NCBI GenBank assembly: GCA_934133175.1 | Contig: CAKPAX010000001.1 | Location: 28,387-92,386 of the forward strand | Direction: 5' to 3' | DNA length: 64,000 nt | Source: an uncultured Clostridia bacterium | GTDB taxonomy: Bacteria > Bacillota > Clostridia > TANB77 > CAG-508 | Part shown: positions 1 through 64,000 of the stretch, in pieces | Layout: each line of letters opens with the position of its first letter | Numbering within the stretch: the stretch's first letter is position 1 | Notes under the pieces: model-generated | What the model was told of the DNA's origin: nothing | What the model saw: the letters and a program-made list of their open reading frames with translations, nothing else | Databases searched by the model: none | Program-made: the position numbers and the translations under genes

Positions 1-689
1 ATAAAGATAAAGTTGAGAAATCTTTAAATAAATTAAAAGAAGAGGGAGTTAGTTTAATATATGCTAATTCTACTCAAATAGATGAAAATGATAAATTGTT
101 AAAAAAAGATTATTTTAAATATAAATGTATGCCTTTAATAAAAGGAAAGAATAATCATTTGGCAATTTCAAGATATGCAGGACTTGGTTGTTCACAAATT
201 TTTACTAAAGAAGTAAAAGAAAAGATTATACCATTTAAAAAAAGTGTTATGGCACATGATTGGCTTGCAGGGTTTGTTGCAAGTGAATTAAATGGTATTG
301 ATTACATAGACGATCCTTTATTTGATTATAGATTACACACAAATAATGTATTTGGAGGAAGAAGCTTATCACAAAATCTAAATAGATGGAAAGAAAGTAA
401 AGGAAAAAGTTATGAATCTTTTTTAGAGTATAGAAATAACGTTATAGATTCTGCTTATTTAAATGGTACCAAAATGTGTTTGGATTATTGTGAAAATGAA
501 AAAGATAAAGAATTTATTGAGAAGATTATAAAATATTATGAAAATTTAAAAAAATCAAAATATATTAATTTTCACTTGATTAAATATTTTAGATTTTTGG
601 GAGGAAAAAATCTTTTTAAAAAAATGATAAAAGAAATAGCAATATTTCATTTGCCAATATTATCTTGTATTATGTTTAAAAAGATATAA
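1..689 (+). CDS. glycosyltransferase (GT2-like), C-terminal part; 5' end lies outside the window
   Basis: The frame is open from nt 3 to the TAA at 687-689, so the TTG at 96 in the ORF track is internal. HDWLAGFVASELNGIDYIDDPLFDYRLHTNNVFG resembles the C-terminal region of family-2 rhamnosyl/glycosyltransferases. First gene of a glycan-assembly string. Confidence 0.6.
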   Translation, partial: KDKVEKSLNKLKEEGVSLIYANSTQIDENDKLLKKDYFKYKCMPLIKGKNNHLAISRYAGLGCSQIFTKEVKEKIIPFKKSVMAHDWLAGFVASELNGIDYIDDPLFDYRLHTNNVFGGRSLSQNLNRWKESKGKSYESFLEYRNNVIDSAYLNGTKMCLDYCENEKDKEFIEKIIKYYENLKKSKYINFHLIKYFRFLGGKNLFKKMIKEIAIFHLPILSCIMFKKI

Positions 690-703
690 AGAAAGGACAA
701 AAA

Positions 704-1495
704 ATGGAATTTATTAAATCAGTATTCAAAAATAAAAAATTAATATTGCAATTAGGAAAAAATGATTTTAGAAATAGATTTGCTAGTACAAGCTTAGGAT
801 CATTATGGGGATATGTACAACCATTTATATATATGTTTACATATGTAATAGTATTTCAATATATTTTAAAAACAGGAAGTGCAGGTAATGATCCATATCT
901 AGTTTGGTTTTTACCAGGTATGGCAATGTGGATGTGTGTAAATGATTCTATAATGAGTGCAAGTAGTTCAATAAGAAATTATAGTTACTTAGTAAAAAAA
1001 GTAGTTTTTCCAGTTGATATTATACCTGTAATTTCAATTGTTGCAACAGCATTTATATCATTATTTTTATTTGCAATAGTTATAGTTGTATGTTGTGCAT
1101 TTCGTTATGTTCCAAACTTTTTAATGATATTATATATATTAATTAGTGCATATGCATTTATAATATCAATAACAAGATTTACATCTGCACTTTCAACATT
1201 AGTACCTGATTTTTCACAATTACTAGGTGTTATAATGCAGTTATGTTTTTGGTTTACACCAATTGTATGGAATTTAAGTATGTTAAATGGACATCAAAAA
1301 TTACTTACATTATTTAAGTGCATGCCATTTACATATTTAGTAACTGGATTTAGAGATGCATTTATAGAAGGAAATATAGTATTAGAACAACATGGATTTT
1401 ATACAATTGTATTTTGGTTAATAACAATTGTTATGTTTGTATGGGGAAATTATATATTTAAGAAAAATAAAAAAGATTTCGCAGATGTGTTGTAA
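704..1495 (+). CDS. ABC-2 type polysaccharide/teichoic-acid export permease (Wzm/TagG-like)
   Basis: 263 aa with about 6 hydrophobic helices, directly upstream of a TagH/Wzt-like ATPase. Size and topology are typical of ABC-2 glycan exporters. Confidence 0.8.
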   Translation: MEFIKSVFKNKKLILQLGKNDFRNRFASTSLGSLWGYVQPFIYMFTYVIVFQYILKTGSAGNDPYLVWFLPGMAMWMCVNDSIMSASSSIRNYSYLVKKVVFPVDIIPVISIVATAFISLFLFAIVIVVCCAFRYVPNFLMILYILISAYAFIISITRFTSALSTLVPDFSQLLGVIMQLCFWFTPIVWNLSMLNGHQKLLTLFKCMPFTYLVTGFRDAFIEGNIVLEQHGFYTIVFWLITIVMFVWGNYIFKKNKKDFADVL

Positions 1496-1576
1496 ACAAT
1501 TATGAACATTTTATAATATTTTTATATTTTTACTGCGAAAATATGAAAATATTAATTAAGAAATGAGGAAAAAATA

Positions 1577-2896
1577 ATGGATAAAACTGATAATGATACA
1601 GTAATAAAAATAGAAAATTTAACAAAAGAATATAAAATGTTTGCCAGAAAAAAAGATAGATTTTTAGAAACTATAATTCCTGGATATACAAAACATGGAG
1701 TTTTTAAAGCTTTAGATAACTTTTCTTTAGAAATAAAAAAAGGAGAAGTATTAGGAATACTTGGAAAAAATGGTGCTGGTAAATCAACTTTATTAAAAAT
1801 AATAACAGGTGTTGTAACACAAACTAGTGGAAATATAGAAGTAAATGGAAAAATAAGTTCACTTTTAGAGTTAGGTGCAGCATTTAATCCAGATCTTACA
1901 GGACTTCAAAATATATATCAACATGGTCAAGTAATGGGATTAACTAAAGAACAAATTGAAGAAAAAAAACAAGATATAATAGATTTTGCAGACATAGGAG
2001 ATCACTTATATCAACCAGTTAAAACTTATTCTTCTGGTATGTTTGCACGTTTAGCATTTGCTTGTGCTATAAATGTTGAACCAGATATTTTAATTGTAGA
2101 TGAAGTTTTATCTGTTGGAGATATGGCATTTCAATTAAAATGTTTTAAAAAATTCGAACAATTTAAAGAAAAAAATAAAACAATAATTTTTGTAAGTCAC
2201 AGCATTAATGATATCTTAAATAATTGCAACAGAACAATAATATTAGACTCTGGTAAAAAAATATTTGACGGTGGGGTAAAAGAAGGAGTAGACAATTATA
2301 AGAGATTAATAACAGGAATGTTAAGTGACAAAAACAATGAATTTAGCAAAAAGAAAGAAAAAGAAAAATTAAAAGATGAAAAAGTTGCAGTTAGTATTGA
2401 TGATGAAAATACTGAATGGAAAAAATATTTTACAGTAAATCCTGATATGTTAACATATGGTAATAAAGAAGCTGAAATAATAGATTTTGGTATGTTTAAT
2501 TCAAAAGGAGAACCTGTAACATTATTAGATAGTCAAGAAGAAATAACAGTAAAAGTAAAAGCGATATTTTATAAAGATATAGAATGTCCAACATTTTCAA
2601 TGACAATTAAAAACTTTAATGGAAAAGAAATGTGTGGAACAAATACAAGTTTTAGAAATGTATATACAGGACTTTGCAAAAAAGATGAAACTTATATATG
2701 TGAATTTAAACAAAAATTCAAATTAGCTCCAGGAAAATATACAATCTCTTTAAGTTGTAGTAGATATGATGCAAATGGAGAAATAGTTGTTATAAATAGA
2801 AATTATGATGCTTTGATATTTGAAACAATGTCAACAACACCAATAGTTGGGTGCTTTGATATAGATACAATAATAGATTTTAAAAAAGCAAATTAG
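1577..2896 (+). CDS. glycan-export ABC transporter ATP-binding protein with C-terminal Wzt-type carbohydrate-binding domain
   Basis: Walker A GKNGAGKST, signature YSSGM, Walker B ILIVDE. An extra ~170-aa beta-rich C-terminal domain (from about nt 2400) follows, as in Wzt/TagH proteins that recognise capped glycans. Confidence 0.9.
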   Translation: MDKTDNDTVIKIENLTKEYKMFARKKDRFLETIIPGYTKHGVFKALDNFSLEIKKGEVLGILGKNGAGKSTLLKIITGVVTQTSGNIEVNGKISSLLELGAAFNPDLTGLQNIYQHGQVMGLTKEQIEEKKQDIIDFADIGDHLYQPVKTYSSGMFARLAFACAINVEPDILIVDEVLSVGDMAFQLKCFKKFEQFKEKNKTIIFVSHSINDILNNCNRTIILDSGKKIFDGGVKEGVDNYKRLITGMLSDKNNEFSKKKEKEKLKDEKVAVSIDDENTEWKKYFTVNPDMLTYGNKEAEIIDFGMFNSKGEPVTLLDSQEEITVKVKAIFYKDIECPTFSMTIKNFNGKEMCGTNTSFRNVYTGLCKKDETYICEFKQKFKLAPGKYTISLSCSRYDANGEIVVINRNYDALIFETMSTTPIVGCFDIDTIIDFKKAN

Positions 2897-2906
2897 GAGA
2901 AAAAAT

Positions 2907-4127
2907 ATGCAAGAAATTCATTTATTTATATTATGGGAAAATGCATTGGACCAAAAACAAGAAATTTTAAAAGATATGCAAGAAAGTTTTGATATTCTTG
3001 GTATGTATAATATAACATGGAGTAAAGAAAAATTTTCTGAAAACTTATCAAGATTTTATGGAACAAATTTACCCAAAGGTTGCGGAAAAGAAGAACATTG
3101 TGGAAATGGAACATTTTTACTTGTTGTAGTTAGATGTAATAATTCTAAATATGAAGATAGAGATACATCAAAAGGAATTCAAAGAGTAAATACATCTATG
3201 TTTGATAAAAAAACATATTATAGAGAATTAACAGGTGGAGGACATAGAGTACATGCAACAAATTCAGAAATAGAAACAAACCATGATTTAACATTATTAC
3301 TTGGTAAATCAATAAAAGATTTTGTTAAAGAAAATAATTCTTGGGATGGTAATGAAATAAATTTACAAAAAGATTTATTTGGGGCTAATGGATGGAGTGA
3401 TGCAAAAGAAATGTTTTATGCATTAAACAATTGCATAAATTATGCATTACTTAGAAATTATGAAACATTACCAGAAGAAATATATGTAAATGAACACAAT
3501 GATATAGATATAATATGTGATTCGTTTGAAAATGCAGCATATGTATTAAATGCAAAAAAAGTTTTTAATGAAGAATATAGAGTTCATTATAAAGCAATGG
3601 TTGGACAAGGTTTTGCAAACTTTGATTTAAGATACATTGGAGATGACTATTATTTTAAACAATTAGAAGAAGATTTATTAAAAACAAAAATATATAATGA
3701 AAAAGGTTTTTATACAATATCTAATGATTATTATTTTTACACATTGTTATATCATGCGTTATTGCATAAGCCAAGTTTTTCAGAAGATTATAAAAATAGA
3801 TTATCAAAAATGAATAAAGAGTTTGGAAATTTGGAAAATGAACGACAATATTTAGAAATGTTGCAAAAATGGTTAATACAAAATGAATACATTGTAACAA
3901 AACCAATAGATAAATCAGTTCAGTTTAATAAGGAAAATGCAAAAAGATTATCACCATTAGTATATAAAGACAATTCTAGTATGGAAGAAGCAATAATACA
4001 AAATGAAGAATTAAAAAATGAGAACAAAAGATTAAGAGAAGAATTAGTAAGTGTTTATAATTCTAAAAGTTGGAGAATAACAGAAGTTTTAAGAAAGATA
4101 TCAAAAAAGATAAAAAATGGGGATTGA
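2907..4127 (+). CDS. hypothetical protein with C-terminal coiled coil; possible glycan chain-terminating/capping enzyme
   Basis: SD site AGGAG 8 nt upstream. The central NEHNDIDIICD weakly resembles a nucleotidyltransferase-fold DxD. The C-terminal heptad-like segment ends NSKSWRITEVLRKI, a motif shared with the next gene. Confidence 0.6.
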   Translation: MQEIHLFILWENALDQKQEILKDMQESFDILGMYNITWSKEKFSENLSRFYGTNLPKGCGKEEHCGNGTFLLVVVRCNNSKYEDRDTSKGIQRVNTSMFDKKTYYRELTGGGHRVHATNSEIETNHDLTLLLGKSIKDFVKENNSWDGNEINLQKDLFGANGWSDAKEMFYALNNCINYALLRNYETLPEEIYVNEHNDIDIICDSFENAAYVLNAKKVFNEEYRVHYKAMVGQGFANFDLRYIGDDYYFKQLEEDLLKTKIYNEKGFYTISNDYYFYTLLYHALLHKPSFSEDYKNRLSKMNKEFGNLENERQYLEMLQKWLIQNEYIVTKPIDKSVQFNKENAKRLSPLVYKDNSSMEEAIIQNEELKNENKRLREELVSVYNSKSWRITEVLRKISKKIKNGD

Positions 4128-4132
4128 TTTGT

Positions 4133-5971
4133 ATGAAATTAAATTTAGATTTTTATAAAAATGAAATAAAATATAATGAATTATCTAGAGAAGAATTTTT
4201 AATAAATAATTACATAGGAAATTATAAAGAAGATGAATATGGAAAAATTATAGAAAGAGATAATAGTATAGAAAGTTTATATACATTATCAGATATGAGA
4301 AAAAATATAATCAATTGGTATCCATTTGAAAAAGATTGTACAATCTTAGAAATTGGTGCAAATTTAGGGCAAATAACAGGAGAACTTTGCAAAAATGCAT
4401 CAAAAGTAGTTTCGGTTGAATTTTCTAAGTTAAGGGGACAAGCAATTGCTAAAAGACATAGTGACAAAAAGAATTTAGAGGTTATAGTTGGAAATCTAAA
4501 AGATATTAAGTTTGAAGAAAAGTTTGATTATATAACTTTAATTGGAATTTTAGAATATGCGCCAATTATATATCAAACAGAAAATCCATATGAAGATTTA
4601 TTAAAATTCTTGAGTACATTACTTAAAGATAATGGAAAGATGTTAATTGCAACAAATAATAAATTTGGTATGAGAAATTGGGCTGTTATAGATTCAAATG
4701 ATAGAAACTTAGAGTATGATGCTATAATTTCTAAAATGGATAGTAAAAAGAGTCAGTATCTTTCTAAAAAGATGATTGATAAATTAATACAAAAAGTAAA
4801 TTTAGGACAAGCAAAATATTATTATCCACTTCCAGATTATGAATATGCAAATGTAATTTTTACAGATAAGTTTTTACCAAATAAAAATAATATTCATAGA
4901 AATATGACATTTTTTAAAGACAGTTATATAGTAAATTTTCATGAGAATAATGCCTATTTACAAATAATTGAAGAAGATGAAAATTTATTTAAATTTTTTG
5001 CAAATTCATATTTTATAGAAGTTGGTAAAAACTTTAAAGAAAACAATATAAAATATGTATCTTTCTGGAACAATAGAAAGCCTGAATATAAATTAAAAAC
5101 CATAATGGAAGAAGATAAAGTTTATAAATATCCAGAAAATGAACTTGCAAAATCTCATATCGAGAAAATAAAAAACAATATAGATGTTTTAAATAAAGCA
5201 AACATTAAAGTTTTAGATCAATATGATGAAGAAAAAATTATAAGCAATATTATAACAGAAGCTAAGCCATATGATGAATATGTTTTAGAAGAGGGGAATA
5301 AAAACGGGATAGATGGAATTATTAAAGCAATTAATAATTTTAAAGGAAAAATATTAGATAAATTAGAAATAACCAATAATGTTAATAATGTATTTGATAA
5401 TTATGGTATTTTTTATAAAAAAGAAGAAATAAAAGATTTAACTTTTGTAAAAAATGGTCTATGGGATTTAAACTTTCAAAATTGTTTTATAAAAGACAAT
5501 GAATTATTCATATATGATCAAGAATGGGAAGATGATAAAATACCATTAGAATTTATTATATATAGAGGAATAGAAATTTTTACACAATTAAGAAATATTA
5601 TAAATACAAATGAATTATATGAAAAATTAGGTTTACAAAAATATAAATCATTATTTGACAGATTAGAAGAAAAAATAGATGGTAAAATATATGATAATTC
5701 AATACGTCTCGCAAATCATAGACCCATGAAAAATGTAAGAGGATTTATTGTTGAAAATAGTGATTTAAAAACCAAAAATATATTTTTAAGTAGTGAACTT
5801 CAGAAATTAGAAAAAGTAAATAATATAACAGAAGAAGAAATTAGTAAAATGAGAAAACAAATCGAAAATCAACAAAATACAATAAATGAAATTGAAAATT
5901 CAAAGGGATGGAAGTTAACATTAAAAATAAGAAAAGTGGTTTCTTGTTTTAAAAGAAAAGAGGAAAAATAA
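4133..5971 (+). CDS. class I SAM-dependent methyltransferase with long C-terminal coiled-coil extension (WbdD-like architecture)
   Basis: Contains ILEIGANLGQITGELC...VVSVEFS (SAM-binding motif I region). The C-terminus is a coiled coil ending NSKGWKLTLKIRKV. I prefer the ATG at 4133, just after the upstream stop, to the track start at 4070, which overlaps the previous gene. Confidence 0.7.
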   Translation: MKLNLDFYKNEIKYNELSREEFLINNYIGNYKEDEYGKIIERDNSIESLYTLSDMRKNIINWYPFEKDCTILEIGANLGQITGELCKNASKVVSVEFSKLRGQAIAKRHSDKKNLEVIVGNLKDIKFEEKFDYITLIGILEYAPIIYQTENPYEDLLKFLSTLLKDNGKMLIATNNKFGMRNWAVIDSNDRNLEYDAIISKMDSKKSQYLSKKMIDKLIQKVNLGQAKYYYPLPDYEYANVIFTDKFLPNKNNIHRNMTFFKDSYIVNFHENNAYLQIIEEDENLFKFFANSYFIEVGKNFKENNIKYVSFWNNRKPEYKLKTIMEEDKVYKYPENELAKSHIEKIKNNIDVLNKANIKVLDQYDEEKIISNIITEAKPYDEYVLEEGNKNGIDGIIKAINNFKGKILDKLEITNNVNNVFDNYGIFYKKEEIKDLTFVKNGLWDLNFQNCFIKDNELFIYDQEWEDDKIPLEFIIYRGIEIFTQLRNIINTNELYEKLGLQKYKSLFDRLEEKIDGKIYDNSIRLANHRPMKNVRGFIVENSDLKTKNIFLSSELQKLEKVNNITEEEISKMRKQIENQQNTINEIENSKGWKLTLKIRKVVSCFKRKEEK

Positions 5972-5973
5972 TT

Positions 5974-7872
5974 ATGAATGAAAAAAAGAGAATTAGAGAT
6001 ATATTATTTCCAGAGGGAAGAAAATTAAGAAATTTTTTAAGATTATTAAATAAAATAATTAAAAATTTGAATGCTCAGAATATTAAAAAATTTTTAAAAT
6101 TGGCAAAACAAAAAGGAGTTATAAAAGCCTTAAAAGACACTAAAAATATATTATCAGGAAGAGTTGAAGTAGATAGAAAAACAACTTATCAAAAATGGAT
6201 AGAAGAAAATGAACCAACAGAAGCAGAATTGGAAGAACAGAGAAATACTAAATTTAAAGTAAATCCAAAAATAAGTATATTAGTGCCACTGTTTAATACT
6301 CCAGTAAATTTCTTTGATGAATTAGTTCAATCATTAATAGATCAAACATATAAAAATTGGGAACTTTGTTTGGCAGATGGAAGTGAAACTCAAAATCCAG
6401 AATTAATGAAAATAGTGGAAAAAGATTCAAGAATAAAATACAAATTTATGAATGAAAACAAAAATATTGCGGGAAATACAAACGAATGCCTAACATTAGC
6501 AACAGGAGATTTTATAGCATTACTTGATCATGATGATTTACTTCCAATATTTTCTTTGTATGAAATAGTGAAGGCTATTAACGAAAATCCAGGTGTTGAA
6601 TTTATATATACAGATGAAGATAAAATAATGAGAGTAAAAGAAAATAGAGTAGACCCATATTTTAAACCGGATTTTTCACCAGATACTTTAAGAGCAAATA
6701 ATTATATAACACATTTTAGTATTTTTAGAAAAGATATAATGGACAAACTTGGAGGGGAAAGAAGCAAATATGATGGAGCACAAGATTATGATTTGATTCT
6801 TAGAATGTCAGAAATTGCAAAAAATATTGTTCATATTCCCAAAATATTGTATCATTGGAGAATACATCCAAATTCAACAGCAGAAATGCCAGATGCAAAA
6901 CCATATGCTTATGAAGCGGGAAGAAAAGCAGTAGAAGATCATATTGAAAGAATAGGATTAAAAGGAACAGTTGATTTTGGAGAAACACCTGGAGTATATC
7001 AAGTGCAATATGATGTTATAGGAAATCCAAAAGTTTGTATATTAATTCCTAATAAAGATGCTGTTGAAACATTAAAAACTTGTATAAATTCATTATTAAA
7101 ATATACTACATATAGTAATTATGAAATAGTTGTAATAGAAAATAATAGTACAGAAAAAGAAACATTTGAATATTACGAAGAAATAAAGAAAAATCCTAAA
7201 GTTAAAGTAGTGTATTATCCAATAAAACAATTTAATTATTCTGGAATAATTAATTATGGAGTTAAGAATTGTGATGGTGAATATGTTTGTCAATTAAACA
7301 ATGATACAGAATTAATCACTCCTAATTGGATAGAAAAAATGTTAGGTTTTGCTCAACAAAATGACATTGGAGCAGTAGGGGCAAGATTATATTATCCAGA
7401 TGGTTCAATTCAACATGCTGGAATTGTTGTAGGGATTTGTGGATTAGCTGCAAATATGTTAACTGGACTTCCAAAAGGAAATCATGGATATTTTGCTAAA
7501 GAAGGCTTAATTCAAGATATGAGTGCTGTTACAGGAGCTTGTCTATTTAGTAGAAGAGATATATATGAAAAAGTTGGATATATGGATGAAGAAAATTTTG
7601 TAGTAGCATTTAATGATGTTGATTTTTGCTTAAAAATAGGACAACTTGGAAAACATATAGTGTATAATCCTTTTGTTGAATTTTGGCATTATGAATCAAA
7701 AACAAGAGGATATGAAGATACACCAGCTAAGAAAGAGAGATTTGAAAGAGAAAGTAATAACTTTAAAAATAAATGGAAAGATTTTATTGCAAAAGGTGAT
7801 CCATATTATAATATTAATTTAAGAGATGATACAGCACAATATGAAATAAAAAATTATAAAGTAACAAAATAA
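5974..7872 (+). CDS. two-domain family-2 glycosyltransferase (likely polymerising GT)
   Basis: Two GT2 signatures: ISILVPLFNTP...DHDD and VCILIPNKDAVE...NNDTE. Confidence 0.85.
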   Translation: MNEKKRIRDILFPEGRKLRNFLRLLNKIIKNLNAQNIKKFLKLAKQKGVIKALKDTKNILSGRVEVDRKTTYQKWIEENEPTEAELEEQRNTKFKVNPKISILVPLFNTPVNFFDELVQSLIDQTYKNWELCLADGSETQNPELMKIVEKDSRIKYKFMNENKNIAGNTNECLTLATGDFIALLDHDDLLPIFSLYEIVKAINENPGVEFIYTDEDKIMRVKENRVDPYFKPDFSPDTLRANNYITHFSIFRKDIMDKLGGERSKYDGAQDYDLILRMSEIAKNIVHIPKILYHWRIHPNSTAEMPDAKPYAYEAGRKAVEDHIERIGLKGTVDFGETPGVYQVQYDVIGNPKVCILIPNKDAVETLKTCINSLLKYTTYSNYEIVVIENNSTEKETFEYYEEIKKNPKVKVVYYPIKQFNYSGIINYGVKNCDGEYVCQLNNDTELITPNWIEKMLGFAQQNDIGAVGARLYYPDGSIQHAGIVVGICGLAANMLTGLPKGNHGYFAKEGLIQDMSAVTGACLFSRRDIYEKVGYMDEENFVVAFNDVDFCLKIGQLGKHIVYNPFVEFWHYESKTRGYEDTPAKKERFERESNNFKNKWKDFIAKGDPYYNINLRDDTAQYEIKNYKVTK

Positions 7873-7902
7873 AAGATGTAAAAAGAAAGGAAAAAACAAA
7901 AA

Positions 7903-8850
7903 ATGGATAAAATATCAGTTATAGTATCTTGTTACAATGAAGAAAAAGCATTACCATTATTTTATGAAGAAATGGAAAAAGTAAGAACAAAGGATTTTGA
8001 AGGAATTGATTTTGAATATATTTTTGTAGATGATGGCTCAAAAGATAATACATTAAAAGAAATTAAAGAATTAAAAGATAAGGATGATAAAGTAAGATTT
8101 ATTTCTTTTTCTAGAAATTTCGGTAAAGAAGCAGCCATGTTTGCAGGAATAGAAGCATGTACAGGAGATTATGTTACATTGATGGATGCAGATCTACAAG
8201 ATCCACCTGCACTCCTTAGAAAAATGTATGACACTATAAAAAATGATGGATATGATTGTGTTGGTACAAGGCGTGTTACAAGAAAAGGAGAACCACCAAT
8301 AAGAAGTTTCTTTGCAAGAATGTTTTATAAAATAATAAATAAAATGTCAGACATAGAAATGGTAGATGGAGCAAGAGATTATAGACTAATGACAAGGCAA
8401 GTAATAGAAGCTATAAAATCACTAAAAGAATATAATAGATATTCTAAAGGGTTATGGAGTTTTGTAGGATTCAAAACAAAATGGCTTGAATATGAAAATG
8501 TTGAAAGAGTTGCAGGAGAAACCAAATGGTCTTTTTGGAAATTGTTTAAATATGCATTAGAGGGAATAACAGCATTTTCAACAACACCACTTATAATATC
8601 ATCAATTGTAGGAGTATTGTTTTGTTTGATTGCATTTATCATGATTTTAGTTATTGTTATAAGAACATTAGCTTTTGGAGATCCTACAAATGGTTGGCCA
8701 TCAATGGTGTGTATAATCTTTTTTGTAAGTGGTATCCAATTATTTTCTTTAGGGATAATAGGACAATATTTATCAAAGACATATTTAGAGGTTAAAGATA
8801 GACCTATTTATATAGTAAAAGAGACAGAAAAGGATTTTATTAATAAATAA
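7903..8850 (+). CDS. polyprenyl-phosphate glycosyltransferase (GT2, GtrB/ArnC-like)
   Basis: ISVIVSCYNEE, VDDGSKD and DADLQDPP motifs plus two C-terminal TM helices. Confidence 0.85.
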   Translation: MDKISVIVSCYNEEKALPLFYEEMEKVRTKDFEGIDFEYIFVDDGSKDNTLKEIKELKDKDDKVRFISFSRNFGKEAAMFAGIEACTGDYVTLMDADLQDPPALLRKMYDTIKNDGYDCVGTRRVTRKGEPPIRSFFARMFYKIINKMSDIEMVDGARDYRLMTRQVIEAIKSLKEYNRYSKGLWSFVGFKTKWLEYENVERVAGETKWSFWKLFKYALEGITAFSTTPLIISSIVGVLFCLIAFIMILVIVIRTLAFGDPTNGWPSMVCIIFFVSGIQLFSLGIIGQYLSKTYLEVKDRPIYIVKETEKDFINK

Positions 8851-8862
8851 GGGGGATTACAT

Positions 8863-10464
8863 ATGAAAATTAATAAAATAATTAAATTTATTTTAATAAT
8901 GCTAGTAAGTTTTTGCATAATTCAATTTTTACCAAATAATAGAGTTGAGGCTGCCTCAAAACCTAATCTAAAAGTGACCTATAGTTACGATTCTAAAAAA
9001 GATGTAGTAACTGTAAAAGTAAAATCAAATATAAAATTGAAAAAAAATAAACCAAGTTGGACTTTAAGTAAGAATAAAAAAACGTATTCAAAAAAATTCT
9101 ATGTAAACGAAACATATTCAACTAAATTTACAGCTCAAAATGGAAAAAGCAAAACAATAAAAATAAAAGTGAAAAAAATAAAAGGACCTAAAGTTACAGT
9201 TAGTTATAAATATGATAAAAATACAAATAAAGTAAAAGTTACAGTGAAGTCTAATAAAGAAATGAAAAAAAATAGTGTTAATAATAAGTGGATTTTAAGT
9301 AAAAACAAGAAAACTTTTACAAGAGATTTTTCTGTAAATACCAAATTTAATATAACAATAAAAGATAAGTATGGGAACAAAACTAAAAAAGGAATTAATG
9401 TTAAGGGAATAGATAAAAAGGGTCCACAAATGACTATAAAATATTTATATAATTCTACAAATAATACAGTTACAGTTATTGCAGTAGCTAATGAAGAATT
9501 AAAAAATACAAAGCCTAGTTGGACTTTAAGTACAGATAAAAAAGTGTATACAAAAATATATGCAAAAAATGAAAAACAATATACAACAGAATTTCAAGAT
9601 AAATATGGAAATAAAACACAAACTAATATACAAATAACACAAATAGATGATATAGCTCCACAAGTGTCTATTTCAACAAAATATAATTCAGATAAAAGAT
9701 CTGCTGTTGTAAAGATATCATCTAATGAAGAATTGTATAATACAGATCCAACATGGAATATAAGTGGCGATAGAAAAACTTGTGAAATAACATATAAAAA
9801 AAATAATACATATAATCTTGTATTGCAAGATAAATGGGGAAACAAGACAAATAAAACTGTAAAAATATCAGGATTAATTGCAGTAGGAATAGATGTATCA
9901 CAACATAATAATAGAATAAATTGGGTAGAAGTAAAAAATGATGGGATTGATTTTGCTATGCTACGTTTAGGTTGGATTGGAAATAAAGAAAATCATACTT
10001 TAGATACATTTTTTAAAGAAAACTATGATTCTTGTAAAAAATTAAATATACATATTGGAATTTATGTTTATTCTTATGTGGAAAATGAAGAAGCAGCTAA
10101 AAATGCTGCTAAATGGACTGTAGAACAATTAAAAGATAAAAAAATAACATATCCTATTTATATAGACATTGAAGATGATCAAATTGAAAAATTAGATGTT
10201 CAAACTTTGACAAATATAACTAAAACATATTTGGAAGAACTAAAAACAGCAGGTTATAGTAAAGTGGGAATATATGCGAATAAAAACTGGCTTATAAATA
10301 AACTAGATATGTCTCAATTAGAGAAGTATGAAATATGGTTAGCACATTATACATCACAAACAGATTATTCAGGAAAGTATGATATGTGGCAATATACAAG
10401 TTCTGGTGATGTAAATGGAATACAAGGTAGAGTTGATATGGATTATAGTTATAAAACATATTAG
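8863..10464 (+). CDS. secreted GH25 muramidase (lysozyme) with four N-terminal ~78-aa repeats
   Basis: Signal peptide MKINKIIKFILIMLVSFCII...VEA. C-terminal GIDVSQHNNRINW...DFAMLRLGW...WLAHY...WQYTS is a GH25 catalytic-domain pattern. Confidence 0.8.
   Translation: MKINKIIKFILIMLVSFCIIQFLPNNRVEAASKPNLKVTYSYDSKKDVVTVKVKSNIKLKKNKPSWTLSKNKKTYSKKFYVNETYSTKFTAQNGKSKTIKIKVKKIKGPKVTVSYKYDKNTNKVKVTVKSNKEMKKNSVNNKWILSKNKKTFTRDFSVNTKFNITIKDKYGNKTKKGINVKGIDKKGPQMTIKYLYNSTNNTVTVIAVANEELKNTKPSWTLSTDKKVYTKIYAKNEKQYTTEFQDKYGNKTQTNIQITQIDDIAPQVSISTKYNSDKRSAVVKISSNEELYNTDPTWNISGDRKTCEITYKKNNTYNLVLQDKWGNKTNKTVKISGLIAVGIDVSQHNNRINWVEVKNDGIDFAMLRLGWIGNKENHTLDTFFKENYDSCKKLNIHIGIYVYSYVENEEAAKNAAKWTVEQLKDKKITYPIYIDIEDDQIEKLDVQTLTNITKTYLEELKTAGYSKVGIYANKNWLINKLDMSQLEKYEIWLAHYTSQTDYSGKYDMWQYTSSGDVNGIQGRVDMDYSYKTY
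8956..9870 (+). repeat. 4 tandem ~78-aa protein repeats (unassigned Ig-like/cell-wall-binding candidate)
   Basis: Recurrent pattern V-[ST]-Y.YD....V.V.V.SN..[LM]....P[ST]W.LS..KK.[YF]...[FY]......F.D.[YW]GN seen four times. Confidence 0.7.
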
Positions 10465-10470
10465 AGTAGA

Positions 10471-10510
10471 AAAAGACTATACAATAAAAATGAATGTATA
10501 GTCTTTTTTT
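10471..10510 (+). terminator. rho-independent terminator
   Basis: Stem aaaagactataca / tgtatagtctttt followed by a T-run. Confidence 0.75.
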
Positions 10511-10572
10511 GTGGAAATAATATCCTTTGACTGGCTTGAAATTGTCATGTTACAATAATATTGGGTGATATT

Positions 10573-12192
10573 ATGTTAAATAAAAGAAAGTATATTATTT
10601 TAATATTTTTAACATTTATATTTCTATTGCAAATAATATTTCCTAATAAAGTAAAAGCAAATGATAATATTACATTAACATATATATATAATAATGTAGA
10701 AAATAGTGTAACAGTAAAAGCTACATCTGAAATAGGTTTTAAAAATACAAAACCAACGTGGGAACTAGGAAAAAATAAAAAGGTATATATAAAGAAATAT
10801 AATAAAAATGAAAGATATGATACAACGTTTTTATTAATAAATGGGACAAGAAAATTAGTTAATATTAATGTTAACCAAATTGATGATAAAGGACCTCAAA
10901 TTATTACCAAATACATTTATGATAATCTTACAGATACAGTAACTGTAAATATGATTTCAAATGAAATAATGGCAGATACGAAGCCAACATGGAAATTAAG
11001 TGATGATAAACTTGTATATACTAAAAGATACAATAAAAATCAAAATTATATAACAGAAGTAAAAGATGTGTATGGAAATATAAGTAAAGTAAATATAGAT
11101 GTTACTCAAATAAATGGACCAAATATAGAAATGGAATATGTATATAATAAACAAAATAATACAGTAACTGCAAAAATGAAATCAAATAAAATATTAGCTA
11201 ATACAAAACCAACGTGGAAATTAAGTGATGATAGATTGATATATACAAAAACATTTAATAAAAACGAAATGTATTATACACCTGTGCAAGATACTTTTGG
11301 AAATAGTAAAATGGCAAAAATAGAAATAACTCAAATAGATGATAAAGGACCTGAAATAGAAGTTATATATACATATAATGAAAAAAGTGGAATTGTTACT
11401 GTTGATATGAAATCAAATGAAATAATAGCAGATACAAAGCCAACGTGGAAATTAAGTGATGATAAATTAACATATACAAAAAGTTTTAATGAAAATCAAA
11501 ATTATATAACAGAAGTAAAAGATATATATGGAAATATTACAAAGGTGAAAATCTCTATAACACAAATAACAAAGAAAGTTTTTAATGGAATTGATGTATC
11601 TGTATATCAAGGAACAATAGATTGGACAAAAGTTAGTGAATCTGGAATTGATTTTGCTATGATAAGAGCCGGATATAGAGGATATGGTGATAAAGGAAGT
11701 TTAGTAGAGGATACAATGTTTGCCAAAAATGCATTAGGAGCGAAAATAAATAAAATAGATATAGGAGTGTATTTTTATTCTCAAGCAATAAATATAGAAG
11801 AGGCAAAAGAAGAAGCAAAATTTGTAGTAAGTTTAATTAAAAAATATGGAATAGATGTAAAATATCCTATAGCAATAGATACAGAATTATCTCCAATGGG
11901 GACAGGAAGAGCAGACAATATTTCAAAAGAAAAGAGAACAGAAGTAGTAAAGGCTTTTTGTGAAACTATTAAACAATTAGGTTATAAACCAATGATTTAT
12001 GCTAATAAATATTGGCTATATGATAATTTAAATGTACAACAAATAAGTCAATATGACATTTGGCTTGCACATTATATAGAAAGTACAGATTACAAGTATC
12101 AATATATGATGTGGCAATACACGAATACAGGAAAAGTTGATGGTATAACTGGAAATGTAGATAAAAATTATTGTTATAAAAAATATAATTAG
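10573..12192 (+). CDS. secreted GH25 muramidase paralog with four copies of the same repeat
   Basis: Signal peptide; repeat core TKPTWKLSDDKL.YTK..N.NQNYITEVKD.YGN; C-terminal GIDVSVYQGTIDW...DFAMIRAGY...WLAHY...WQYT (GH25). The ATG at 10573 is preferred over the TTG at 10561. Confidence 0.8.
   Translation: MLNKRKYIILIFLTFIFLLQIIFPNKVKANDNITLTYIYNNVENSVTVKATSEIGFKNTKPTWELGKNKKVYIKKYNKNERYDTTFLLINGTRKLVNINVNQIDDKGPQIITKYIYDNLTDTVTVNMISNEIMADTKPTWKLSDDKLVYTKRYNKNQNYITEVKDVYGNISKVNIDVTQINGPNIEMEYVYNKQNNTVTAKMKSNKILANTKPTWKLSDDRLIYTKTFNKNEMYYTPVQDTFGNSKMAKIEITQIDDKGPEIEVIYTYNEKSGIVTVDMKSNEIIADTKPTWKLSDDKLTYTKSFNENQNYITEVKDIYGNITKVKISITQITKKVFNGIDVSVYQGTIDWTKVSESGIDFAMIRAGYRGYGDKGSLVEDTMFAKNALGAKINKIDIGVYFYSQAINIEEAKEEAKFVVSLIKKYGIDVKYPIAIDTELSPMGTGRADNISKEKRTEVVKAFCETIKQLGYKPMIYANKYWLYDNLNVQQISQYDIWLAHYIESTDYKYQYMMWQYTNTGKVDGITGNVDKNYCYKKYN
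10660..11575 (+). repeat. 4 tandem ~76-aa protein repeats, same family as 8956-9870
   Basis: Near-identical nucleotide blocks (acaaagccaacgtggaaattaagtgatgataaa) recur at about 10975, 11210 and 11440. Confidence 0.75.
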
Positions 12193-12221
12193 AGTTATAA
12201 CTAACTCTAATTATATTTTTT
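12188..12221 (+). terminator. rho-independent terminator
   Basis: Stem attagagtt / aactctaat with a downstream T-run. Confidence 0.55.
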
Positions 12222-12284
12222 ATAAACACTTGTAATTTTTTATAATAATTTATATAATTACAAAAAATGATAAGGTGGATTTTT

Positions 12285-14312
12285 ATGAAAGATATAATTA
12301 TACAAAATATAGAAGATATAAAATTAGTTTTAGTATTTTTTATAGTATTTTTTGTTATATTTTTGTTATATTTATTAAAAAGGGAATGGTTCGAAAAAAT
12401 ATATAAACATAGATTTTGTGTTGCTTTAGTGGTATTTGTTTTATGTGTTGTATTTGAAATAAGCGGATCATCAATTGGAATATGGAATATATATTTAAAT
12501 AATGGAGAAAAAGAAGATGGAGTAATAGTAGGAGAGTCTAAAACGATTAGATCTGACGAATGGGCAGTAAACACTCCGATGGCTTATTCACAAAAATTTA
12601 ATGATTTTGGATATTTTAGTGATGTAATAAGAGGAACTGCCACAGATGTTTTTATAGTATATGGACAACCTGTAAAGGACATAGGAATTATATATAGAGC
12701 ATTTCAAATAGGATATTTGTTATTTGGAACGTCAAAAGGTCAAGCTATATTTTGGTGTGGAAGGTTTATTGCTTTATTTTTAATAACATTTGAATTTATG
12801 TTATTAATTACAAAAAGAAAAAGAGGAATATCTTTTATTGGAACTATTTTAGTTTCGTTTGCACCTGTTATTGGTTGGTGGTTTGCAATAAATGGACTTG
12901 TAGAAATGATAATTGCAGGTCAACTTGCAATTATATTGTTAGATAAGTACATGTTGAGTCAGCAATATAAAAAAAGGTTGTTATATTTATTTGGAATGGT
13001 AATATCAGCAGGAACATATTTACTTACTTTTTATCCTTCATGGCAAATACCATTTATATATGTTTTTGCAGGTCTAGCATTATGGGTATTAATAAAAAAT
13101 TGGAAGAACTGTAAAATTAATAAAAAAGATATATTTACAATAATTACTTTTGTAGTATTATTTTTAATTTCAATTATATATATTTTTACAAAATCATTAG
13201 ATACAATAAAGAGTGTTTTAAATACGGTATATCCAGGAAGTAGAGTTGTAACTGGTGGAGGGGAGATATGTAAATATTTTTCATATGCTATAAATCCTTT
13301 TTTCTGGGAAAAGGATGTAATACAAAAGGTTGTTAATGGAAAAATTATTGCAAGTAATGTATGCGAAGAAGCGGTATTTTTTGATTTATTTCCTATAGGA
13401 TTCATAACTTCTTTTATAATACTATTTAAACAGAAATATAAAGATAAATTATTAATAATATCTATAATTGTTTCAATAATACTTGGAACATGGTGTATTT
13501 TTGGATTCCCAGAAATTTTGGCAAAAATTACATTACTTAGTAATTCACAAGCATCAAGATCTATAATAGCTGTAGGCTTTTTAAATATAGTAATTTTAAT
13601 AAGAAGCTTAGCATTAATAGAAAAACCTGTTAAAAGAATAATTAGTGGTGTTTTATCAATATTAATTGCTGGAATAATTGTTTTTATTAACAAAATAGTT
13701 TATTTAGATTATATTGGAGATATAATAACATTATCAACATTAGTATGTTTAAGTATTATTTTTTATTTAATATTAAGATATAATTTCAAATATAATAAAT
13801 ATATTTTAACATTTATTTTATTAATAATAGTGTTATTTTCTGGAGCAACTGTTAATCCAATAAGAAAAGGAGTAGGAGAAGTATATGATTCTGAATTAAT
13901 TAATAGGATACAAGAAATTTCACAAAATGATAACAGATTGTGGATTGTGGAAGGAAATGGGCTTCCATATAACAATATACCAATAATGGCAGGAGCAAAA
14001 ACTATAAATTCCACAAATGTATATCCTATTTTAGATAGATGGAAAATCTTTGATAAAAACGGTGAAAATGAAAAAATCTACAATAGATATGCACATATAA
14101 CAATAAATTTAACAAATGAAAACAAAATAGAGTTTAAACTTACTTCTCCAGATGCTTTTACTGTAAATTTAAATATTGACGAATTATCAAAGCTTGATGT
14201 AAAATATATCTTGGCACTAAGAGATTTAAGTGGTTATTCAAATGATAAAAAAGATTTGAAAAAAATCTATGAATATAATAATTATGAAATATATGAAATA
14301 AAGGAGAAATAG
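12285..14312 (+). CDS. large polytopic membrane protein, putative GT-C-type glycosyltransferase
   Basis: More than 12 predicted TM helices plus a ~150-aa soluble C-terminal domain. It sits immediately upstream of GtrB-like and GtrA-like genes (three-component decoration logic). The ATG at 12285 has SD AAGGTGG; the track start at 12267 does not. Confidence 0.6.
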   Translation: MKDIIIQNIEDIKLVLVFFIVFFVIFLLYLLKREWFEKIYKHRFCVALVVFVLCVVFEISGSSIGIWNIYLNNGEKEDGVIVGESKTIRSDEWAVNTPMAYSQKFNDFGYFSDVIRGTATDVFIVYGQPVKDIGIIYRAFQIGYLLFGTSKGQAIFWCGRFIALFLITFEFMLLITKRKRGISFIGTILVSFAPVIGWWFAINGLVEMIIAGQLAIILLDKYMLSQQYKKRLLYLFGMVISAGTYLLTFYPSWQIPFIYVFAGLALWVLIKNWKNCKINKKDIFTIITFVVLFLISIIYIFTKSLDTIKSVLNTVYPGSRVVTGGGEICKYFSYAINPFFWEKDVIQKVVNGKIIASNVCEEAVFFDLFPIGFITSFIILFKQKYKDKLLIISIIVSIILGTWCIFGFPEILAKITLLSNSQASRSIIAVGFLNIVILIRSLALIEKPVKRIISGVLSILIAGIIVFINKIVYLDYIGDIITLSTLVCLSIIFYLILRYNFKYNKYILTFILLIIVLFSGATVNPIRKGVGEVYDSELINRIQEISQNDNRLWIVEGNGLPYNNIPIMAGAKTINSTNVYPILDRWKIFDKNGENEKIYNRYAHITINLTNENKIEFKLTSPDAFTVNLNIDELSKLDVKYILALRDLSGYSNDKKDLKKIYEYNNYEIYEIKEK

Positions 14313-14313
14313 T

Positions 14314-15243
14314 ATGAAAAAAATTGCTGTATTAATACCATGTTATAACGAAGAGCTTACAGTAGAAAAAGTTATAAAAGATTTTAAAAGAGAGCTCCCA
14401 GAAGCGGATATATATGTTTATGATAATAATTCGAAAGATAAAACAGCAGAAATTGCAAAAAATGCAGGAGCAATTGTAAAACATGAATATAGACAAGGAA
14501 AAGGAAATGTTGTAAGAACAATGTTTATGGACATTGATGCTGACATATATGTTATGGTAGATGGGGATGACACTTATCCAGCAGAAGAAGTTCATAAGCT
14601 TATAAAACCAATTGAAGAAGAAAGAGCGGATATGGTTATAGGTGATAGACTAACAAATGGAACATATCAAAAAGAGAATAAAAGACATTTTCATGAATTT
14701 GGTAATAATTTAGTTAGAAAATCTATAAATGTATTATTTAATACAAAATTAAAAGATATAATGACAGGATATAGAGTATTTAATAAAAAATTTGTAAAAA
14801 ATATGCCTGTATTAAGCCCAAAATTTGAAATAGAAACAGAAATGTCTTTGCACGCATTAGATAAAAAATTTATAATAGAAGAAATTCCAATTGTATATAG
14901 AGATAGACCAGAAGGAAGTACATCTAAGTTAAATACAATAGGTGATGGAATAAAAGTTGTAAAAACAATAGTAAAAATGTTTAAAGATTATAAACCACTA
15001 AAATTTTTTGGAGTAATTGCAGGAATATTATTTATAATAGGACTAGCCTTTGGAATTCCAGTTATAGTAGAATTCTTTAAAACTAGATATATAACAAAAG
15101 TTCCAACAGCAGTTTTAGCTACAGGAATAATGATTTTATCAGTAATAATAGGACAATGTGGAGTTATATTAGACACAGTTGTTAAACATCATAGAGAATC
15201 TTATGAATTAAATTTATTAAGATATAAACAATTAGAAAAATAA
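14314..15243 (+). CDS. polyprenyl-phosphate glycosyltransferase (GT2, GtrB/CsbB-like)
   Basis: IAVLIPCYNEE, YDNNSKDKT and VDGDDTY motifs with C-terminal TM helices. Confidence 0.85.
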   Translation: MKKIAVLIPCYNEELTVEKVIKDFKRELPEADIYVYDNNSKDKTAEIAKNAGAIVKHEYRQGKGNVVRTMFMDIDADIYVMVDGDDTYPAEEVHKLIKPIEEERADMVIGDRLTNGTYQKENKRHFHEFGNNLVRKSINVLFNTKLKDIMTGYRVFNKKFVKNMPVLSPKFEIETEMSLHALDKKFIIEEIPIVYRDRPEGSTSKLNTIGDGIKVVKTIVKMFKDYKPLKFFGVIAGILFIIGLAFGIPVIVEFFKTRYITKVPTAVLATGIMILSVIIGQCGVILDTVVKHHRESYELNLLRYKQLEK

Positions 15244-15265
15244 AAAACATTGAAAGGAAAACAAA

Positions 15266-15697
15266 ATGAAAAAAATAATTGAATTAATAAAAGCACTATG
15301 TATAAAATATAAAGAATTAATAATGTATGGGATAATGGGAGTGCTATCAACAATTGTAAATATCGCATCATTTACTATATTTGAGAAAGTATTTGGAATT
15401 CCAGCATTAATTAGTAATGTAATAGCTTGGATTATAACTGTAATCTTTGCATATATAACAAACAAATTATATGTATTTGAAAGTAAAAGCTTTAAAAGAG
15501 ATGTATTAATAAAGGAAATTTTATCATTCACATCTGCAAGAATATTCTCATTATTATTAGAAGAAGCAATACTATATGTATTAATTGATTTAATGAATGT
15601 AAACTCAATAATAACAAAAATATTCTCAAACATAGTAGTTATAATAGTAAATTATATTTTGAGTAAATTAGTTATATTTAAAAAAGACAAAAAATAA
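15266..15697 (+). CDS. GtrA family membrane protein (lipid-linked sugar translocation-associated)
   Basis: 143 aa with 4 TM helices. The YGIMGVLSTIVNI...NKLYVFES pattern is typical of the GtrA family. Confidence 0.8.
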   Translation: MKKIIELIKALCIKYKELIMYGIMGVLSTIVNIASFTIFEKVFGIPALISNVIAWIITVIFAYITNKLYVFESKSFKRDVLIKEILSFTSARIFSLLLEEAILYVLIDLMNVNSIITKIFSNIVVIIVNYILSKLVIFKKDKK

Positions 15698-15712
15698 AAG
15701 GAGGAAAAATAG

Positions 15713-17405
15713 ATGAAACAAAAGAATAAAATTTTTGAAAGTGGAATTACATTAATAGCATTAGTTATAACAATAATAGTTTTGCTAATACTTGCAGGTG
15801 TTACAATAAATATGTTGACTGGTGAAAATGGTATATTAAAACAAGCAACAAATGCAAAAGATGTATCAGAAAAATCAGAATTTGAAGAACAAGTAAGATT
15901 ATCAGTAATAGCTTCAAAAATGAATAATTCAGCAAGAATTAATTTGGATGAACTAGATACAGAATTAAAAAAAATAAGTGGAGTTACAGAGAAAAATATA
16001 AATAAACAAGGTGAAAACGGCAAATTACCATGGATAGTAACTAAAGGAAAAAATTCTGTAACAATACAACCAGAAGAAAACACAGATGAAAAAAATTCAA
16101 GTGAAGATAAAGGTGATGTAGAAGAGGGATGGGTGAATGAGCCTAAATTAATTACTGGAATGACACCAATTTATTGGGATGAGAATAACACTGAAATAAT
16201 AGTGACAGAAAGTAATAAAGATAAATGGTATAATTATAAACAAAAAAGATGGGCCAATGCTAAAACAGAAGATGGGAGTTATTGGGTATGGATACCAAGA
16301 TATGAATATTCTATAGATTCAAATACTAAAAAAATAAATATAAAATTTATAAAAACCACTCAAACAACAGTGGATGATAATTATACATATATTCATCCGG
16401 CATTTAGAAATGGAACTTTAACAAATTTTCAAAATGGTGAATGGGATGAAGAAATACCCGGATTTTGGGTAGCAAAATATTCAGCAGGTTTTCAGAGTTG
16501 TTCAACAGATATAAATGGAAATAATATAAATGAAACAGATACAATTAAGTATTCAACTTCTAAATATACAGGTTTTAGTAATTCTTGTAAAACAAATGCA
16601 TTAGGGCAAAATCTGACAGAAGAAGGAAATGAAAAAATATCATATCCGGTATTTAAACCTTTAACTTATTCTTATAATAATATAAGTGTAGGAGATTGTT
16701 ATACAATATCACAAGAAATTGACAGTGCAGTATCATTTTATGGTTTAAGTGGATATAATAATTCAAGTCATTTGATGAAAAATAGCGAATGGGGAGCGGT
16801 AGTATATTTAACACAGAGTAGTTATGGAAGAAATGGTACGGAAGTAACAATAAATAGTAGAAATTTAAGTGATTTAGATTCTAAATTAATATATACAGTA
16901 ACTGGATATGCTGGAAATACAGCTTTGGGAACAGATGCAAGTAGTACGAGTGATATGAGTCGGAGTATTTGATTTAAATGGTGGAGTATGGGAAAGAATG
17001 GCAAGTTATGTATCAAATGGAAATCAAAATTTAGGCACATATGGATCATCATTTGTGAATACAATACCAAACCCAGAAGCTTATAAAACTTTAAGTAATA
17101 AATATATTACAGTTTATCCATATAATTCTTCTAGTGATACAATACTTGAAAATTGGAGAACTTATAGTAATTTGAAGTATGGATATGGTGATTCAATATT
17201 AGAAGTATCAAAAATTATAGAAGAAAAAACTGAAAATTGGAATGGAAAAATAATAAATTATGCATACTCAGAGTGGCCATTTTTTGCTTATGGTGGAATA
17301 GAAGATGATGACAATTCAAGTGCAGATATGTTTGGATTGGCATGTACTTATGGAGGTCCACATATTACTCGTGGATTTCGCGTATGTTTAACATTTGAAG
17401 AATAA
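15713..17405 (+). CDS. prepilin-like N-terminus + FGE/SUMF1-like domain protein, split by a +1 frame change at the CGG codon 16961-16963
   Basis: N-terminus MKQKNKIFESG/ITLIALVITIIVLLILAG. The track shows two pieces (15713-16972 and 16998-17405). The +1 frame is open from 16959. Joining gives DMS-G-VFDLNGGVWE and a C-terminal RGFRVCL, both FGE-sulfatase-like signatures. Confidence 0.75.
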
Positions 17406-17408
17406 AAA

Positions 17409-17439
17409 ATAGTACCTATTTAAAAGGTACTATTTTTTT
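17409..17439. terminator. bidirectional rho-independent terminator
   Basis: Perfect 9-bp stem atagtacct / aggtactat flanked by an A-run (5') and a T-run (3'). It lies between convergent genes. Confidence 0.8.
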
Positions 17440-17445
17440 GTTTGA

Positions 17446-17562
17446 TTAGCAACATCCTTTATTGCCACCACAACAACAGCATATTAATAATATAAGAATT
17501 ATTATCCAGCAGCAGTCATCACCAAATCCAAAACCGCATCCGCATCCTCTGTTTTCAGGCAT
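17446..17562 (-). CDS. small Cys/Gly-rich hydrophobic peptide, 38 aa (not in the ORF track)
   Basis: My translation is MPENRGCGCGFGFGDDCCWIIILILLICCCCGGNKGCC. SD AAAGGGGG sits 7 nt upstream of the ATG. Architecture resembles tiny-TM YjcZ-type sporulation peptides. Confidence 0.55.
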   Translation of the reverse strand: MPENRGCGCGFGFGDDCCWIIILILLICCCCGGNKGCC

Positions 17563-17601
17563 AAGAAAACCCCCTTTCCTAAAAAGTATTATTCTTTTCA
17601 A

Positions 17602-17715
17602 TTAACAGCAAGAGTTATTGTTATTGCAACAACAACCTCTGTTGCCACAGCCACCACAGAAAAGAAGTAAGAAAAGAATAATGAACCAAAGAATTTCATC
17701 ATTACAGCAACACAT
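17602..17715 (-). CDS. small Cys-rich hydrophobic peptide, 37 aa (not in the ORF track)
   Basis: My translation is MCCCNDEILWFIILFLLLFCGGCGNRGCCCNNNNSCC. A perfect SD AAGGAGG sits 9 nt upstream of the ATG. It is in tandem with 17446-17562. Confidence 0.55.
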   Translation of the reverse strand: MCCCNDEILWFIILFLLLFCGGCGNRGCCCNNNNSCC

Positions 17716-17900
17716 AAGTAAGTACCTCCTTGAAAAAATATTTAAGTTTAATCTTTTGTTTGTGTTCCTTTGTATGATATATAATATGAATTCTTAAAAA
17801 TTTTGTTACAAATTTTAAATAATGTTGATAAATAAAAAATTGTATGTTAGAATTTCTTTATAAAAAGTATATTAAATAAAATTTTATTAGGGAGAAATAG

Positions 17901-18449
17901 ATGTTAAAAAGAGAAAGTAGTGAAATTTTACATGATATTAAAGTAGAAATTCCTGAATTTGAAAAAGATGAGTTGTTAGAATATACAAAATGGGCTATTC
18001 CATCATTATATGAGTCATTAAGAGATAATGAAAAAATAGTTTTGAATTGTAATAATGAAGTGATAAATAAAATTAATTCTGAAAAAGAAAGTTACAGAGT
18101 AACGAAAAATATAGATAAAGTAACTGTTCAATATGCCGATTTATTTGATTATCTTAATATAAATAGTGAAAAGTATATAAAAGTTTATATTTCTTTATAT
18201 TTTTATGATGATGTAAATAATAATATTGATAAAGATTGTGAAAAAGATAAATATTGGAATGATACATGGATTATTACATATAAGATAAATGGTGGAAAAA
18301 CAAAAGACAATTGCAATTGTAGTAATTGTGGTTCAGTCATGAAATATAATCTTCAAAATAATATATTTGAATGTGAATATTGTGGAAATGTAATTCATAT
18401 AAATTCAAATTTAAAATGGGAAATTGTTGACATTCAAGTAATAATGTAA
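17901..18449 (+). CDS. hypothetical protein with C-terminal zinc-ribbon (CxxC...CxxC)
   Basis: SD GGGAG upstream; CSNCGS...CEYCGN near the C-terminus. Confidence 0.6.
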   Translation: MLKRESSEILHDIKVEIPEFEKDELLEYTKWAIPSLYESLRDNEKIVLNCNNEVINKINSEKESYRVTKNIDKVTVQYADLFDYLNINSEKYIKVYISLYFYDDVNNNIDKDCEKDKYWNDTWIITYKINGGKTKDNCNCSNCGSVMKYNLQNNIFECEYCGNVIHINSNLKWEIVDIQVIM

Positions 18450-18501
18450 CAAAGATGATATATGTTGAAAAATTGTACAAATGCAAAATTGGAGGAAAAA
18501 A

Positions 18502-20736
18502 ATGGGAAATATAGTTTTATTAGATGATTTAACAATAAATAAAATAGCAGCAGGAGAAGTTATAGAAAGACCTGCTTCTGTAATAAAAGAGATGATAGAA
18601 AACTCAATTGATGCAGGAGCGAAGAATATAACAGTAGAAATTAAAAATGGTGGAATATCATATATAAGAGTAACTGATGATGGAAAAGGAATTGCAAGTG
18701 ATGATCTGGAAATTGCATTTGAAAGGCATGCAACAAGTAAAATTAGATGTGCGGATGATTTAGAAAATGTAAAATCTATGGGATTTAGAGGTGAAGCTTT
18801 AGCTAGTATTGCAGCTATAGCTAATGTTGAATTGGTATCAAAAACAAATAGCCAAGAGACAGGATATAAAATAACCGTAGAAGGTGGAAAAGTATTAAAC
18901 AAAGAAGAAATTGGATGTCCTACAGGAACTACAATTACGGTGAAAAATTTATTTTTTAATACGCCAGTAAGATATAAATTCTTAAAAAAAGATTATACAG
19001 AATCAGGATATATAGAAGATGCAATTACAAGAATTGCTTTAGTTAATCCTAATATATCATTTAAATTAATAAATACTGGAAAGACAGTAATTCAAACAAA
19101 TGGTAACGGAGATTTAAAAACAGTTGTATATAGTATATATGGAAAAGACGTTGCAGATGGAATATTAAATGTTAACTATAATTATGAAGATATTAATATT
19201 GTGGGAGTAGTAGGAAAACCAGAAATAGCGAGATCTAATAGATCAAATCAATTATTTTTTGTAAATAAAAGATATATAAAAGATAAAACTCTATCTTCAG
19301 CAACAGAACAAGCTTTTAAAGGTATGCTTCCGATTGGAAAATTTGGTTTTGTAGTTTTAGATTTAGAAATGGATCCAAGTAAAGTAGATGTTAATGTACA
19401 CCCAGCAAAATTAGAAGTAAGATTTGAAGATGAAAATAAAGTATTTAAAGCAATATATCACGCTATAAAAGATACATTACTAAAATCTGAATTGGTAGCA
19501 AATACAACTAAAGAAAGTGTAGTTGAAGATGTTACAAAGAGAATAGAAACAATTAATGATGAAAAAAAATTAGAAGAGAAAATTCAATTAAAAGAAAATA
19601 AAGATGAACCAAGCTTATTTAAAAGAATAGAAGAAATAAATAAAAAGAATGAAGAAAAAAGTGCATTAGTTAATATTCCAAAAGTAGATATACCAGAATC
19701 TACAGAAAATATATTAAATCAATTAAAACAATTACAAGAAAAATTAAAAAAAGAGACTGAAGAAAATAAGAAAAAAGAAAAAATTGAAATTGAAGAACAT
19801 GAAAGACTAGAAGAAAAGGAAGAAAAAATAAAAGAAACAGAAGAAGAAAAAGAGAATGTAATTGTTGATGAAATAAAAGAAAAAAATGAAAATGGTGAGA
19901 CAGAAAGAAAAGAAGAGACACCAAGTGAAATTGCTAAAAATGAAGAATTTAAAAAACTAAAAGAACAAATAGATATGCTAAGAAAAGCGGAAGAACAGGA
20001 AACAGAAAATTTTGATCAAATGTATGAAAAAACTTTTGGAAATAAACCAATAGGAATTATTCAAGAAGAAAAAGAAGCGGAAAAACAAATTGATGCCGAA
20101 GACATTTTTGAAAACACTGAAAATGTTTCTGTATTTGAAGATATTGAGGAATATAATAAACCAACATATAAATTTATAGGAATAGCATTTAAAACATATA
20201 TTATTCTTGAGATGAATAAGGAGATGTATATATTAGATCAACATGCTGCTCATGAGAGAATTATGTATGAACAAATAAAGAAAAATTATTATAATAATTC
20301 TACAAAAGACTCACAGATGTTACTTTTACCAGATGTGATAACATTAACACATAAAGAGATGGATATTGCAAAGGAAAATATGGACATGTTTAGAAGGGCT
20401 GGATTTACTTTAGAAGAATTTGGAGAAAATACAATAAAATTATCAGGAGTTCCAAATATATGTGTTGATTTGAATACTAAAGAATTATTTTTAGAAACTC
20501 TTGATGAAATAAATACTGTTGCAAGAACTGCAAAACAAGAAAAAGAAGAAAAATTTATAGCAACAGTTGCATGTAAAGCAGCAGTTAAAGCTAATATGGC
20601 GTTAACAAAAGAAGAAGTGGATAGTTTAATGGATCAATTATTAAAATTACCTAATCCATTCACATGTCCGCATGGAAGACCAACAGCAATAAAAATGACG
20701 AAATATGATATCGAAAGAAAATTTGCAAGAAAATAG
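18502..20736 (+). CDS. mutL: DNA mismatch repair protein MutL
   Basis: IAAGEVIERPASV.KE..ENS.DAGA, GFRGEAL, and C-terminal dimerisation/endonuclease region with QHAAHERI and CPHGRP. SD GGAGG lies 6 nt before the ATG at 18502. Confidence 0.95.
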   Translation: MGNIVLLDDLTINKIAAGEVIERPASVIKEMIENSIDAGAKNITVEIKNGGISYIRVTDDGKGIASDDLEIAFERHATSKIRCADDLENVKSMGFRGEALASIAAIANVELVSKTNSQETGYKITVEGGKVLNKEEIGCPTGTTITVKNLFFNTPVRYKFLKKDYTESGYIEDAITRIALVNPNISFKLINTGKTVIQTNGNGDLKTVVYSIYGKDVADGILNVNYNYEDINIVGVVGKPEIARSNRSNQLFFVNKRYIKDKTLSSATEQAFKGMLPIGKFGFVVLDLEMDPSKVDVNVHPAKLEVRFEDENKVFKAIYHAIKDTLLKSELVANTTKESVVEDVTKRIETINDEKKLEEKIQLKENKDEPSLFKRIEEINKKNEEKSALVNIPKVDIPESTENILNQLKQLQEKLKKETEENKKKEKIEIEEHERLEEKEEKIKETEEEKENVIVDEIKEKNENGETERKEETPSEIAKNEEFKKLKEQIDMLRKAEEQETENFDQMYEKTFGNKPIGIIQEEKEAEKQIDAEDIFENTENVSVFEDIEEYNKPTYKFIGIAFKTYIILEMNKEMYILDQHAAHERIMYEQIKKNYYNNSTKDSQMLLLPDVITLTHKEMDIAKENMDMFRRAGFTLEEFGENTIKLSGVPNICVDLNTKELFLETLDEINTVARTAKQEKEEKFIATVACKAAVKANMALTKEEVDSLMDQLLKLPNPFTCPHGRPTAIKMTKYDIERKFARK

Positions 20737-20744
20737 AGGTTAAA

Positions 20745-21176
20745 ATGATAGTTATAATTTCAATAATTACAATAATATTATTTGCAGTTTTAATAGCTTG
20801 TACATGGCATGAATTAGGGGATGTCGAAAATAAAATAAAAATTATATATATAGTTTTGGGATTGTTAATTATAGCGTTTATAACATTAATAGTATTTAAT
20901 ATTTCATCATCAAATATTAATTATGAAAAATTAGAAATGAAAAATGATATAAAAAAGATGTTGGTATTAGTTTTTACACCAGTAAATGCATTGTTTTTAA
21001 TGCCATCATTTGCAAAATTATTTGATAAAATAAAAAACAAGGAAATAAAAAGAGAAAAGTTAAAATTTGAAATATTAAAATTGTTAGTAATTTTTATAAT
21101 AGTTATAATTATAGAATATAATTATTTGATAAATACACAATTAGGTATTATGGAAATATATAAAAAACAGAAATAG
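20745..21176 (+). CDS. hypothetical membrane protein
   Basis: 143 aa with 3-4 hydrophobic segments; SD present. Confidence 0.55.
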   Translation: MIVIISIITIILFAVLIACTWHELGDVENKIKIIYIVLGLLIIAFITLIVFNISSSNINYEKLEMKNDIKKMLVLVFTPVNALFLMPSFAKLFDKIKNKEIKREKLKFEILKLLVIFIIVIIIEYNYLINTQLGIMEIYKKQK

Positions 21177-21185
21177 AGGTGTAAT

Positions 21186-22106
21186 ATGTCAAAACCTAAA
21201 GTTATAGTAATATGTGGACCAACAGCTTCTGGAAAAACAGCATTGTCAATAGAACTTGCTAAACAAATAGATGGTGAGATTATTTCTTGTGATTCTATGC
21301 AAATATACAAAGATATGAATATAGGAACAGCAAAACCAGATGAAGAAGAAAAACAAGGAATAAAACATTATTTAATGGATTTTGTTTCACCTGATGAAAG
21401 ATATAGTGTAGCAGATTTTAAAAGAGATGCAACAAGGGCTATTAAAGAAATATTAAATAAAGGAAAAATGCCAATAATAGTTGGGGGAACAGGGCTTTAT
21501 GTAGATAGCCTGATATATGGCATAGAATACAATGAAATAAATGTTGACGAAAAATATAGAAAACAATTAGAAGAAAGAATAAATAAAGAAGGATTTGAAA
21601 TATTATATCAAGAAGCAAAAAAAATAGATCCAATAGCAATTGAAAAAATAAGTCATAATGATAAGAAAAGAATAATGAGAATATTAGAAATATATAAAGC
21701 AACTGGAAAGACAAAAACAGAACAAGAAAAAGAATCTAGAAAAAATGAAGTGGAATTTGATTACAAAGTATTTGCAATTAATATGGATAGAGAAAAGTTG
21801 TATGAAAGAATTAATAAAAGAGTAGACATTATGATTGATAAGGGGTTAATTGAAGAAGTAAAAAGTTTGAAAAGCAAATATAATAAATTTCCTACAGCAA
21901 TGCAAGGGTTAGGTTATAAGGAAGTAGTGAAATATTTAGAAAAAGAGTATGACAGGGAAACGATGGTTGATATAATAAAACAAGAAACAAGAAGATATGC
22001 CAAAAGGCAATTAACATGGTTTAGAAAAAATAAACAAACAGTCTGGCTTGATGGATTAAATGATATGCAAAATAATATTGATATTATTTTGGAGGGTATA
22101 AATTGA
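21186..22106 (+). CDS. miaA: tRNA dimethylallyltransferase
   Basis: GPTASGKT P-loop, SCDSMQIYKDMNIGTAKP, RRYAKRQLTWFR. Confidence 0.95.
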   Translation: MSKPKVIVICGPTASGKTALSIELAKQIDGEIISCDSMQIYKDMNIGTAKPDEEEKQGIKHYLMDFVSPDERYSVADFKRDATRAIKEILNKGKMPIIVGGTGLYVDSLIYGIEYNEINVDEKYRKQLEERINKEGFEILYQEAKKIDPIAIEKISHNDKKRIMRILEIYKATGKTKTEQEKESRKNEVEFDYKVFAINMDREKLYERINKRVDIMIDKGLIEEVKSLKSKYNKFPTAMQGLGYKEVVKYLEKEYDRETMVDIIKQETRRYAKRQLTWFRKNKQTVWLDGLNDMQNNIDIILEGIN

Positions 22107-23360
22107 AAGAAAATAATGAAGAAAAAAAGACTAATAAAGTCACCAAAAATAGAATATTGATTTCAATAGTTTTATTAATTATATCTGCATATGTTATTTA
22201 TGCAATATATCTTTTGATAAAAGATCCTACAGATACTTTTACAGTTGAAGAAGGGACTGTATCGCAAGAAGAAACTGTTGCACGGTTATATAATAAGAGA
22301 TGAAAAAGTAATAAAAGGTGAAAATTACAAAAATGGTATGATACAAATAATTTCAGAAGGTAATAGAGTAGCTAAAGGAGAAAATGTTTTTAGGTATTAT
22401 AGTAAAAATGAAAGCAATTTACAGGAAAAAATACAAAAGTTAGATGAAGAAATTCAAACAGCTCTATCAAACGAAAATGACTTGTATTCACCTGATATAA
22501 AACAAATAGAAAAAGAAATTGATGAGAAAACGGAAAAACTAAATGATTTGAATGATATACAAAAAATAGAAGAATATAAAAAAGAAATAAATAAGCTAAT
22601 TACAAAAAAGGCAAAAATGGTTGGTGATTTAAGTTCGTCTGGTTCGTATATAAAGAAATTAATAAAAGAAAGAAGCGAATATGAAAATCAATTAAATTCT
22701 GGAGCTGAGTATGTAAAAGCCCCTAATAGTGGGTTAGTATCTTATAAGGTTGATGGATTAGAAGATGTACTTACAACAGAAGATTTTAGCTCATTAACAA
22801 AAGAAAAACTAGATAATCTTAATATAAAAACTGGAAAGATAATATCAAGTAGTGAAGAAAATGGAAAAATAATTAATAATTTTGAATGCTATATTGCAAC
22901 TGTATTGAAAAAAAGAGAAGGGCAAGAAGTAAAAATTGGAACAGCAGCCAAAATAAGATTATCAAGTGGACAAGAATTAAGTACAAAGGTAACATATGTT
23001 AGTGAAGAAAATGATGATTATGTAGTAGTATTTCAGTTAGATGAGTTAACTGATGAATTAATAAATTATAGAAAAATTTCTTTTGATATAGTTTGGTGGA
23101 GTTATTCAGGATTAAAAGTGCCAAATCAGGCAATTGTAGAGGAAAACAACAAAAAATATGTTGTTAGAAATAGAGCAGGATATTTAAGTAAATTGTTAGT
23201 AAAAGTTTTAAAACAAAATGAAAAATATTCATTAGTTACAACATATACATCAGATGAACTAAAAGATATGGGATATAGTAATTCAGAAATTAATTCGTAT
23301 AAAAAAATAACTTTATATGATGAAATTTTATTAAACCCAGATTTAGAAAAAGTTAAATAA
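22103..23360 (+). CDS. HlyD-like/membrane-fusion-type protein (N-terminal TM anchor + coiled coil + barrel), split by a +1 frame change at the CGG codon 22283-22285
   Basis: Track pieces are 22103-22303 and 22245-23360. The second piece starts only on a TTG with no SD. Joining gives ...EEGTVSQEETVA-G-YIIRDEKVIKG.... It lies upstream of sepF. Confidence 0.7.
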
Positions 23361-23484
23361 ATATTACAATAATATTACAAAAATATTAAAAATTGAAAAC
23401 AATATCAAAAAGTATTGACAATTATCTAAAAAAGATAGATACTTATAGCAAATAAAACGAAGGTAAATTTAGGAGGTTTTTTTA

Positions 23485-23961
23485 ATGTCAGGAGCAATAA
23501 TGGATAAAGTATGGGGATTATTCGGAATGGATACAGCAGAACCAGAAGAAGATGAGAATGTATATGAATATGATAATGATTATGAAGAAGAAAATGAAGA
23601 GAATGAAGAAAGAAAATTTTTTGGAAGAAAAAATAAAGTGGTTCCAATGCCACAAGGACAAACAATAAAAATGGTTATATCACAACCAACAACATTTGAA
23701 CAATCAGAAGAAATATGTAGCTTATTAAAAGAAAAAAAATCTGTAATAGTTAATTTAGAGTATGTTAATAAAGATGTTGCAAGAAGAATAATTGATTTTA
23801 TTAGTGGTGGAGTTTATGCTTTAGATGGGCATATTCAAAAGATTTCAAATTCAATATTCTTAATAGCACCAATGAATTATGAAATAACAAACGAAATGGC
23901 AAGAGAAGAAATAAAAAATAAACTTTCAGTATCTTGGCTAAAAAATAATGGAGTTAACTAA
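23485..23961 (+). CDS. sepF: cell division protein SepF
   Basis: Acidic N-terminal linker, then VISQPTTFEQSEEICSLLKEKKSVIVNLEYV...ARRIIDFISGGVYALDG (SepF core). Confidence 0.9.
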   Translation: MSGAIMDKVWGLFGMDTAEPEEDENVYEYDNDYEEENEENEERKFFGRKNKVVPMPQGQTIKMVISQPTTFEQSEEICSLLKEKKSVIVNLEYVNKDVARRIIDFISGGVYALDGHIQKISNSIFLIAPMNYEITNEMAREEIKNKLSVSWLKNNGVN

Positions 23962-23993
23962 TAAGATAAATGCGGATAAGGAGGAATAAAACT

Positions 23994-24443
23994 ATGATTA
24001 CACCTCTTGATATAGAAAATAAGAAATTTTCAAAACAAATGATGAATGGTTACAATGTAGATGAAGTAGATGATTTCTTAGATGAATTATCAGTAGATTA
24101 TAGTAAAAATTATAAAGACGTAACAGAATTGAAAACTAAAGTTGAAGAATTAAATAAAAGTTTAGTTCAATATAAATCAATAGAAGAAACTCTTCAAAAC
24201 ACATTAGTAATGGCACAATCAACTGCTGATGATGTTAGAAATGTTGCAAAACAACAAGCTGAACAAATAATAAATGAAGCAAAAGCCAATGCCCAAAAAG
24301 AAGCAGATAATTTAGAACAAGAAATAAAATTAAAACAAAAAGAATTAGATGACGTTAAAAAACAATTTGATATATATAAAGCTAAAATGGAATCATTATT
24401 AATATCACAATTAGAATTATTAAAAGATATAAAAGAAAATTAA
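23994..24443 (+). CDS. divIVA: DivIVA domain cell-division protein
   Basis: MITPLDIENKKFSKQMMNGYNVDEVDDFLD is the canonical DivIVA N-terminus. SD AAGGAGG precedes the ATG at 23994, so the track start at 23970 is an over-extension. Confidence 0.9.
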   Translation: MITPLDIENKKFSKQMMNGYNVDEVDDFLDELSVDYSKNYKDVTELKTKVEELNKSLVQYKSIEETLQNTLVMAQSTADDVRNVAKQQAEQIINEAKANAQKEADNLEQEIKLKQKELDDVKKQFDIYKAKMESLLISQLELLKDIKEN

Positions 24444-24450
24444 AACTAAC

Positions 24451-24487
24451 AAAAGACTATCTTAAATATAAGGTAGTCTTTTTTTGT
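24451..24487 (+). terminator. rho-independent terminator
   Basis: Stem aaaagactatctt / aaggtagtctttt plus a T-run. Confidence 0.8.
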
Positions 24488-24620
24488 TAGTTTATGTAGT
24501 AAATATTACTAATTTTCTGTATTGTTACAAAACTGTTAAATATATGTTACATTTCTATTAATACTATTGACTTTAAATAAAAAAAATATAAAATATTATT
24601 ATAAATAAAGAGGTTTTATT

Positions 24621-25190
24621 ATGAGAATTATAAGTGGAACAGCAAGAGGAACAAAATTATTTACATTAGATTCTTTAAGCACTAGACCAACACTTGATAG
24701 AGTAAAAGAATCAATATTTAATATAATAAATCAAGACATACAAGGTACAGTCTTTTTGGATTTATTTTCTGGAAGTGGAGCTATAGGATTAGAAGCAGCT
24801 AGTAGAGGAGCAAAAAGAGCTGTCTTGTGCGATAAATCTAAAGATGCATGTAATATTATAAAAAGAAATATTGAAAAAACTCATTTACAAGAAAAAACAG
24901 TTTTATATAATATGGATTTTGAAAAATTGCTATGTAAATTAGAACAAAATGGAGAATGTTTTGATTATATTTACTTAGACCCACCATATAAAACTGATTA
25001 TGTTATTAAATCATTAGAACTTCTTATAAATTTAAGATTAATAAAAAATAATACACAAATAATAGTTGAAACAGATGATATAGAAAAAATTATAGATTAT
25101 ATAAATGAAAAATTTGAAATTATTAAAGAAAGAAAATATGGCAGAGCTGTAATTCTATTTTTAAAATTAAAAAATTCACAAAACACATAG
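24621..25190 (+). CDS. rsmD: 16S rRNA (guanine966-N2)-methyltransferase RsmD
   Basis: MRIISG..RG..L......RPT.DRVKESIFN, DLFSGSGA.GLEA.SRGA, DPPY. Confidence 0.9.
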   Translation: MRIISGTARGTKLFTLDSLSTRPTLDRVKESIFNIINQDIQGTVFLDLFSGSGAIGLEAASRGAKRAVLCDKSKDACNIIKRNIEKTHLQEKTVLYNMDFEKLLCKLEQNGECFDYIYLDPPYKTDYVIKSLELLINLRLIKNNTQIIVETDDIEKIIDYINEKFEIIKERKYGRAVILFLKLKNSQNT

Positions 25191-25217
25191 TAAACTAAAA
25201 CAGAAAGGGGTTAAACT

Positions 25218-25721
25218 ATGGAAATATTTACATTATTAGAAACATTGGAGGAAATTTTAGAAGGAAGTAAGAATTTACCTTTTACTTCAAAAGGCATAGT
25301 AGATAAAGAAGAATTATTAGATATTATAAAAGAAATTAGATTAAAATTACCTGATGAATTAAAACAGGCTAAATGGGTAAAAGAAGAAAGACAAAGAATA
25401 TTAGTAGAAGCCCAAAAAGAAGCTGATGGAATCGTAAAAGAAGCTGAAAATAGAATAATAGCTATGATAGATGAACATGAAATTACTAGAAAGGCATATG
25501 ATCAAAAAACAGAAATAATTGAAACTGCAAATGAAATGTCTAGAGAAATATCAAAAGGAACAAAAGAATATGCAGATACAATTTTACAAGGAACAGAACA
25601 AGTAATTACAGATACATTATCAAATTTAGAAAAAAATATGAGTGAAGCTCTAAACCTAATGCAAATTTCTTTGGAGGATACTTTAAAGACAATTCAAAAT
25701 AGTAGAAAAGAATTAGAATAA
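25218..25721 (+). CDS. hypothetical coiled-coil protein
   Basis: 167 aa, E/K-rich helical; SD AAAGGGG upstream. Confidence 0.6.
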   Translation: MEIFTLLETLEEILEGSKNLPFTSKGIVDKEELLDIIKEIRLKLPDELKQAKWVKEERQRILVEAQKEADGIVKEAENRIIAMIDEHEITRKAYDQKTEIIETANEMSREISKGTKEYADTILQGTEQVITDTLSNLEKNMSEALNLMQISLEDTLKTIQNSRKELE

Positions 25722-25733
25722 TAGTAAATTAAG

Positions 25734-25790
25734 AGTCAGAAGTCAGAAGTCATAAAATTAGATAAGATGATTTCTTGATCTGGCTTTTTA
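25734..25790 (+). terminator. long imperfect hairpin terminator
   Basis: agtcagaagtcagaagtcat pairs (with G-U pairs and a bulge) to atgatttcttgatctggct, followed by TTTTT. Confidence 0.5.
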
Positions 25791-25810
25791 TTATGAAAGG
25801 AATATATTAA

Positions 25811-28240
25811 ATGGCAAAAAGAAGATATAAGAAAAAAAGTAAAACAACATCAAAAAACAGAAGAAAAAAACAAACTTCAAATGTTAATTTAGAAGTAGTA
25901 GGAACTATAATACTTAGTATACTTTTGGCAGTATTAATATATACAAAATCTGGATATGCAGGAATTTATTTAAATGATATATTCGGTGGAATGGTAGGAA
26001 TATTAAAATATATATTGCCTATAGGAACTTTTGCAATAGCAATAAAAATCGCATGTAAAGATAATGATTATTTAACAGTTAAATTATTGCAATATGCTTT
26101 GTTTTTGTTGTGTATAGCAGTAGTAATGAGCGTATATCAAATATCAAAAGGAAATATAAATGTAAATAATGAACTTTCACAAGTTGTAAAAGATGGTTAT
26201 GAATTAGGAACAAAGGAAATTGGCGGAGGTGCATTAGGAACACTTGCTGCAATTCCATTAGTTAAACTTCTAGGAAATTTTGGAGCTGTAATATTAAGTG
26301 TAGGTATTTCTATAATGTTATTTGTATTTACTTTTGGAATAGATTTATCAAATATAATTAATCAAAAAGTAGAAAAAATGCAAGAAAGAAAAGAAGAAAA
26401 AGCTAAAAATAGAGAAATAGAAGTAGAAGAATTAAATGAGAGAAGAAGAAAAAGAAAAGAAGAAAAGAAAATCTTAAAACAAAAAGAATTAGAACAACAA
26501 GAAAATGAACAAATAAAAATTAATTTAAATGGAAGACTAATAGATGAACCAAATGAAGAAAATAAATTGAAAAAATATAATCACCAAGCAGATGATATTA
26601 TTCCACTAGGGTTAGAAAATGCACCTACCAAATTAAAACCTAAAGTAGAAAAAGAAGAAGCTACACCAGATTATATAGAAAACAATTTATTTAAACAAGA
26701 AGAAGAGAAAAAAGAAGATAAAACAAAAGAAGTTTTACAACTTGAACATGCTGTTACTGTTGAAGACGAACACTATGAGTATCCACCAGTTTCTTTACTA
26801 AGTAAAGGAAATAAAAAGGGGTTAAAAGGTGGGGCAAAAGCATTAACAGATACTGCAACAAAATTACAGAAGACATTATATAGTTTTGGAGTATCAGCAA
26901 AAGTAGAAAATGTGTCAGTTGGACCAACAATAACAAGATATGAATTAAAACCATCTGAAGGTGTAAGAGTAAGTAAAATAGCTAATTTAGCAGATGACAT
27001 AGCACTTAATTTAGCTGCAGAAACTATAAGAATTGAAGCTCCAATACCTGGTAAACAAGCTGTAGGTATAGAAGTTCCAAATAAAGAAAAAGAAGCTGTT
27101 CACTTTAGAGATGTAATAGAAAGTGAAGAATTTGAAGATAATAGTTCGAAATTAAGTGTAGCATTAGGAAAAGACGTTGCAGGACAAACTATTATAGCAG
27201 ATATTGCAAAAATGCCTCATGTTTTAATTGCAGGATCAACAGGTTCTGGTAAGAGTGTTTGCATAAATACAATCATTTCAAGCTTTGTATATAATGCAAA
27301 ACCAAGTGAAGTAAAACTTGTTATGATAGATCCAAAAGTTGTTGAACTTTCTGTATATAATGGAATACCACATTTGCTAATTCCAGTAGTTACAGATCCT
27401 AAAAAAGCAGCAGGAGCATTAGCATGGGCAGTTCAAGAAATGGATGACAGATATAATAAATTTGCACAAAAAGGTGTAAGAGATTTAAAAGGATATAATA
27501 AAGCAATAGAAAAAGAAGATGAGGCAAGAAAATTACCTCAAATAGTAATTATAGTAGACGAACTTGCAGATTTAATGATGGTTGCAGCAAAAGATGTAGA
27601 AGATGCAATTTGTAGACTTGCACAAAAGGCAAGAGCTGCTGGAATGCATTTGGTAATTGCAACACAAAGACCATCTGTAGATGTAATAACAGGCTTAATT
27701 AAAGCAAATATTCCATCAAGAATAGCATTTGCAGTATCTTCACAAGTTGATTCTAGAACAATTTTAGATCAAGTTGGAGCTGAAAAATTATTAGGAAAAG
27801 GAGATATGTTGTATTATCCAGCAGGTGCTCCAAAACCTATAAGAGTTCAGGGAGCTTTTGTATCAGATGGAGAAGTAGAAAAAATAGTTGATTTTATTAA
27901 ATCAAATGGGACAGCAAATTATAGTGAAGACATTTTAGAAACAATAGAAAATAGTAATAAATCAGATAAAGAACTTCAAGAAATGTCAGAAGAAGATGAT
28001 ACAGATCCATTCTTAATGGATGCAATTGATGTTGTAGTTGAAACAGGGCAAGCATCTACATCATTTATTCAAAGGAGATTTAAAGTTGGATATGCAAGAG
28101 CAGGAAGAATAATTGACCAAATGGAAAAAAGAGGAGTAATATCTGGATATCAAGGAAGTAAACCAAGACAAGTATTAATGTCAAAAGAAAAATGGGAAGA
28201 ATTAAAGATGAATCCAAATGATATAAAAAAAGAAGAGTAA
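25811..28240 (+). CDS. ftsK: DNA translocase FtsK/SpoIIIE
   Basis: N-terminal TM helices, E/K-rich linker, motor domain with GSTGSGKS and IVDELADLMM, and a C-terminal gamma (winged-helix) domain. Confidence 0.95.
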   Translation: MAKRRYKKKSKTTSKNRRKKQTSNVNLEVVGTIILSILLAVLIYTKSGYAGIYLNDIFGGMVGILKYILPIGTFAIAIKIACKDNDYLTVKLLQYALFLLCIAVVMSVYQISKGNINVNNELSQVVKDGYELGTKEIGGGALGTLAAIPLVKLLGNFGAVILSVGISIMLFVFTFGIDLSNIINQKVEKMQERKEEKAKNREIEVEELNERRRKRKEEKKILKQKELEQQENEQIKINLNGRLIDEPNEENKLKKYNHQADDIIPLGLENAPTKLKPKVEKEEATPDYIENNLFKQEEEKKEDKTKEVLQLEHAVTVEDEHYEYPPVSLLSKGNKKGLKGGAKALTDTATKLQKTLYSFGVSAKVENVSVGPTITRYELKPSEGVRVSKIANLADDIALNLAAETIRIEAPIPGKQAVGIEVPNKEKEAVHFRDVIESEEFEDNSSKLSVALGKDVAGQTIIADIAKMPHVLIAGSTGSGKSVCINTIISSFVYNAKPSEVKLVMIDPKVVELSVYNGIPHLLIPVVTDPKKAAGALAWAVQEMDDRYNKFAQKGVRDLKGYNKAIEKEDEARKLPQIVIIVDELADLMMVAAKDVEDAICRLAQKARAAGMHLVIATQRPSVDVITGLIKANIPSRIAFAVSSQVDSRTILDQVGAEKLLGKGDMLYYPAGAPKPIRVQGAFVSDGEVEKIVDFIKSNGTANYSEDILETIENSNKSDKELQEMSEEDDTDPFLMDAIDVVVETGQASTSFIQRRFKVGYARAGRIIDQMEKRGVISGYQGSKPRQVLMSKEKWEELKMNPNDIKKEE

Positions 28241-28259
28241 ATAAGAAAGGAGAAGAAAT

Positions 28260-29843
28260 TTGCAAAGAAAAAAGGATAATTTTTTAGATAAAATAGTTAA
28301 AAAAAATTATAACAATCAAATTGAAGAAGTTTTAGAAAATAAAAACTTTGATGAATCTGCAAAAAATCTTCTCCTTAGTATGCTATACAAAGTTGAAGCA
28401 TCCTACAAAGATTATGAAGTGGTCAAAAAAAATGTTATTACTAAAGAAGAATATATAGAAAAGATAATAAAAACAATAAAAAATAATTGTAATATGATAA
28501 AAATAGTAAAAAATACATCAGAAGAAAATGAAATATTACAAAATAGAACGTTTCTAGTTGATAAAAAGGCTAAAGAAATAATTTGTTTTCCAATAGAAAG
28601 AAAATTATTATATTGTATATCCAAAATATCAAAAAAAGATAAAATAATAAAAGATAAATATCTTATTATTAATGAAACATTATCTGATACATTAAATATT
28701 GGGAACAACATTGATAGTGTAGAACCTTTAAGAGATTTTAATGGTTTTTCATGGACAACTATTCCAAATGAAATAGAGAGCGTTGAACATAATTTAATAT
28801 ATCAAAATTTAAATATATTAGTAGGAAATACTTTTTTAAATAAATGGATAAATAATAATGAGTATTTAATAGATTATTTAGAAGAATTTAAAAATATAAT
28901 GGATATAAATTATGGAAGAGAAATTACAGAAGAATATATCGAAAATTTAAAAGTATTATCATTTTTATTAGATATAACAGTAGATGTAAACAAAAAAAAT
29001 TATTATAGTAAACAAAAAAAGCAAGTAGAAGAAGAATTGCTTAAAATAAATGATAAAGAACAATATATATTAGATATAACAGAAAAGAAAAAAGAAGAAA
29101 ATAAGAAATTTGAAAAATTAGATAAAATTTTAAATAATAAAGAATTATTAGAAAAAGAATATATAAAAAGAAATAGTAAATTGCAATTAGAAGATAAAAT
29201 ATTTAGTATTAGAGTATTAGCTGAAATGTTAATAAAAGAAAAACAAGAAGTTTTTGAAAAGATAGAAAAATATAATGAATTGCTTAATCCACAAAATTAT
29301 GTAAAAAATAAAACAAGATTAGATGAAAAATTTAAATATTTAAAATTAATAGACATAAATGATAAAGAATTAGAAATAAAAACAAAGATGACAAATCTTC
29401 AAAAAAATTTTTTGAAATGTTTTCAATTAAAAATAAAAAAAGCAAATAATAAGCAAGATATGATAGAATTATTTTGTTTACTTAGATATTATAATTTATT
29501 ACCATTTGATAGAAATAATTATATATATAATTTAAAAGAAATTATTAAAGAATTAGAAGAAACCAAAAAATTATTGATAAATAAAGCAGTACAAATGAAA
29601 TTAATACAAGAATATTCTACTAATAAGGAATTAAATTATTTAATATTGAAAAATGTATTTGAAATAAGAACAATTTCTATAGAACAATTATATTTGAAAA
29701 TAATAAAAGATAAAAATAAATTTTATCTTCAATTATTTGATGAAAAATTATTTGAAGAAAAAATAGAAATAAATTATGATAAAGAAATAAATAAAAAAGA
29801 TTTTAATGTAAAATTAAATAAAAAGTTAAAAATGTTTAATTAA
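28260..29843 (+). CDS. hypothetical protein (K/E/N-rich, 527 aa)
   Basis: TTG start 7 nt after SD AAGGAG. Long uninterrupted ORF. I recognise no motif. Confidence 0.55.
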   Translation: MQRKKDNFLDKIVKKNYNNQIEEVLENKNFDESAKNLLLSMLYKVEASYKDYEVVKKNVITKEEYIEKIIKTIKNNCNMIKIVKNTSEENEILQNRTFLVDKKAKEIICFPIERKLLYCISKISKKDKIIKDKYLIINETLSDTLNIGNNIDSVEPLRDFNGFSWTTIPNEIESVEHNLIYQNLNILVGNTFLNKWINNNEYLIDYLEEFKNIMDINYGREITEEYIENLKVLSFLLDITVDVNKKNYYSKQKKQVEEELLKINDKEQYILDITEKKKEENKKFEKLDKILNNKELLEKEYIKRNSKLQLEDKIFSIRVLAEMLIKEKQEVFEKIEKYNELLNPQNYVKNKTRLDEKFKYLKLIDINDKELEIKTKMTNLQKNFLKCFQLKIKKANNKQDMIELFCLLRYYNLLPFDRNNYIYNLKEIIKELEETKKLLINKAVQMKLIQEYSTNKELNYLILKNVFEIRTISIEQLYLKIIKDKNKFYLQLFDEKLFEEKIEINYDKEINKKDFNVKLNKKLKMFN

Positions 29844-29859
29844 AAATAGGAGGTATTAT

Positions 29860-31500
29860 ATGAAGATAACTTTTTTAGGAGCAACAAAAACAGTAACAGG
29901 TTCTAATTTTTTAGTAGAAGCTGCAGGAAAAAAGTTTTTAGTAGATTGTGGAATGTATCAAGGAAATACTGAGTTAGAGGAAGAAAATAATGATCCATTT
30001 TTATTTGATCCAAAAGAATTAGATTTTATGTTGCTTACACATGCACATATAGATCACTCTGGTAGAATACCTAAATTGTATAATGAAGGTTTTAGAAAAC
30101 CTATATATGCACATAAAGCAACTTGTGATTTATGTAGTTTAATGTTACCAGATAGCGGTCATATTCAAGAAATGGAAAATGAATGGAAGAACAGGAAAAG
30201 AGTAAGAAAAGGAGAGAAAGAAAGAGAACCATTATATACAGCTGAAGATGCTGCTAGATGTTTGGAAGTATTTGTTCCTGTAAAATATGATGAAATAATA
30301 GATATTGATGAAAATATACATGTAAGATTTAATGATGCGGGACATATGCTAGGCTCAAGTATTATAGAAGTATGGGCAAAAGAAAATGGAAGAGAAGAAA
30401 AAGCAGTGTTTACAGGAGATATAGGAAATAATGATATTCCACTTTTAGATTCTCCAACAATGATAGAAGATACAGATTACTTAGTTATGGAATCAACATA
30501 TGGAAGTAGACTTCATATAAAAAATGATCAAAAAGCAGAAATGTTTTTGGATATAGTTTCAGAAACAATAGATAATGGCGGAACAGTTGTAATACCATCA
30601 TTTGCTGTTGGTAGAACTCAAGAAATATTATATGAATTAAATAAAATAAAAGAAAAAAGAGATGATGAAGAGTTTATAAGAAAATATAGAACTCTTATGA
30701 AAGTTCCAGTATATGTAGATAGCCCTCTAGCAATATCTGCAACAGAAGTTTTTAAAGAAAATATGGATTTGTTTGAAGAAGAAGTACAAAAAGAAATACA
30801 AAGTGGAGATAACCCATTAGAATTTCCTGGACTTAAATTCACAGTAACAGCTGATGAATCAAAAGCATTAAATGAAGATACAAAACCTTGTATTATAATT
30901 TCTGCAAGTGGTATGTGTGAAGTTGGAAGAATAAAACATCATTTAAAACATCATTTATGGAAACCAAATAGTACAATTTTGTTTGTTGGATATCAAGCAC
31001 CAGGAACACTTGGAAATAGTATTGTAAATGGAGCAAAGAAGGTAAAAATATTTGGAGAAGAAATTGCTGTAAATGCAAGGGTTGAGTATATAGAAGGATA
31101 TTCTGGACATGCTGATCAACAATGGCTTATGAATTTTATATATTCTTTTGAAAAGAAACCAAAACATATATTTTTAGTACATGGTGAAGAAAATTCTCAA
31201 GAAGTGTTAAGAGATAAAATTTTGGAAGGAACAAAAATAGACGTTATTATACCAGATTATGGTGATGTGTATAATCTAGCAAATGAAGAAGTTCAATTAG
31301 TTGAAAAAGGAAAACCAAGAAAACATAATAAATTAAAGGTTGAAGTATTAGAAAGATTAAATAAACTAAAAAGCGAAATTAATGATATGGATATAATGAT
31401 TAGAGAAGATATGAACAAAGACTTAAAAGATGAAGATGCATTTAGAATTAATGAAAAAATTAAAGATTTAGAAAAGCAAATTGTTGATATTTTGTCATAA
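29860..31500 (+). CDS. MBL-fold beta-CASP family ribonuclease
   Basis: HAHIDHSG (HxHxDH), later DAGH and HGE motifs. Size and order are typical of beta-CASP RNA-processing hydrolases. Confidence 0.85.
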   Translation: MKITFLGATKTVTGSNFLVEAAGKKFLVDCGMYQGNTELEEENNDPFLFDPKELDFMLLTHAHIDHSGRIPKLYNEGFRKPIYAHKATCDLCSLMLPDSGHIQEMENEWKNRKRVRKGEKEREPLYTAEDAARCLEVFVPVKYDEIIDIDENIHVRFNDAGHMLGSSIIEVWAKENGREEKAVFTGDIGNNDIPLLDSPTMIEDTDYLVMESTYGSRLHIKNDQKAEMFLDIVSETIDNGGTVVIPSFAVGRTQEILYELNKIKEKRDDEEFIRKYRTLMKVPVYVDSPLAISATEVFKENMDLFEEEVQKEIQSGDNPLEFPGLKFTVTADESKALNEDTKPCIIISASGMCEVGRIKHHLKHHLWKPNSTILFVGYQAPGTLGNSIVNGAKKVKIFGEEIAVNARVEYIEGYSGHADQQWLMNFIYSFEKKPKHIFLVHGEENSQEVLRDKILEGTKIDVIIPDYGDVYNLANEEVQLVEKGKPRKHNKLKVEVLERLNKLKSEINDMDIMIREDMNKDLKDEDAFRINEKIKDLEKQIVDILS

Positions 31501-31516
31501 TACAAAGGAGTAAAAA

Positions 31517-33421
31517 ATGAGTAACAAATATTTAAATGAAGCTATAATAGGTAACAAAGATATGCTTGCAACATATACAGCAAAAGGAGAATTACAAAGA
31601 ATATATTATCCAAACAAAGATAATAAACAATATATTAATTTTTATCATACAGGAGTAAAAGTTAATGATTCTGATTTAATATATTTACATGATGACATCA
31701 ACAACACATACAAACAATATTATGATACAGATACAAATGTTTTAAATACAGAAATAGATAACACATATTTTAATTTAAAAATTTTACAAACAGATTTTGT
31801 TTTAATAAAAGAAAATGTATTAGTAAAAAGATATACATTTATAAATGAAAATAATATAGACTTAAATATAGAATTTTTTATACATTCAGAATTATTATCT
31901 GATCACAATAATTTTGTTGGAGCAAGAGTTATTGATAATGGAATGATTCAATATTCACATGACTTTATGTTTTCTACATTTGCTAAAAATCAAAAAATAA
32001 CTGGACATCAAATAAACGGAAGTAATAATACTATAAAAACAGGTGATATCTATGACAAAGATTATATTGGAATGTCAAAAGATTCTAGTATTAAATATGA
32101 TATAGGAACAATAAAAAAAGAAGAAAAAAAGGTATTAGAAATTTGTATAGTAATTCAAGATACTGTAAGTAAAATGAGTGATTTTGAAACTGAAATAGAA
32201 AGAATAAGAAAAATTGATTTTCAAAAAGAATATACAAATACAAAGTCTTATTGGAGAAAATTTGTAAAAACACACAATGGATTAAATTTAAAAGAACCAA
32301 AAAATAGTTATGAAGAAAAAATACAAGAAATATATAAAAGAACAATATTACTATTTCCATTACTTCAGAATCAAGAAACAGGAGGAATAATTGCAGCACC
32401 AGAAATAGACGAAGACTTAACAAAATGTGGAAGATATGCATATTGTTGGCCTAGAGATGCAGTTTTTATAACAAAAGCATTAGATATATTGCAAATGCAA
32501 AAAGAAACAGAAAAATTTTATAAAAACTTTTGCAAAAATACTCAAAGTAAAAATGGAATGTGGGAACAAAGATTTTTTACAGATGGAAGATTAGCACCAT
32601 GTTGGGGATATCAAATAGATGAAACTGCAAGTGTAATATATGGGGTATATTCACATTATGAATATACAAAAGATGAAAAATTCTTAAAAGATAATTTAAA
32701 AATGTGTGAAAAAGCAGTGGACTTTTTAAAAAGATATGTAACAGATTTATTTGAAAATACAAATAAGTACCATGTAAGTTATGATTTATGGGAAATGGCA
32801 GAAGGCATACATTTATATTCATTAGCTAGTATATATTCTGCTTTTGATTGCATACTAAAAATGTATTCGATACTTGGAAAAAATGTTTCAGATTTTGAAA
32901 ATAATAGATTAAAAGACGAAAAAATTTCTAAATCAGAAAGAAAAATAGAAAAATTACAAGTTGAAATAAAAAAATATATAAATGACAACTTATATGATGA
33001 GGAAAAAAATTCTTATGTAAGAAATATGGATGACAGAAAAATGGATATAAGTATTTTAGGTGCAGTAGTTCCATTTAATGTGTTTACACCTAAAGAAAAG
33101 AAAATACAAAATACTGTAGAAAAAATAAATTTGACTTTAAGAACATATACAGGCGGATATCAAAGATTTGAAAATGATCATTATATGAATGGAAACCCAT
33201 GGCCAATTTCTAATTTATGGATGACATTATATTATTTAGAAAAAGGCGAAAAAAAGAAAGCAAAAGAAATATTTGATTTTGTAATTAAAACAGCAGGAAA
33301 ACATTGCTTACTTGGGGAACAGATAGATAATAATACATTAAAACCAAATTGGGTATTAGGTTTAGGATGGTCACATGCAATGTTTATAATTGTATTAGAA
33401 AAAATGTTAAAAAATAGTTGA
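31517..33421 (+). CDS. glycoside hydrolase family 15 (glucoamylase-like)
   Basis: GGIIAAPE...YAYCWPRDA, YDLWE, and an (alpha/alpha)6-type C-terminal half with NPWPIS.LW. Confidence 0.85.
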   Translation: MSNKYLNEAIIGNKDMLATYTAKGELQRIYYPNKDNKQYINFYHTGVKVNDSDLIYLHDDINNTYKQYYDTDTNVLNTEIDNTYFNLKILQTDFVLIKENVLVKRYTFINENNIDLNIEFFIHSELLSDHNNFVGARVIDNGMIQYSHDFMFSTFAKNQKITGHQINGSNNTIKTGDIYDKDYIGMSKDSSIKYDIGTIKKEEKKVLEICIVIQDTVSKMSDFETEIERIRKIDFQKEYTNTKSYWRKFVKTHNGLNLKEPKNSYEEKIQEIYKRTILLFPLLQNQETGGIIAAPEIDEDLTKCGRYAYCWPRDAVFITKALDILQMQKETEKFYKNFCKNTQSKNGMWEQRFFTDGRLAPCWGYQIDETASVIYGVYSHYEYTKDEKFLKDNLKMCEKAVDFLKRYVTDLFENTNKYHVSYDLWEMAEGIHLYSLASIYSAFDCILKMYSILGKNVSDFENNRLKDEKISKSERKIEKLQVEIKKYINDNLYDEEKNSYVRNMDDRKMDISILGAVVPFNVFTPKEKKIQNTVEKINLTLRTYTGGYQRFENDHYMNGNPWPISNLWMTLYYLEKGEKKKAKEIFDFVIKTAGKHCLLGEQIDNNTLKPNWVLGLGWSHAMFIIVLEKMLKNS

Positions 33422-33439
33422 ACTTATAGTCAATAATAC

Positions 33440-33468
33440 TTGAAATGTAATATTTTTTGATATAGAAT
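33440..33468 (+). promoter_or_regulatory. putative sigma-A promoter of gap
   Basis: TTGAAA - 17 nt - TAGAAT. 31 of 38 nt are identical to the region upstream of pgk (36330-36367). Confidence 0.5.
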
Positions 33469-33548
33469 GGTATTGCCTATGTAAAATAGGTAATAATATA
33501 AAAAATGTATAATAAGCTAAAAGCTTTTAAATTAAAGGAGGAATTTTT

Positions 33549-34565
33549 ATGTCAGTAAAAGTAGCCATTAATGGTTTTGGACGTATAGGACGTCTTGCAT
33601 TTAGACAAATGTTTGGAGCAGAAGGGTATGAAATAGTTGCAATAAACGACTTAACAAGCCCAGCTATGCTTGCACAATTATTAAAATATGATTCAGCACA
33701 AGGAAGATACGAAAAAGCAGATACAGTTGTTGCTGGAGAAGATTCTATAACAGTAGATGGAAAAACAATAAAAATATATGCAGAAAAAGATGCAAAAGAT
33801 TTACCATGGGGAGAAATTGGTGTAGATGTTGTATTAGAATGTACAGGTTTCTATACATCAAAAGAAAAATCACAAGCTCATATAGATGCAGGAGCTAAAA
33901 AAGTTGTTATTTCAGCACCAGCTGGAAAAGATTTACCAACAATAGTTTATGGAGTAAATGAAAAAACATTAACAGCAGATGAAAAAATAATATCAGCTGC
34001 ATCTTGTACAACAAACTGTTTAGCACCAATGGCAAAAGCATTAAATGATTATGCACCAATTCAATCAGGAATAATGACAACAGTACATGCTTATACAGGA
34101 GATCAAATGCTTTTAGATGGGCCACACAGAAAAGGAGATTTAAGAAGAGCAAGAGCTGCTGCTGTGAATATAGTACCTAATTCAACAGGAGCTGCAAAAG
34201 CAATTGGATTAGTTATACCAGAATTAAATGGTAAATTGATTGGATCTGCACAAAGAGTTCCAGTTCCAACAGGTTCAACAACAATATTAGTGGCAGTTGT
34301 AAAAGGAGAAAATATAACAGTTGATTCTATAAATGCTGCTATGAAAGCTGAAGCAAGTGAATCATTTGGATATACAGATGAATTATTAGTTTCTTCTGAT
34401 GTTATAGGTATGAGATATGGATCATTATTTGATAGTACTCAAACAATGGTAACAGAAATTGGAGATGGATTATATCAAGTACAAGTAGTTTCTTGGTATG
34501 ATAATGAAAATTCTTATACAAGCCAAATGGTAAGAACAATTAAATATTTTGCAGAATTAGGATAA
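33549..34565 (+). CDS. gap: type I glyceraldehyde-3-phosphate dehydrogenase
   Basis: [23 protein letters not shown]. Confidence 0.97.
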
Positions 34566-34626
34566 TATTAAATATACAAAAGAGGAGCATAATAATGAAT
34601 ATAATGGAGATAATATCCATATGAAT

Positions 34627-34680
34627 AAAAAGATAACAATAAAGCCTATAGAAATATAGGTTTTTGTTGTTATCTTTTTT
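34627..34680 (+). terminator. rho-independent terminator after gap
   Basis: Long stem aaaagataacaataaagcctata / tataggtttttgttgttatctttt plus a T-run. Confidence 0.75.
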
Positions 34681-34765
34681 GCTTTTTTAATTATTTTTAA
34701 TATAAAGGTAAAATGAGTTATTAATTTTAAAGTATAAATATGATAAAATAAAAGGAGAAAATTTT

Positions 34766-36247
34766 ATGAAACAAAATAACAGAAGACTAGATAAAGGTAT
34801 AACATTAATAGCATTAGTAATAACAATAATAGTATTATTAATATTAGCAGGAGTAGCAATAAGCATGTTAACAGGAGAAAATGGAATATTAAAACAGGCA
34901 ACAAGTGCAAAAAATACAACAGATAAGTCAGAATTTGAAGAGCAAGTAAAATTAGCAGTAATGGCATCAAAGGTAAATGATAAAGGAGCAATAGATTTAA
35001 CCACATTAGAAGCAGAAATAGGAAAAATAAAAGGAACAGAAATAACAAAAAATGGAACAGATAATAGTTTACCTTGGACAGTAAAGAAAGGAAGTTATGA
35101 GGTAACAATAACATCAGAAGGAACAATAACATCAAACACAACAGGAAAAGATGAACAAGTTGTTGAATCAGAGGTTATGAAACAAGCTAAAGGAGCAATG
35201 CCAGAAGGAGCATCCATAGACTCAACAACAAATGAGAATACAGGAATAGTAATGATTGATAGTAAGCAAAACGAGTGGGTATGGATAGAAGTGCCAGCAA
35301 CAGTATTTGCAACTGCAACAAATAATACAGATTACGAGAATATAAAAGCAGATTTAATAGAATATGTAAAAGATTATAGAGAAGAAGGATATTCAGATGA
35401 ATGGTATGCAAAAGTTAATAATAGTAAATTTATAACAGCAAATACAGAGGGAATAACAGATGAACAAAAGTTGTTAAGTAATGGATGTGGGTTAACTTAT
35501 GATCAATATAATGAAAAATATAACAAAATGTTAAGTAGTATATATACCAATAAAGGGTTTTATATAGGAAGATATGAAACAGGAGATGGTACTGCAACCA
35601 AAAACAATATAAGTAGAAGTAATGCAAATAGAGCTGGAACAGTAGATGAAATTGCTAATGTAGATAATGAAGGGGTTATCAAAGAAAATCAAATGCCATA
35701 TAATTATGTTTATTGTAAAGAGGCAGAAATAGTTGCTGAAAGGTTTGCAACAACTGGAAAAACAAGTAGTTTAATGTTTGGAATACAATGGGATTTGGTA
35801 TGTAAGTTTTTAGAAGTGAAAGGCAATTGGGATACAAGTACAAATACAGCACAATATTATATAAAATCAAATAGTACAGATTGGGGAAATTATAAAAATA
35901 GTACTATTACATTAAATCAAGGAAAATATTTTACATCTGCAAGTAATTCATGGGCTGCAATAAATGTTGATGAAAAAAATTATGTAAAGAATTCGTCAAA
36001 AATACAAAACTCATCTATATTATTAACAACAGGATCTAGTGAAAATACTAAAAAAATGAATATATATGATTTAGCTGGAAATGTTGTAGAAAGAACACTA
36101 GAAAAAGCAGATAAAGAAAGAAATGTTTGTAGTGAGAGAGGAGGACATTTATACGTAAATGGATCAGAAAATTCAGTTTCCTGTCGTTATGATGATTATA
36201 CTGATACAAGTGATTTACTTTTTGGATTTCGTGTGGCACTTTATTAA
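34766..36247 (+). CDS. prepilin-like N-terminus + FGE/SUMF1-like domain protein (intact paralog)
   Basis: MKQNNRRLDKG/ITLIALVITIIVLLILAGVAISMLTGENGILKQA; C-terminal YDLAGNVVE, ERGGH and FGFRVALY. Confidence 0.8.
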   Translation: MKQNNRRLDKGITLIALVITIIVLLILAGVAISMLTGENGILKQATSAKNTTDKSEFEEQVKLAVMASKVNDKGAIDLTTLEAEIGKIKGTEITKNGTDNSLPWTVKKGSYEVTITSEGTITSNTTGKDEQVVESEVMKQAKGAMPEGASIDSTTNENTGIVMIDSKQNEWVWIEVPATVFATATNNTDYENIKADLIEYVKDYREEGYSDEWYAKVNNSKFITANTEGITDEQKLLSNGCGLTYDQYNEKYNKMLSSIYTNKGFYIGRYETGDGTATKNNISRSNANRAGTVDEIANVDNEGVIKENQMPYNYVYCKEAEIVAERFATTGKTSSLMFGIQWDLVCKFLEVKGNWDTSTNTAQYYIKSNSTDWGNYKNSTITLNQGKYFTSASNSWAAINVDEKNYVKNSSKIQNSSILLTTGSSENTKKMNIYDLAGNVVERTLEKADKERNVCSERGGHLYVNGSENSVSCRYDDYTDTSDLLFGFRVALY

Positions 36248-36322
36248 TTAATAAAAATAATTATTTGTAAAAAAAATAATTTAATAATAAAATAAATAAT
36301 CAAAAATAAAATATAAAAACCC

Positions 36323-36351
36323 AAAGAACACTTGAAAAGTGTTCTTTTTTG
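36323..36351 (+). terminator. rho-independent terminator
   Basis: Stem aagaacac / gtgttctt plus TTTTTT. It overlaps the -35 of the pgk promoter. Confidence 0.75.
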
Positions 36352-36360
36352 GTATAGAAT
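36332..36360 (+). promoter_or_regulatory. putative sigma-A promoter of pgk
   Basis: TTGAAA - 17 nt - TAGAAT; near-copy of the gap promoter. Confidence 0.5.
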
Positions 36361-36411
36361 TGAATTGTTAAAACGAAATTATGGAATAATAATGTTTAAG
36401 GAGGAGTTTTT

Positions 36412-37596
36412 ATGAATAAAAAAACTATAAGAGATATTGATTTAAAAGGAAAAAAAGTTTTAGTAAGATGTGATTTTAATGTCCCAATGGATGAAAATCA
36501 AAATATAACAGACAATAGAAGAATAGTAGCAGCTATTCCAACAATAAAATATTTATTAGAAAACAATTGTGCAATTATATTATGCTCACATTTAGGAAGA
36601 CCTAAGGGAGAATTTAAACCAGAATTTTCACTAAAACCAGTAGCAAAAGAATTATCAAGATTATTAGATATAGATGTAAAAATGGCTAAAGATGTTATAG
36701 GAGAAGATGCTAAAAAATTAGCTTCTAATTTACAACAAGGAGAAATAATGCTTCTTGAAAATGTTAGATTTCACAGAGAAGAAACAGATAATGATGAAAA
36801 TTTTGCTAAAGAACTAGCAAGTTTAGCAGAAATATTTGTAAATGATGCTTTTGGAGCAGCACATAGAGCACATGCTTCAACAGCGGGTGTTGCTAAATTT
36901 TTACCAGCAGTATCAGGATTTTTAATTGAAAAAGAATTAAATTTCTTAGGAAATGCTATAACAAACCCAGAAAGACCTTTTGTTGCAATATTAGGTGGCG
37001 CAAAAGTTTCAGATAAAATTGGAGTTATAGATAGCTTATTAGAAAAAGTAGATACATTAATGATTGGTGGAGGTATGGCATATACTTTCTTCAAGGCACA
37101 AGGATATAATGTAGGAAATTCTATATGTGAAGAAGATAAATTGGATTTAGCTAAAGAAGCAATGGAAAAAGCTAAAGCAAAAGGTGTAAAATTATTATTA
37201 CCAATAGATACAAAAATAGGAAAAGAATTTAAACCAGATACAGAAAGTAAAACAGTTGCTTGGACAGAAATTCCTGATGGATGGGAAGGATTTGACATTG
37301 GAGAAAAAACAATAGAAATGTTTGCAGAAGAATTAAAAACAGCCAAAACAGTTATATGGAATGGACCTTTAGGATTATTTGAATTTGATCAATTTGCAAT
37401 AGGAACAAATGCTATAGCAAAAATACTAGCAGATTTAGATGCAACAACAATAATTGGTGGTGGAGATTCAGCAGCTGCAGTAGAAAAAATTGGATTATCA
37501 GATAAAATGACACATATCTCAACAGGTGGTGGAGCATCACTTGAATTCTTAGAAGGTAAAAAATTACCAGGAATAGAAGCTTTACAAGACAAATAG
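36412..37596 (+). CDS. pgk: phosphoglycerate kinase
   Basis: [21 protein letters not shown] and STGGGASLE. Confidence 0.97.
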
Positions 37597-37614
37597 AATT
37601 GAAGGGAAAATTAT

Positions 37615-38214
37615 ATGAAGAATATCAAAGGACCAAGTACAAATGAAGTATATTACAAAATGTATGATATTAATGGTAATTTAAAAGGAAAAATAGAAAA
37701 AAGTAAAGAAAAAGATATACAAAATAATATGTGGCTTAGAGGAGTAAGTTGTTTTGTTCTTAATGAAAATAATCAAGTATTAATAGAAAAAAGAACAAAC
37801 AAAGGGCTTACTCCTGGTAAGCTTGATTTGTGTTCCGGACATATTGATGATGACGAAGTACCTACACAAGCAATAATAAGAGAGTTAAGAGAAGAATTAG
37901 GAATTCCTCTTGAAGAATCAATAAATGTAGTTAAATTAACAGAAAGACCAGAAGCATTGATATTTGAAAGTTCAGGAAAAAACAAAAACTTTTTAATAGA
38001 TTTTTATTGTTTAAAAAGAAATAAATCGAATGTAACTATTCAAAAACAGGAAGTGGCTGATATAGCTTGGATTGATTTAGAAAAAGCTTTTAAGTTAATA
38101 GAAACTGGAAATACAAAATTTCCAAGTGGAGAAAATTATAAGAAAATATTTGAGAAGGTACGAGAATTAATAGATTCAAGAGAAATAGCAGAAGAAGATG
38201 GAGCAAGAGATTAA
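37615..38214 (+). CDS. NUDIX hydrolase (Idi-like subgroup possible)
   Basis: Nudix box GHIDDDEVPTQAIIRELREELGI. Confidence 0.85.
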   Translation: MKNIKGPSTNEVYYKMYDINGNLKGKIEKSKEKDIQNNMWLRGVSCFVLNENNQVLIEKRTNKGLTPGKLDLCSGHIDDDEVPTQAIIRELREELGIPLEESINVVKLTERPEALIFESSGKNKNFLIDFYCLKRNKSNVTIQKQEVADIAWIDLEKAFKLIETGNTKFPSGENYKKIFEKVRELIDSREIAEEDGARD

Positions 38215-38235
38215 TTGATATGAAAGGAATAAAAA

Positions 38236-38796
38236 ATGATAGTAACATTATCAGGAATAACAGGAATAGGAAAATCTTTTTTTAAAAATGTAATTGTAGA
38301 TGAACTAAAATTTAAAAATATGGTAATAGTTACAACAAGAGCAAAAAGAAAAAATGAAATAGATGGTATAGATAAAAACTTTGTTTCAAATGAACAATTT
38401 GAAATGTTAAAATCTAATAATGAAATTGCTGTTGATTTTAATTTTTTGGGTTCAAAATATGGGTATAAGGTAAATGATTTAAAATTAGATGAAAATCAAG
38501 TTACAGAAGTACATTATAATACAATATATGAGTTTAAGAAAAATGCAAAAAATGTATTTGCAATATATATGATTCCATCAGATTTTGAAAGAGCAAAAAA
38601 AGAACTTTTAAAAAGAGAGTTACCTAAAGATGTAGAAGAAAAAAGGTTAAAGGAAATAGAAGAACATATAAAAGAATTTAATTCTAACAAAGAGCTTCAA
38701 AAACAGTTTGATTACATATTTATAAATGACTATACAGAAAATTCAAAAAATAAATTACTAGATGTTATAAGACAAAGATTAAAAGGAGAGATGTAA
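38236..38796 (+). CDS. guanylate-kinase-like P-loop protein
   Basis: LSGITGIGKS P-loop and TTRAKRKNEIDGIDKNFVSNEQFE (compare GMP kinase TTR.pR.gE.dG.dY.Fvs...F). Confidence 0.7.
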   Translation: MIVTLSGITGIGKSFFKNVIVDELKFKNMVIVTTRAKRKNEIDGIDKNFVSNEQFEMLKSNNEIAVDFNFLGSKYGYKVNDLKLDENQVTEVHYNTIYEFKKNAKNVFAIYMIPSDFERAKKELLKRELPKDVEEKRLKEIEEHIKEFNSNKELQKQFDYIFINDYTENSKNKLLDVIRQRLKGEM

Positions 38797-38797
38797 T

Positions 38798-39547
38798 ATG
38801 AGAAAAAAAGTAATTGCAGGAAATTGGAAAATGAATATGCTTCCTAATGAGGCTATGGCATTTATCGAAGAATTAGCTCCATTAGTAAAAAATACAGAAA
38901 ATGAAGTAATTCTTTGTGTTCCATACACAGATTTATTTTATAGTTTACTTACAGCACAAGAAACGAACATAAAAATAGGAGCACAAAATATGCATTTTGA
39001 AGAATCAGGAGCATATACAGGAGAAGTATCTGGAAAGATGCTAAAATCAATTGGAGTAGAATATGTAATTATAGGTCACTCTGAAAGAAGACAATATTTT
39101 GCTGAAACAGATGAAAGTGTAAATAAAAAAATAAAAGCAGCATTTTTAAATGGATTAAAGCCAATAGTTTGTGTTGGTGAAACATTAGAACAAAGAGAAG
39201 AAGGAAAAACAGTAGAAATTATCACAAAACAAACACAACTTGCTTTAGATGGATTAACTAATGAACAAGTAGAAAATACTATAATAGCGTATGAGCCAAT
39301 ATGGGCAATAGGAACAGGAAAAACAGCAACAGCAGAAGATGCAAATAATAGTATTAAAGAAATAAGAAATAAAATTGGAAAAATATATGGACAAAATACT
39401 GCAGACAGAGTTATAATACAGTATGGCGGTAGCGTTAAGTCATCAAATGCAAAAGAATTATTTGAGATGTCAGATATAGATGGTGGCTTAGTTGGTGGAG
39501 CTAGTTTGAAAGCAGAAGAATTTTCAAAAATAGTAAACTATAAATAA
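38798..39547 (+). CDS. tpiA: triose-phosphate isomerase
   Basis: AGNWKMN, IGHSERR, AYEPIWAIGTG. Confidence 0.97.
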   Translation: MRKKVIAGNWKMNMLPNEAMAFIEELAPLVKNTENEVILCVPYTDLFYSLLTAQETNIKIGAQNMHFEESGAYTGEVSGKMLKSIGVEYVIIGHSERRQYFAETDESVNKKIKAAFLNGLKPIVCVGETLEQREEGKTVEIITKQTQLALDGLTNEQVENTIIAYEPIWAIGTGKTATAEDANNSIKEIRNKIGKIYGQNTADRVIIQYGGSVKSSNAKELFEMSDIDGGLVGGASLKAEEFSKIVNYK

Positions 39548-39566
39548 TAGAAAGAGGTAAAAACAT

Positions 39567-48293: not shown

Positions 48294-49637
48294 ATGGCAA
48301 GAAAAATCTTTGTGCTAAGAGCACATTCGTTGGTAGCAAAGGAAAAAGCAAAAACTTTGTTGAGTTTTGGAAACGATAATCAAATATGTATACCGTTTCC
48401 AGTTCTAGATGAGCTAGAAAAATTGACACATCAGTATAGTCAGCAGGGAAAGAATGCAAGAAGCATACTTGACTATATCGATTCATTTGATATAAAAAAA
48501 CTTATGTCAAAGGAAGGAGTTATACAGCCCAATGGATCTTCTTTGCGGTTAGTTCATGCAAATAATGAATCAAGAATTGCTATTCCAAATTTATCAGTTG
48601 CAGATAAACAGTGTTTGGAAATAGCAATGGATTTAAAAAAAGAGAATCCAAAAACACCAGTGATATTGGTGTCAAGAAACTCATCATTGAGACTTAAAGC
48701 TAATTCAATTGGCATTAAAGCTCAAAATTTTAGGGATGATCTATTCCCAACGATTGAGGAACAGTACAAGGGAAGATTGGAAGTTGAAACTTCTGATGAG
48801 AACTTTAACAAGTTCATGGAAGATGGTAGGTTACAGATAAAAAATATTTATAACTCATCTACCATAGAGTGGTTTCCAAATGTGTTTTTACAGATAACAT
48901 CTTTTTCAGGATGCTCTGCAATAGGAAGGTTTAATGGTAAAGAGATTGTTAAACTTAACTATACAGAATATCATCCTGCGAAAGTACAGACTAAAAATGC
49001 TGGACAAATAATGTTAAAGGAAGCATTATTGGAAAGCTCAGAAAGAGCTCCTATTGTTGTTGTTAAGGGAGGTGCCGGAACAGGTAAAACTTATATGTCT
49101 CTTGCAGTAGCACTTGAGGAAACTTTATATGCTAAGAATAAAAGCTATAAAGAAATACTGGTTTCAGCTCCTATTGAAACTGTTGGTCAGGAAAGAATGG
49201 GCTTTTTGCCAGGTGAAATTGAGGATAAATTTAATCCATATATTGGTGGTATCAAGGATAATTTACGACAGTTATTAAAAAATATGGATTCAAAAGATTC
49301 GGTTGCAAGTTTCTTTTCTTCAGGTAAAATTCAGATCCAGCCGATAGGCTTCTTAAGAGGTCGTACAATTACAGATACATTCTTTATCATCGATGAAACG
49401 CAGAATATTGCACCAGATGATATAAAGAGTATAGTAACGCGAGCCGGAAAGGGAAGCAAGTTTGTTTTCTTGGGTGACCCTACCCAGATTGATAATCCTC
49501 AGTTAAATGAAAGGAACAATGGACTGGTGTATCTTTCTGAAAAGATGAAAGAAACTCCACTTGCTTGGCAGATTACTTTAAAAGACGAAGAGTCAGTTAG
49601 AAGTGATGTTGCCAAACTTGCAGCGCAGATCTTATAA
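48294..49637 (+). CDS. PhoH-like ATPase with N-terminal PIN domain (YlaK type)
   Basis: GGAGTGKTY Walker A, FIIDETQN, GDPTQID. The N-terminal ~150 aa are PIN-like (VLDELEKL, VADKQCLE). Confidence 0.9.
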   Translation: MARKIFVLRAHSLVAKEKAKTLLSFGNDNQICIPFPVLDELEKLTHQYSQQGKNARSILDYIDSFDIKKLMSKEGVIQPNGSSLRLVHANNESRIAIPNLSVADKQCLEIAMDLKKENPKTPVILVSRNSSLRLKANSIGIKAQNFRDDLFPTIEEQYKGRLEVETSDENFNKFMEDGRLQIKNIYNSSTIEWFPNVFLQITSFSGCSAIGRFNGKEIVKLNYTEYHPAKVQTKNAGQIMLKEALLESSERAPIVVVKGGAGTGKTYMSLAVALEETLYAKNKSYKEILVSAPIETVGQERMGFLPGEIEDKFNPYIGGIKDNLRQLLKNMDSKDSVASFFSSGKIQIQPIGFLRGRTITDTFFIIDETQNIAPDDIKSIVTRAGKGSKFVFLGDPTQIDNPQLNERNNGLVYLSEKMKETPLAWQITLKDEESVRSDVAKLAAQIL

Positions 49638-49786
49638 CTACTGTAGGCAATTAATAAAACTAATTTACATTTAGAAGTCACTTTTATTTAAAGTGGCTTC
49701 TATTCATATATAAAATATTTAGTAAACTATTTATAAAAGTTATTATTTTTGATATAATAATAAATATCAAAAAAGGAGAAGATAGT

Positions 49787-50461
49787 ATGACTAGAACAAA
49801 GTTAGCAGATAGAATATTGCCAACATATACAAAAGGCGAAGAAATATTTAATATGTCATCACATATTGTAGGTGGAGTGTTAGGAATTGTAGCAACAGTG
49901 CTTTGCATTATATTTGCAGCAATACATAGAAATGTTTATGGAATAATTAGTGGAGCAATATTTGGAACTACAATGATTTTATTATACACCATGTCTAGTA
50001 TTTATCATGGATTAAAACCAGAAAGAAAAGCAAAAAAGGTTATGCAAATATTAGATCATTGTTCAATATTTTTATTAATTGCAGGATCATATACACCATT
50101 TTGTTTATGCACATTAAGGGAATATAATACAGCAATAGGTTGGACAATGTTTGGTATTATTTGGGGATTTGCAATATTAGGAATAGTATTAAATTCAATA
50201 GACTTAAAAAAATATAAGATATTTTCAATGATTTGTTATTTAGTAATGGGATGGTGTATTATAGTAAAAGTTAATGTTTTACCACAATTATTAGGAATGA
50301 CAGGATTTTGGCTTTTAATTATTGGAGGAATTGTTTATACAATAGGAGCTATATTATATGGTGTTGGTAAAAAACATAAGTATATTCATTCTGTATTTCA
50401 TTTATGTATTTTAATAGCAAATTTATTACAATTTTTATGTATTTTATTATACGTAATGTAA
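49787..50461 (+). CDS. hemolysin III / PAQR family membrane protein
   Basis: 224 aa, 7 TM, with SSIYHG, LDHCSIF and HSVFH motifs. Confidence 0.9.
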   Translation: MTRTKLADRILPTYTKGEEIFNMSSHIVGGVLGIVATVLCIIFAAIHRNVYGIISGAIFGTTMILLYTMSSIYHGLKPERKAKKVMQILDHCSIFLLIAGSYTPFCLCTLREYNTAIGWTMFGIIWGFAILGIVLNSIDLKKYKIFSMICYLVMGWCIIVKVNVLPQLLGMTGFWLLIIGGIVYTIGAILYGVGKKHKYIHSVFHLCILIANLLQFLCILLYVM

Positions 50462-50684
50462 AAATAAAATTACTTTATTATATTAAAAAATATAATAAAA
50501 AATCAAAAAATTCTATATATTGTTTTTGTAATACCGCGTAGCGAACAACCGGAGCGTTAGCGAAGGGCGAATGGAGCAGCCTTACCGAAGGATTCCGAGG
50601 GCTGCGACAACAAGGTATAAAAAAACAATATATAGAATTTTGTTATATAATACAGAAATTTAATATAATAAAGTAATTTTATTT
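50462..50684. repeat. nested imperfect palindrome (~70-bp arms) enclosing a ~80-nt GC-rich core
   Basis: The outer arm aaataaaattactttattatattaaa (50462-50488) is the exact reverse complement of 50659-50684. The inner arm aattctatatattgttttt is also repeated inverted. The core at 50533-50615 is >50% GC in a ~27% GC context. Confidence 0.65.
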
Positions 50685-51289
50685 CCTGTTTTCTTAATAA
50701 AGCCTTCCTCTTTTAAAGATTTTAACTCTCTCATCATTGCACTTCTATCTACATTTAAGTAGTCAGCTAAATCTGTAAAAGTATATGGCAAAATAAAAGT
50801 TTTATTTAAAGTCCTATTTGACAAAATAGAAAAATATTCTAATATTTTTTCACGAATTCCTCTTTTTGACAAAACTTCTATGTGTATATTTAAATCAACC
50901 ATTTTGCTAAGCATTAAATTAGGAAGACTAGAAATAAGTCTTTCGTGAAATTTACAATTTTTTTTACATTTTTTTTGGAAGTGATCATAAGAAAAAAATA
51001 AAACTTCACATTTCTTTTTTGCAACAACAAAAAGTTCATTATTAGTTGTTACTTGATAAAAGACTTCTCCAAAAATATCATTGGTAGAAAAGTGTTCTAT
51101 TATATTTTTATTTCCTTTAAAATCATATCTAATTAAATCTGCAGTTCCATTTATTAAAAAGCAGATTTGATTTCTATTTACAAGATATGTTGTAATTATT
51201 TCACCTTTTTCAAAATATTTTACTTGAGTTTTAGAACAATGAAGACTAAAATCATGTATAAATTCTGAAATATTAAAATCTATTTTCAT
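50660..51289 (-). CDS. Crp/Fnr family transcriptional regulator
   Basis: N-terminal cNMP-binding-type beta-roll and a C-terminal HTH (FTDLADYLNVDRSAMMRELKSLKEEGFI). Confidence 0.85.
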   Translation of the reverse strand: MKIDFNISEFIHDFSLHCSKTQVKYFEKGEIITTYLVNRNQICFLINGTADLIRYDFKGNKNIIEHFSTNDIFGEVFYQVTTNNELFVVAKKKCEVLFFSYDHFQKKCKKNCKFHERLISSLPNLMLSKMVDLNIHIEVLSKRGIREKILEYFSILSNRTLNKTFILPYTFTDLADYLNVDRSAMMRELKSLKEEGFIKKTGNKITLLY

Positions 51290-51324
51290 ATAATCACCTT
51301 ACATAATTATTATAACGTAAAAAA

Positions 51325-51338
51325 GTTGCAAATGCAAC
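51325..51338. promoter_or_regulatory. candidate Crp/Fnr-type operator GTTGC-N4-GCAAC (site 1)
   Basis: Perfect 5-4-5 palindrome GTTGCAAATGCAAC, 36 nt upstream of the Crp/Fnr gene start. Confidence 0.4.
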
Positions 51339-51533
51339 AATTAGTAATAATTAACATTAAATATATTATTTAAACCAATAAAAAAATGCTTAAATATAGG
51401 GAAAAAATCATAATTGAGTAGAAGAAATACAAAAAAACAAAATGTAACATTTTTGTAACATAATTGTAATAAAACTCGAAAATTGTTAAAAAAACAAGGA
51501 ATAAAAGTACATGAAAAAAATAAAATATAAAAA

Positions 51534-51547
51534 GTTGCAATAGCAAC
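51534..51547. promoter_or_regulatory. candidate Crp/Fnr-type operator GTTGC-N4-GCAAC (site 2)
   Basis: Perfect palindrome GTTGCAATAGCAAC, 57 nt upstream of the nrdD ATG. It shares the AAAAA 5' flank with site 1. Confidence 0.4.
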
Positions 51548-51603
51548 AGAAAAAAACCTCAAAAACTATATAATTATAACAGCAAAACTAAGGGGGAAAG
51601 GTA

Positions 51604-53730
51604 ATGAAAGTTATAAAAAGAGATGGACGAGCTGTAGAATTTGATAGACAAAAAATTCAAGTTGCAATTGAAAAAGCAAATAATGAAGTAAAAGGAAGAG
51701 AAAAAGCTACTAAAGAAGAAATAAAAGATATAATAAGACACATTGAAGAACTAGATAAAAAAAGAATACTAGTTGAAGATATTCAAGATATAATTGAACA
51801 ACAACTAATGGATATTAAAAAATTTGAATTAGCTAAAAAATATATAGTTTATAGATATACAAGAGCCTTAGTTAGAAAACAAAATACAACAGATGAGTCA
51901 ATTTTAGGATTGATAAAAACAACAAATAAAGAAGTAATGGAAGAAAATTCAAATAAAAATGCTGTTGTTGCATCTACTCAAAGAGACTTAATTGCTGGAG
52001 AAGTTTCAAAAGATTTAACAAAAAGAATGTTATTACCTGAAAAAATATCAAAAGCTCATGAAGAAGGAATTTTACATTTTCATGATGCGGATTATTTTTT
52101 ACAACCAATTTTTAATTGTTGCTTAATAAATATTGGAGATATGTTAGATAATGGTACTGTAATGAATGGAAAATTAATAGAAAGCCCAAAGAGTTTTCAA
52201 GTTGCATGTACTGTTACAACACAAATAATTGCAGCAGTTGCAAGTAGCCAATATGGTGGCCAATCTGTTGATATAAAACATTTAGGAAAATATTTAAGAA
52301 AAAGTTATAATAAATTTAAAAATAAGTTAAATGAACAATATAAAGGAAAATTATCTGATGCAATTATAGACGACATTGCAAAACAACAACTACAAGGAGA
52401 ACTTTCAGCAGGAGTTCAAACAATTCAGTATCAAATAAATACTTTAATGACAACAAATGGTCAATCTCCATTTGTAACATTATTTTTAAATTTAGATAAA
52501 GATGATGAATATATAGAAGAAAATGCTATGATAATAGAAGAGATTCTAAAACAAAGATATCAAGGTATAAAAAATGAAAAAGGTGTATATGTTACACCAG
52601 CATTTCCAAAGTTAATTTATGTTTTAGATGAACACAATTGTTTAAAGGGTGGAAAATATGATTATTTAACAAAACTTGCAGTTAAATGTTCTTCTAAAAG
52701 ATTATATCCAGATTACATTTCTGCTAAAAAAATGCGTGAAAATTATGAGGGAAATGTATTTAGTCCAATGGGATGTAGAAGCTTTTTATCTACATGGAAA
52801 GATGAAAACGGAAAATATAAATTTGAAGGAAGATTTAATCAAGGTGTTGTAAGTATAAACTTACCTCAAGTTGGTATCATTGCTGATGGAGATGAAGAAA
52901 AATTCTGGAAATTATTAGATGAAAGATTAGAATTGTGTAAAGAAGCTTTAATGTGTAGACACTATGCATTACTTGGAACAACATCAGATATAAGCCCAAT
53001 ACATTGGAGATACGGTGCAATTGCAAGATTAAAGCAAGGAGAAAAAATTGATAAATTATTAAAAGATGGTTATTCAACAATTTCTTTAGGGTATATAGGA
53101 TTATATGAAACAACAAAGCTAATGAAAGGTGTATCACATACAACAGAAGAAGGACATGAATTTGCTCTAAGAGTTATGAAACATTTAAGAGAAAAAACAG
53201 ACGAATGGAAAAAAGAAACCGGAATTGGTTTTGGACTTTATGGAACACCTGCAGAGAGTTTGTGTTACAGATTTGCAAGAATAGATAAAGAAAAATTTGG
53301 AACAATAGAAGATGTAACAGATAAAGGGTATTATACAAATTCTTACCATGTTGATGTTAGAGAAAAAATTGATGCATTTAAAAAATTAGCATTTGAAAGT
53401 GAATTTCAAAATATATCATCAGGTGGAGCTATATCATATATAGAAATACCAAATATGCAAAAAAACTTACAAGCACTAGAAGACATTGTTAAATTTATAT
53501 ATGAAAATATTCAATATGCAGAATTTAATACTAAATCAGATTATTGTCATGTATGTGGATATGATGGAGAAATAAAAATAAATGATAATGACGAATGGGA
53601 ATGTCCTCAATGTGGTAATAAAGATCATAATAAAATGAATGTTACAAGAAGAACTTGTGGATATTTGGGAGAAAACTTTTGGAATGTTGGAAAAACTAAA
53701 GAAATAAAATCAAGAGTTTTACATTTATAA
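51604..53730 (+). CDS. nrdD: anaerobic ribonucleoside-triphosphate reductase
   Basis: N-terminal ATP-cone, C-terminal Zn site CHVCG...CPQCG, and the glycyl-radical motif RRTCGYLG. Confidence 0.97.
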   Translation: MKVIKRDGRAVEFDRQKIQVAIEKANNEVKGREKATKEEIKDIIRHIEELDKKRILVEDIQDIIEQQLMDIKKFELAKKYIVYRYTRALVRKQNTTDESILGLIKTTNKEVMEENSNKNAVVASTQRDLIAGEVSKDLTKRMLLPEKISKAHEEGILHFHDADYFLQPIFNCCLINIGDMLDNGTVMNGKLIESPKSFQVACTVTTQIIAAVASSQYGGQSVDIKHLGKYLRKSYNKFKNKLNEQYKGKLSDAIIDDIAKQQLQGELSAGVQTIQYQINTLMTTNGQSPFVTLFLNLDKDDEYIEENAMIIEEILKQRYQGIKNEKGVYVTPAFPKLIYVLDEHNCLKGGKYDYLTKLAVKCSSKRLYPDYISAKKMRENYEGNVFSPMGCRSFLSTWKDENGKYKFEGRFNQGVVSINLPQVGIIADGDEEKFWKLLDERLELCKEALMCRHYALLGTTSDISPIHWRYGAIARLKQGEKIDKLLKDGYSTISLGYIGLYETTKLMKGVSHTTEEGHEFALRVMKHLREKTDEWKKETGIGFGLYGTPAESLCYRFARIDKEKFGTIEDVTDKGYYTNSYHVDVREKIDAFKKLAFESEFQNISSGGAISYIEIPNMQKNLQALEDIVKFIYENIQYAEFNTKSDYCHVCGYDGEIKINDNDEWECPQCGNKDHNKMNVTRRTCGYLGENFWNVGKTKEIKSRVLHL

Positions 53731-53740
53731 TAAATTAATT

Positions 53741-53771
53741 AAGAGTGTATTAATATTTTTAATACACTCTT
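53741..53771 (+). terminator. hairpin after nrdD
   Basis: 13-bp stem aagagtgtattaa / ttaatacactctt with a weak T-tract. Confidence 0.5.
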
Positions 53772-53845
53772 ATAGAATTATTAAATATAGATAAAGAGTA
53801 TGTTGATAAAAAAAGTAAAACGTAGTATAATAAATAATAGTTTAT

Positions 53846-54199
53846 GGGGGTGTAATGGCTTCGACATTATACTAGAAGCATGAATAGCGAGTAGTGGATT
53901 CTCGTTGGCCACTTAAAAAAACGGGAAAATAAAAATAAACGCTGATAATCAAGAATTAGCATTTGCTGCCTAATTGCGGCAACGTCTTATTAAATGTCCC
54001 ACACATTTAAATAAGGCGCAATATTAGTGGGAAACAAAGCTACTTTTGCTTTAGAAGTAGTGGGTAATTAAGTAAAGCTATATTTAAATTAAACGTGTTT
54101 GTTCGTGTAATTTAAATGAAAATAAATAACAAACTGCACTCGGAGAAATTTGTGTGGAAAGTATTATGGACAGGAGTTCGATTCTCCTCACCTCCACCA
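53846..54199 (+). ncRNA. ssrA: tmRNA (SsrA); tag ORF 53941-53970 encodes ADNQELAFAA
   Basis: 5' GGGGGTGTAATGGCTTCGACA and 3' GGACAGGAGTTCGATTCTCCTCACCTCCACCA form a tRNA-Ala-like acceptor/T-arm. The internal GCT GAT AAT CAA GAA TTA GCA TTT GCT GCC TAA is a typical ...LAFAA degradation tag. Confidence 0.95.
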
Positions 54200-54232
54200 A
54201 TGACATATCTGCTCGAATTAGCAGATAGATTA

Positions 54233-54262
54233 AAAATCATTCAAATAAGTTGGATGATTTTT
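54233..54262 (+). terminator. rho-independent terminator after ssrA
   Basis: Stem atcattcaa / ttggatgat (one G-U pair) followed by TTTTTTT. Confidence 0.65.
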
Positions 54263-54449
54263 TTCTTTTATAATATTACCTAAAATTTATTGTTATTTTT
54301 TTGTAATGATATAATAAAAATAAAATAAAGTATTGAAAAAAATTAAATGTATAGATATAATAAAAACAATTATTTTGTTGAAGATGTTTGGTCAAATTAA
54401 TGTATTATAGAATTTGTACACAAACGTGAAAAAGAAGGGAATGATAAAA

Positions 54450-55103
54450 ATGAAAAAGAAAAAATTAATGATGATAACTATGGCATTAATGTTAATAATT
54501 ACAGCAAAATCAACTTATGCAATGCAATCAAGACCAGATGGAACAAGCAAATTGGGTCAGTATGCAAATTATTATTTTACAGAAATAAGAAAAATGGAAT
54601 CAACAGTATTAGGATTGCCAACAAATTTTAATATAACAACATGGTTAGATTCTAGTGGTAATGGTGTAGATGTACACATGGCAAAAAATACAGAATGGGG
54701 AACGGCAGCAATGCTTTCAGCTTCTGCTTATGGAACAGCACCAAGTGGTAATTCTTCTGCAACAACAACAGGAAATGCAACAGGGGTATATCAAATGGCA
54801 GATGGAATATGGGAATATGTGGCTGGAATATGGGATGCTAGTAATGATTATATATCAACAATAAGTGTTGCAAATCCAAGGTATTATAATTTATATACAA
54901 GCCAAGTTTCTATTCCGGGTGATTCTACAATAGAAACACAAGGATGGAAAGGCTCTTCTAATACGGTTGCATTTGTTACTTCAAATCTTCCAATATTTTC
55001 GCATAGTGAGAATACATTGTTTGGATATGATCGTGGTAATGGTGCTAATAGTGGTGGACGTGGTAGTTCACGTGCTGTAATGTTAATGGGAGCCGGACTT
55101 TAA
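54450..55103 (+). CDS. secreted protein homologous to the C-terminal half of the FGE-like domain of the pilin-like paralogs
   Basis: Signal peptide MKKKKLMMITMALMLIITAKSTYA. AKNTEWGTAAMLSASAYG and GVYQMADGIWEY parallel MKNSEWGAVVYLTQSSYG and GVFDLNGGVWER of 15713-17405. The start is uncertain (54441 or 54450). Confidence 0.65.
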   Translation: MKKKKLMMITMALMLIITAKSTYAMQSRPDGTSKLGQYANYYFTEIRKMESTVLGLPTNFNITTWLDSSGNGVDVHMAKNTEWGTAAMLSASAYGTAPSGNSSATTTGNATGVYQMADGIWEYVAGIWDASNDYISTISVANPRYYNLYTSQVSIPGDSTIETQGWKGSSNTVAFVTSNLPIFSHSENTLFGYDRGNGANSGGRGSSRAVMLMGAGL

Positions 55104-55140
55104 TAAACAATATAAAATAAACTAGAAAAGGAGGCAGACA

Positions 55141-57366
55141 TTGAAAAATAAGGGAATAACACTAATAGCATTAGTAATTACAATAATAGTATTATTAATA
55201 TTAGCTGGAGTATCAATTGCAATGTTAACAGGAGATAATGGTTTATTAACAAATGCACAGAAATCTTCATTTGCAACAGAAATGAAAGCTGTAAAAGAAC
55301 AAGTAGACTTGAAAAAAACACAAATGCAATTAGAAAATATAGGTTCAAGTACAAGTGGACAAATATTTGAAAACAATGTAAATATTACAGATAAAATGCC
55401 TAATACATTAAAACAAGAAATAATGTATTTTAGAGATGGACAAGACAAAGAAAAGAAACCATCAGATTATAATGTAGAAAACTTTGAAAAATATATAATA
55501 AAATCTGAAGATGGAAAAATAGAAAGAATGTATGTAATAGATAAAAAAACAGCAAATGGAAAAGAAAATACATATATATATGATGAAAAAACAGATATAG
55601 TATATAAAATAAAACAAACTAAAATTGGAGGAAAAACATATCATAGTTATGAGGCTATGTCATTAGGAAATGGAGGAACAGCAGAAGATGAAGACAGTAC
55701 AGATACCTCTAAAGGAGATAAAACAGCAAAAGCAAGTAATTATGAAAAAAATGGAGATGTATATTTAAATACACCAGATTTACAAAACTTAGATCCAGAA
55801 ACAACATATTATATAACATATGATGAAAGTGGAAGTAATCCATATATAGCAGGAAGAATAGATAGAATAGATCCACCAGGAAACTGGTATAATTATGGAG
55901 AAAAGAAGTGGGCAAATGTAGTAACAGTGTCCAATAATCAAGTTGTATGGTGGGTATGGATACCAAGATATAAATATGTAGCAAATGCATCAGAACAAAT
56001 GGTGGATGTAAAATTTGTGAGCATAGAAAATGAATATAAAAATGGTTCAGGACAAGTAGAAGAATTATCAAGTGAATATAAAATGCCAGAAAGTTTTAAA
56101 TTTGGGGACGAAGAAAATGGATATAAAGAGTTAGCGGGATATTGGATGGCAAAATATGAAACACAAGAAGAAGTATCGGAATTAATAGCAACAGAACCAA
56201 GTATAAATTCAATAAAAGTCTATACAAGTAAAACAACAGCAGATACATATAATATATTTATAAATGGAGAAAGAAAATATGAAAATGTAACATTACCATA
56301 TAATATAACTGGTTTAAAAGCAAATACAAAATATGATATATGTGTGGCAAATGGAGAAAACATAGTAGCTAGAAAACAAGTAACAACAAAGGATATAGAA
56401 GTTTCATTAGAAGGATTAGATCAAAGCCATACTTACTATGTAACATATGATGAAAATGGAAATAATCCTCAAATAGCTGGAAGAATGGATAAAGTACAAA
56501 GACCAGAAAATTGGTATAATTACGGAGAAAAGAAATGGGCTAATATAATAACTGTTAATGGAAGTTCAGTAGCATATTGGGTATGGATACCAAGATATGA
56601 ATATATAACAATAAATGCGATGAATCAAACAGATATAACATATATACCAGTAACTCAAACAGATCCAGACCCTGGATATAAAATACCAGATAGCTTTAAA
56701 TTTGGAGATGAAGAAAGTGGATATAAACAGCTAGCAGGATATTGGATAAGTAAATATGAAGTAACAGAAGATCCAGAAACAATAGGATTAAATCCACAAA
56801 TAGGAGGAATAACGGTAACAGCAAGCAAAGCAGCAAGTGATAGGAATTATGATGTATATGTGGATGGAGAACTAAAATATAGTGGTGTGTTACCACATAC
56901 AATTGATGGACTAGAGCAAAACAAAAAATACGAAATATATGTATTAAAAGATGGAATGATGTTGGGTGCAGATGATGTGACAACGAAAGCTATAGAAATA
57001 GATATGACTGGATTAAATAAAGAACATACATATTATGTAGTATATAATACAGATGGAACAAGTCAATTAACATCAATAACAGAAGCGGAACCGGAAAATT
57101 GGTATAATTATAGTGAGAAAAGATGGGCAAATATAGTAACCAAAAATGAAGATGGAAGTCAAGAAGCATGGTGGGTATATATACCAAGATATGAATATAA
57201 AACAGAGACCGGAGGACAAATAGTAGATATAAAATTTATACCAAAAGAACAAACAGATGCTGATCCTGGATATGTAATACCAGATAGCTTTAAATTTGGT
57301 GATGAAGAAAATGGATATAGACAATTAGCCGGATATTGGATAAGTAAGTATGAAGTAAGTGAATAA
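55141..57366 (+). CDS. prepilin-like N-terminus protein with three tandem ~200-aa modules (N-terminal half of FGE-like domain + beta-rich spacer)
   Basis: TTG start 6 nt after SD AAAGGAGG. N-terminus MKNKG/ITLIALVITIIVLLILAGVSIAMLTGDNGLL. Three repeats of NWYNY.EK.WAN...W.WIPRY.Y...PDSFKFGDEE.GY..LAGYW.SKYE. Confidence 0.8.
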   Translation: MKNKGITLIALVITIIVLLILAGVSIAMLTGDNGLLTNAQKSSFATEMKAVKEQVDLKKTQMQLENIGSSTSGQIFENNVNITDKMPNTLKQEIMYFRDGQDKEKKPSDYNVENFEKYIIKSEDGKIERMYVIDKKTANGKENTYIYDEKTDIVYKIKQTKIGGKTYHSYEAMSLGNGGTAEDEDSTDTSKGDKTAKASNYEKNGDVYLNTPDLQNLDPETTYYITYDESGSNPYIAGRIDRIDPPGNWYNYGEKKWANVVTVSNNQVVWWVWIPRYKYVANASEQMVDVKFVSIENEYKNGSGQVEELSSEYKMPESFKFGDEENGYKELAGYWMAKYETQEEVSELIATEPSINSIKVYTSKTTADTYNIFINGERKYENVTLPYNITGLKANTKYDICVANGENIVARKQVTTKDIEVSLEGLDQSHTYYVTYDENGNNPQIAGRMDKVQRPENWYNYGEKKWANIITVNGSSVAYWVWIPRYEYITINAMNQTDITYIPVTQTDPDPGYKIPDSFKFGDEESGYKQLAGYWISKYEVTEDPETIGLNPQIGGITVTASKAASDRNYDVYVDGELKYSGVLPHTIDGLEQNKKYEIYVLKDGMMLGADDVTTKAIEIDMTGLNKEHTYYVVYNTDGTSQLTSITEAEPENWYNYSEKRWANIVTKNEDGSQEAWWVYIPRYEYKTETGGQIVDIKFIPKEQTDADPGYVIPDSFKFGDEENGYRQLAGYWISKYEVSE
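55774..57363 (+). repeat. three tandem ~600-nt coding repeats (units start at about 55774, 56401 and 57001; the last is truncated)
   Basis: The same ordered motifs (TYY.TYDE.G, NWYNYGEKKWAN, WVWIPRYEY, DSFKFGDEENGY, AGYWISKYE) appear three times. Confidence 0.75.
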
Positions 57367-57382
57367 AAATACTATATATAAA

Positions 57383-57420
57383 AAATAAATTCTATGTAAA
57401 AGCATAGAATTTATTTTTTA
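57383..57420 (+). terminator. rho-independent terminator
   Basis: 14-bp stem aaataaattctatg / catagaatttattt plus a T-run. Confidence 0.75.
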
Positions 57421-57500
57421 TATTATTTGTAAATATATTGATTTTTATAATTTTGTTATGATATTATAAGATTGTAAAAAATATAAAGGAGATGAATATT

Positions 57501-64000: not shown

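What the first reader, a model, noticed from the sequence alone, without database searches (positions are those of the whole stretch)
15713..15850. Three dispersed paralogs share a prepilin-like N-terminus with Ala instead of Glu at +5, and no pilus machinery is nearby
15713-, 34766- and 55141- all begin with a short basic leader, then G/ITLIALVITIIVLLILAGV.I.MLTG[ED]NG[IL]L. The amino acids are conserved while many synonymous positions differ, which indicates purifying selection. The layout mimics type IV pilin/pseudopilin class III signal peptides (G/FTLIE). However, the functionally important Glu+5 is Ala in all three and +1 is Ile. No PilB/C/D, Com or T2SS genes occur in the 64 kb. Each gene is monocistronic, with its own terminator, at an unrelated locus. 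The cargo is an FGE/SUMF1-like (C-type-lectin-fold) module rather than a pilin head. This suggests a distinct surface-display or secretion signal family.
Basis: partly seen in the sequence, partly recalled or inferred. Interest (0 to 1): 0.7.

Follow-up and report, generated by a model that had tools for sequence, protein, structure and literature searches.

The report
Glu5-less modular type IV pilins
The three genes encode surface proteins that carry the same pilin "address label" as the main pilus subunit of an uncultured gut Clostridia lineage, fused to lectin-fold binding modules; relatives do have a pilus operon, but every pilin in this lineage lacks the glutamate usually described as universal in bacterial type IV pilins.

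Summary
Three genes (15713, 34766, 55141) share a short basic leader ending in Gly, followed by ITLIALVITIIVLLILAGV with Ile+1 and Ala+5. In that stretch 12 of 20 codons differ only synonymously. The 64 kb window, plus 10 kb on each side, holds no pilus genes.

In related uncultured gut Clostridia MAGs, the same N-terminus heads a 125-164 aa pilin. That pilin sits in an otherwise canonical type IV pilus operon: PilM/N-like, PilD-like, two minor pilins, PilB, PilT and PilC. At least four of these MAGs also carry large dispersed copies like those in the window. The first ~125 residues of the 34766 protein are a complete pilin module, 41% identical to an operon pilin. The rest folds as an FGE-sulfatase/C-type-lectin domain (AF2 pLDDT 95.6; Foldseek hits FGE and DGR variable proteins).

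These are therefore modular type IV pilins, which is a known kind, and not a pilus-independent secretion signal.

Three things are unusual. Glu5 is absent lineage-wide: Ala in 117 of 122 proteins, never Glu. The PilD homologue has no recognisable A24 peptidase signature. The family is very large and its genes are dispersed. Processing and assembly are inferred, and no operon was seen in this genome itself.

The parts
15713..16972 (+). Paralog 1, first reading frame (419 aa). Leader MKQKNKIFESG is 15713-15745 and the hydrophobic alpha1N ITLIALVITIIVLLILAGV is 15746-15802. A pilin-like head follows, then the N-terminal two thirds of an FGE-like cargo ('WYNY..KRWAN..YWVWIPRYEY..GFWVAKY').
16959..17405 (+). 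Paralog 1, continuation in frame +1 after a frameshift (listed as ORF 16998-17405, 135 aa). It holds the C-terminal third of the FGE-like domain (VGVFDLNGGVWE ... GFRVCLTFEE). The same 419 + 135 aa split is present in the three places shown of 7 contigs that carry the protein.
17404..17438 (+). Terminator-like hairpin (14-pair stem followed by a T run) that closes the paralog 1 unit.
34766..35137 (+). Paralog 2, pilin module (aa 1-124). Leader MKQNNRRLDKG is 34766-34798 and alpha1N starts at 34799. The AF2 model shows a long N-terminal helix followed by a 4-stranded sheet (pLDDT 73-87 for aa 51-120). It is 41% identical over 125 aa to the operon-encoded small pilin of L093.
35138..36247 (+). 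Paralog 2, cargo (aa 125-493): FGE-sulfatase / C-type-lectin-fold domain ending GFRVALY. The Cys-x4-Cys pair of catalytic FGE is not conserved.
36323..36347 (.). Bidirectional terminator-like hairpin after paralog 2.
54414..55103 (+). Upstream ORF (about 217 aa from the internal ATG) with an ordinary Sec-type signal peptide (MKKKKLMMITMALMLIITAKSTYA). It has a weak match to the C-terminal half of FGE-sulfatase (E 0.024). It ends 38 nt before paralog 3, so the two are probably co-transcribed.
55141..57366 (+). Paralog 3 (741 aa). Leader MKNKG is 55141-55155 and alpha1N starts at 55156. Three tandem repeats follow (WYNY at 55885, 56512, 57100; periods of about 627 and 588 nt). Each repeat is related to the 'WVWIPRYEY...GYW.(A/S)KYE' N-terminal part of the paralog 1 cargo and is followed by an fn3-like stretch.
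57387..57412 (+). AT-rich hairpin AAATTCTATG-TAAAAG-CATAGAATTT followed by a T run. It is terminator-like but was missed by the scan because it has few G-C pairs.

Best explanation
The three genes encode modular type IV pilins of an uncultured, very AT-rich gut Clostridia lineage. Each protein has a class III (prepilin-type) signal peptide, a short pilin module, and a grafted ligand-binding cargo of the FGE-sulfatase/C-type-lectin fold. In paralog 3 the cargo is repeats derived from that fold plus fn3-like units. The proposed path is inferred. The protein inserts into the membrane through its hydrophobic alpha1N helix. The leader is removed after the conserved Gly(-1) by the lineage's PilD-like protein. 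The subunit is then lifted out of the membrane by the T4P machinery (PilB/PilC/PilM-N, with PilT for retraction) encoded elsewhere in the genome. It is incorporated into pili built from a small pilin with the very same N-terminus, probably at the tip or sparsely along the shaft, so that the cargo is displayed for adhesion. Ala instead of Glu at +5 does not mark a different pathway. It is a lineage-wide trait of these pilins, including the presumptive major pilin.
For: Shown: the identical N-terminus occurs in 122 ORFs from at least 90 species-level MAGs. All are uncultured gut Clostridia with GC 21-33%. Position -1 is Gly in 116 and Ala in 6. The sizes fall into pilin-sized proteins (125-164 aa mature) and large ones of about 350-830 aa. 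The small ones lie in operons with this order: PilM/N-like, two membrane proteins, A5 pilin (1-2 copies), PilD-like (A24_N_bact, E 1e-30), D5 minor pilin, S5/T5 minor pilin, PilB (T2SSE 2e-102 plus MshEN), PilT (9e-44), PilC (T2SSF 5e-29). The small pilins pass Pfam N_methyl's gathering score (22.3 and 23.0 against 21.2 bits). Four MAGs hold both the operon and a large dispersed copy: L115 with L034, L103 with L055, L047 with L048, L063 with L050. The operon pilin of L093 aligns to all three window proteins (E about 1e-17), and over 125 aa at 41% identity to 34766. The homology therefore covers the whole pilin module, not only the signal. The AF2 model of 34766 gives a long helix plus a 4-stranded sheet for aa 1-123. 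The cargo model has pLDDT 95.6, and its top Foldseek hits are FGE, DGR variable proteins, PorK, PvdO and EgtB with probability 0.97-1.0. 49 of 106 cargo homologues hit Pfam FGE-sulfatase. Other family members carry Big_2, Flg_new, LRR_5, GLUG, RCC1, F5/8-C and PKD modules, which are typical adhesin or binding modules. Evidence that the A5 small pilin is the major subunit is inferred from four points. Tandem duplicates occur. The first 40 residues are 81% identical while the rest is 23% identical. It has its own upstream region and a strong RBS. A conserved strong hairpin follows it before pilD, whereas the other pilin genes are packed tightly behind pilD. Modular pilins are an established concept (PMC8179133, PMC9934059).
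Against: No pilus operon was seen in this genome. Only the window and about 10 kb on either side could be read, and none of the fetched MAG loci is the same species (best 74-84% nucleotide identity). Glu5, described as absolutely conserved in bacterial T4P and as forming the salt bridge to the neighbouring N-terminus (PMC10710030, PMC10191384), is absent. The PilD homologue has no Pfam Peptidase_A24 (PF01478) hit even at E<=10, no NCBIfam hit and no GxGD motif, so cleavage is less certain than the gene order suggests. The window proteins are below Pfam N_methyl's threshold (15.4 and 13.3 bits, and no hit for 15713), and NCBIfam's pilin models do not recognise them. Nothing here shows processing, methylation or incorporation into a filament.
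Confidence: 0.65

Rival explanations
1. Pilus-independent or pseudopilus-type surface display. The class III signal is cleaved by the PilD-like protein, but the large proteins are not built into long pili. They stay anchored in the membrane by alpha1N, or form short stubs that reach through the wall, as archaeal sugar-binding proteins with class III signals do in the bindosome. In this reading the signal serves as a general surface-display route for tens of proteins per genome.
For: The genes are numerous and scattered. There are three in 64 kb and a fourth about 7.5 kb beyond the window end, and 34766 alone has at least 7950 homologues. The cargo is very varied. The cargo modules are bulky (350-830 aa) and hard to fit along a shaft. 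The lack of Glu5 removes the salt bridge thought to drive docking into a growing filament (PMC10191384).
Against: The same N-terminus heads a pilin-sized protein in an operon that includes a PilT retraction ATPase and PilM/N-like proteins, which points to a real dynamic pilus. 34766 keeps a full pilin head homologous to that pilin. Residue-level invariance of alpha1N across at least 90 species fits helix-helix packing in a filament better than a mere anchor.
Confidence: 0.2
2. Tip-only subunits. All Ala5 proteins, including the small operon one, are initiator or cap pilins analogous to GspK/PilK or S. sanguinis PilA, which lack Glu5. The real shaft subunit would be the operon's Asp5 pilin (G|FTGID...).
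For: An acidic +5 residue (Asp) is conserved in one operon pilin in all six complete cases found in the class III scan. Known tip subunits lack Glu5 because nothing sits above them (PMC9934059, PMC10191384).
Against: The Asp5 gene is packed directly behind pilD, like a low-abundance minor pilin. The Ala5 small pilin is duplicated, has its own upstream region, a strong RBS and a conserved downstream hairpin, and has a hypervariable Ser/Thr-rich head, as major pilins do. The alpha1N of the Asp5 pilin differs from that of the large proteins, so they would not share the packing interface.
Confidence: 0.1
3. Ordinary uncleaved signal anchor. The N-terminus is simply a type II membrane anchor that happens to resemble a prepilin.
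For: The window proteins fall below Pfam N_methyl's threshold. Glu5 is missing. The only candidate peptidase lacks the A24 signature.
Against: A membrane anchor needs hydrophobicity, not sequence identity. Here about 25 residues are invariant across paralogs and at least 90 species while synonymous sites vary. Gly or Ala at -1 is universal. The same sequence heads a pilin in a T4P operon next to a PilD homologue.
Confidence: 0.05

Closest known systems
Modular type IV pilins PilB and PilC of Streptococcus sanguinis (Raynaud et al. 2021, PMC8179133; Shahin et al. 2023, PMC9934059)
   Same: Same architecture: a class III signal peptide, a short pilin module and a grafted non-pilus domain (vWA or lectin there, FGE/C-type-lectin fold, LRR, Big_2 and others here). 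The host is a monoderm with a T4aP-like operon including PilT. The expected role is adhesion by display on the pilus.
   Different: PilB and PilC have a canonical Glu5 and are encoded inside the pil locus. Here Ala5 is universal, the genes are scattered among housekeeping genes (for example between gap and pgk), and there are many per genome. Most are missed by the IPR012902/N_methyl signature used to census modular pilins.
Tip minor pilins without Glu5: GspK/PilK, and S. sanguinis PilA (PMC9934059, PMC10191384)
   Same: Pilins that lack the acidic residue at +5. GspK also carries an extra domain.
   Different: In those systems only one subunit per system lacks Glu5, and it is encoded with its H/I/J partners. 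Here the presumptive major pilin and essentially all paralogs lack it.
Archaeal class III signal-peptide proteins (archaeal pilins, archaellins, and bindosome sugar-binding proteins processed by PibD; Szabo et al. 2007, cited in PMC10191384)
   Same: No Glu5. The class III signal is used on many functionally diverse, dispersed extracellular proteins.
   Different: The present machinery is bacterial T4aP-like (PilB with an MshEN domain, PilT, PilC, PilM/N, and a PilD N-terminal Zn-ribbon domain). The alpha1N sequence G|ITLIALVI is closest to the bacterial G|FTLIELLV consensus.
FGE-sulfatase / C-type-lectin fold proteins: FGE, the DGR variable proteins TvpA and TaqVP, PorK, PvdO
   Same: The fold of the 34766 cargo (Foldseek probability 0.97-1.0) and Pfam PF03781 in 49 of 106 homologues. 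The most variable alignment columns lie in the last ~40 residues before the G(F/L)R motif (consensus). From my own knowledge, that is the region diversified in DGR variable proteins.
   Different: The window proteins themselves fall below Pfam's threshold. The FGE Cys pair (C336/C341 in human FGE, named in the PDB titles) is not conserved. No template repeat or reverse transcriptase is in the window. TM-scores are low (0.28-0.37).
Clostridial type IV pilus loci (C. difficile, C. perfringens; reviewed in PMC6916266)
   Same: A monoderm T4aP gene set: pilin, PilD, PilB, PilC, PilM/N/O-like, PilT.
   Different: From my own knowledge, the pilins of those species have Glu5 and their PilD is a recognisable A24 peptidase. 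Neither holds here.

Membership tests
Type IV pilin (class III signal peptide; Pfam PF07963 N_methyl / IPR012902) | Short, basic leader peptide ending in Gly at -1 | tested here: met
   Leaders of 11, 11 and 5 residues, rich in Lys/Arg/Asn, ending in G. Gly in 116 and Ala in 6 of 122 relatives.
Type IV pilin (class III signal peptide; Pfam PF07963 N_methyl / IPR012902) | About 20 hydrophobic residues directly after the cleavage site, forming alpha1N, with Thr/Ser at +2 | tested here: met
   ITLIALVITIIVLLILAGV with Thr+2. AF2 places residues 6-36 in one helix.
Type IV pilin (class III signal peptide; Pfam PF07963 N_methyl / IPR012902) | Glu at +5 of the mature protein | tested here: not met
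   Ala in all three window proteins. A 117, T 2, S 2, V 1 and E 0 among 122 relatives. No class III-like N-terminus with Glu5 was found in about 0.9 Mb of related loci.
Type IV pilin (class III signal peptide; Pfam PF07963 N_methyl / IPR012902) | Score above the curated threshold of the N_methyl model | tested here: not met
   15.4 and 13.3 bits, and no hit for 15713, against a cut-off of 21.2. Small operon paralogs in relatives pass at 22.3 and 23.0 bits. NCBIfam models give no usable hit.
Type IV pilin (class III signal peptide; Pfam PF07963 N_methyl / IPR012902) | Globular alpha/beta head packed on alpha1C | tested here: inconclusive
   The AF2 model of 34766 has helices 41-67 and four strands at 91-123 with pLDDT 73-87. 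The whole-model Foldseek search returned nothing meaningful. There is sequence homology to the operon pilin over 125 aa.
Type IV pilin (class III signal peptide; Pfam PF07963 N_methyl / IPR012902) | Genome encodes the prepilin peptidase, assembly ATPase and platform protein | tested here: inconclusive
   Absent from the window and 10 kb on each side. PilB, PilT and PilC are present, together with a PilD-like protein that has only the A24 N-terminal domain, and they sit next to a pilin with the same N-terminus in related MAGs. The rest of this genome could not be read.
Type IV pilin (class III signal peptide; Pfam PF07963 N_methyl / IPR012902) | Leader cleavage, N-methylation and polymerisation | not testable with these tools
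   This needs MS or Edman sequencing of the mature proteins and analysis of purified pili.
Modular pilin (sensu Raynaud et al. 2021) | A pilin module followed by a domain not specific to pilus biology | tested here: met
   Pilin module aa 1-124 and an FGE-fold domain aa 125-493 in 34766. Relatives carry Big_2, LRR_5, Flg_new, GLUG, RCC1 and F5/8-C.
FGE-sulfatase superfamily (Pfam PF03781) | Pfam model above its threshold | tested here: not met
   No hit for the three window proteins. E 0.024 for ORF 54414. Homologues do hit: L034 at 31.9 bits against 23.3, and 49 of 106 at E<=0.01.
FGE-sulfatase superfamily (Pfam PF03781) | FGE / C-type-lectin-like fold | tested here: met
   AF2 pLDDT 95.6 and pTM 0.94. 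Essentially all the strongest Foldseek PDB matches belong to this fold (FGE, pFGE, TaqVP, TvpA, PorK, PvdO, EgtB, OvoA, CarF), with probability up to 1.0 and E from 3e-4, but TM-scores of only 0.28-0.37.
FGE-sulfatase superfamily (Pfam PF03781) | Catalytic Cys pair of true formylglycine-generating enzymes | tested here: not met
   After the RGG motif the 75-sequence consensus has no conserved Cys-x4-Cys. The domain is therefore probably a non-enzymatic binding module. This is judged by eye, not by a structural superposition.
Prepilin peptidase PilD (MEROPS A24A) - for the operon protein of relatives | N-terminal Cys-rich domain (PF06750) | tested here: met
   E 1e-30 to 2e-31 in 8 of 8. CPxC...CxxC is conserved.
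Prepilin peptidase PilD (MEROPS A24A) - for the operon protein of relatives | Peptidase_A24 domain (PF01478) with the GxGD active-site motif | tested here: not met
   No PF01478 hit at E<=10 in 8 of 8. The top 120 of 4173 homologues carry only PF06750. There is no GxGD. Conserved acidic residues remain in 'GID(K/L)E' and 'LDT(I/V)TLK'.
Diversity-generating retroelement target | A template repeat near-identical to the 3' end of the gene, plus a reverse transcriptase nearby | tested here: not met
   blastn of the 3' ends against the window finds only the internal repeats of 55141. No RT family appears in the Pfam lists.

The most novel reading that the evidence does not exclude
A whole lineage of uncultured gut Clostridia has re-wired its type IV filament system in three ways. 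The shaft pilin and tens of dispersed modular pilins per genome all start Ile1...Ala5, with no acidic residue at +5. The only PilD homologue has lost the recognisable A24/GxGD peptidase signature. The pilin N-terminus has become a general export and display tag for lectin-fold, LRR, Ig-like and other binding modules. If such pili really assemble, Glu5 is not a universal requirement of bacterial T4P, and a T4P-type machine would be a main surface-display pathway in these organisms.
Probability: 0.35. Interest if true: 0.75.

Novelty: new variant of a known kind. Interest (0 to 1): 0.55.

Why it matters
[quoted passage not shown] It is thought to neutralise the neighbour's N-terminus and drive subunit docking (PMC10191384). 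This lineage is a natural one, widespread in the guts of humans, mice, rabbits, chickens and ruminants. In it the presumptive major pilin and hundreds of modular pilins carry Ala5, next to a PilD homologue without the usual peptidase signature. It therefore offers a direct test of whether Glu5 is dispensable and what replaces it. The family is also largely invisible to the signatures used to find pilins (N_methyl is sub-threshold and NCBIfam gives no hit), so censuses of modular pilins and of adhesins in gut Firmicutes undercount it. Practically, the finding assigns a probable localisation (pilus or cell surface) and a probable role (ligand binding) to thousands of unannotated proteins from gut metagenomes.

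Tried and rejected
1. Pilus genes in the window. tblastn with PilB/C/D/T/M-N from relatives found nothing. The Pfam lists of neighbouring genes, including 10 kb beyond both ends, also show none.

2. The operon in this same genome. Look-ups are limited to window proteins, so I could not walk along the 148.5 kb and 254.8 kb source contigs. None of the 120 best PilD homologues sits on a contig of those lengths. No flank of an operon locus is syntenic with the window.

3. The full-length AF2 model of 34766 with close homologues only gave pLDDT 60, and its Foldseek search was meaningless. This was resolved by re-modelling the cargo with a diverse alignment.

4. A PDB sequence search with the family profile returned only weak N-terminal hits to pilins: Geobacter PilA-N at E 0.026 and MshA at E 0.68.

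5. The homologue search with the 40-residue N-terminus alone returned only short fragments and says nothing about cargo.

6. DGR hypothesis for the FGE-fold cargo. There is no template repeat in the window.

7. Phage origin. Only 3 truncated matches in 2.9 million viral contigs.

8. A profile of the PilD-like proteins against PDB sequences gave only zinc-finger noise.

9. A literature search for the motif string found no paper.

10. The taxonomy look-up of 'Clostridium sp. CAG:440' failed on the name syntax.
Full report

Yes. The window has 25.8% G+C and almost all its genes are on the + strand. It carries ordinary bacterial housekeeping genes: MutL, FtsK, GAPDH, PGK, TIM and NrdD.

Three ORFs begin with a short basic leader ending in Gly, followed by ITLIALVITIIVLLILAGV.I.MLTG[ED]NG[IL]L:
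- 15713-16972 (419 aa)
- 34766-36247 (493 aa)
- 55141-57366 (741 aa, TTG start)

A six-frame scan finds only these three copies. A degenerate DNA pattern for the core gives 3 matches, against none in 100 shuffles. In the 20 codons from Gly(-1) to Val+19, 12 differ only synonymously among the paralogs and none changes the amino acid. This is purifying selection on the peptide, not recent DNA duplication. Position +1 is Ile and +5 is Ala in all three.

No PilB, PilC, PilD, PilT or PilM-like gene lies in the window or within 10 kb of either end.

**2. Corrections to the description**

Gene 15713 is frameshifted. After ...SDMSRSI* the protein continues in frame +1 from about 16959 (VGVFDLNGGVWE...GFRVCLTFEE) to 17405. 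The intact homologue in L080 is 548 aa, close to 419 + 135. The same split is present in the three places shown of 7 contigs that carry the protein, so it is not an assembly error.

Terminator-like hairpins follow 17405, 36247 and 57366. However, 15713 starts 16 nt after a GtrA-family gene, and 55141 starts 38 nt after ORF 54414-55103. "Monocistronic" is therefore not established.

**3. Where else does this N-terminus occur?**

The 34766 protein has at least 7950 homologues in the large protein collection. All are unnamed and none has a precomputed Pfam domain. In 118 orthologues of only 53-68% overall identity (plus one 98% identical), the first ~45 mature residues are almost invariant, with Ala5 in 117 of 118.

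I scanned one genome per GTDB species with a DNA pattern that left position 5 free. All are uncultured gut "Clostridia/Clostridium sp." MAGs from human, mouse, rabbit, chicken and ruminants, with 21-33% G+C.

These loci contain 122 ORFs with the motif:
- Position +5: Ala 117, Thr 2, Ser 2, Val 1, Glu 0
- Position +1: always Ile
- Position -1: Gly 116, Ala 6

The viral collection has only three truncated copies.

**4. The key result: the machinery exists in the lineage**

The 122 ORFs fall into two size classes. The small ones (125-164 aa mature) lie in an otherwise canonical type IV pilus operon in at least ten loci (L013, L047, L063, L077, L093, L103, L109, L114, L115, L117). The gene order, with identifications, is:
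- a 540-aa PilM/N-like protein (PilN E 0.011)
- two small membrane proteins
- one or two Ala5 pilins (Pfam N_methyl 22.3 and 23.0 bits, cut-off 21.2)
- a 271-aa PilD-like protein (A24_N_bact, E 1e-30)
- two further pilins, starting G|FTGID (Asp5) and G|(I/V)TL(I/T)(S/T)
- PilB (T2SSE 2e-102 plus MshEN)
- PilT (T2SSE 9e-44)
- PilC (two T2SSF domains, 5e-29)

At least four MAGs hold both such an operon and a large dispersed Ala5 gene:
- Lapin-012__bin16: L115 with L034
- BRZ_PC__bin97: L103 with L055
- UBA3678: L047 with L048
- BRZ_DD__bin29: L063 with L050

The operon pilin of L093 matches all three window genes at E about 1e-17. It aligns to 34766 over 125 residues at 41% identity. The window proteins therefore contain a whole pilin module, not only a signal. 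An AF2 model of 34766 agrees: helix 6-36, helices 41-67 and four strands at 91-123, with pLDDT 73-87 in that head.

**5. Which pilin forms the shaft?**

This is inference. Five points favour the small Ala5 pilin as the major pilin:
- It is often duplicated in tandem.
- Its first 40 residues are 81% identical between MAGs, but the rest is only 23% identical and rich in Ser/Thr.
- It is preceded by a conserved AT-rich region and a strong RBS.
- It is followed by a sequence-conserved hairpin, AGCCATACGCACAC-loop-GTGTGTATGGCT (about -20 to -26 kcal/mol), before pilD.
- The Asp5 and Ser/Thr5 pilin genes are packed directly behind pilD, like minor pilins.

The alternative is that the Asp5 pilin is the shaft and every Ala5 protein is a cap. 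I keep this as a rival.

**6. The cargo**

The three window proteins have no Pfam hit to FGE-sulfatase; only ORF 54414 has a weak one (E 0.024).

An exhaustive search with residues 125-493 of 34766 found 1863 representative homologues at E<=1e-3, and 304 at E<=1e-30. Some giant proteins carry 3-14 tandem copies. Of 106 homologues scanned, 49 hit FGE-sulfatase (best E 6e-11) and 23 hit N_methyl.

With this deeper alignment the AF2 model reached pLDDT 95.6 and pTM 0.94. Its Foldseek matches in the PDB are formylglycine-generating enzymes, the FGE paralogue, the DGR variable proteins TaqVP and TvpA, PorK, PvdO, EgtB, OvoA and CarF. Probabilities are 0.97-1.0 and E-values start at 3e-4, but TM-scores are only 0.28-0.37.

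The Cys pair of catalytic FGE is not conserved in the family consensus, so I regard the module as a binding domain. That is inferred.

Paralog 1 has a homologous cargo: its homologue L094 hits FGE-sulfatase at E 3e-4. Paralog 3 instead has three repeats of the N-terminal "WVWIPRYEY...GYW.KYE" part plus fn3-like stretches.

Across 82 large family members, other cargos include Big_2, Flg_new, LRR_5, GLUG, RCC1, F5/8 type C, PKD and DUF285.

**7. Mechanism**

The most likely reading is that these are modular type IV pilins. A pilin module serves as a carrier, and a binding module is displayed on the pilus. This is the strategy shown for S. sanguinis PilB and PilC and found to be widespread (PMC8179133, PMC9934059).

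- Shown here: the architecture; homology of the N-terminal module to an operon-encoded pilin; and co-occurrence with a T4P gene set in relatives.
- Inferred: cleavage after Gly(-1); methylation; extraction from the membrane by PilB/PilC; and the position of the subunit in the filament.

**8. What does not fit the textbook**

Two things.

First, Glu5 is absent from every pilin-like N-terminus found in about 0.9 Mb of this lineage. Only one operon pilin keeps an acidic residue, Asp5. The literature describes Glu5 as absolutely conserved in bacterial T4P and as the partner of the neighbouring N-terminal amine. Only the tip subunit (GspK/PilK, S. sanguinis PilA) lacks it (PMC10710030, PMC10191384, PMC9934059).

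Second, the PilD homologue has the N-terminal Cys-rich domain, but its membrane half is not recognised:
- It gives no Peptidase_A24 hit even at E<=10 and no NCBIfam hit.
- It has no GxGD motif.
- The 120 best of 4173 homologues likewise carry only PF06750.
- Conserved acidic residues remain (GID(K/L)E and LDT(I/V)TLK), so it may still be an aspartic peptidase. This makes the cleavage step less certain.

**9. Limits**

The operon was not seen in this genome. None of the MAG loci fetched is the same species as the window (best 74-84% nucleotide identity). The tools allowed reading only 10 kb beyond each end of the window. That extra sequence revealed a fourth Ala5 paralog (515 aa) next to a sortase gene, about 7.5 kb past the window end. 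That makes about one such gene per 20 kb in this stretch. No paper in the library contains the motif.

**10. Verdict**

The "no machinery, hence a new secretion signal" reading reflects the limits of the window. The genes are members of a known kind, modular type IV pilins, but of an undescribed, very large, Glu5-less variant tied to an atypical PilD homologue.

- Interest: moderate to fairly high for pilus specialists and for annotation of gut Firmicutes surface proteins.
- Novelty: a new variant of a known kind.

Noticed in passing
window 15713-17405: Paralog 1 is split by a frameshift near 16950-16975 into 419-aa and 135-aa ORFs. The same split is present in the three places shown of 7 contigs that carry it. 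It could be a fixed pseudogene, a truncated product lacking the last third of the FGE fold, or a frameshift that is bypassed.
   Followed up: partly
window 54414-55103: A protein with a Sec-type signal peptide resembles only the C-terminal half of the FGE-like domain (Pfam E 0.024). It sits 38 nt upstream of paralog 3, whose repeats resemble only the N-terminal part of that domain. The two may be co-transcribed and complementary partners.
   Followed up: no
L114 1445-1521; L093 7005-7089 (-); L117 6667-6762; L103 4831-4966 (-); L109 1259-1352: A sequence-conserved GC-rich hairpin, AGCCATACGCACAC-loop-GTGTGTATGGCT (-20 to -26 kcal/mol), lies between the small Ala5 pilin gene and the pilD-like gene in different MAGs. 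It usually lacks a clean U-run. It may be an attenuator or an mRNA 3' stabiliser.
   Followed up: partly
L103 4015-4830 (-), L114 1522-2337 and homologues P0390-P0509: A large family (4173 hits) of 270-aa PilD-like proteins has the A24 N-terminal Cys-rich domain, but its membrane half is not recognised by Pfam Peptidase_A24 and lacks GxGD.
   Followed up: partly
L131 17492-19039 (about 7.5 kb beyond the window's 3' end; also L132 18821-20350): A fourth Ala5 paralog (515 aa, leader MKIKQAKG) lies directly next to a divergently oriented sortase gene (PF04203). The organism therefore also has the usual monoderm surface-anchoring route.
   Followed up: no
P0241 (5309 aa), P0246 (6477 aa), P0242 (3424 aa), P0244 (3527 aa): Giant proteins contain 6-14 tandem copies of the same FGE-fold cargo domain. 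P0246 starts with a variant pilin-like leader (KG|SITLFVLIAV).
   Followed up: no
L010 4046-4255 (-), L107 3968-4219 (-), L110 3450-3668 (-): Small ORFs (69-83 aa) with a second type of pilin-like N-terminus (KG|S(I/V)T(L/I)FV...) lie next to large Ala5 genes. The same leader type occurs on some cargo homologues (P0248, P0253, P0295).
   Followed up: no
Alignment A3 (orthologues of 34766), last ~40 columns; window about 36120-36244: The variable positions of an otherwise conserved alignment cluster in the C-terminal ~40 residues before the G(F/L)R..LY end. That is the region which is hypervariable in DGR variable proteins of the same fold. No template repeat was found in the window.
   Followed up: partly
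window 1-15697 and L129/L130: Paralog 1 sits at the 3' end of a long cell-envelope glycopolymer cluster. The cluster holds YfhO, PMT_2, an ABC-2/Wzt exporter, LytR-CpsA-Psr, several GT2 genes, two GH25 muramidase paralogs, DUF7657 and GtrA.
   Followed up: no
L126 170-222, L127 14593-14645 (-), L128 5637-5689 (-): Three IMG/VR contigs carry the motif only as a fragment that hits a stop codon 21 residues after the motif's Thr+2 (...LILAGI(T/S).I*). They look like a recurrent truncated remnant rather than a phage gene.
   Followed up: partly

What the first reader, a model, noticed from the sequence alone, without database searches (positions are those of the whole stretch)
17446..17715. Two unannotated tandem genes for ~38-aa Cys-rich hydrophobic peptides
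Two ORFs on the minus strand fall below the 60-aa cut-off of the ORF track. One is MCCCNDEILWFIILFLLLFCGGCGNRGCCCNNNNSCC (17715-17602, SD AAGGAGG). The other is MPENRGCGCGFGFGDDCCWIIILILLICCCCGGNKGCC (17562-17446, SD AAAGGGGG). They have 11 and 10 Cys respectively, a central hydrophobic core and Gly/Cys-rich ends. They end at a bidirectional terminator. The architecture recalls the tiny-TM YjcZ-type sporulation peptides of Bacilli/Clostridia, but with an extreme Cys load. A metal-binding, spore-coat cross-linking or bacteriocin-like role is possible.
Basis: partly seen in the sequence, partly recalled or inferred. Interest (0 to 1): 0.65.

Follow-up and report, generated by a model that had tools for sequence, protein, structure and literature searches.

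The report
Cysteine-rich sporulation micropeptide gene pair
Two real but unannotated genes for ~38-residue, cysteine-packed, single-helix peptides belong to a conserved family of gut Clostridia with no curated model, and they sit behind a promoter that looks like the late-sporulation (sigma-K) type, so they are probably small spore-envelope or membrane components.

Summary
Two minus-strand ORFs (17715-17602, 37 aa; 17562-17446, 38 aa) each have a strong Shine-Dalgarno site and share one terminator.

They are paralogs and genuine genes. Homologs occur in many Clostridia metagenome assemblies, with pN/pS about 0.2 and variation concentrated at third codon positions.

They form a two-gene operon. 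Its promoter, GTAACA-N15-CATATTATA (17809-17780), recurs upstream of 27 of 29 family loci spanning 26-59% GC, against 2.3% of control regions. It matches the published mother-cell sigma-K pattern (-35 AC, -10 CATAnnnTA). B. subtilis yjcZ is also a sigma-K gene.

The peptides do not match the YjcZ model (TIGR01732/PF09680) or any other Pfam or NCBIfam family. Profile-profile similarity to YjcZ is only suggestive. No maturase, transporter or other partner gene is conserved, so a bacteriocin is unlikely.

Best reading: YjcZ-like, late mother-cell micropeptides with a 15-residue helix and Cys/Gly tails, probably cross-linked or membrane-anchored spore-envelope components. Expression and function are untested. 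I class it as a new variant of a known kind, of moderate interest.

The parts
17804..17809 (-). -35-like element GTAACA. It contains the 'AC' typical of sigma-K promoters.
   Evidence: this is the only match in the 64-kb window to GTAACM-N15-MATAWTATA, with 0.02 expected by chance. GTAAC[AC] is conserved at the same spacing in related loci.
17780..17788 (-). -10-like element CATATTATA, the mother-cell sigma-factor type (CATAnnnTA).
   Evidence: It matches the C. difficile mother-cell -10 boxes CATATTAT/CATATAAT quoted in PMC3789822.
17725..17731 (-). Shine-Dalgarno AAGGAGG, 9 nt upstream of the pep1 ATG.
   Evidence: An equivalent GGAGG precedes pep1 homologs in the related loci.
17602..17715 (-). 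pep1 CDS, 37 aa, 10 Cys: MCCCNDEILWFIILFLLLFCGGCGNRGCCCNNNNSCC.
   Evidence: Homologs carrying the NDEILWFIILFLLLFCGCGN core appear. pN/pS is 0.23, and variable columns by codon position are 16/10/26.
17570..17577 (-). Shine-Dalgarno AAAGGGGG, 7 nt upstream of the pep2 ATG. The pep1-pep2 gap is only 39 nt and holds no promoter-like element.
17446..17562 (-). pep2 CDS, 38 aa, 10 Cys: MPENRGCGCGFGFGDDCCWIIILILLICCCCGGNKGCC.
   Evidence: The family always begins MPENRG. pN/pS is 0.19, and variable columns by codon position are 20/11/38. AlphaFold2 predicts a helix over residues 16-30.
17404..17438 (.). Intrinsic terminator hairpin shared with the convergent 135-aa ORF.
   Evidence: calls it on the plus strand. 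folds the minus-strand RNA at -15.5 kcal/mol, z = -7.8. Hairpin-plus-T-run terminators follow pep2 in the related loci.

Best explanation
A two-gene operon encodes two paralogous micropeptides of 37 and 38 aa. They belong to a Clostridia-wide family that has no curated model. Each peptide has a polar Gly/Cys-rich N-terminus ending in acidic residues, one short hydrophobic helix of about 13-15 residues (W-IIILILLI), and a Cys-lined Gly/Asn tail (CCCCGGN.GCC).

Shown: the genes are real and under purifying selection. They are free-standing, with their own promoter, ribosome-binding sites and terminator. A bipartite promoter, GTAAC[AC]-N15-[C/A]ATAwTAT[A/G], is conserved across the whole family.

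Inferred: this promoter is read by the late mother-cell sigma factor sigma-K, so the peptides are made in the mother cell while the coat and exosporium are assembled, as is reported for B. subtilis yjcZ.

More speculative: the helix inserts the peptide into the outer forespore membrane or into hydrophobic coat material. The roughly 10 thiols per peptide then form intermolecular disulfide or metal-thiolate links, so the peptides act as small cross-linkers or anchors of the spore envelope, the role played on a larger scale by Cys-rich spore-surface proteins such as CsxA, CdeC and ExsY/CotY.
For: Coding:
- Homologs were found in two large protein collections: 54 hits and 101 clusters at 50% identity.
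- The start is consistently MPENRG and the Cys positions are conserved.
- pN/pS is 0.19 for pep2 (16 distinct genes) and 0.23 for pep1 (7 genes). Third codon positions vary most.
- The tandem pep1-pep2 arrangement recurs in L002, L006, L011, L022, L029, L031 and L035.

Promoter:
- AC-N15-17-[C/A]ATAnnnT[A/G] lies within 95 nt upstream of the first peptide gene in 27 of 29 loci. These loci span 26-59% GC and carry record labels of Clostridium, Oscillospiraceae, Lachnospiraceae, Blautia and Ruminococcus.
- The same motif occurs in 2.35% of background windows and in 2.3% (6 of 257) of upstream regions of other ORFs. The binomial probability is about 1e-42.
- The spacers between the two boxes are not conserved, while G-T-A-A-C and the T-A after CATA are.

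Literature:
- The B. subtilis sigma-K motif has a 14-16-nt gap, and yjcZ is assigned to the sigma-K regulon (PMC517825).

Spore formers: contigs from close relatives with the same mutL-adjacent locus also encode Spo0A (L002) and SpoIIE (L033).

Architecture: AlphaFold2 gives a single helix over residues 16-30 with disordered tails. hhalign places GFGFGDDCCWIIILILL on the YjcZ segment GCGYGGGFALIVVLFIL. Its score of 23.4 exceeds the reversed profile (18) and all 25 block-preserving shuffles (maximum 22.6).

No partner genes: only clade-specific synteny was found, for example mutL-miaA.
Against: - There are no expression, proteomic or genetic data. The sigma-K assignment rests on sequence pattern plus conservation.
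- In most low-GC Clostridium-clade loci the first -10 base is A (GAATAATATA) rather than the canonical C. The window itself has C.
- The same DNA scores 9 of 12 as a sigma-A promoter, GTAACA-17-TATTAT.
- The window contains no recognisable sporulation gene, so sporulation of this organism is inferred from relatives.
- The YjcZ HMM does not match, and the profile similarity is only modestly above compositional controls.
- A 13-15-residue hydrophobic stretch is short for a bilayer-spanning helix.
- The structure model has low confidence (mean pLDDT 59.6).
- The cross-linking or anchoring role is analogy, not evidence.
Confidence: 0.62

Rival explanations
1. These are vegetatively expressed (sigma-A) small membrane proteins unrelated to sporulation, for example modulators of a membrane complex or thiol/metal-buffering peptides of anaerobes.
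For: The consensus scan scores GTAACA-17-TATTAT as a 9/12 sigma-70-type site. Many bacterial micropeptides with one hydrophobic helix act as membrane-protein modulators (general knowledge; review PMC10730256).
Against: The conserved bases are the non-sigma-A ones: G and A in GTAAC, and C/A-A-T-A at the start of the -10. In GC-rich members (L013, L017, L025, L026) a CATAnnnT[A/G] box with AC 15-17 nt upstream is kept, without a good TTGACA/TATAAT pair. No conserved partner membrane protein lies nearby.
Confidence: 0.15
2. These are membrane-permeabilising peptides, holin-like or type I toxin-like. They could be timed by sigma-K to help mother-cell lysis and spore release, or they could be toxins of a toxin-antitoxin pair.
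For: They are very small and have one strongly hydrophobic helix and no signal peptide. A late mother-cell promoter would fit a lysis function.
Against: No antisense RNA or Rfam element was found. The heavy, conserved Cys/Gly/Asn tails are not a feature of known type I toxins or holins. There are no phage or plasmid copies. The locus is stably chromosomal next to mutL.
Confidence: 0.1
3. These are precursors of a ribosomally synthesised, post-translationally modified peptide or bacteriocin, such as a Cys-rich sactipeptide, lanthipeptide or radical-SAM-matured peptide.
For: The peptides are small and Cys-rich and come as tandem paralogs, as many RiPP precursor arrays do.
Against: No maturase, protease, ABC exporter or immunity gene lies within about 5 kb in any clade. 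Neighbours are housekeeping genes (mutL, miaA, groEL, priA). There is no NCBIfam or Pfam precursor-family hit at E <= 10. The hydrophobic core is the most conserved part, the opposite of a variable core peptide. There are no plasmid or phage copies.
Confidence: 0.04
4. These are metallothionein-like metal stores (Zn, Cu, Fe) deposited in or on the spore.
For: The peptides are 26-27% Cys with CxC, CC and CCCC motifs, and the Cys positions are conserved.
Against: Metallothioneins lack a hydrophobic helix and aromatic residues. There is no Pfam metallothionein hit. Less Cys-rich family members keep the helix and the CC.CG motif but lose most other Cys, so the helix defines the family more than the thiol load does.
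Confidence: 0.08

Closest known systems
YjcZ family sporulation protein (TIGR01732 'tiny_TM_bacill' / Pfam PF09680), Bacillaceae
   Same: - Size is 30-50 aa.
- There is a Gly-rich (GxGxG) N-terminus, then one invariant hydrophobic block of about 15 residues ending at a Gly, and a short C-tail that often carries Cys, Trp or Tyr.
- The genes are free-standing, with their own promoter and terminator, and are often duplicated.
- B. subtilis yjcZ is in the sigma-K regulon (PMC517825), and this family carries a sigma-K-like promoter.
- hhalign aligns the two families in register.
   Different: - Neither YjcZ model gives a hit: NCBIfam TIGR01732 at E <= 10 and Pfam PF09680 at E <= 10. The TIGR01732 model works on control sequences.
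- The core motif is D-D-C-C-W-IIILILLI-CCCC-G instead of G-G-F-A-L-IVVLFILLIIV-G-A.
- This family has 8-10 Cys per peptide, against 0-3 in YjcZ.
- All family members found here come from Clostridia, whereas the named YjcZ hits are Bacillaceae.
- The function of YjcZ itself is unknown.
Cysteine-rich spore-surface proteins (CsxA of C. sporogenes/botulinum, CdeC/CdeM of C. difficile, ExsY/CotY of Bacillus)
   Same: They have a high Cys content and are produced by the mother cell. Their proposed role is disulfide-stabilised assembly of the outermost spore layers (PMC7333573 and PMC7677010, listed).
   Different: Those proteins are 150-400 aa, soluble and self-assembling. There is no sequence relationship, and these peptides give no Pfam hit. 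This family is 4 kDa and is dominated by a hydrophobic helix.
SpoVM / CmpA (small mother-cell peptides of B. subtilis coat morphogenesis)
   Same: They are micropeptides of 26-37 aa made in the mother cell that act at the outer forespore membrane and coat basement layer (PMC10730256).
   Different: SpoVM is an amphipathic, Cys-free helix made under sigma-E. There is no sequence similarity. This family has a uniformly hydrophobic helix and a sigma-K-type promoter.
'chorion class high-cysteine HCB protein 13' (the name NCBI gives to some two-core members)
   Same: Only the composition is shared (Cys/Gly-rich). Two relatives, P0100 and P0118, carry this name in NCBI records.
   Different: The name belongs to silk-moth eggshell proteins. 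In the held library it appears in one paper, on Bombyx mori, with no bacterial context, so I read it as a compositional mis-annotation.

Membership tests
YjcZ family (TIGR01732 / PF09680) | Scores above the curated cut-off of the family HMM (TIGR01732 cut-off 21.35 bits). | tested here: not met
   Neither window peptide hits at E <= 10 in NCBIfam or Pfam, and neither do 8 wider-family members. Positive control: YjcZ-like sequences score 38-50 bits on TIGR01732, and real YjcZ proteins carry PF09680.
YjcZ family (TIGR01732 / PF09680) | Invariant core F-A-L-(I/L)-V-V-L-F-I-L-L-I-I-(V/I)-G-A. | tested here: not met
   Alignment A5 of 35 named YjcZ proteins compared with A3 and A4. The core here is C-C-W-I-I-I-L-I-L-L-I-C-C-C-C-G.
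YjcZ family (TIGR01732 / PF09680) | Tiny size, Gly-rich N-terminus and a single hydrophobic segment. | tested here: met
   The peptides are 37 and 38 aa. pep2 has the N-terminus GCGCGFGFG. There is one predicted helix, residues 16-30.
YjcZ family (TIGR01732 / PF09680) | Detectable remote homology (profile-profile). | tested here: inconclusive
   hhalign gives probability 67.5-69.6% and score 23.4 over 17-20 columns. Controls: reversed profile 18; block-preserving shuffles mean 16, sd 2.8, maximum 22.6, with 0 of 25 reaching 23.4.
YjcZ family (TIGR01732 / PF09680) | Sigma-K-dependent expression late in sporulation. | not testable with these tools
   Only the promoter sequence could be examined. 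A sigma-K-like motif is conserved in 27 of 29 loci. The sigma-K assignment of yjcZ comes from PMC517825.
RiPP / bacteriocin precursor | A co-located maturase, leader protease/exporter or immunity gene. | tested here: not met
   Gene neighbourhoods in more than 20 loci show none. Only clade-specific housekeeping synteny was found.
RiPP / bacteriocin precursor | Match to a known precursor family, with a conserved leader and a variable core. | tested here: not met
   There are no NCBIfam or Pfam hits. Conservation is highest in the hydrophobic core and the adjacent Cys.
Bacterial lipoprotein (signal peptide II) | A positively charged n-region and a lipobox [LVI][ASTVI][GAS]C. | tested here: not met
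   The only relevant hit is sub-threshold: LptM signal, 16.6 bits against a cut-off of 27.7. By inspection, the residue before the first Cys after the core is F (pep1, LLLF-C) or I (pep2, LLI-C), and the N-termini are acidic or neutral.
Metallothionein | High Cys content in CxC/CC motifs with no hydrophobic core or aromatic residues. | tested here: not met
   Cys is 26-27%, but a 13-15-residue hydrophobic helix with Trp and Phe dominates. There is no Pfam hit.
Type I toxin-antitoxin toxin | A cis-encoded antisense RNA antitoxin and toxicity on expression. | not tested
   Rfam found nothing at 15000-20000 with E <= 1. No specific antisense promoter analysis or toxicity assay was possible.

The most novel reading that the evidence does not exclude
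These peptides and their relatives are a Clostridia-wide class of sigma-K-timed, thiol-lined single-helix micropeptides. They would physically couple the outer forespore or mother-cell membrane to the cysteine-rich coat/exosporium lattice through disulfide or metal-thiolate bonds. Alternatively, they would oligomerise into a redox-gated pore that triggers mother-cell lysis. Either way, they would be a previously unseen structural or timing component of spore-envelope assembly in anaerobic gut spore formers, and the functional counterpart of the still-uncharacterised YjcZ peptides of Bacilli.
Probability: 0.2. Interest if true: 0.75.

Novelty: new variant of a known kind. Interest (0 to 1): 0.55.

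Why it matters
Spore formation drives the transmission and persistence of most gut Clostridia, yet few envelope components are conserved between Bacilli and Clostridia.

This family is conserved across clades whose records are labelled Clostridium, Lachnospiraceae and Oscillospiraceae. Annotation largely misses it: there is no Pfam or NCBIfam model, and genes are uncalled, mis-framed or named after a moth eggshell protein. It carries a clear late-sporulation promoter signature.

If the sigma-K prediction holds, it adds a broadly conserved micropeptide to the clostridial mother-cell programme. It also gives a sequence-defined handle, a profile plus a promoter motif, for studying YjcZ-type peptides, whose function is unknown even in B. 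subtilis.

There is also a practical point for annotation. Peptides below 40 aa with extreme composition are systematically missed or mis-called.

Tried and rejected
- **Searches with the bare peptides.** I got round this with the 51-aa TTG-extended ORF aligned with pep1.
- **Exact-sequence look-up.** The window peptides are not in the 15-billion-protein collection.
- **Names from public sources.** None are informative. They are 'hypothetical protein' or the compositional misnomer 'chorion class high-cysteine HCB protein 13'.
- **Structured-RNA alternative.** Rfam with permissive thresholds over 15000-20000 found nothing.
- **Off-frame ORFs.** The alternatives over the same DNA, for example MMKFFGSLFFSYFFSV... 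at 17598-17702, are rejected. Substitution patterns fit the Cys-rich frames. The long public 'proteins' that fuse this off-frame with pep2 (P0016, P0019, P0021, P0024, P0033) are gene-calling artefacts.
- **Conserved partner genes.** All-against-all comparison of neighbouring ORFs gave only clade-specific synteny.
- **Plasmid and phage collections.** tblastn found no match. BLAST's low-complexity filter may reduce sensitivity here.
- **Upstream region of a Bacillaceae YjcZ gene (L037).** It shows only an imperfect AC-N16-AATATAAAA. I did not use it as evidence.
- **Literature searches.** Nothing was found on Cys-rich small sporulation peptides or on the 'chorion' name in a bacterial context.
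- **Structure.** AlphaFold2 gave only a low-confidence single helix, so no fold search was run.

Full report
**Observation**

The minus strand of 17446-17715 carries two short ORFs exactly as described.
- pep1 is MCCCNDEILWFIILFLLLFCGGCGNRGCCCNNNNSCC (17715-17602).
- pep2 is MPENRGCGCGFGFGDDCCWIIILILLICCCCGGNKGCC (17562-17446).

Each is preceded by a strong Shine-Dalgarno site. AAGGAGG lies at 17731-17725, 9 nt from the pep1 ATG. AAAGGGGG lies at 17577-17570, 7 nt from the pep2 ATG. The gap between the two genes is 39 nt.

A 14-bp hairpin at 17404-17438 follows pep2. It folds at -15.5 kcal/mol, z = -7.8, and the scan also calls it on the plus strand behind the convergent 135-aa ORF.

Among 108 ATG-ORFs of 30-60 aa in the six frames of this 25.8% GC window, no other ORF exceeds 7 Cys. 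No other small ORF has this composition plus a hydrophobic core.

The two peptides are paralogs. They share D-[DE]-x-x-W-x-I-I-L-x-L-L...C...G-N-[KR]-G-C-C.

**They are real genes**

A profile of the two peptides retrieved 54 proteins from 5.8 billion clusters. An exhaustive HMMER search of 1.84 billion representatives found 101 clusters at E <= 1e-3.

pep2 homologs always begin MPENRG. Longer database entries are over-extended gene calls. Several of them fuse the wrong frame of an upstream pep1 gene to pep2, which itself shows that the tandem arrangement is conserved.

I extracted the genes from 36 fetched loci. Sixteen distinct pep2 genes and seven distinct pep1 genes gave codon alignments.

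| Gene | Variable columns by codon position (1/2/3) | pS | pN | pN/pS |
|---|---|---|---|---|
| pep2 | 20 / 11 / 38 | 0.71 | 0.135 | 0.19 |
| pep1 | 16 / 10 / 26 | 0.67 | 0.154 | 0.23 |

This is clear purifying selection on the Cys-rich reading frames. The Cys directly after the helix (C29-C31) and the C-terminal Cys are invariant within the pep2 family.

**Context**

In the window the pair lies on the minus strand in an otherwise plus-strand region. It is divergent from a 182-aa zinc-ribbon-like ORF and from mutL (18481-20736), and convergent with a 135-aa ORF.

In relatives the peptide gene or genes lie directly divergent from mutL. This holds for L002-L006, L008, L010, L011, L014, L028, L031, L033 and L041-L044. 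The far-side neighbour varies: groEL, spoIIE, an ECF-sigma gene, and others.

One lineage has the pair elsewhere, near priA, def and fmt (L029). Some lineages have only pep2.

All-against-all comparison of neighbouring ORFs found only clade-specific synteny. No partner gene is shared across clades. There are no matches in plasmid or phage collections.

The carriers are metagenome-assembled Clostridia. The mutL-linked clade is labelled 'uncultured Clostridium/Clostridia' and has 26-31% GC. A wider superfamily occurs in assemblies labelled Oscillospiraceae, Lachnospiraceae, Blautia, Ruminococcus, Eisenbergiella, Marvinbryantia and Oscillibacter, at up to 59% GC.

The wider members keep the signature N-C-C-W-I-I-I-L-I-L-L-F-C-C-C-G-N-N. 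Some have two such cores in one peptide. Others have lost most Cys but keep W...CC.CG.

**Promoter**

Aligning the DNA upstream of the first peptide gene revealed a conserved bipartite element. In the window it reads GTAACA (17809-17804), then 15 nt, then CATATTATA (17788-17780). This is the only match in 64 kb to GTAACM-N15-MATAWTATA, with 0.02 expected by chance.

Across the superfamily, AC-N15-17-[C/A]ATAnnnT[A/G] lies in the 95 nt upstream of 27 of 29 loci.
- It occurs in 2.35% of all 95-nt windows of the same loci.
- It occurs in 6 of 257 (2.3%) upstream regions of other ORFs. One of those six is an off-frame ORF at a peptide locus.
- The binomial probability is about 1e-42.

The loci are not independent. 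Even so, they span 26-59% GC, the spacer is not conserved, and positions outside my search pattern are conserved: G and T before AAC, and T-A within and after the -10. L031 and L033 also carry the element.

Published work matches this pattern.
- In B. subtilis the sigma-K motif is a 5-nt -35 and a 10-nt -10 separated by 14-16 nt, and yjcZ belongs to the sigma-K regulon (PMC517825).

I therefore infer late mother-cell (sigma-K) transcription of a pep1-pep2 operon with a leader of about 60 nt. This is a sequence-based inference. The same DNA also scores 9/12 as a sigma-A site, and in many low-GC loci the first -10 base is A rather than C.

**Relation to YjcZ**

The TIGR01732 model is present in the library and fires on YjcZ-like control sequences at 38-50 bits. 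Neither the window peptides nor eight wider-family members hit it, or any other Pfam or NCBIfam family, at E <= 10.

I retrieved real, named YjcZ proteins. All carry PF09680, and all the named ones are Bacillaceae. I aligned 35 of them.

hhalign between that alignment and the pep2 family gives 67.5% probability and a score of 23.4. It aligns GFGFGDDCCWIIILILL with GCGYGGGFALIVVLFIL. The reversed profile scores 18. Block-preserving column shuffles score 16 +/- 2.8, with a maximum of 22.6 and none of 25 reaching 23.4.

The architecture and register are therefore the same, and remote homology is plausible but unproven. By the family's own model this is not a member.

**Structure**

AlphaFold2 with the family alignment predicts one helix, residues 16-30 (DCCWIIILILLICCC), with disordered tails. 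Confidence is low: mean pLDDT 59.6, and 77 in the core.

**Mechanism**

- Shown: a conserved, selected, free-standing peptide operon with a conserved bipartite promoter.
- Inferred: sigma-K-dependent synthesis in the mother cell late in sporulation.
- Speculative: the short helix partitions the peptide into the outer forespore membrane or hydrophobic coat material, and the thiol-rich tails form disulfide or metal-thiolate cross-links. This would parallel the larger Cys-rich spore-surface proteins CsxA, CdeC/CdeM and ExsY/CotY (papers listed).

Rivals are a vegetative membrane micropeptide, a lysis or toxin-like peptide, a RiPP precursor and a metallothionein-like store. The RiPP reading is the weakest, because no processing or export genes are present.

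**Novelty**

The family has no curated model and no literature that I could find. Public names are absent, 'hypothetical', or the compositional misnomer 'chorion class high-cysteine HCB protein 13'.

It is best described as a Cys-rich clostridial variant of the YjcZ-type tiny sporulation peptides. It is interesting for spore biology and for small-ORF annotation, but no function has been demonstrated.

Noticed in passing
window 15713-16972, 34766-36247, 55141-57366 (+): Three paralogous proteins share a prepilin-type N-terminus, (K)GITLIALVITIIVLLILAGV...MLTGENGILKQAT. The first gave no Pfam hit at E <= 0.01. The 419-aa copy is followed 25 nt later by a 135-aa ORF (16998-17405), which may be a separate gene or the detached C-terminus of a longer paralog.
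   Followed up: no
window 17901-18449 (+): A 182-aa ORF with a weak C-terminal zinc-ribbon match (PF08271, E = 0.0034, below cut-off) sits between the peptide operon and mutL. tblastn found no counterpart in loci L001-L028, where the peptide gene abuts mutL directly. It looks like a lineage-specific insertion.
   Followed up: partly
proteins P0016, P0019, P0021, P0024, P0033, P0036, P0038 (public gene calls): Public gene callers often choose the wrong frame across the pep1 gene (FYGSSFYS...) and run it into pep2, or run pep1 into the wrong frame of pep2. This produces 65-90-aa artefactual 'proteins'.
   Followed up: yes
L012 3997-4110 and 4430-4537: A metagenome assembly labelled Oscillospiraceae carries two single-core family genes about 430 nt apart. 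Each has its own GCACCA-N15-16-CATAAACTA promoter-like element and its own GGAGG site.
   Followed up: partly
P0100, P0118 (NCBI records labelled Christensenellaceae, Anaerotignaceae, Eubacterium sp.): Two-core members of the superfamily are named 'chorion class high-cysteine HCB protein 13' in NCBI records. That is a silk-moth eggshell protein name, presumably assigned through compositional similarity.
   Followed up: partly
window 1-64000: Almost all ORFs of at least 150 aa are on the plus strand. The peptide operon is one of the few minus-strand units.
   Followed up: no
window 8863-10464 and 10561-12192 (+): Two adjacent paralogous secreted proteins of about 540 aa have similar N-terminal regions (...VTYSYDSKKDVVTVKVKS... 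and ...LTYIYNNVENSVTVKATS...). They lie within a glycosyltransferase/ABC-transporter cluster.
   Followed up: no
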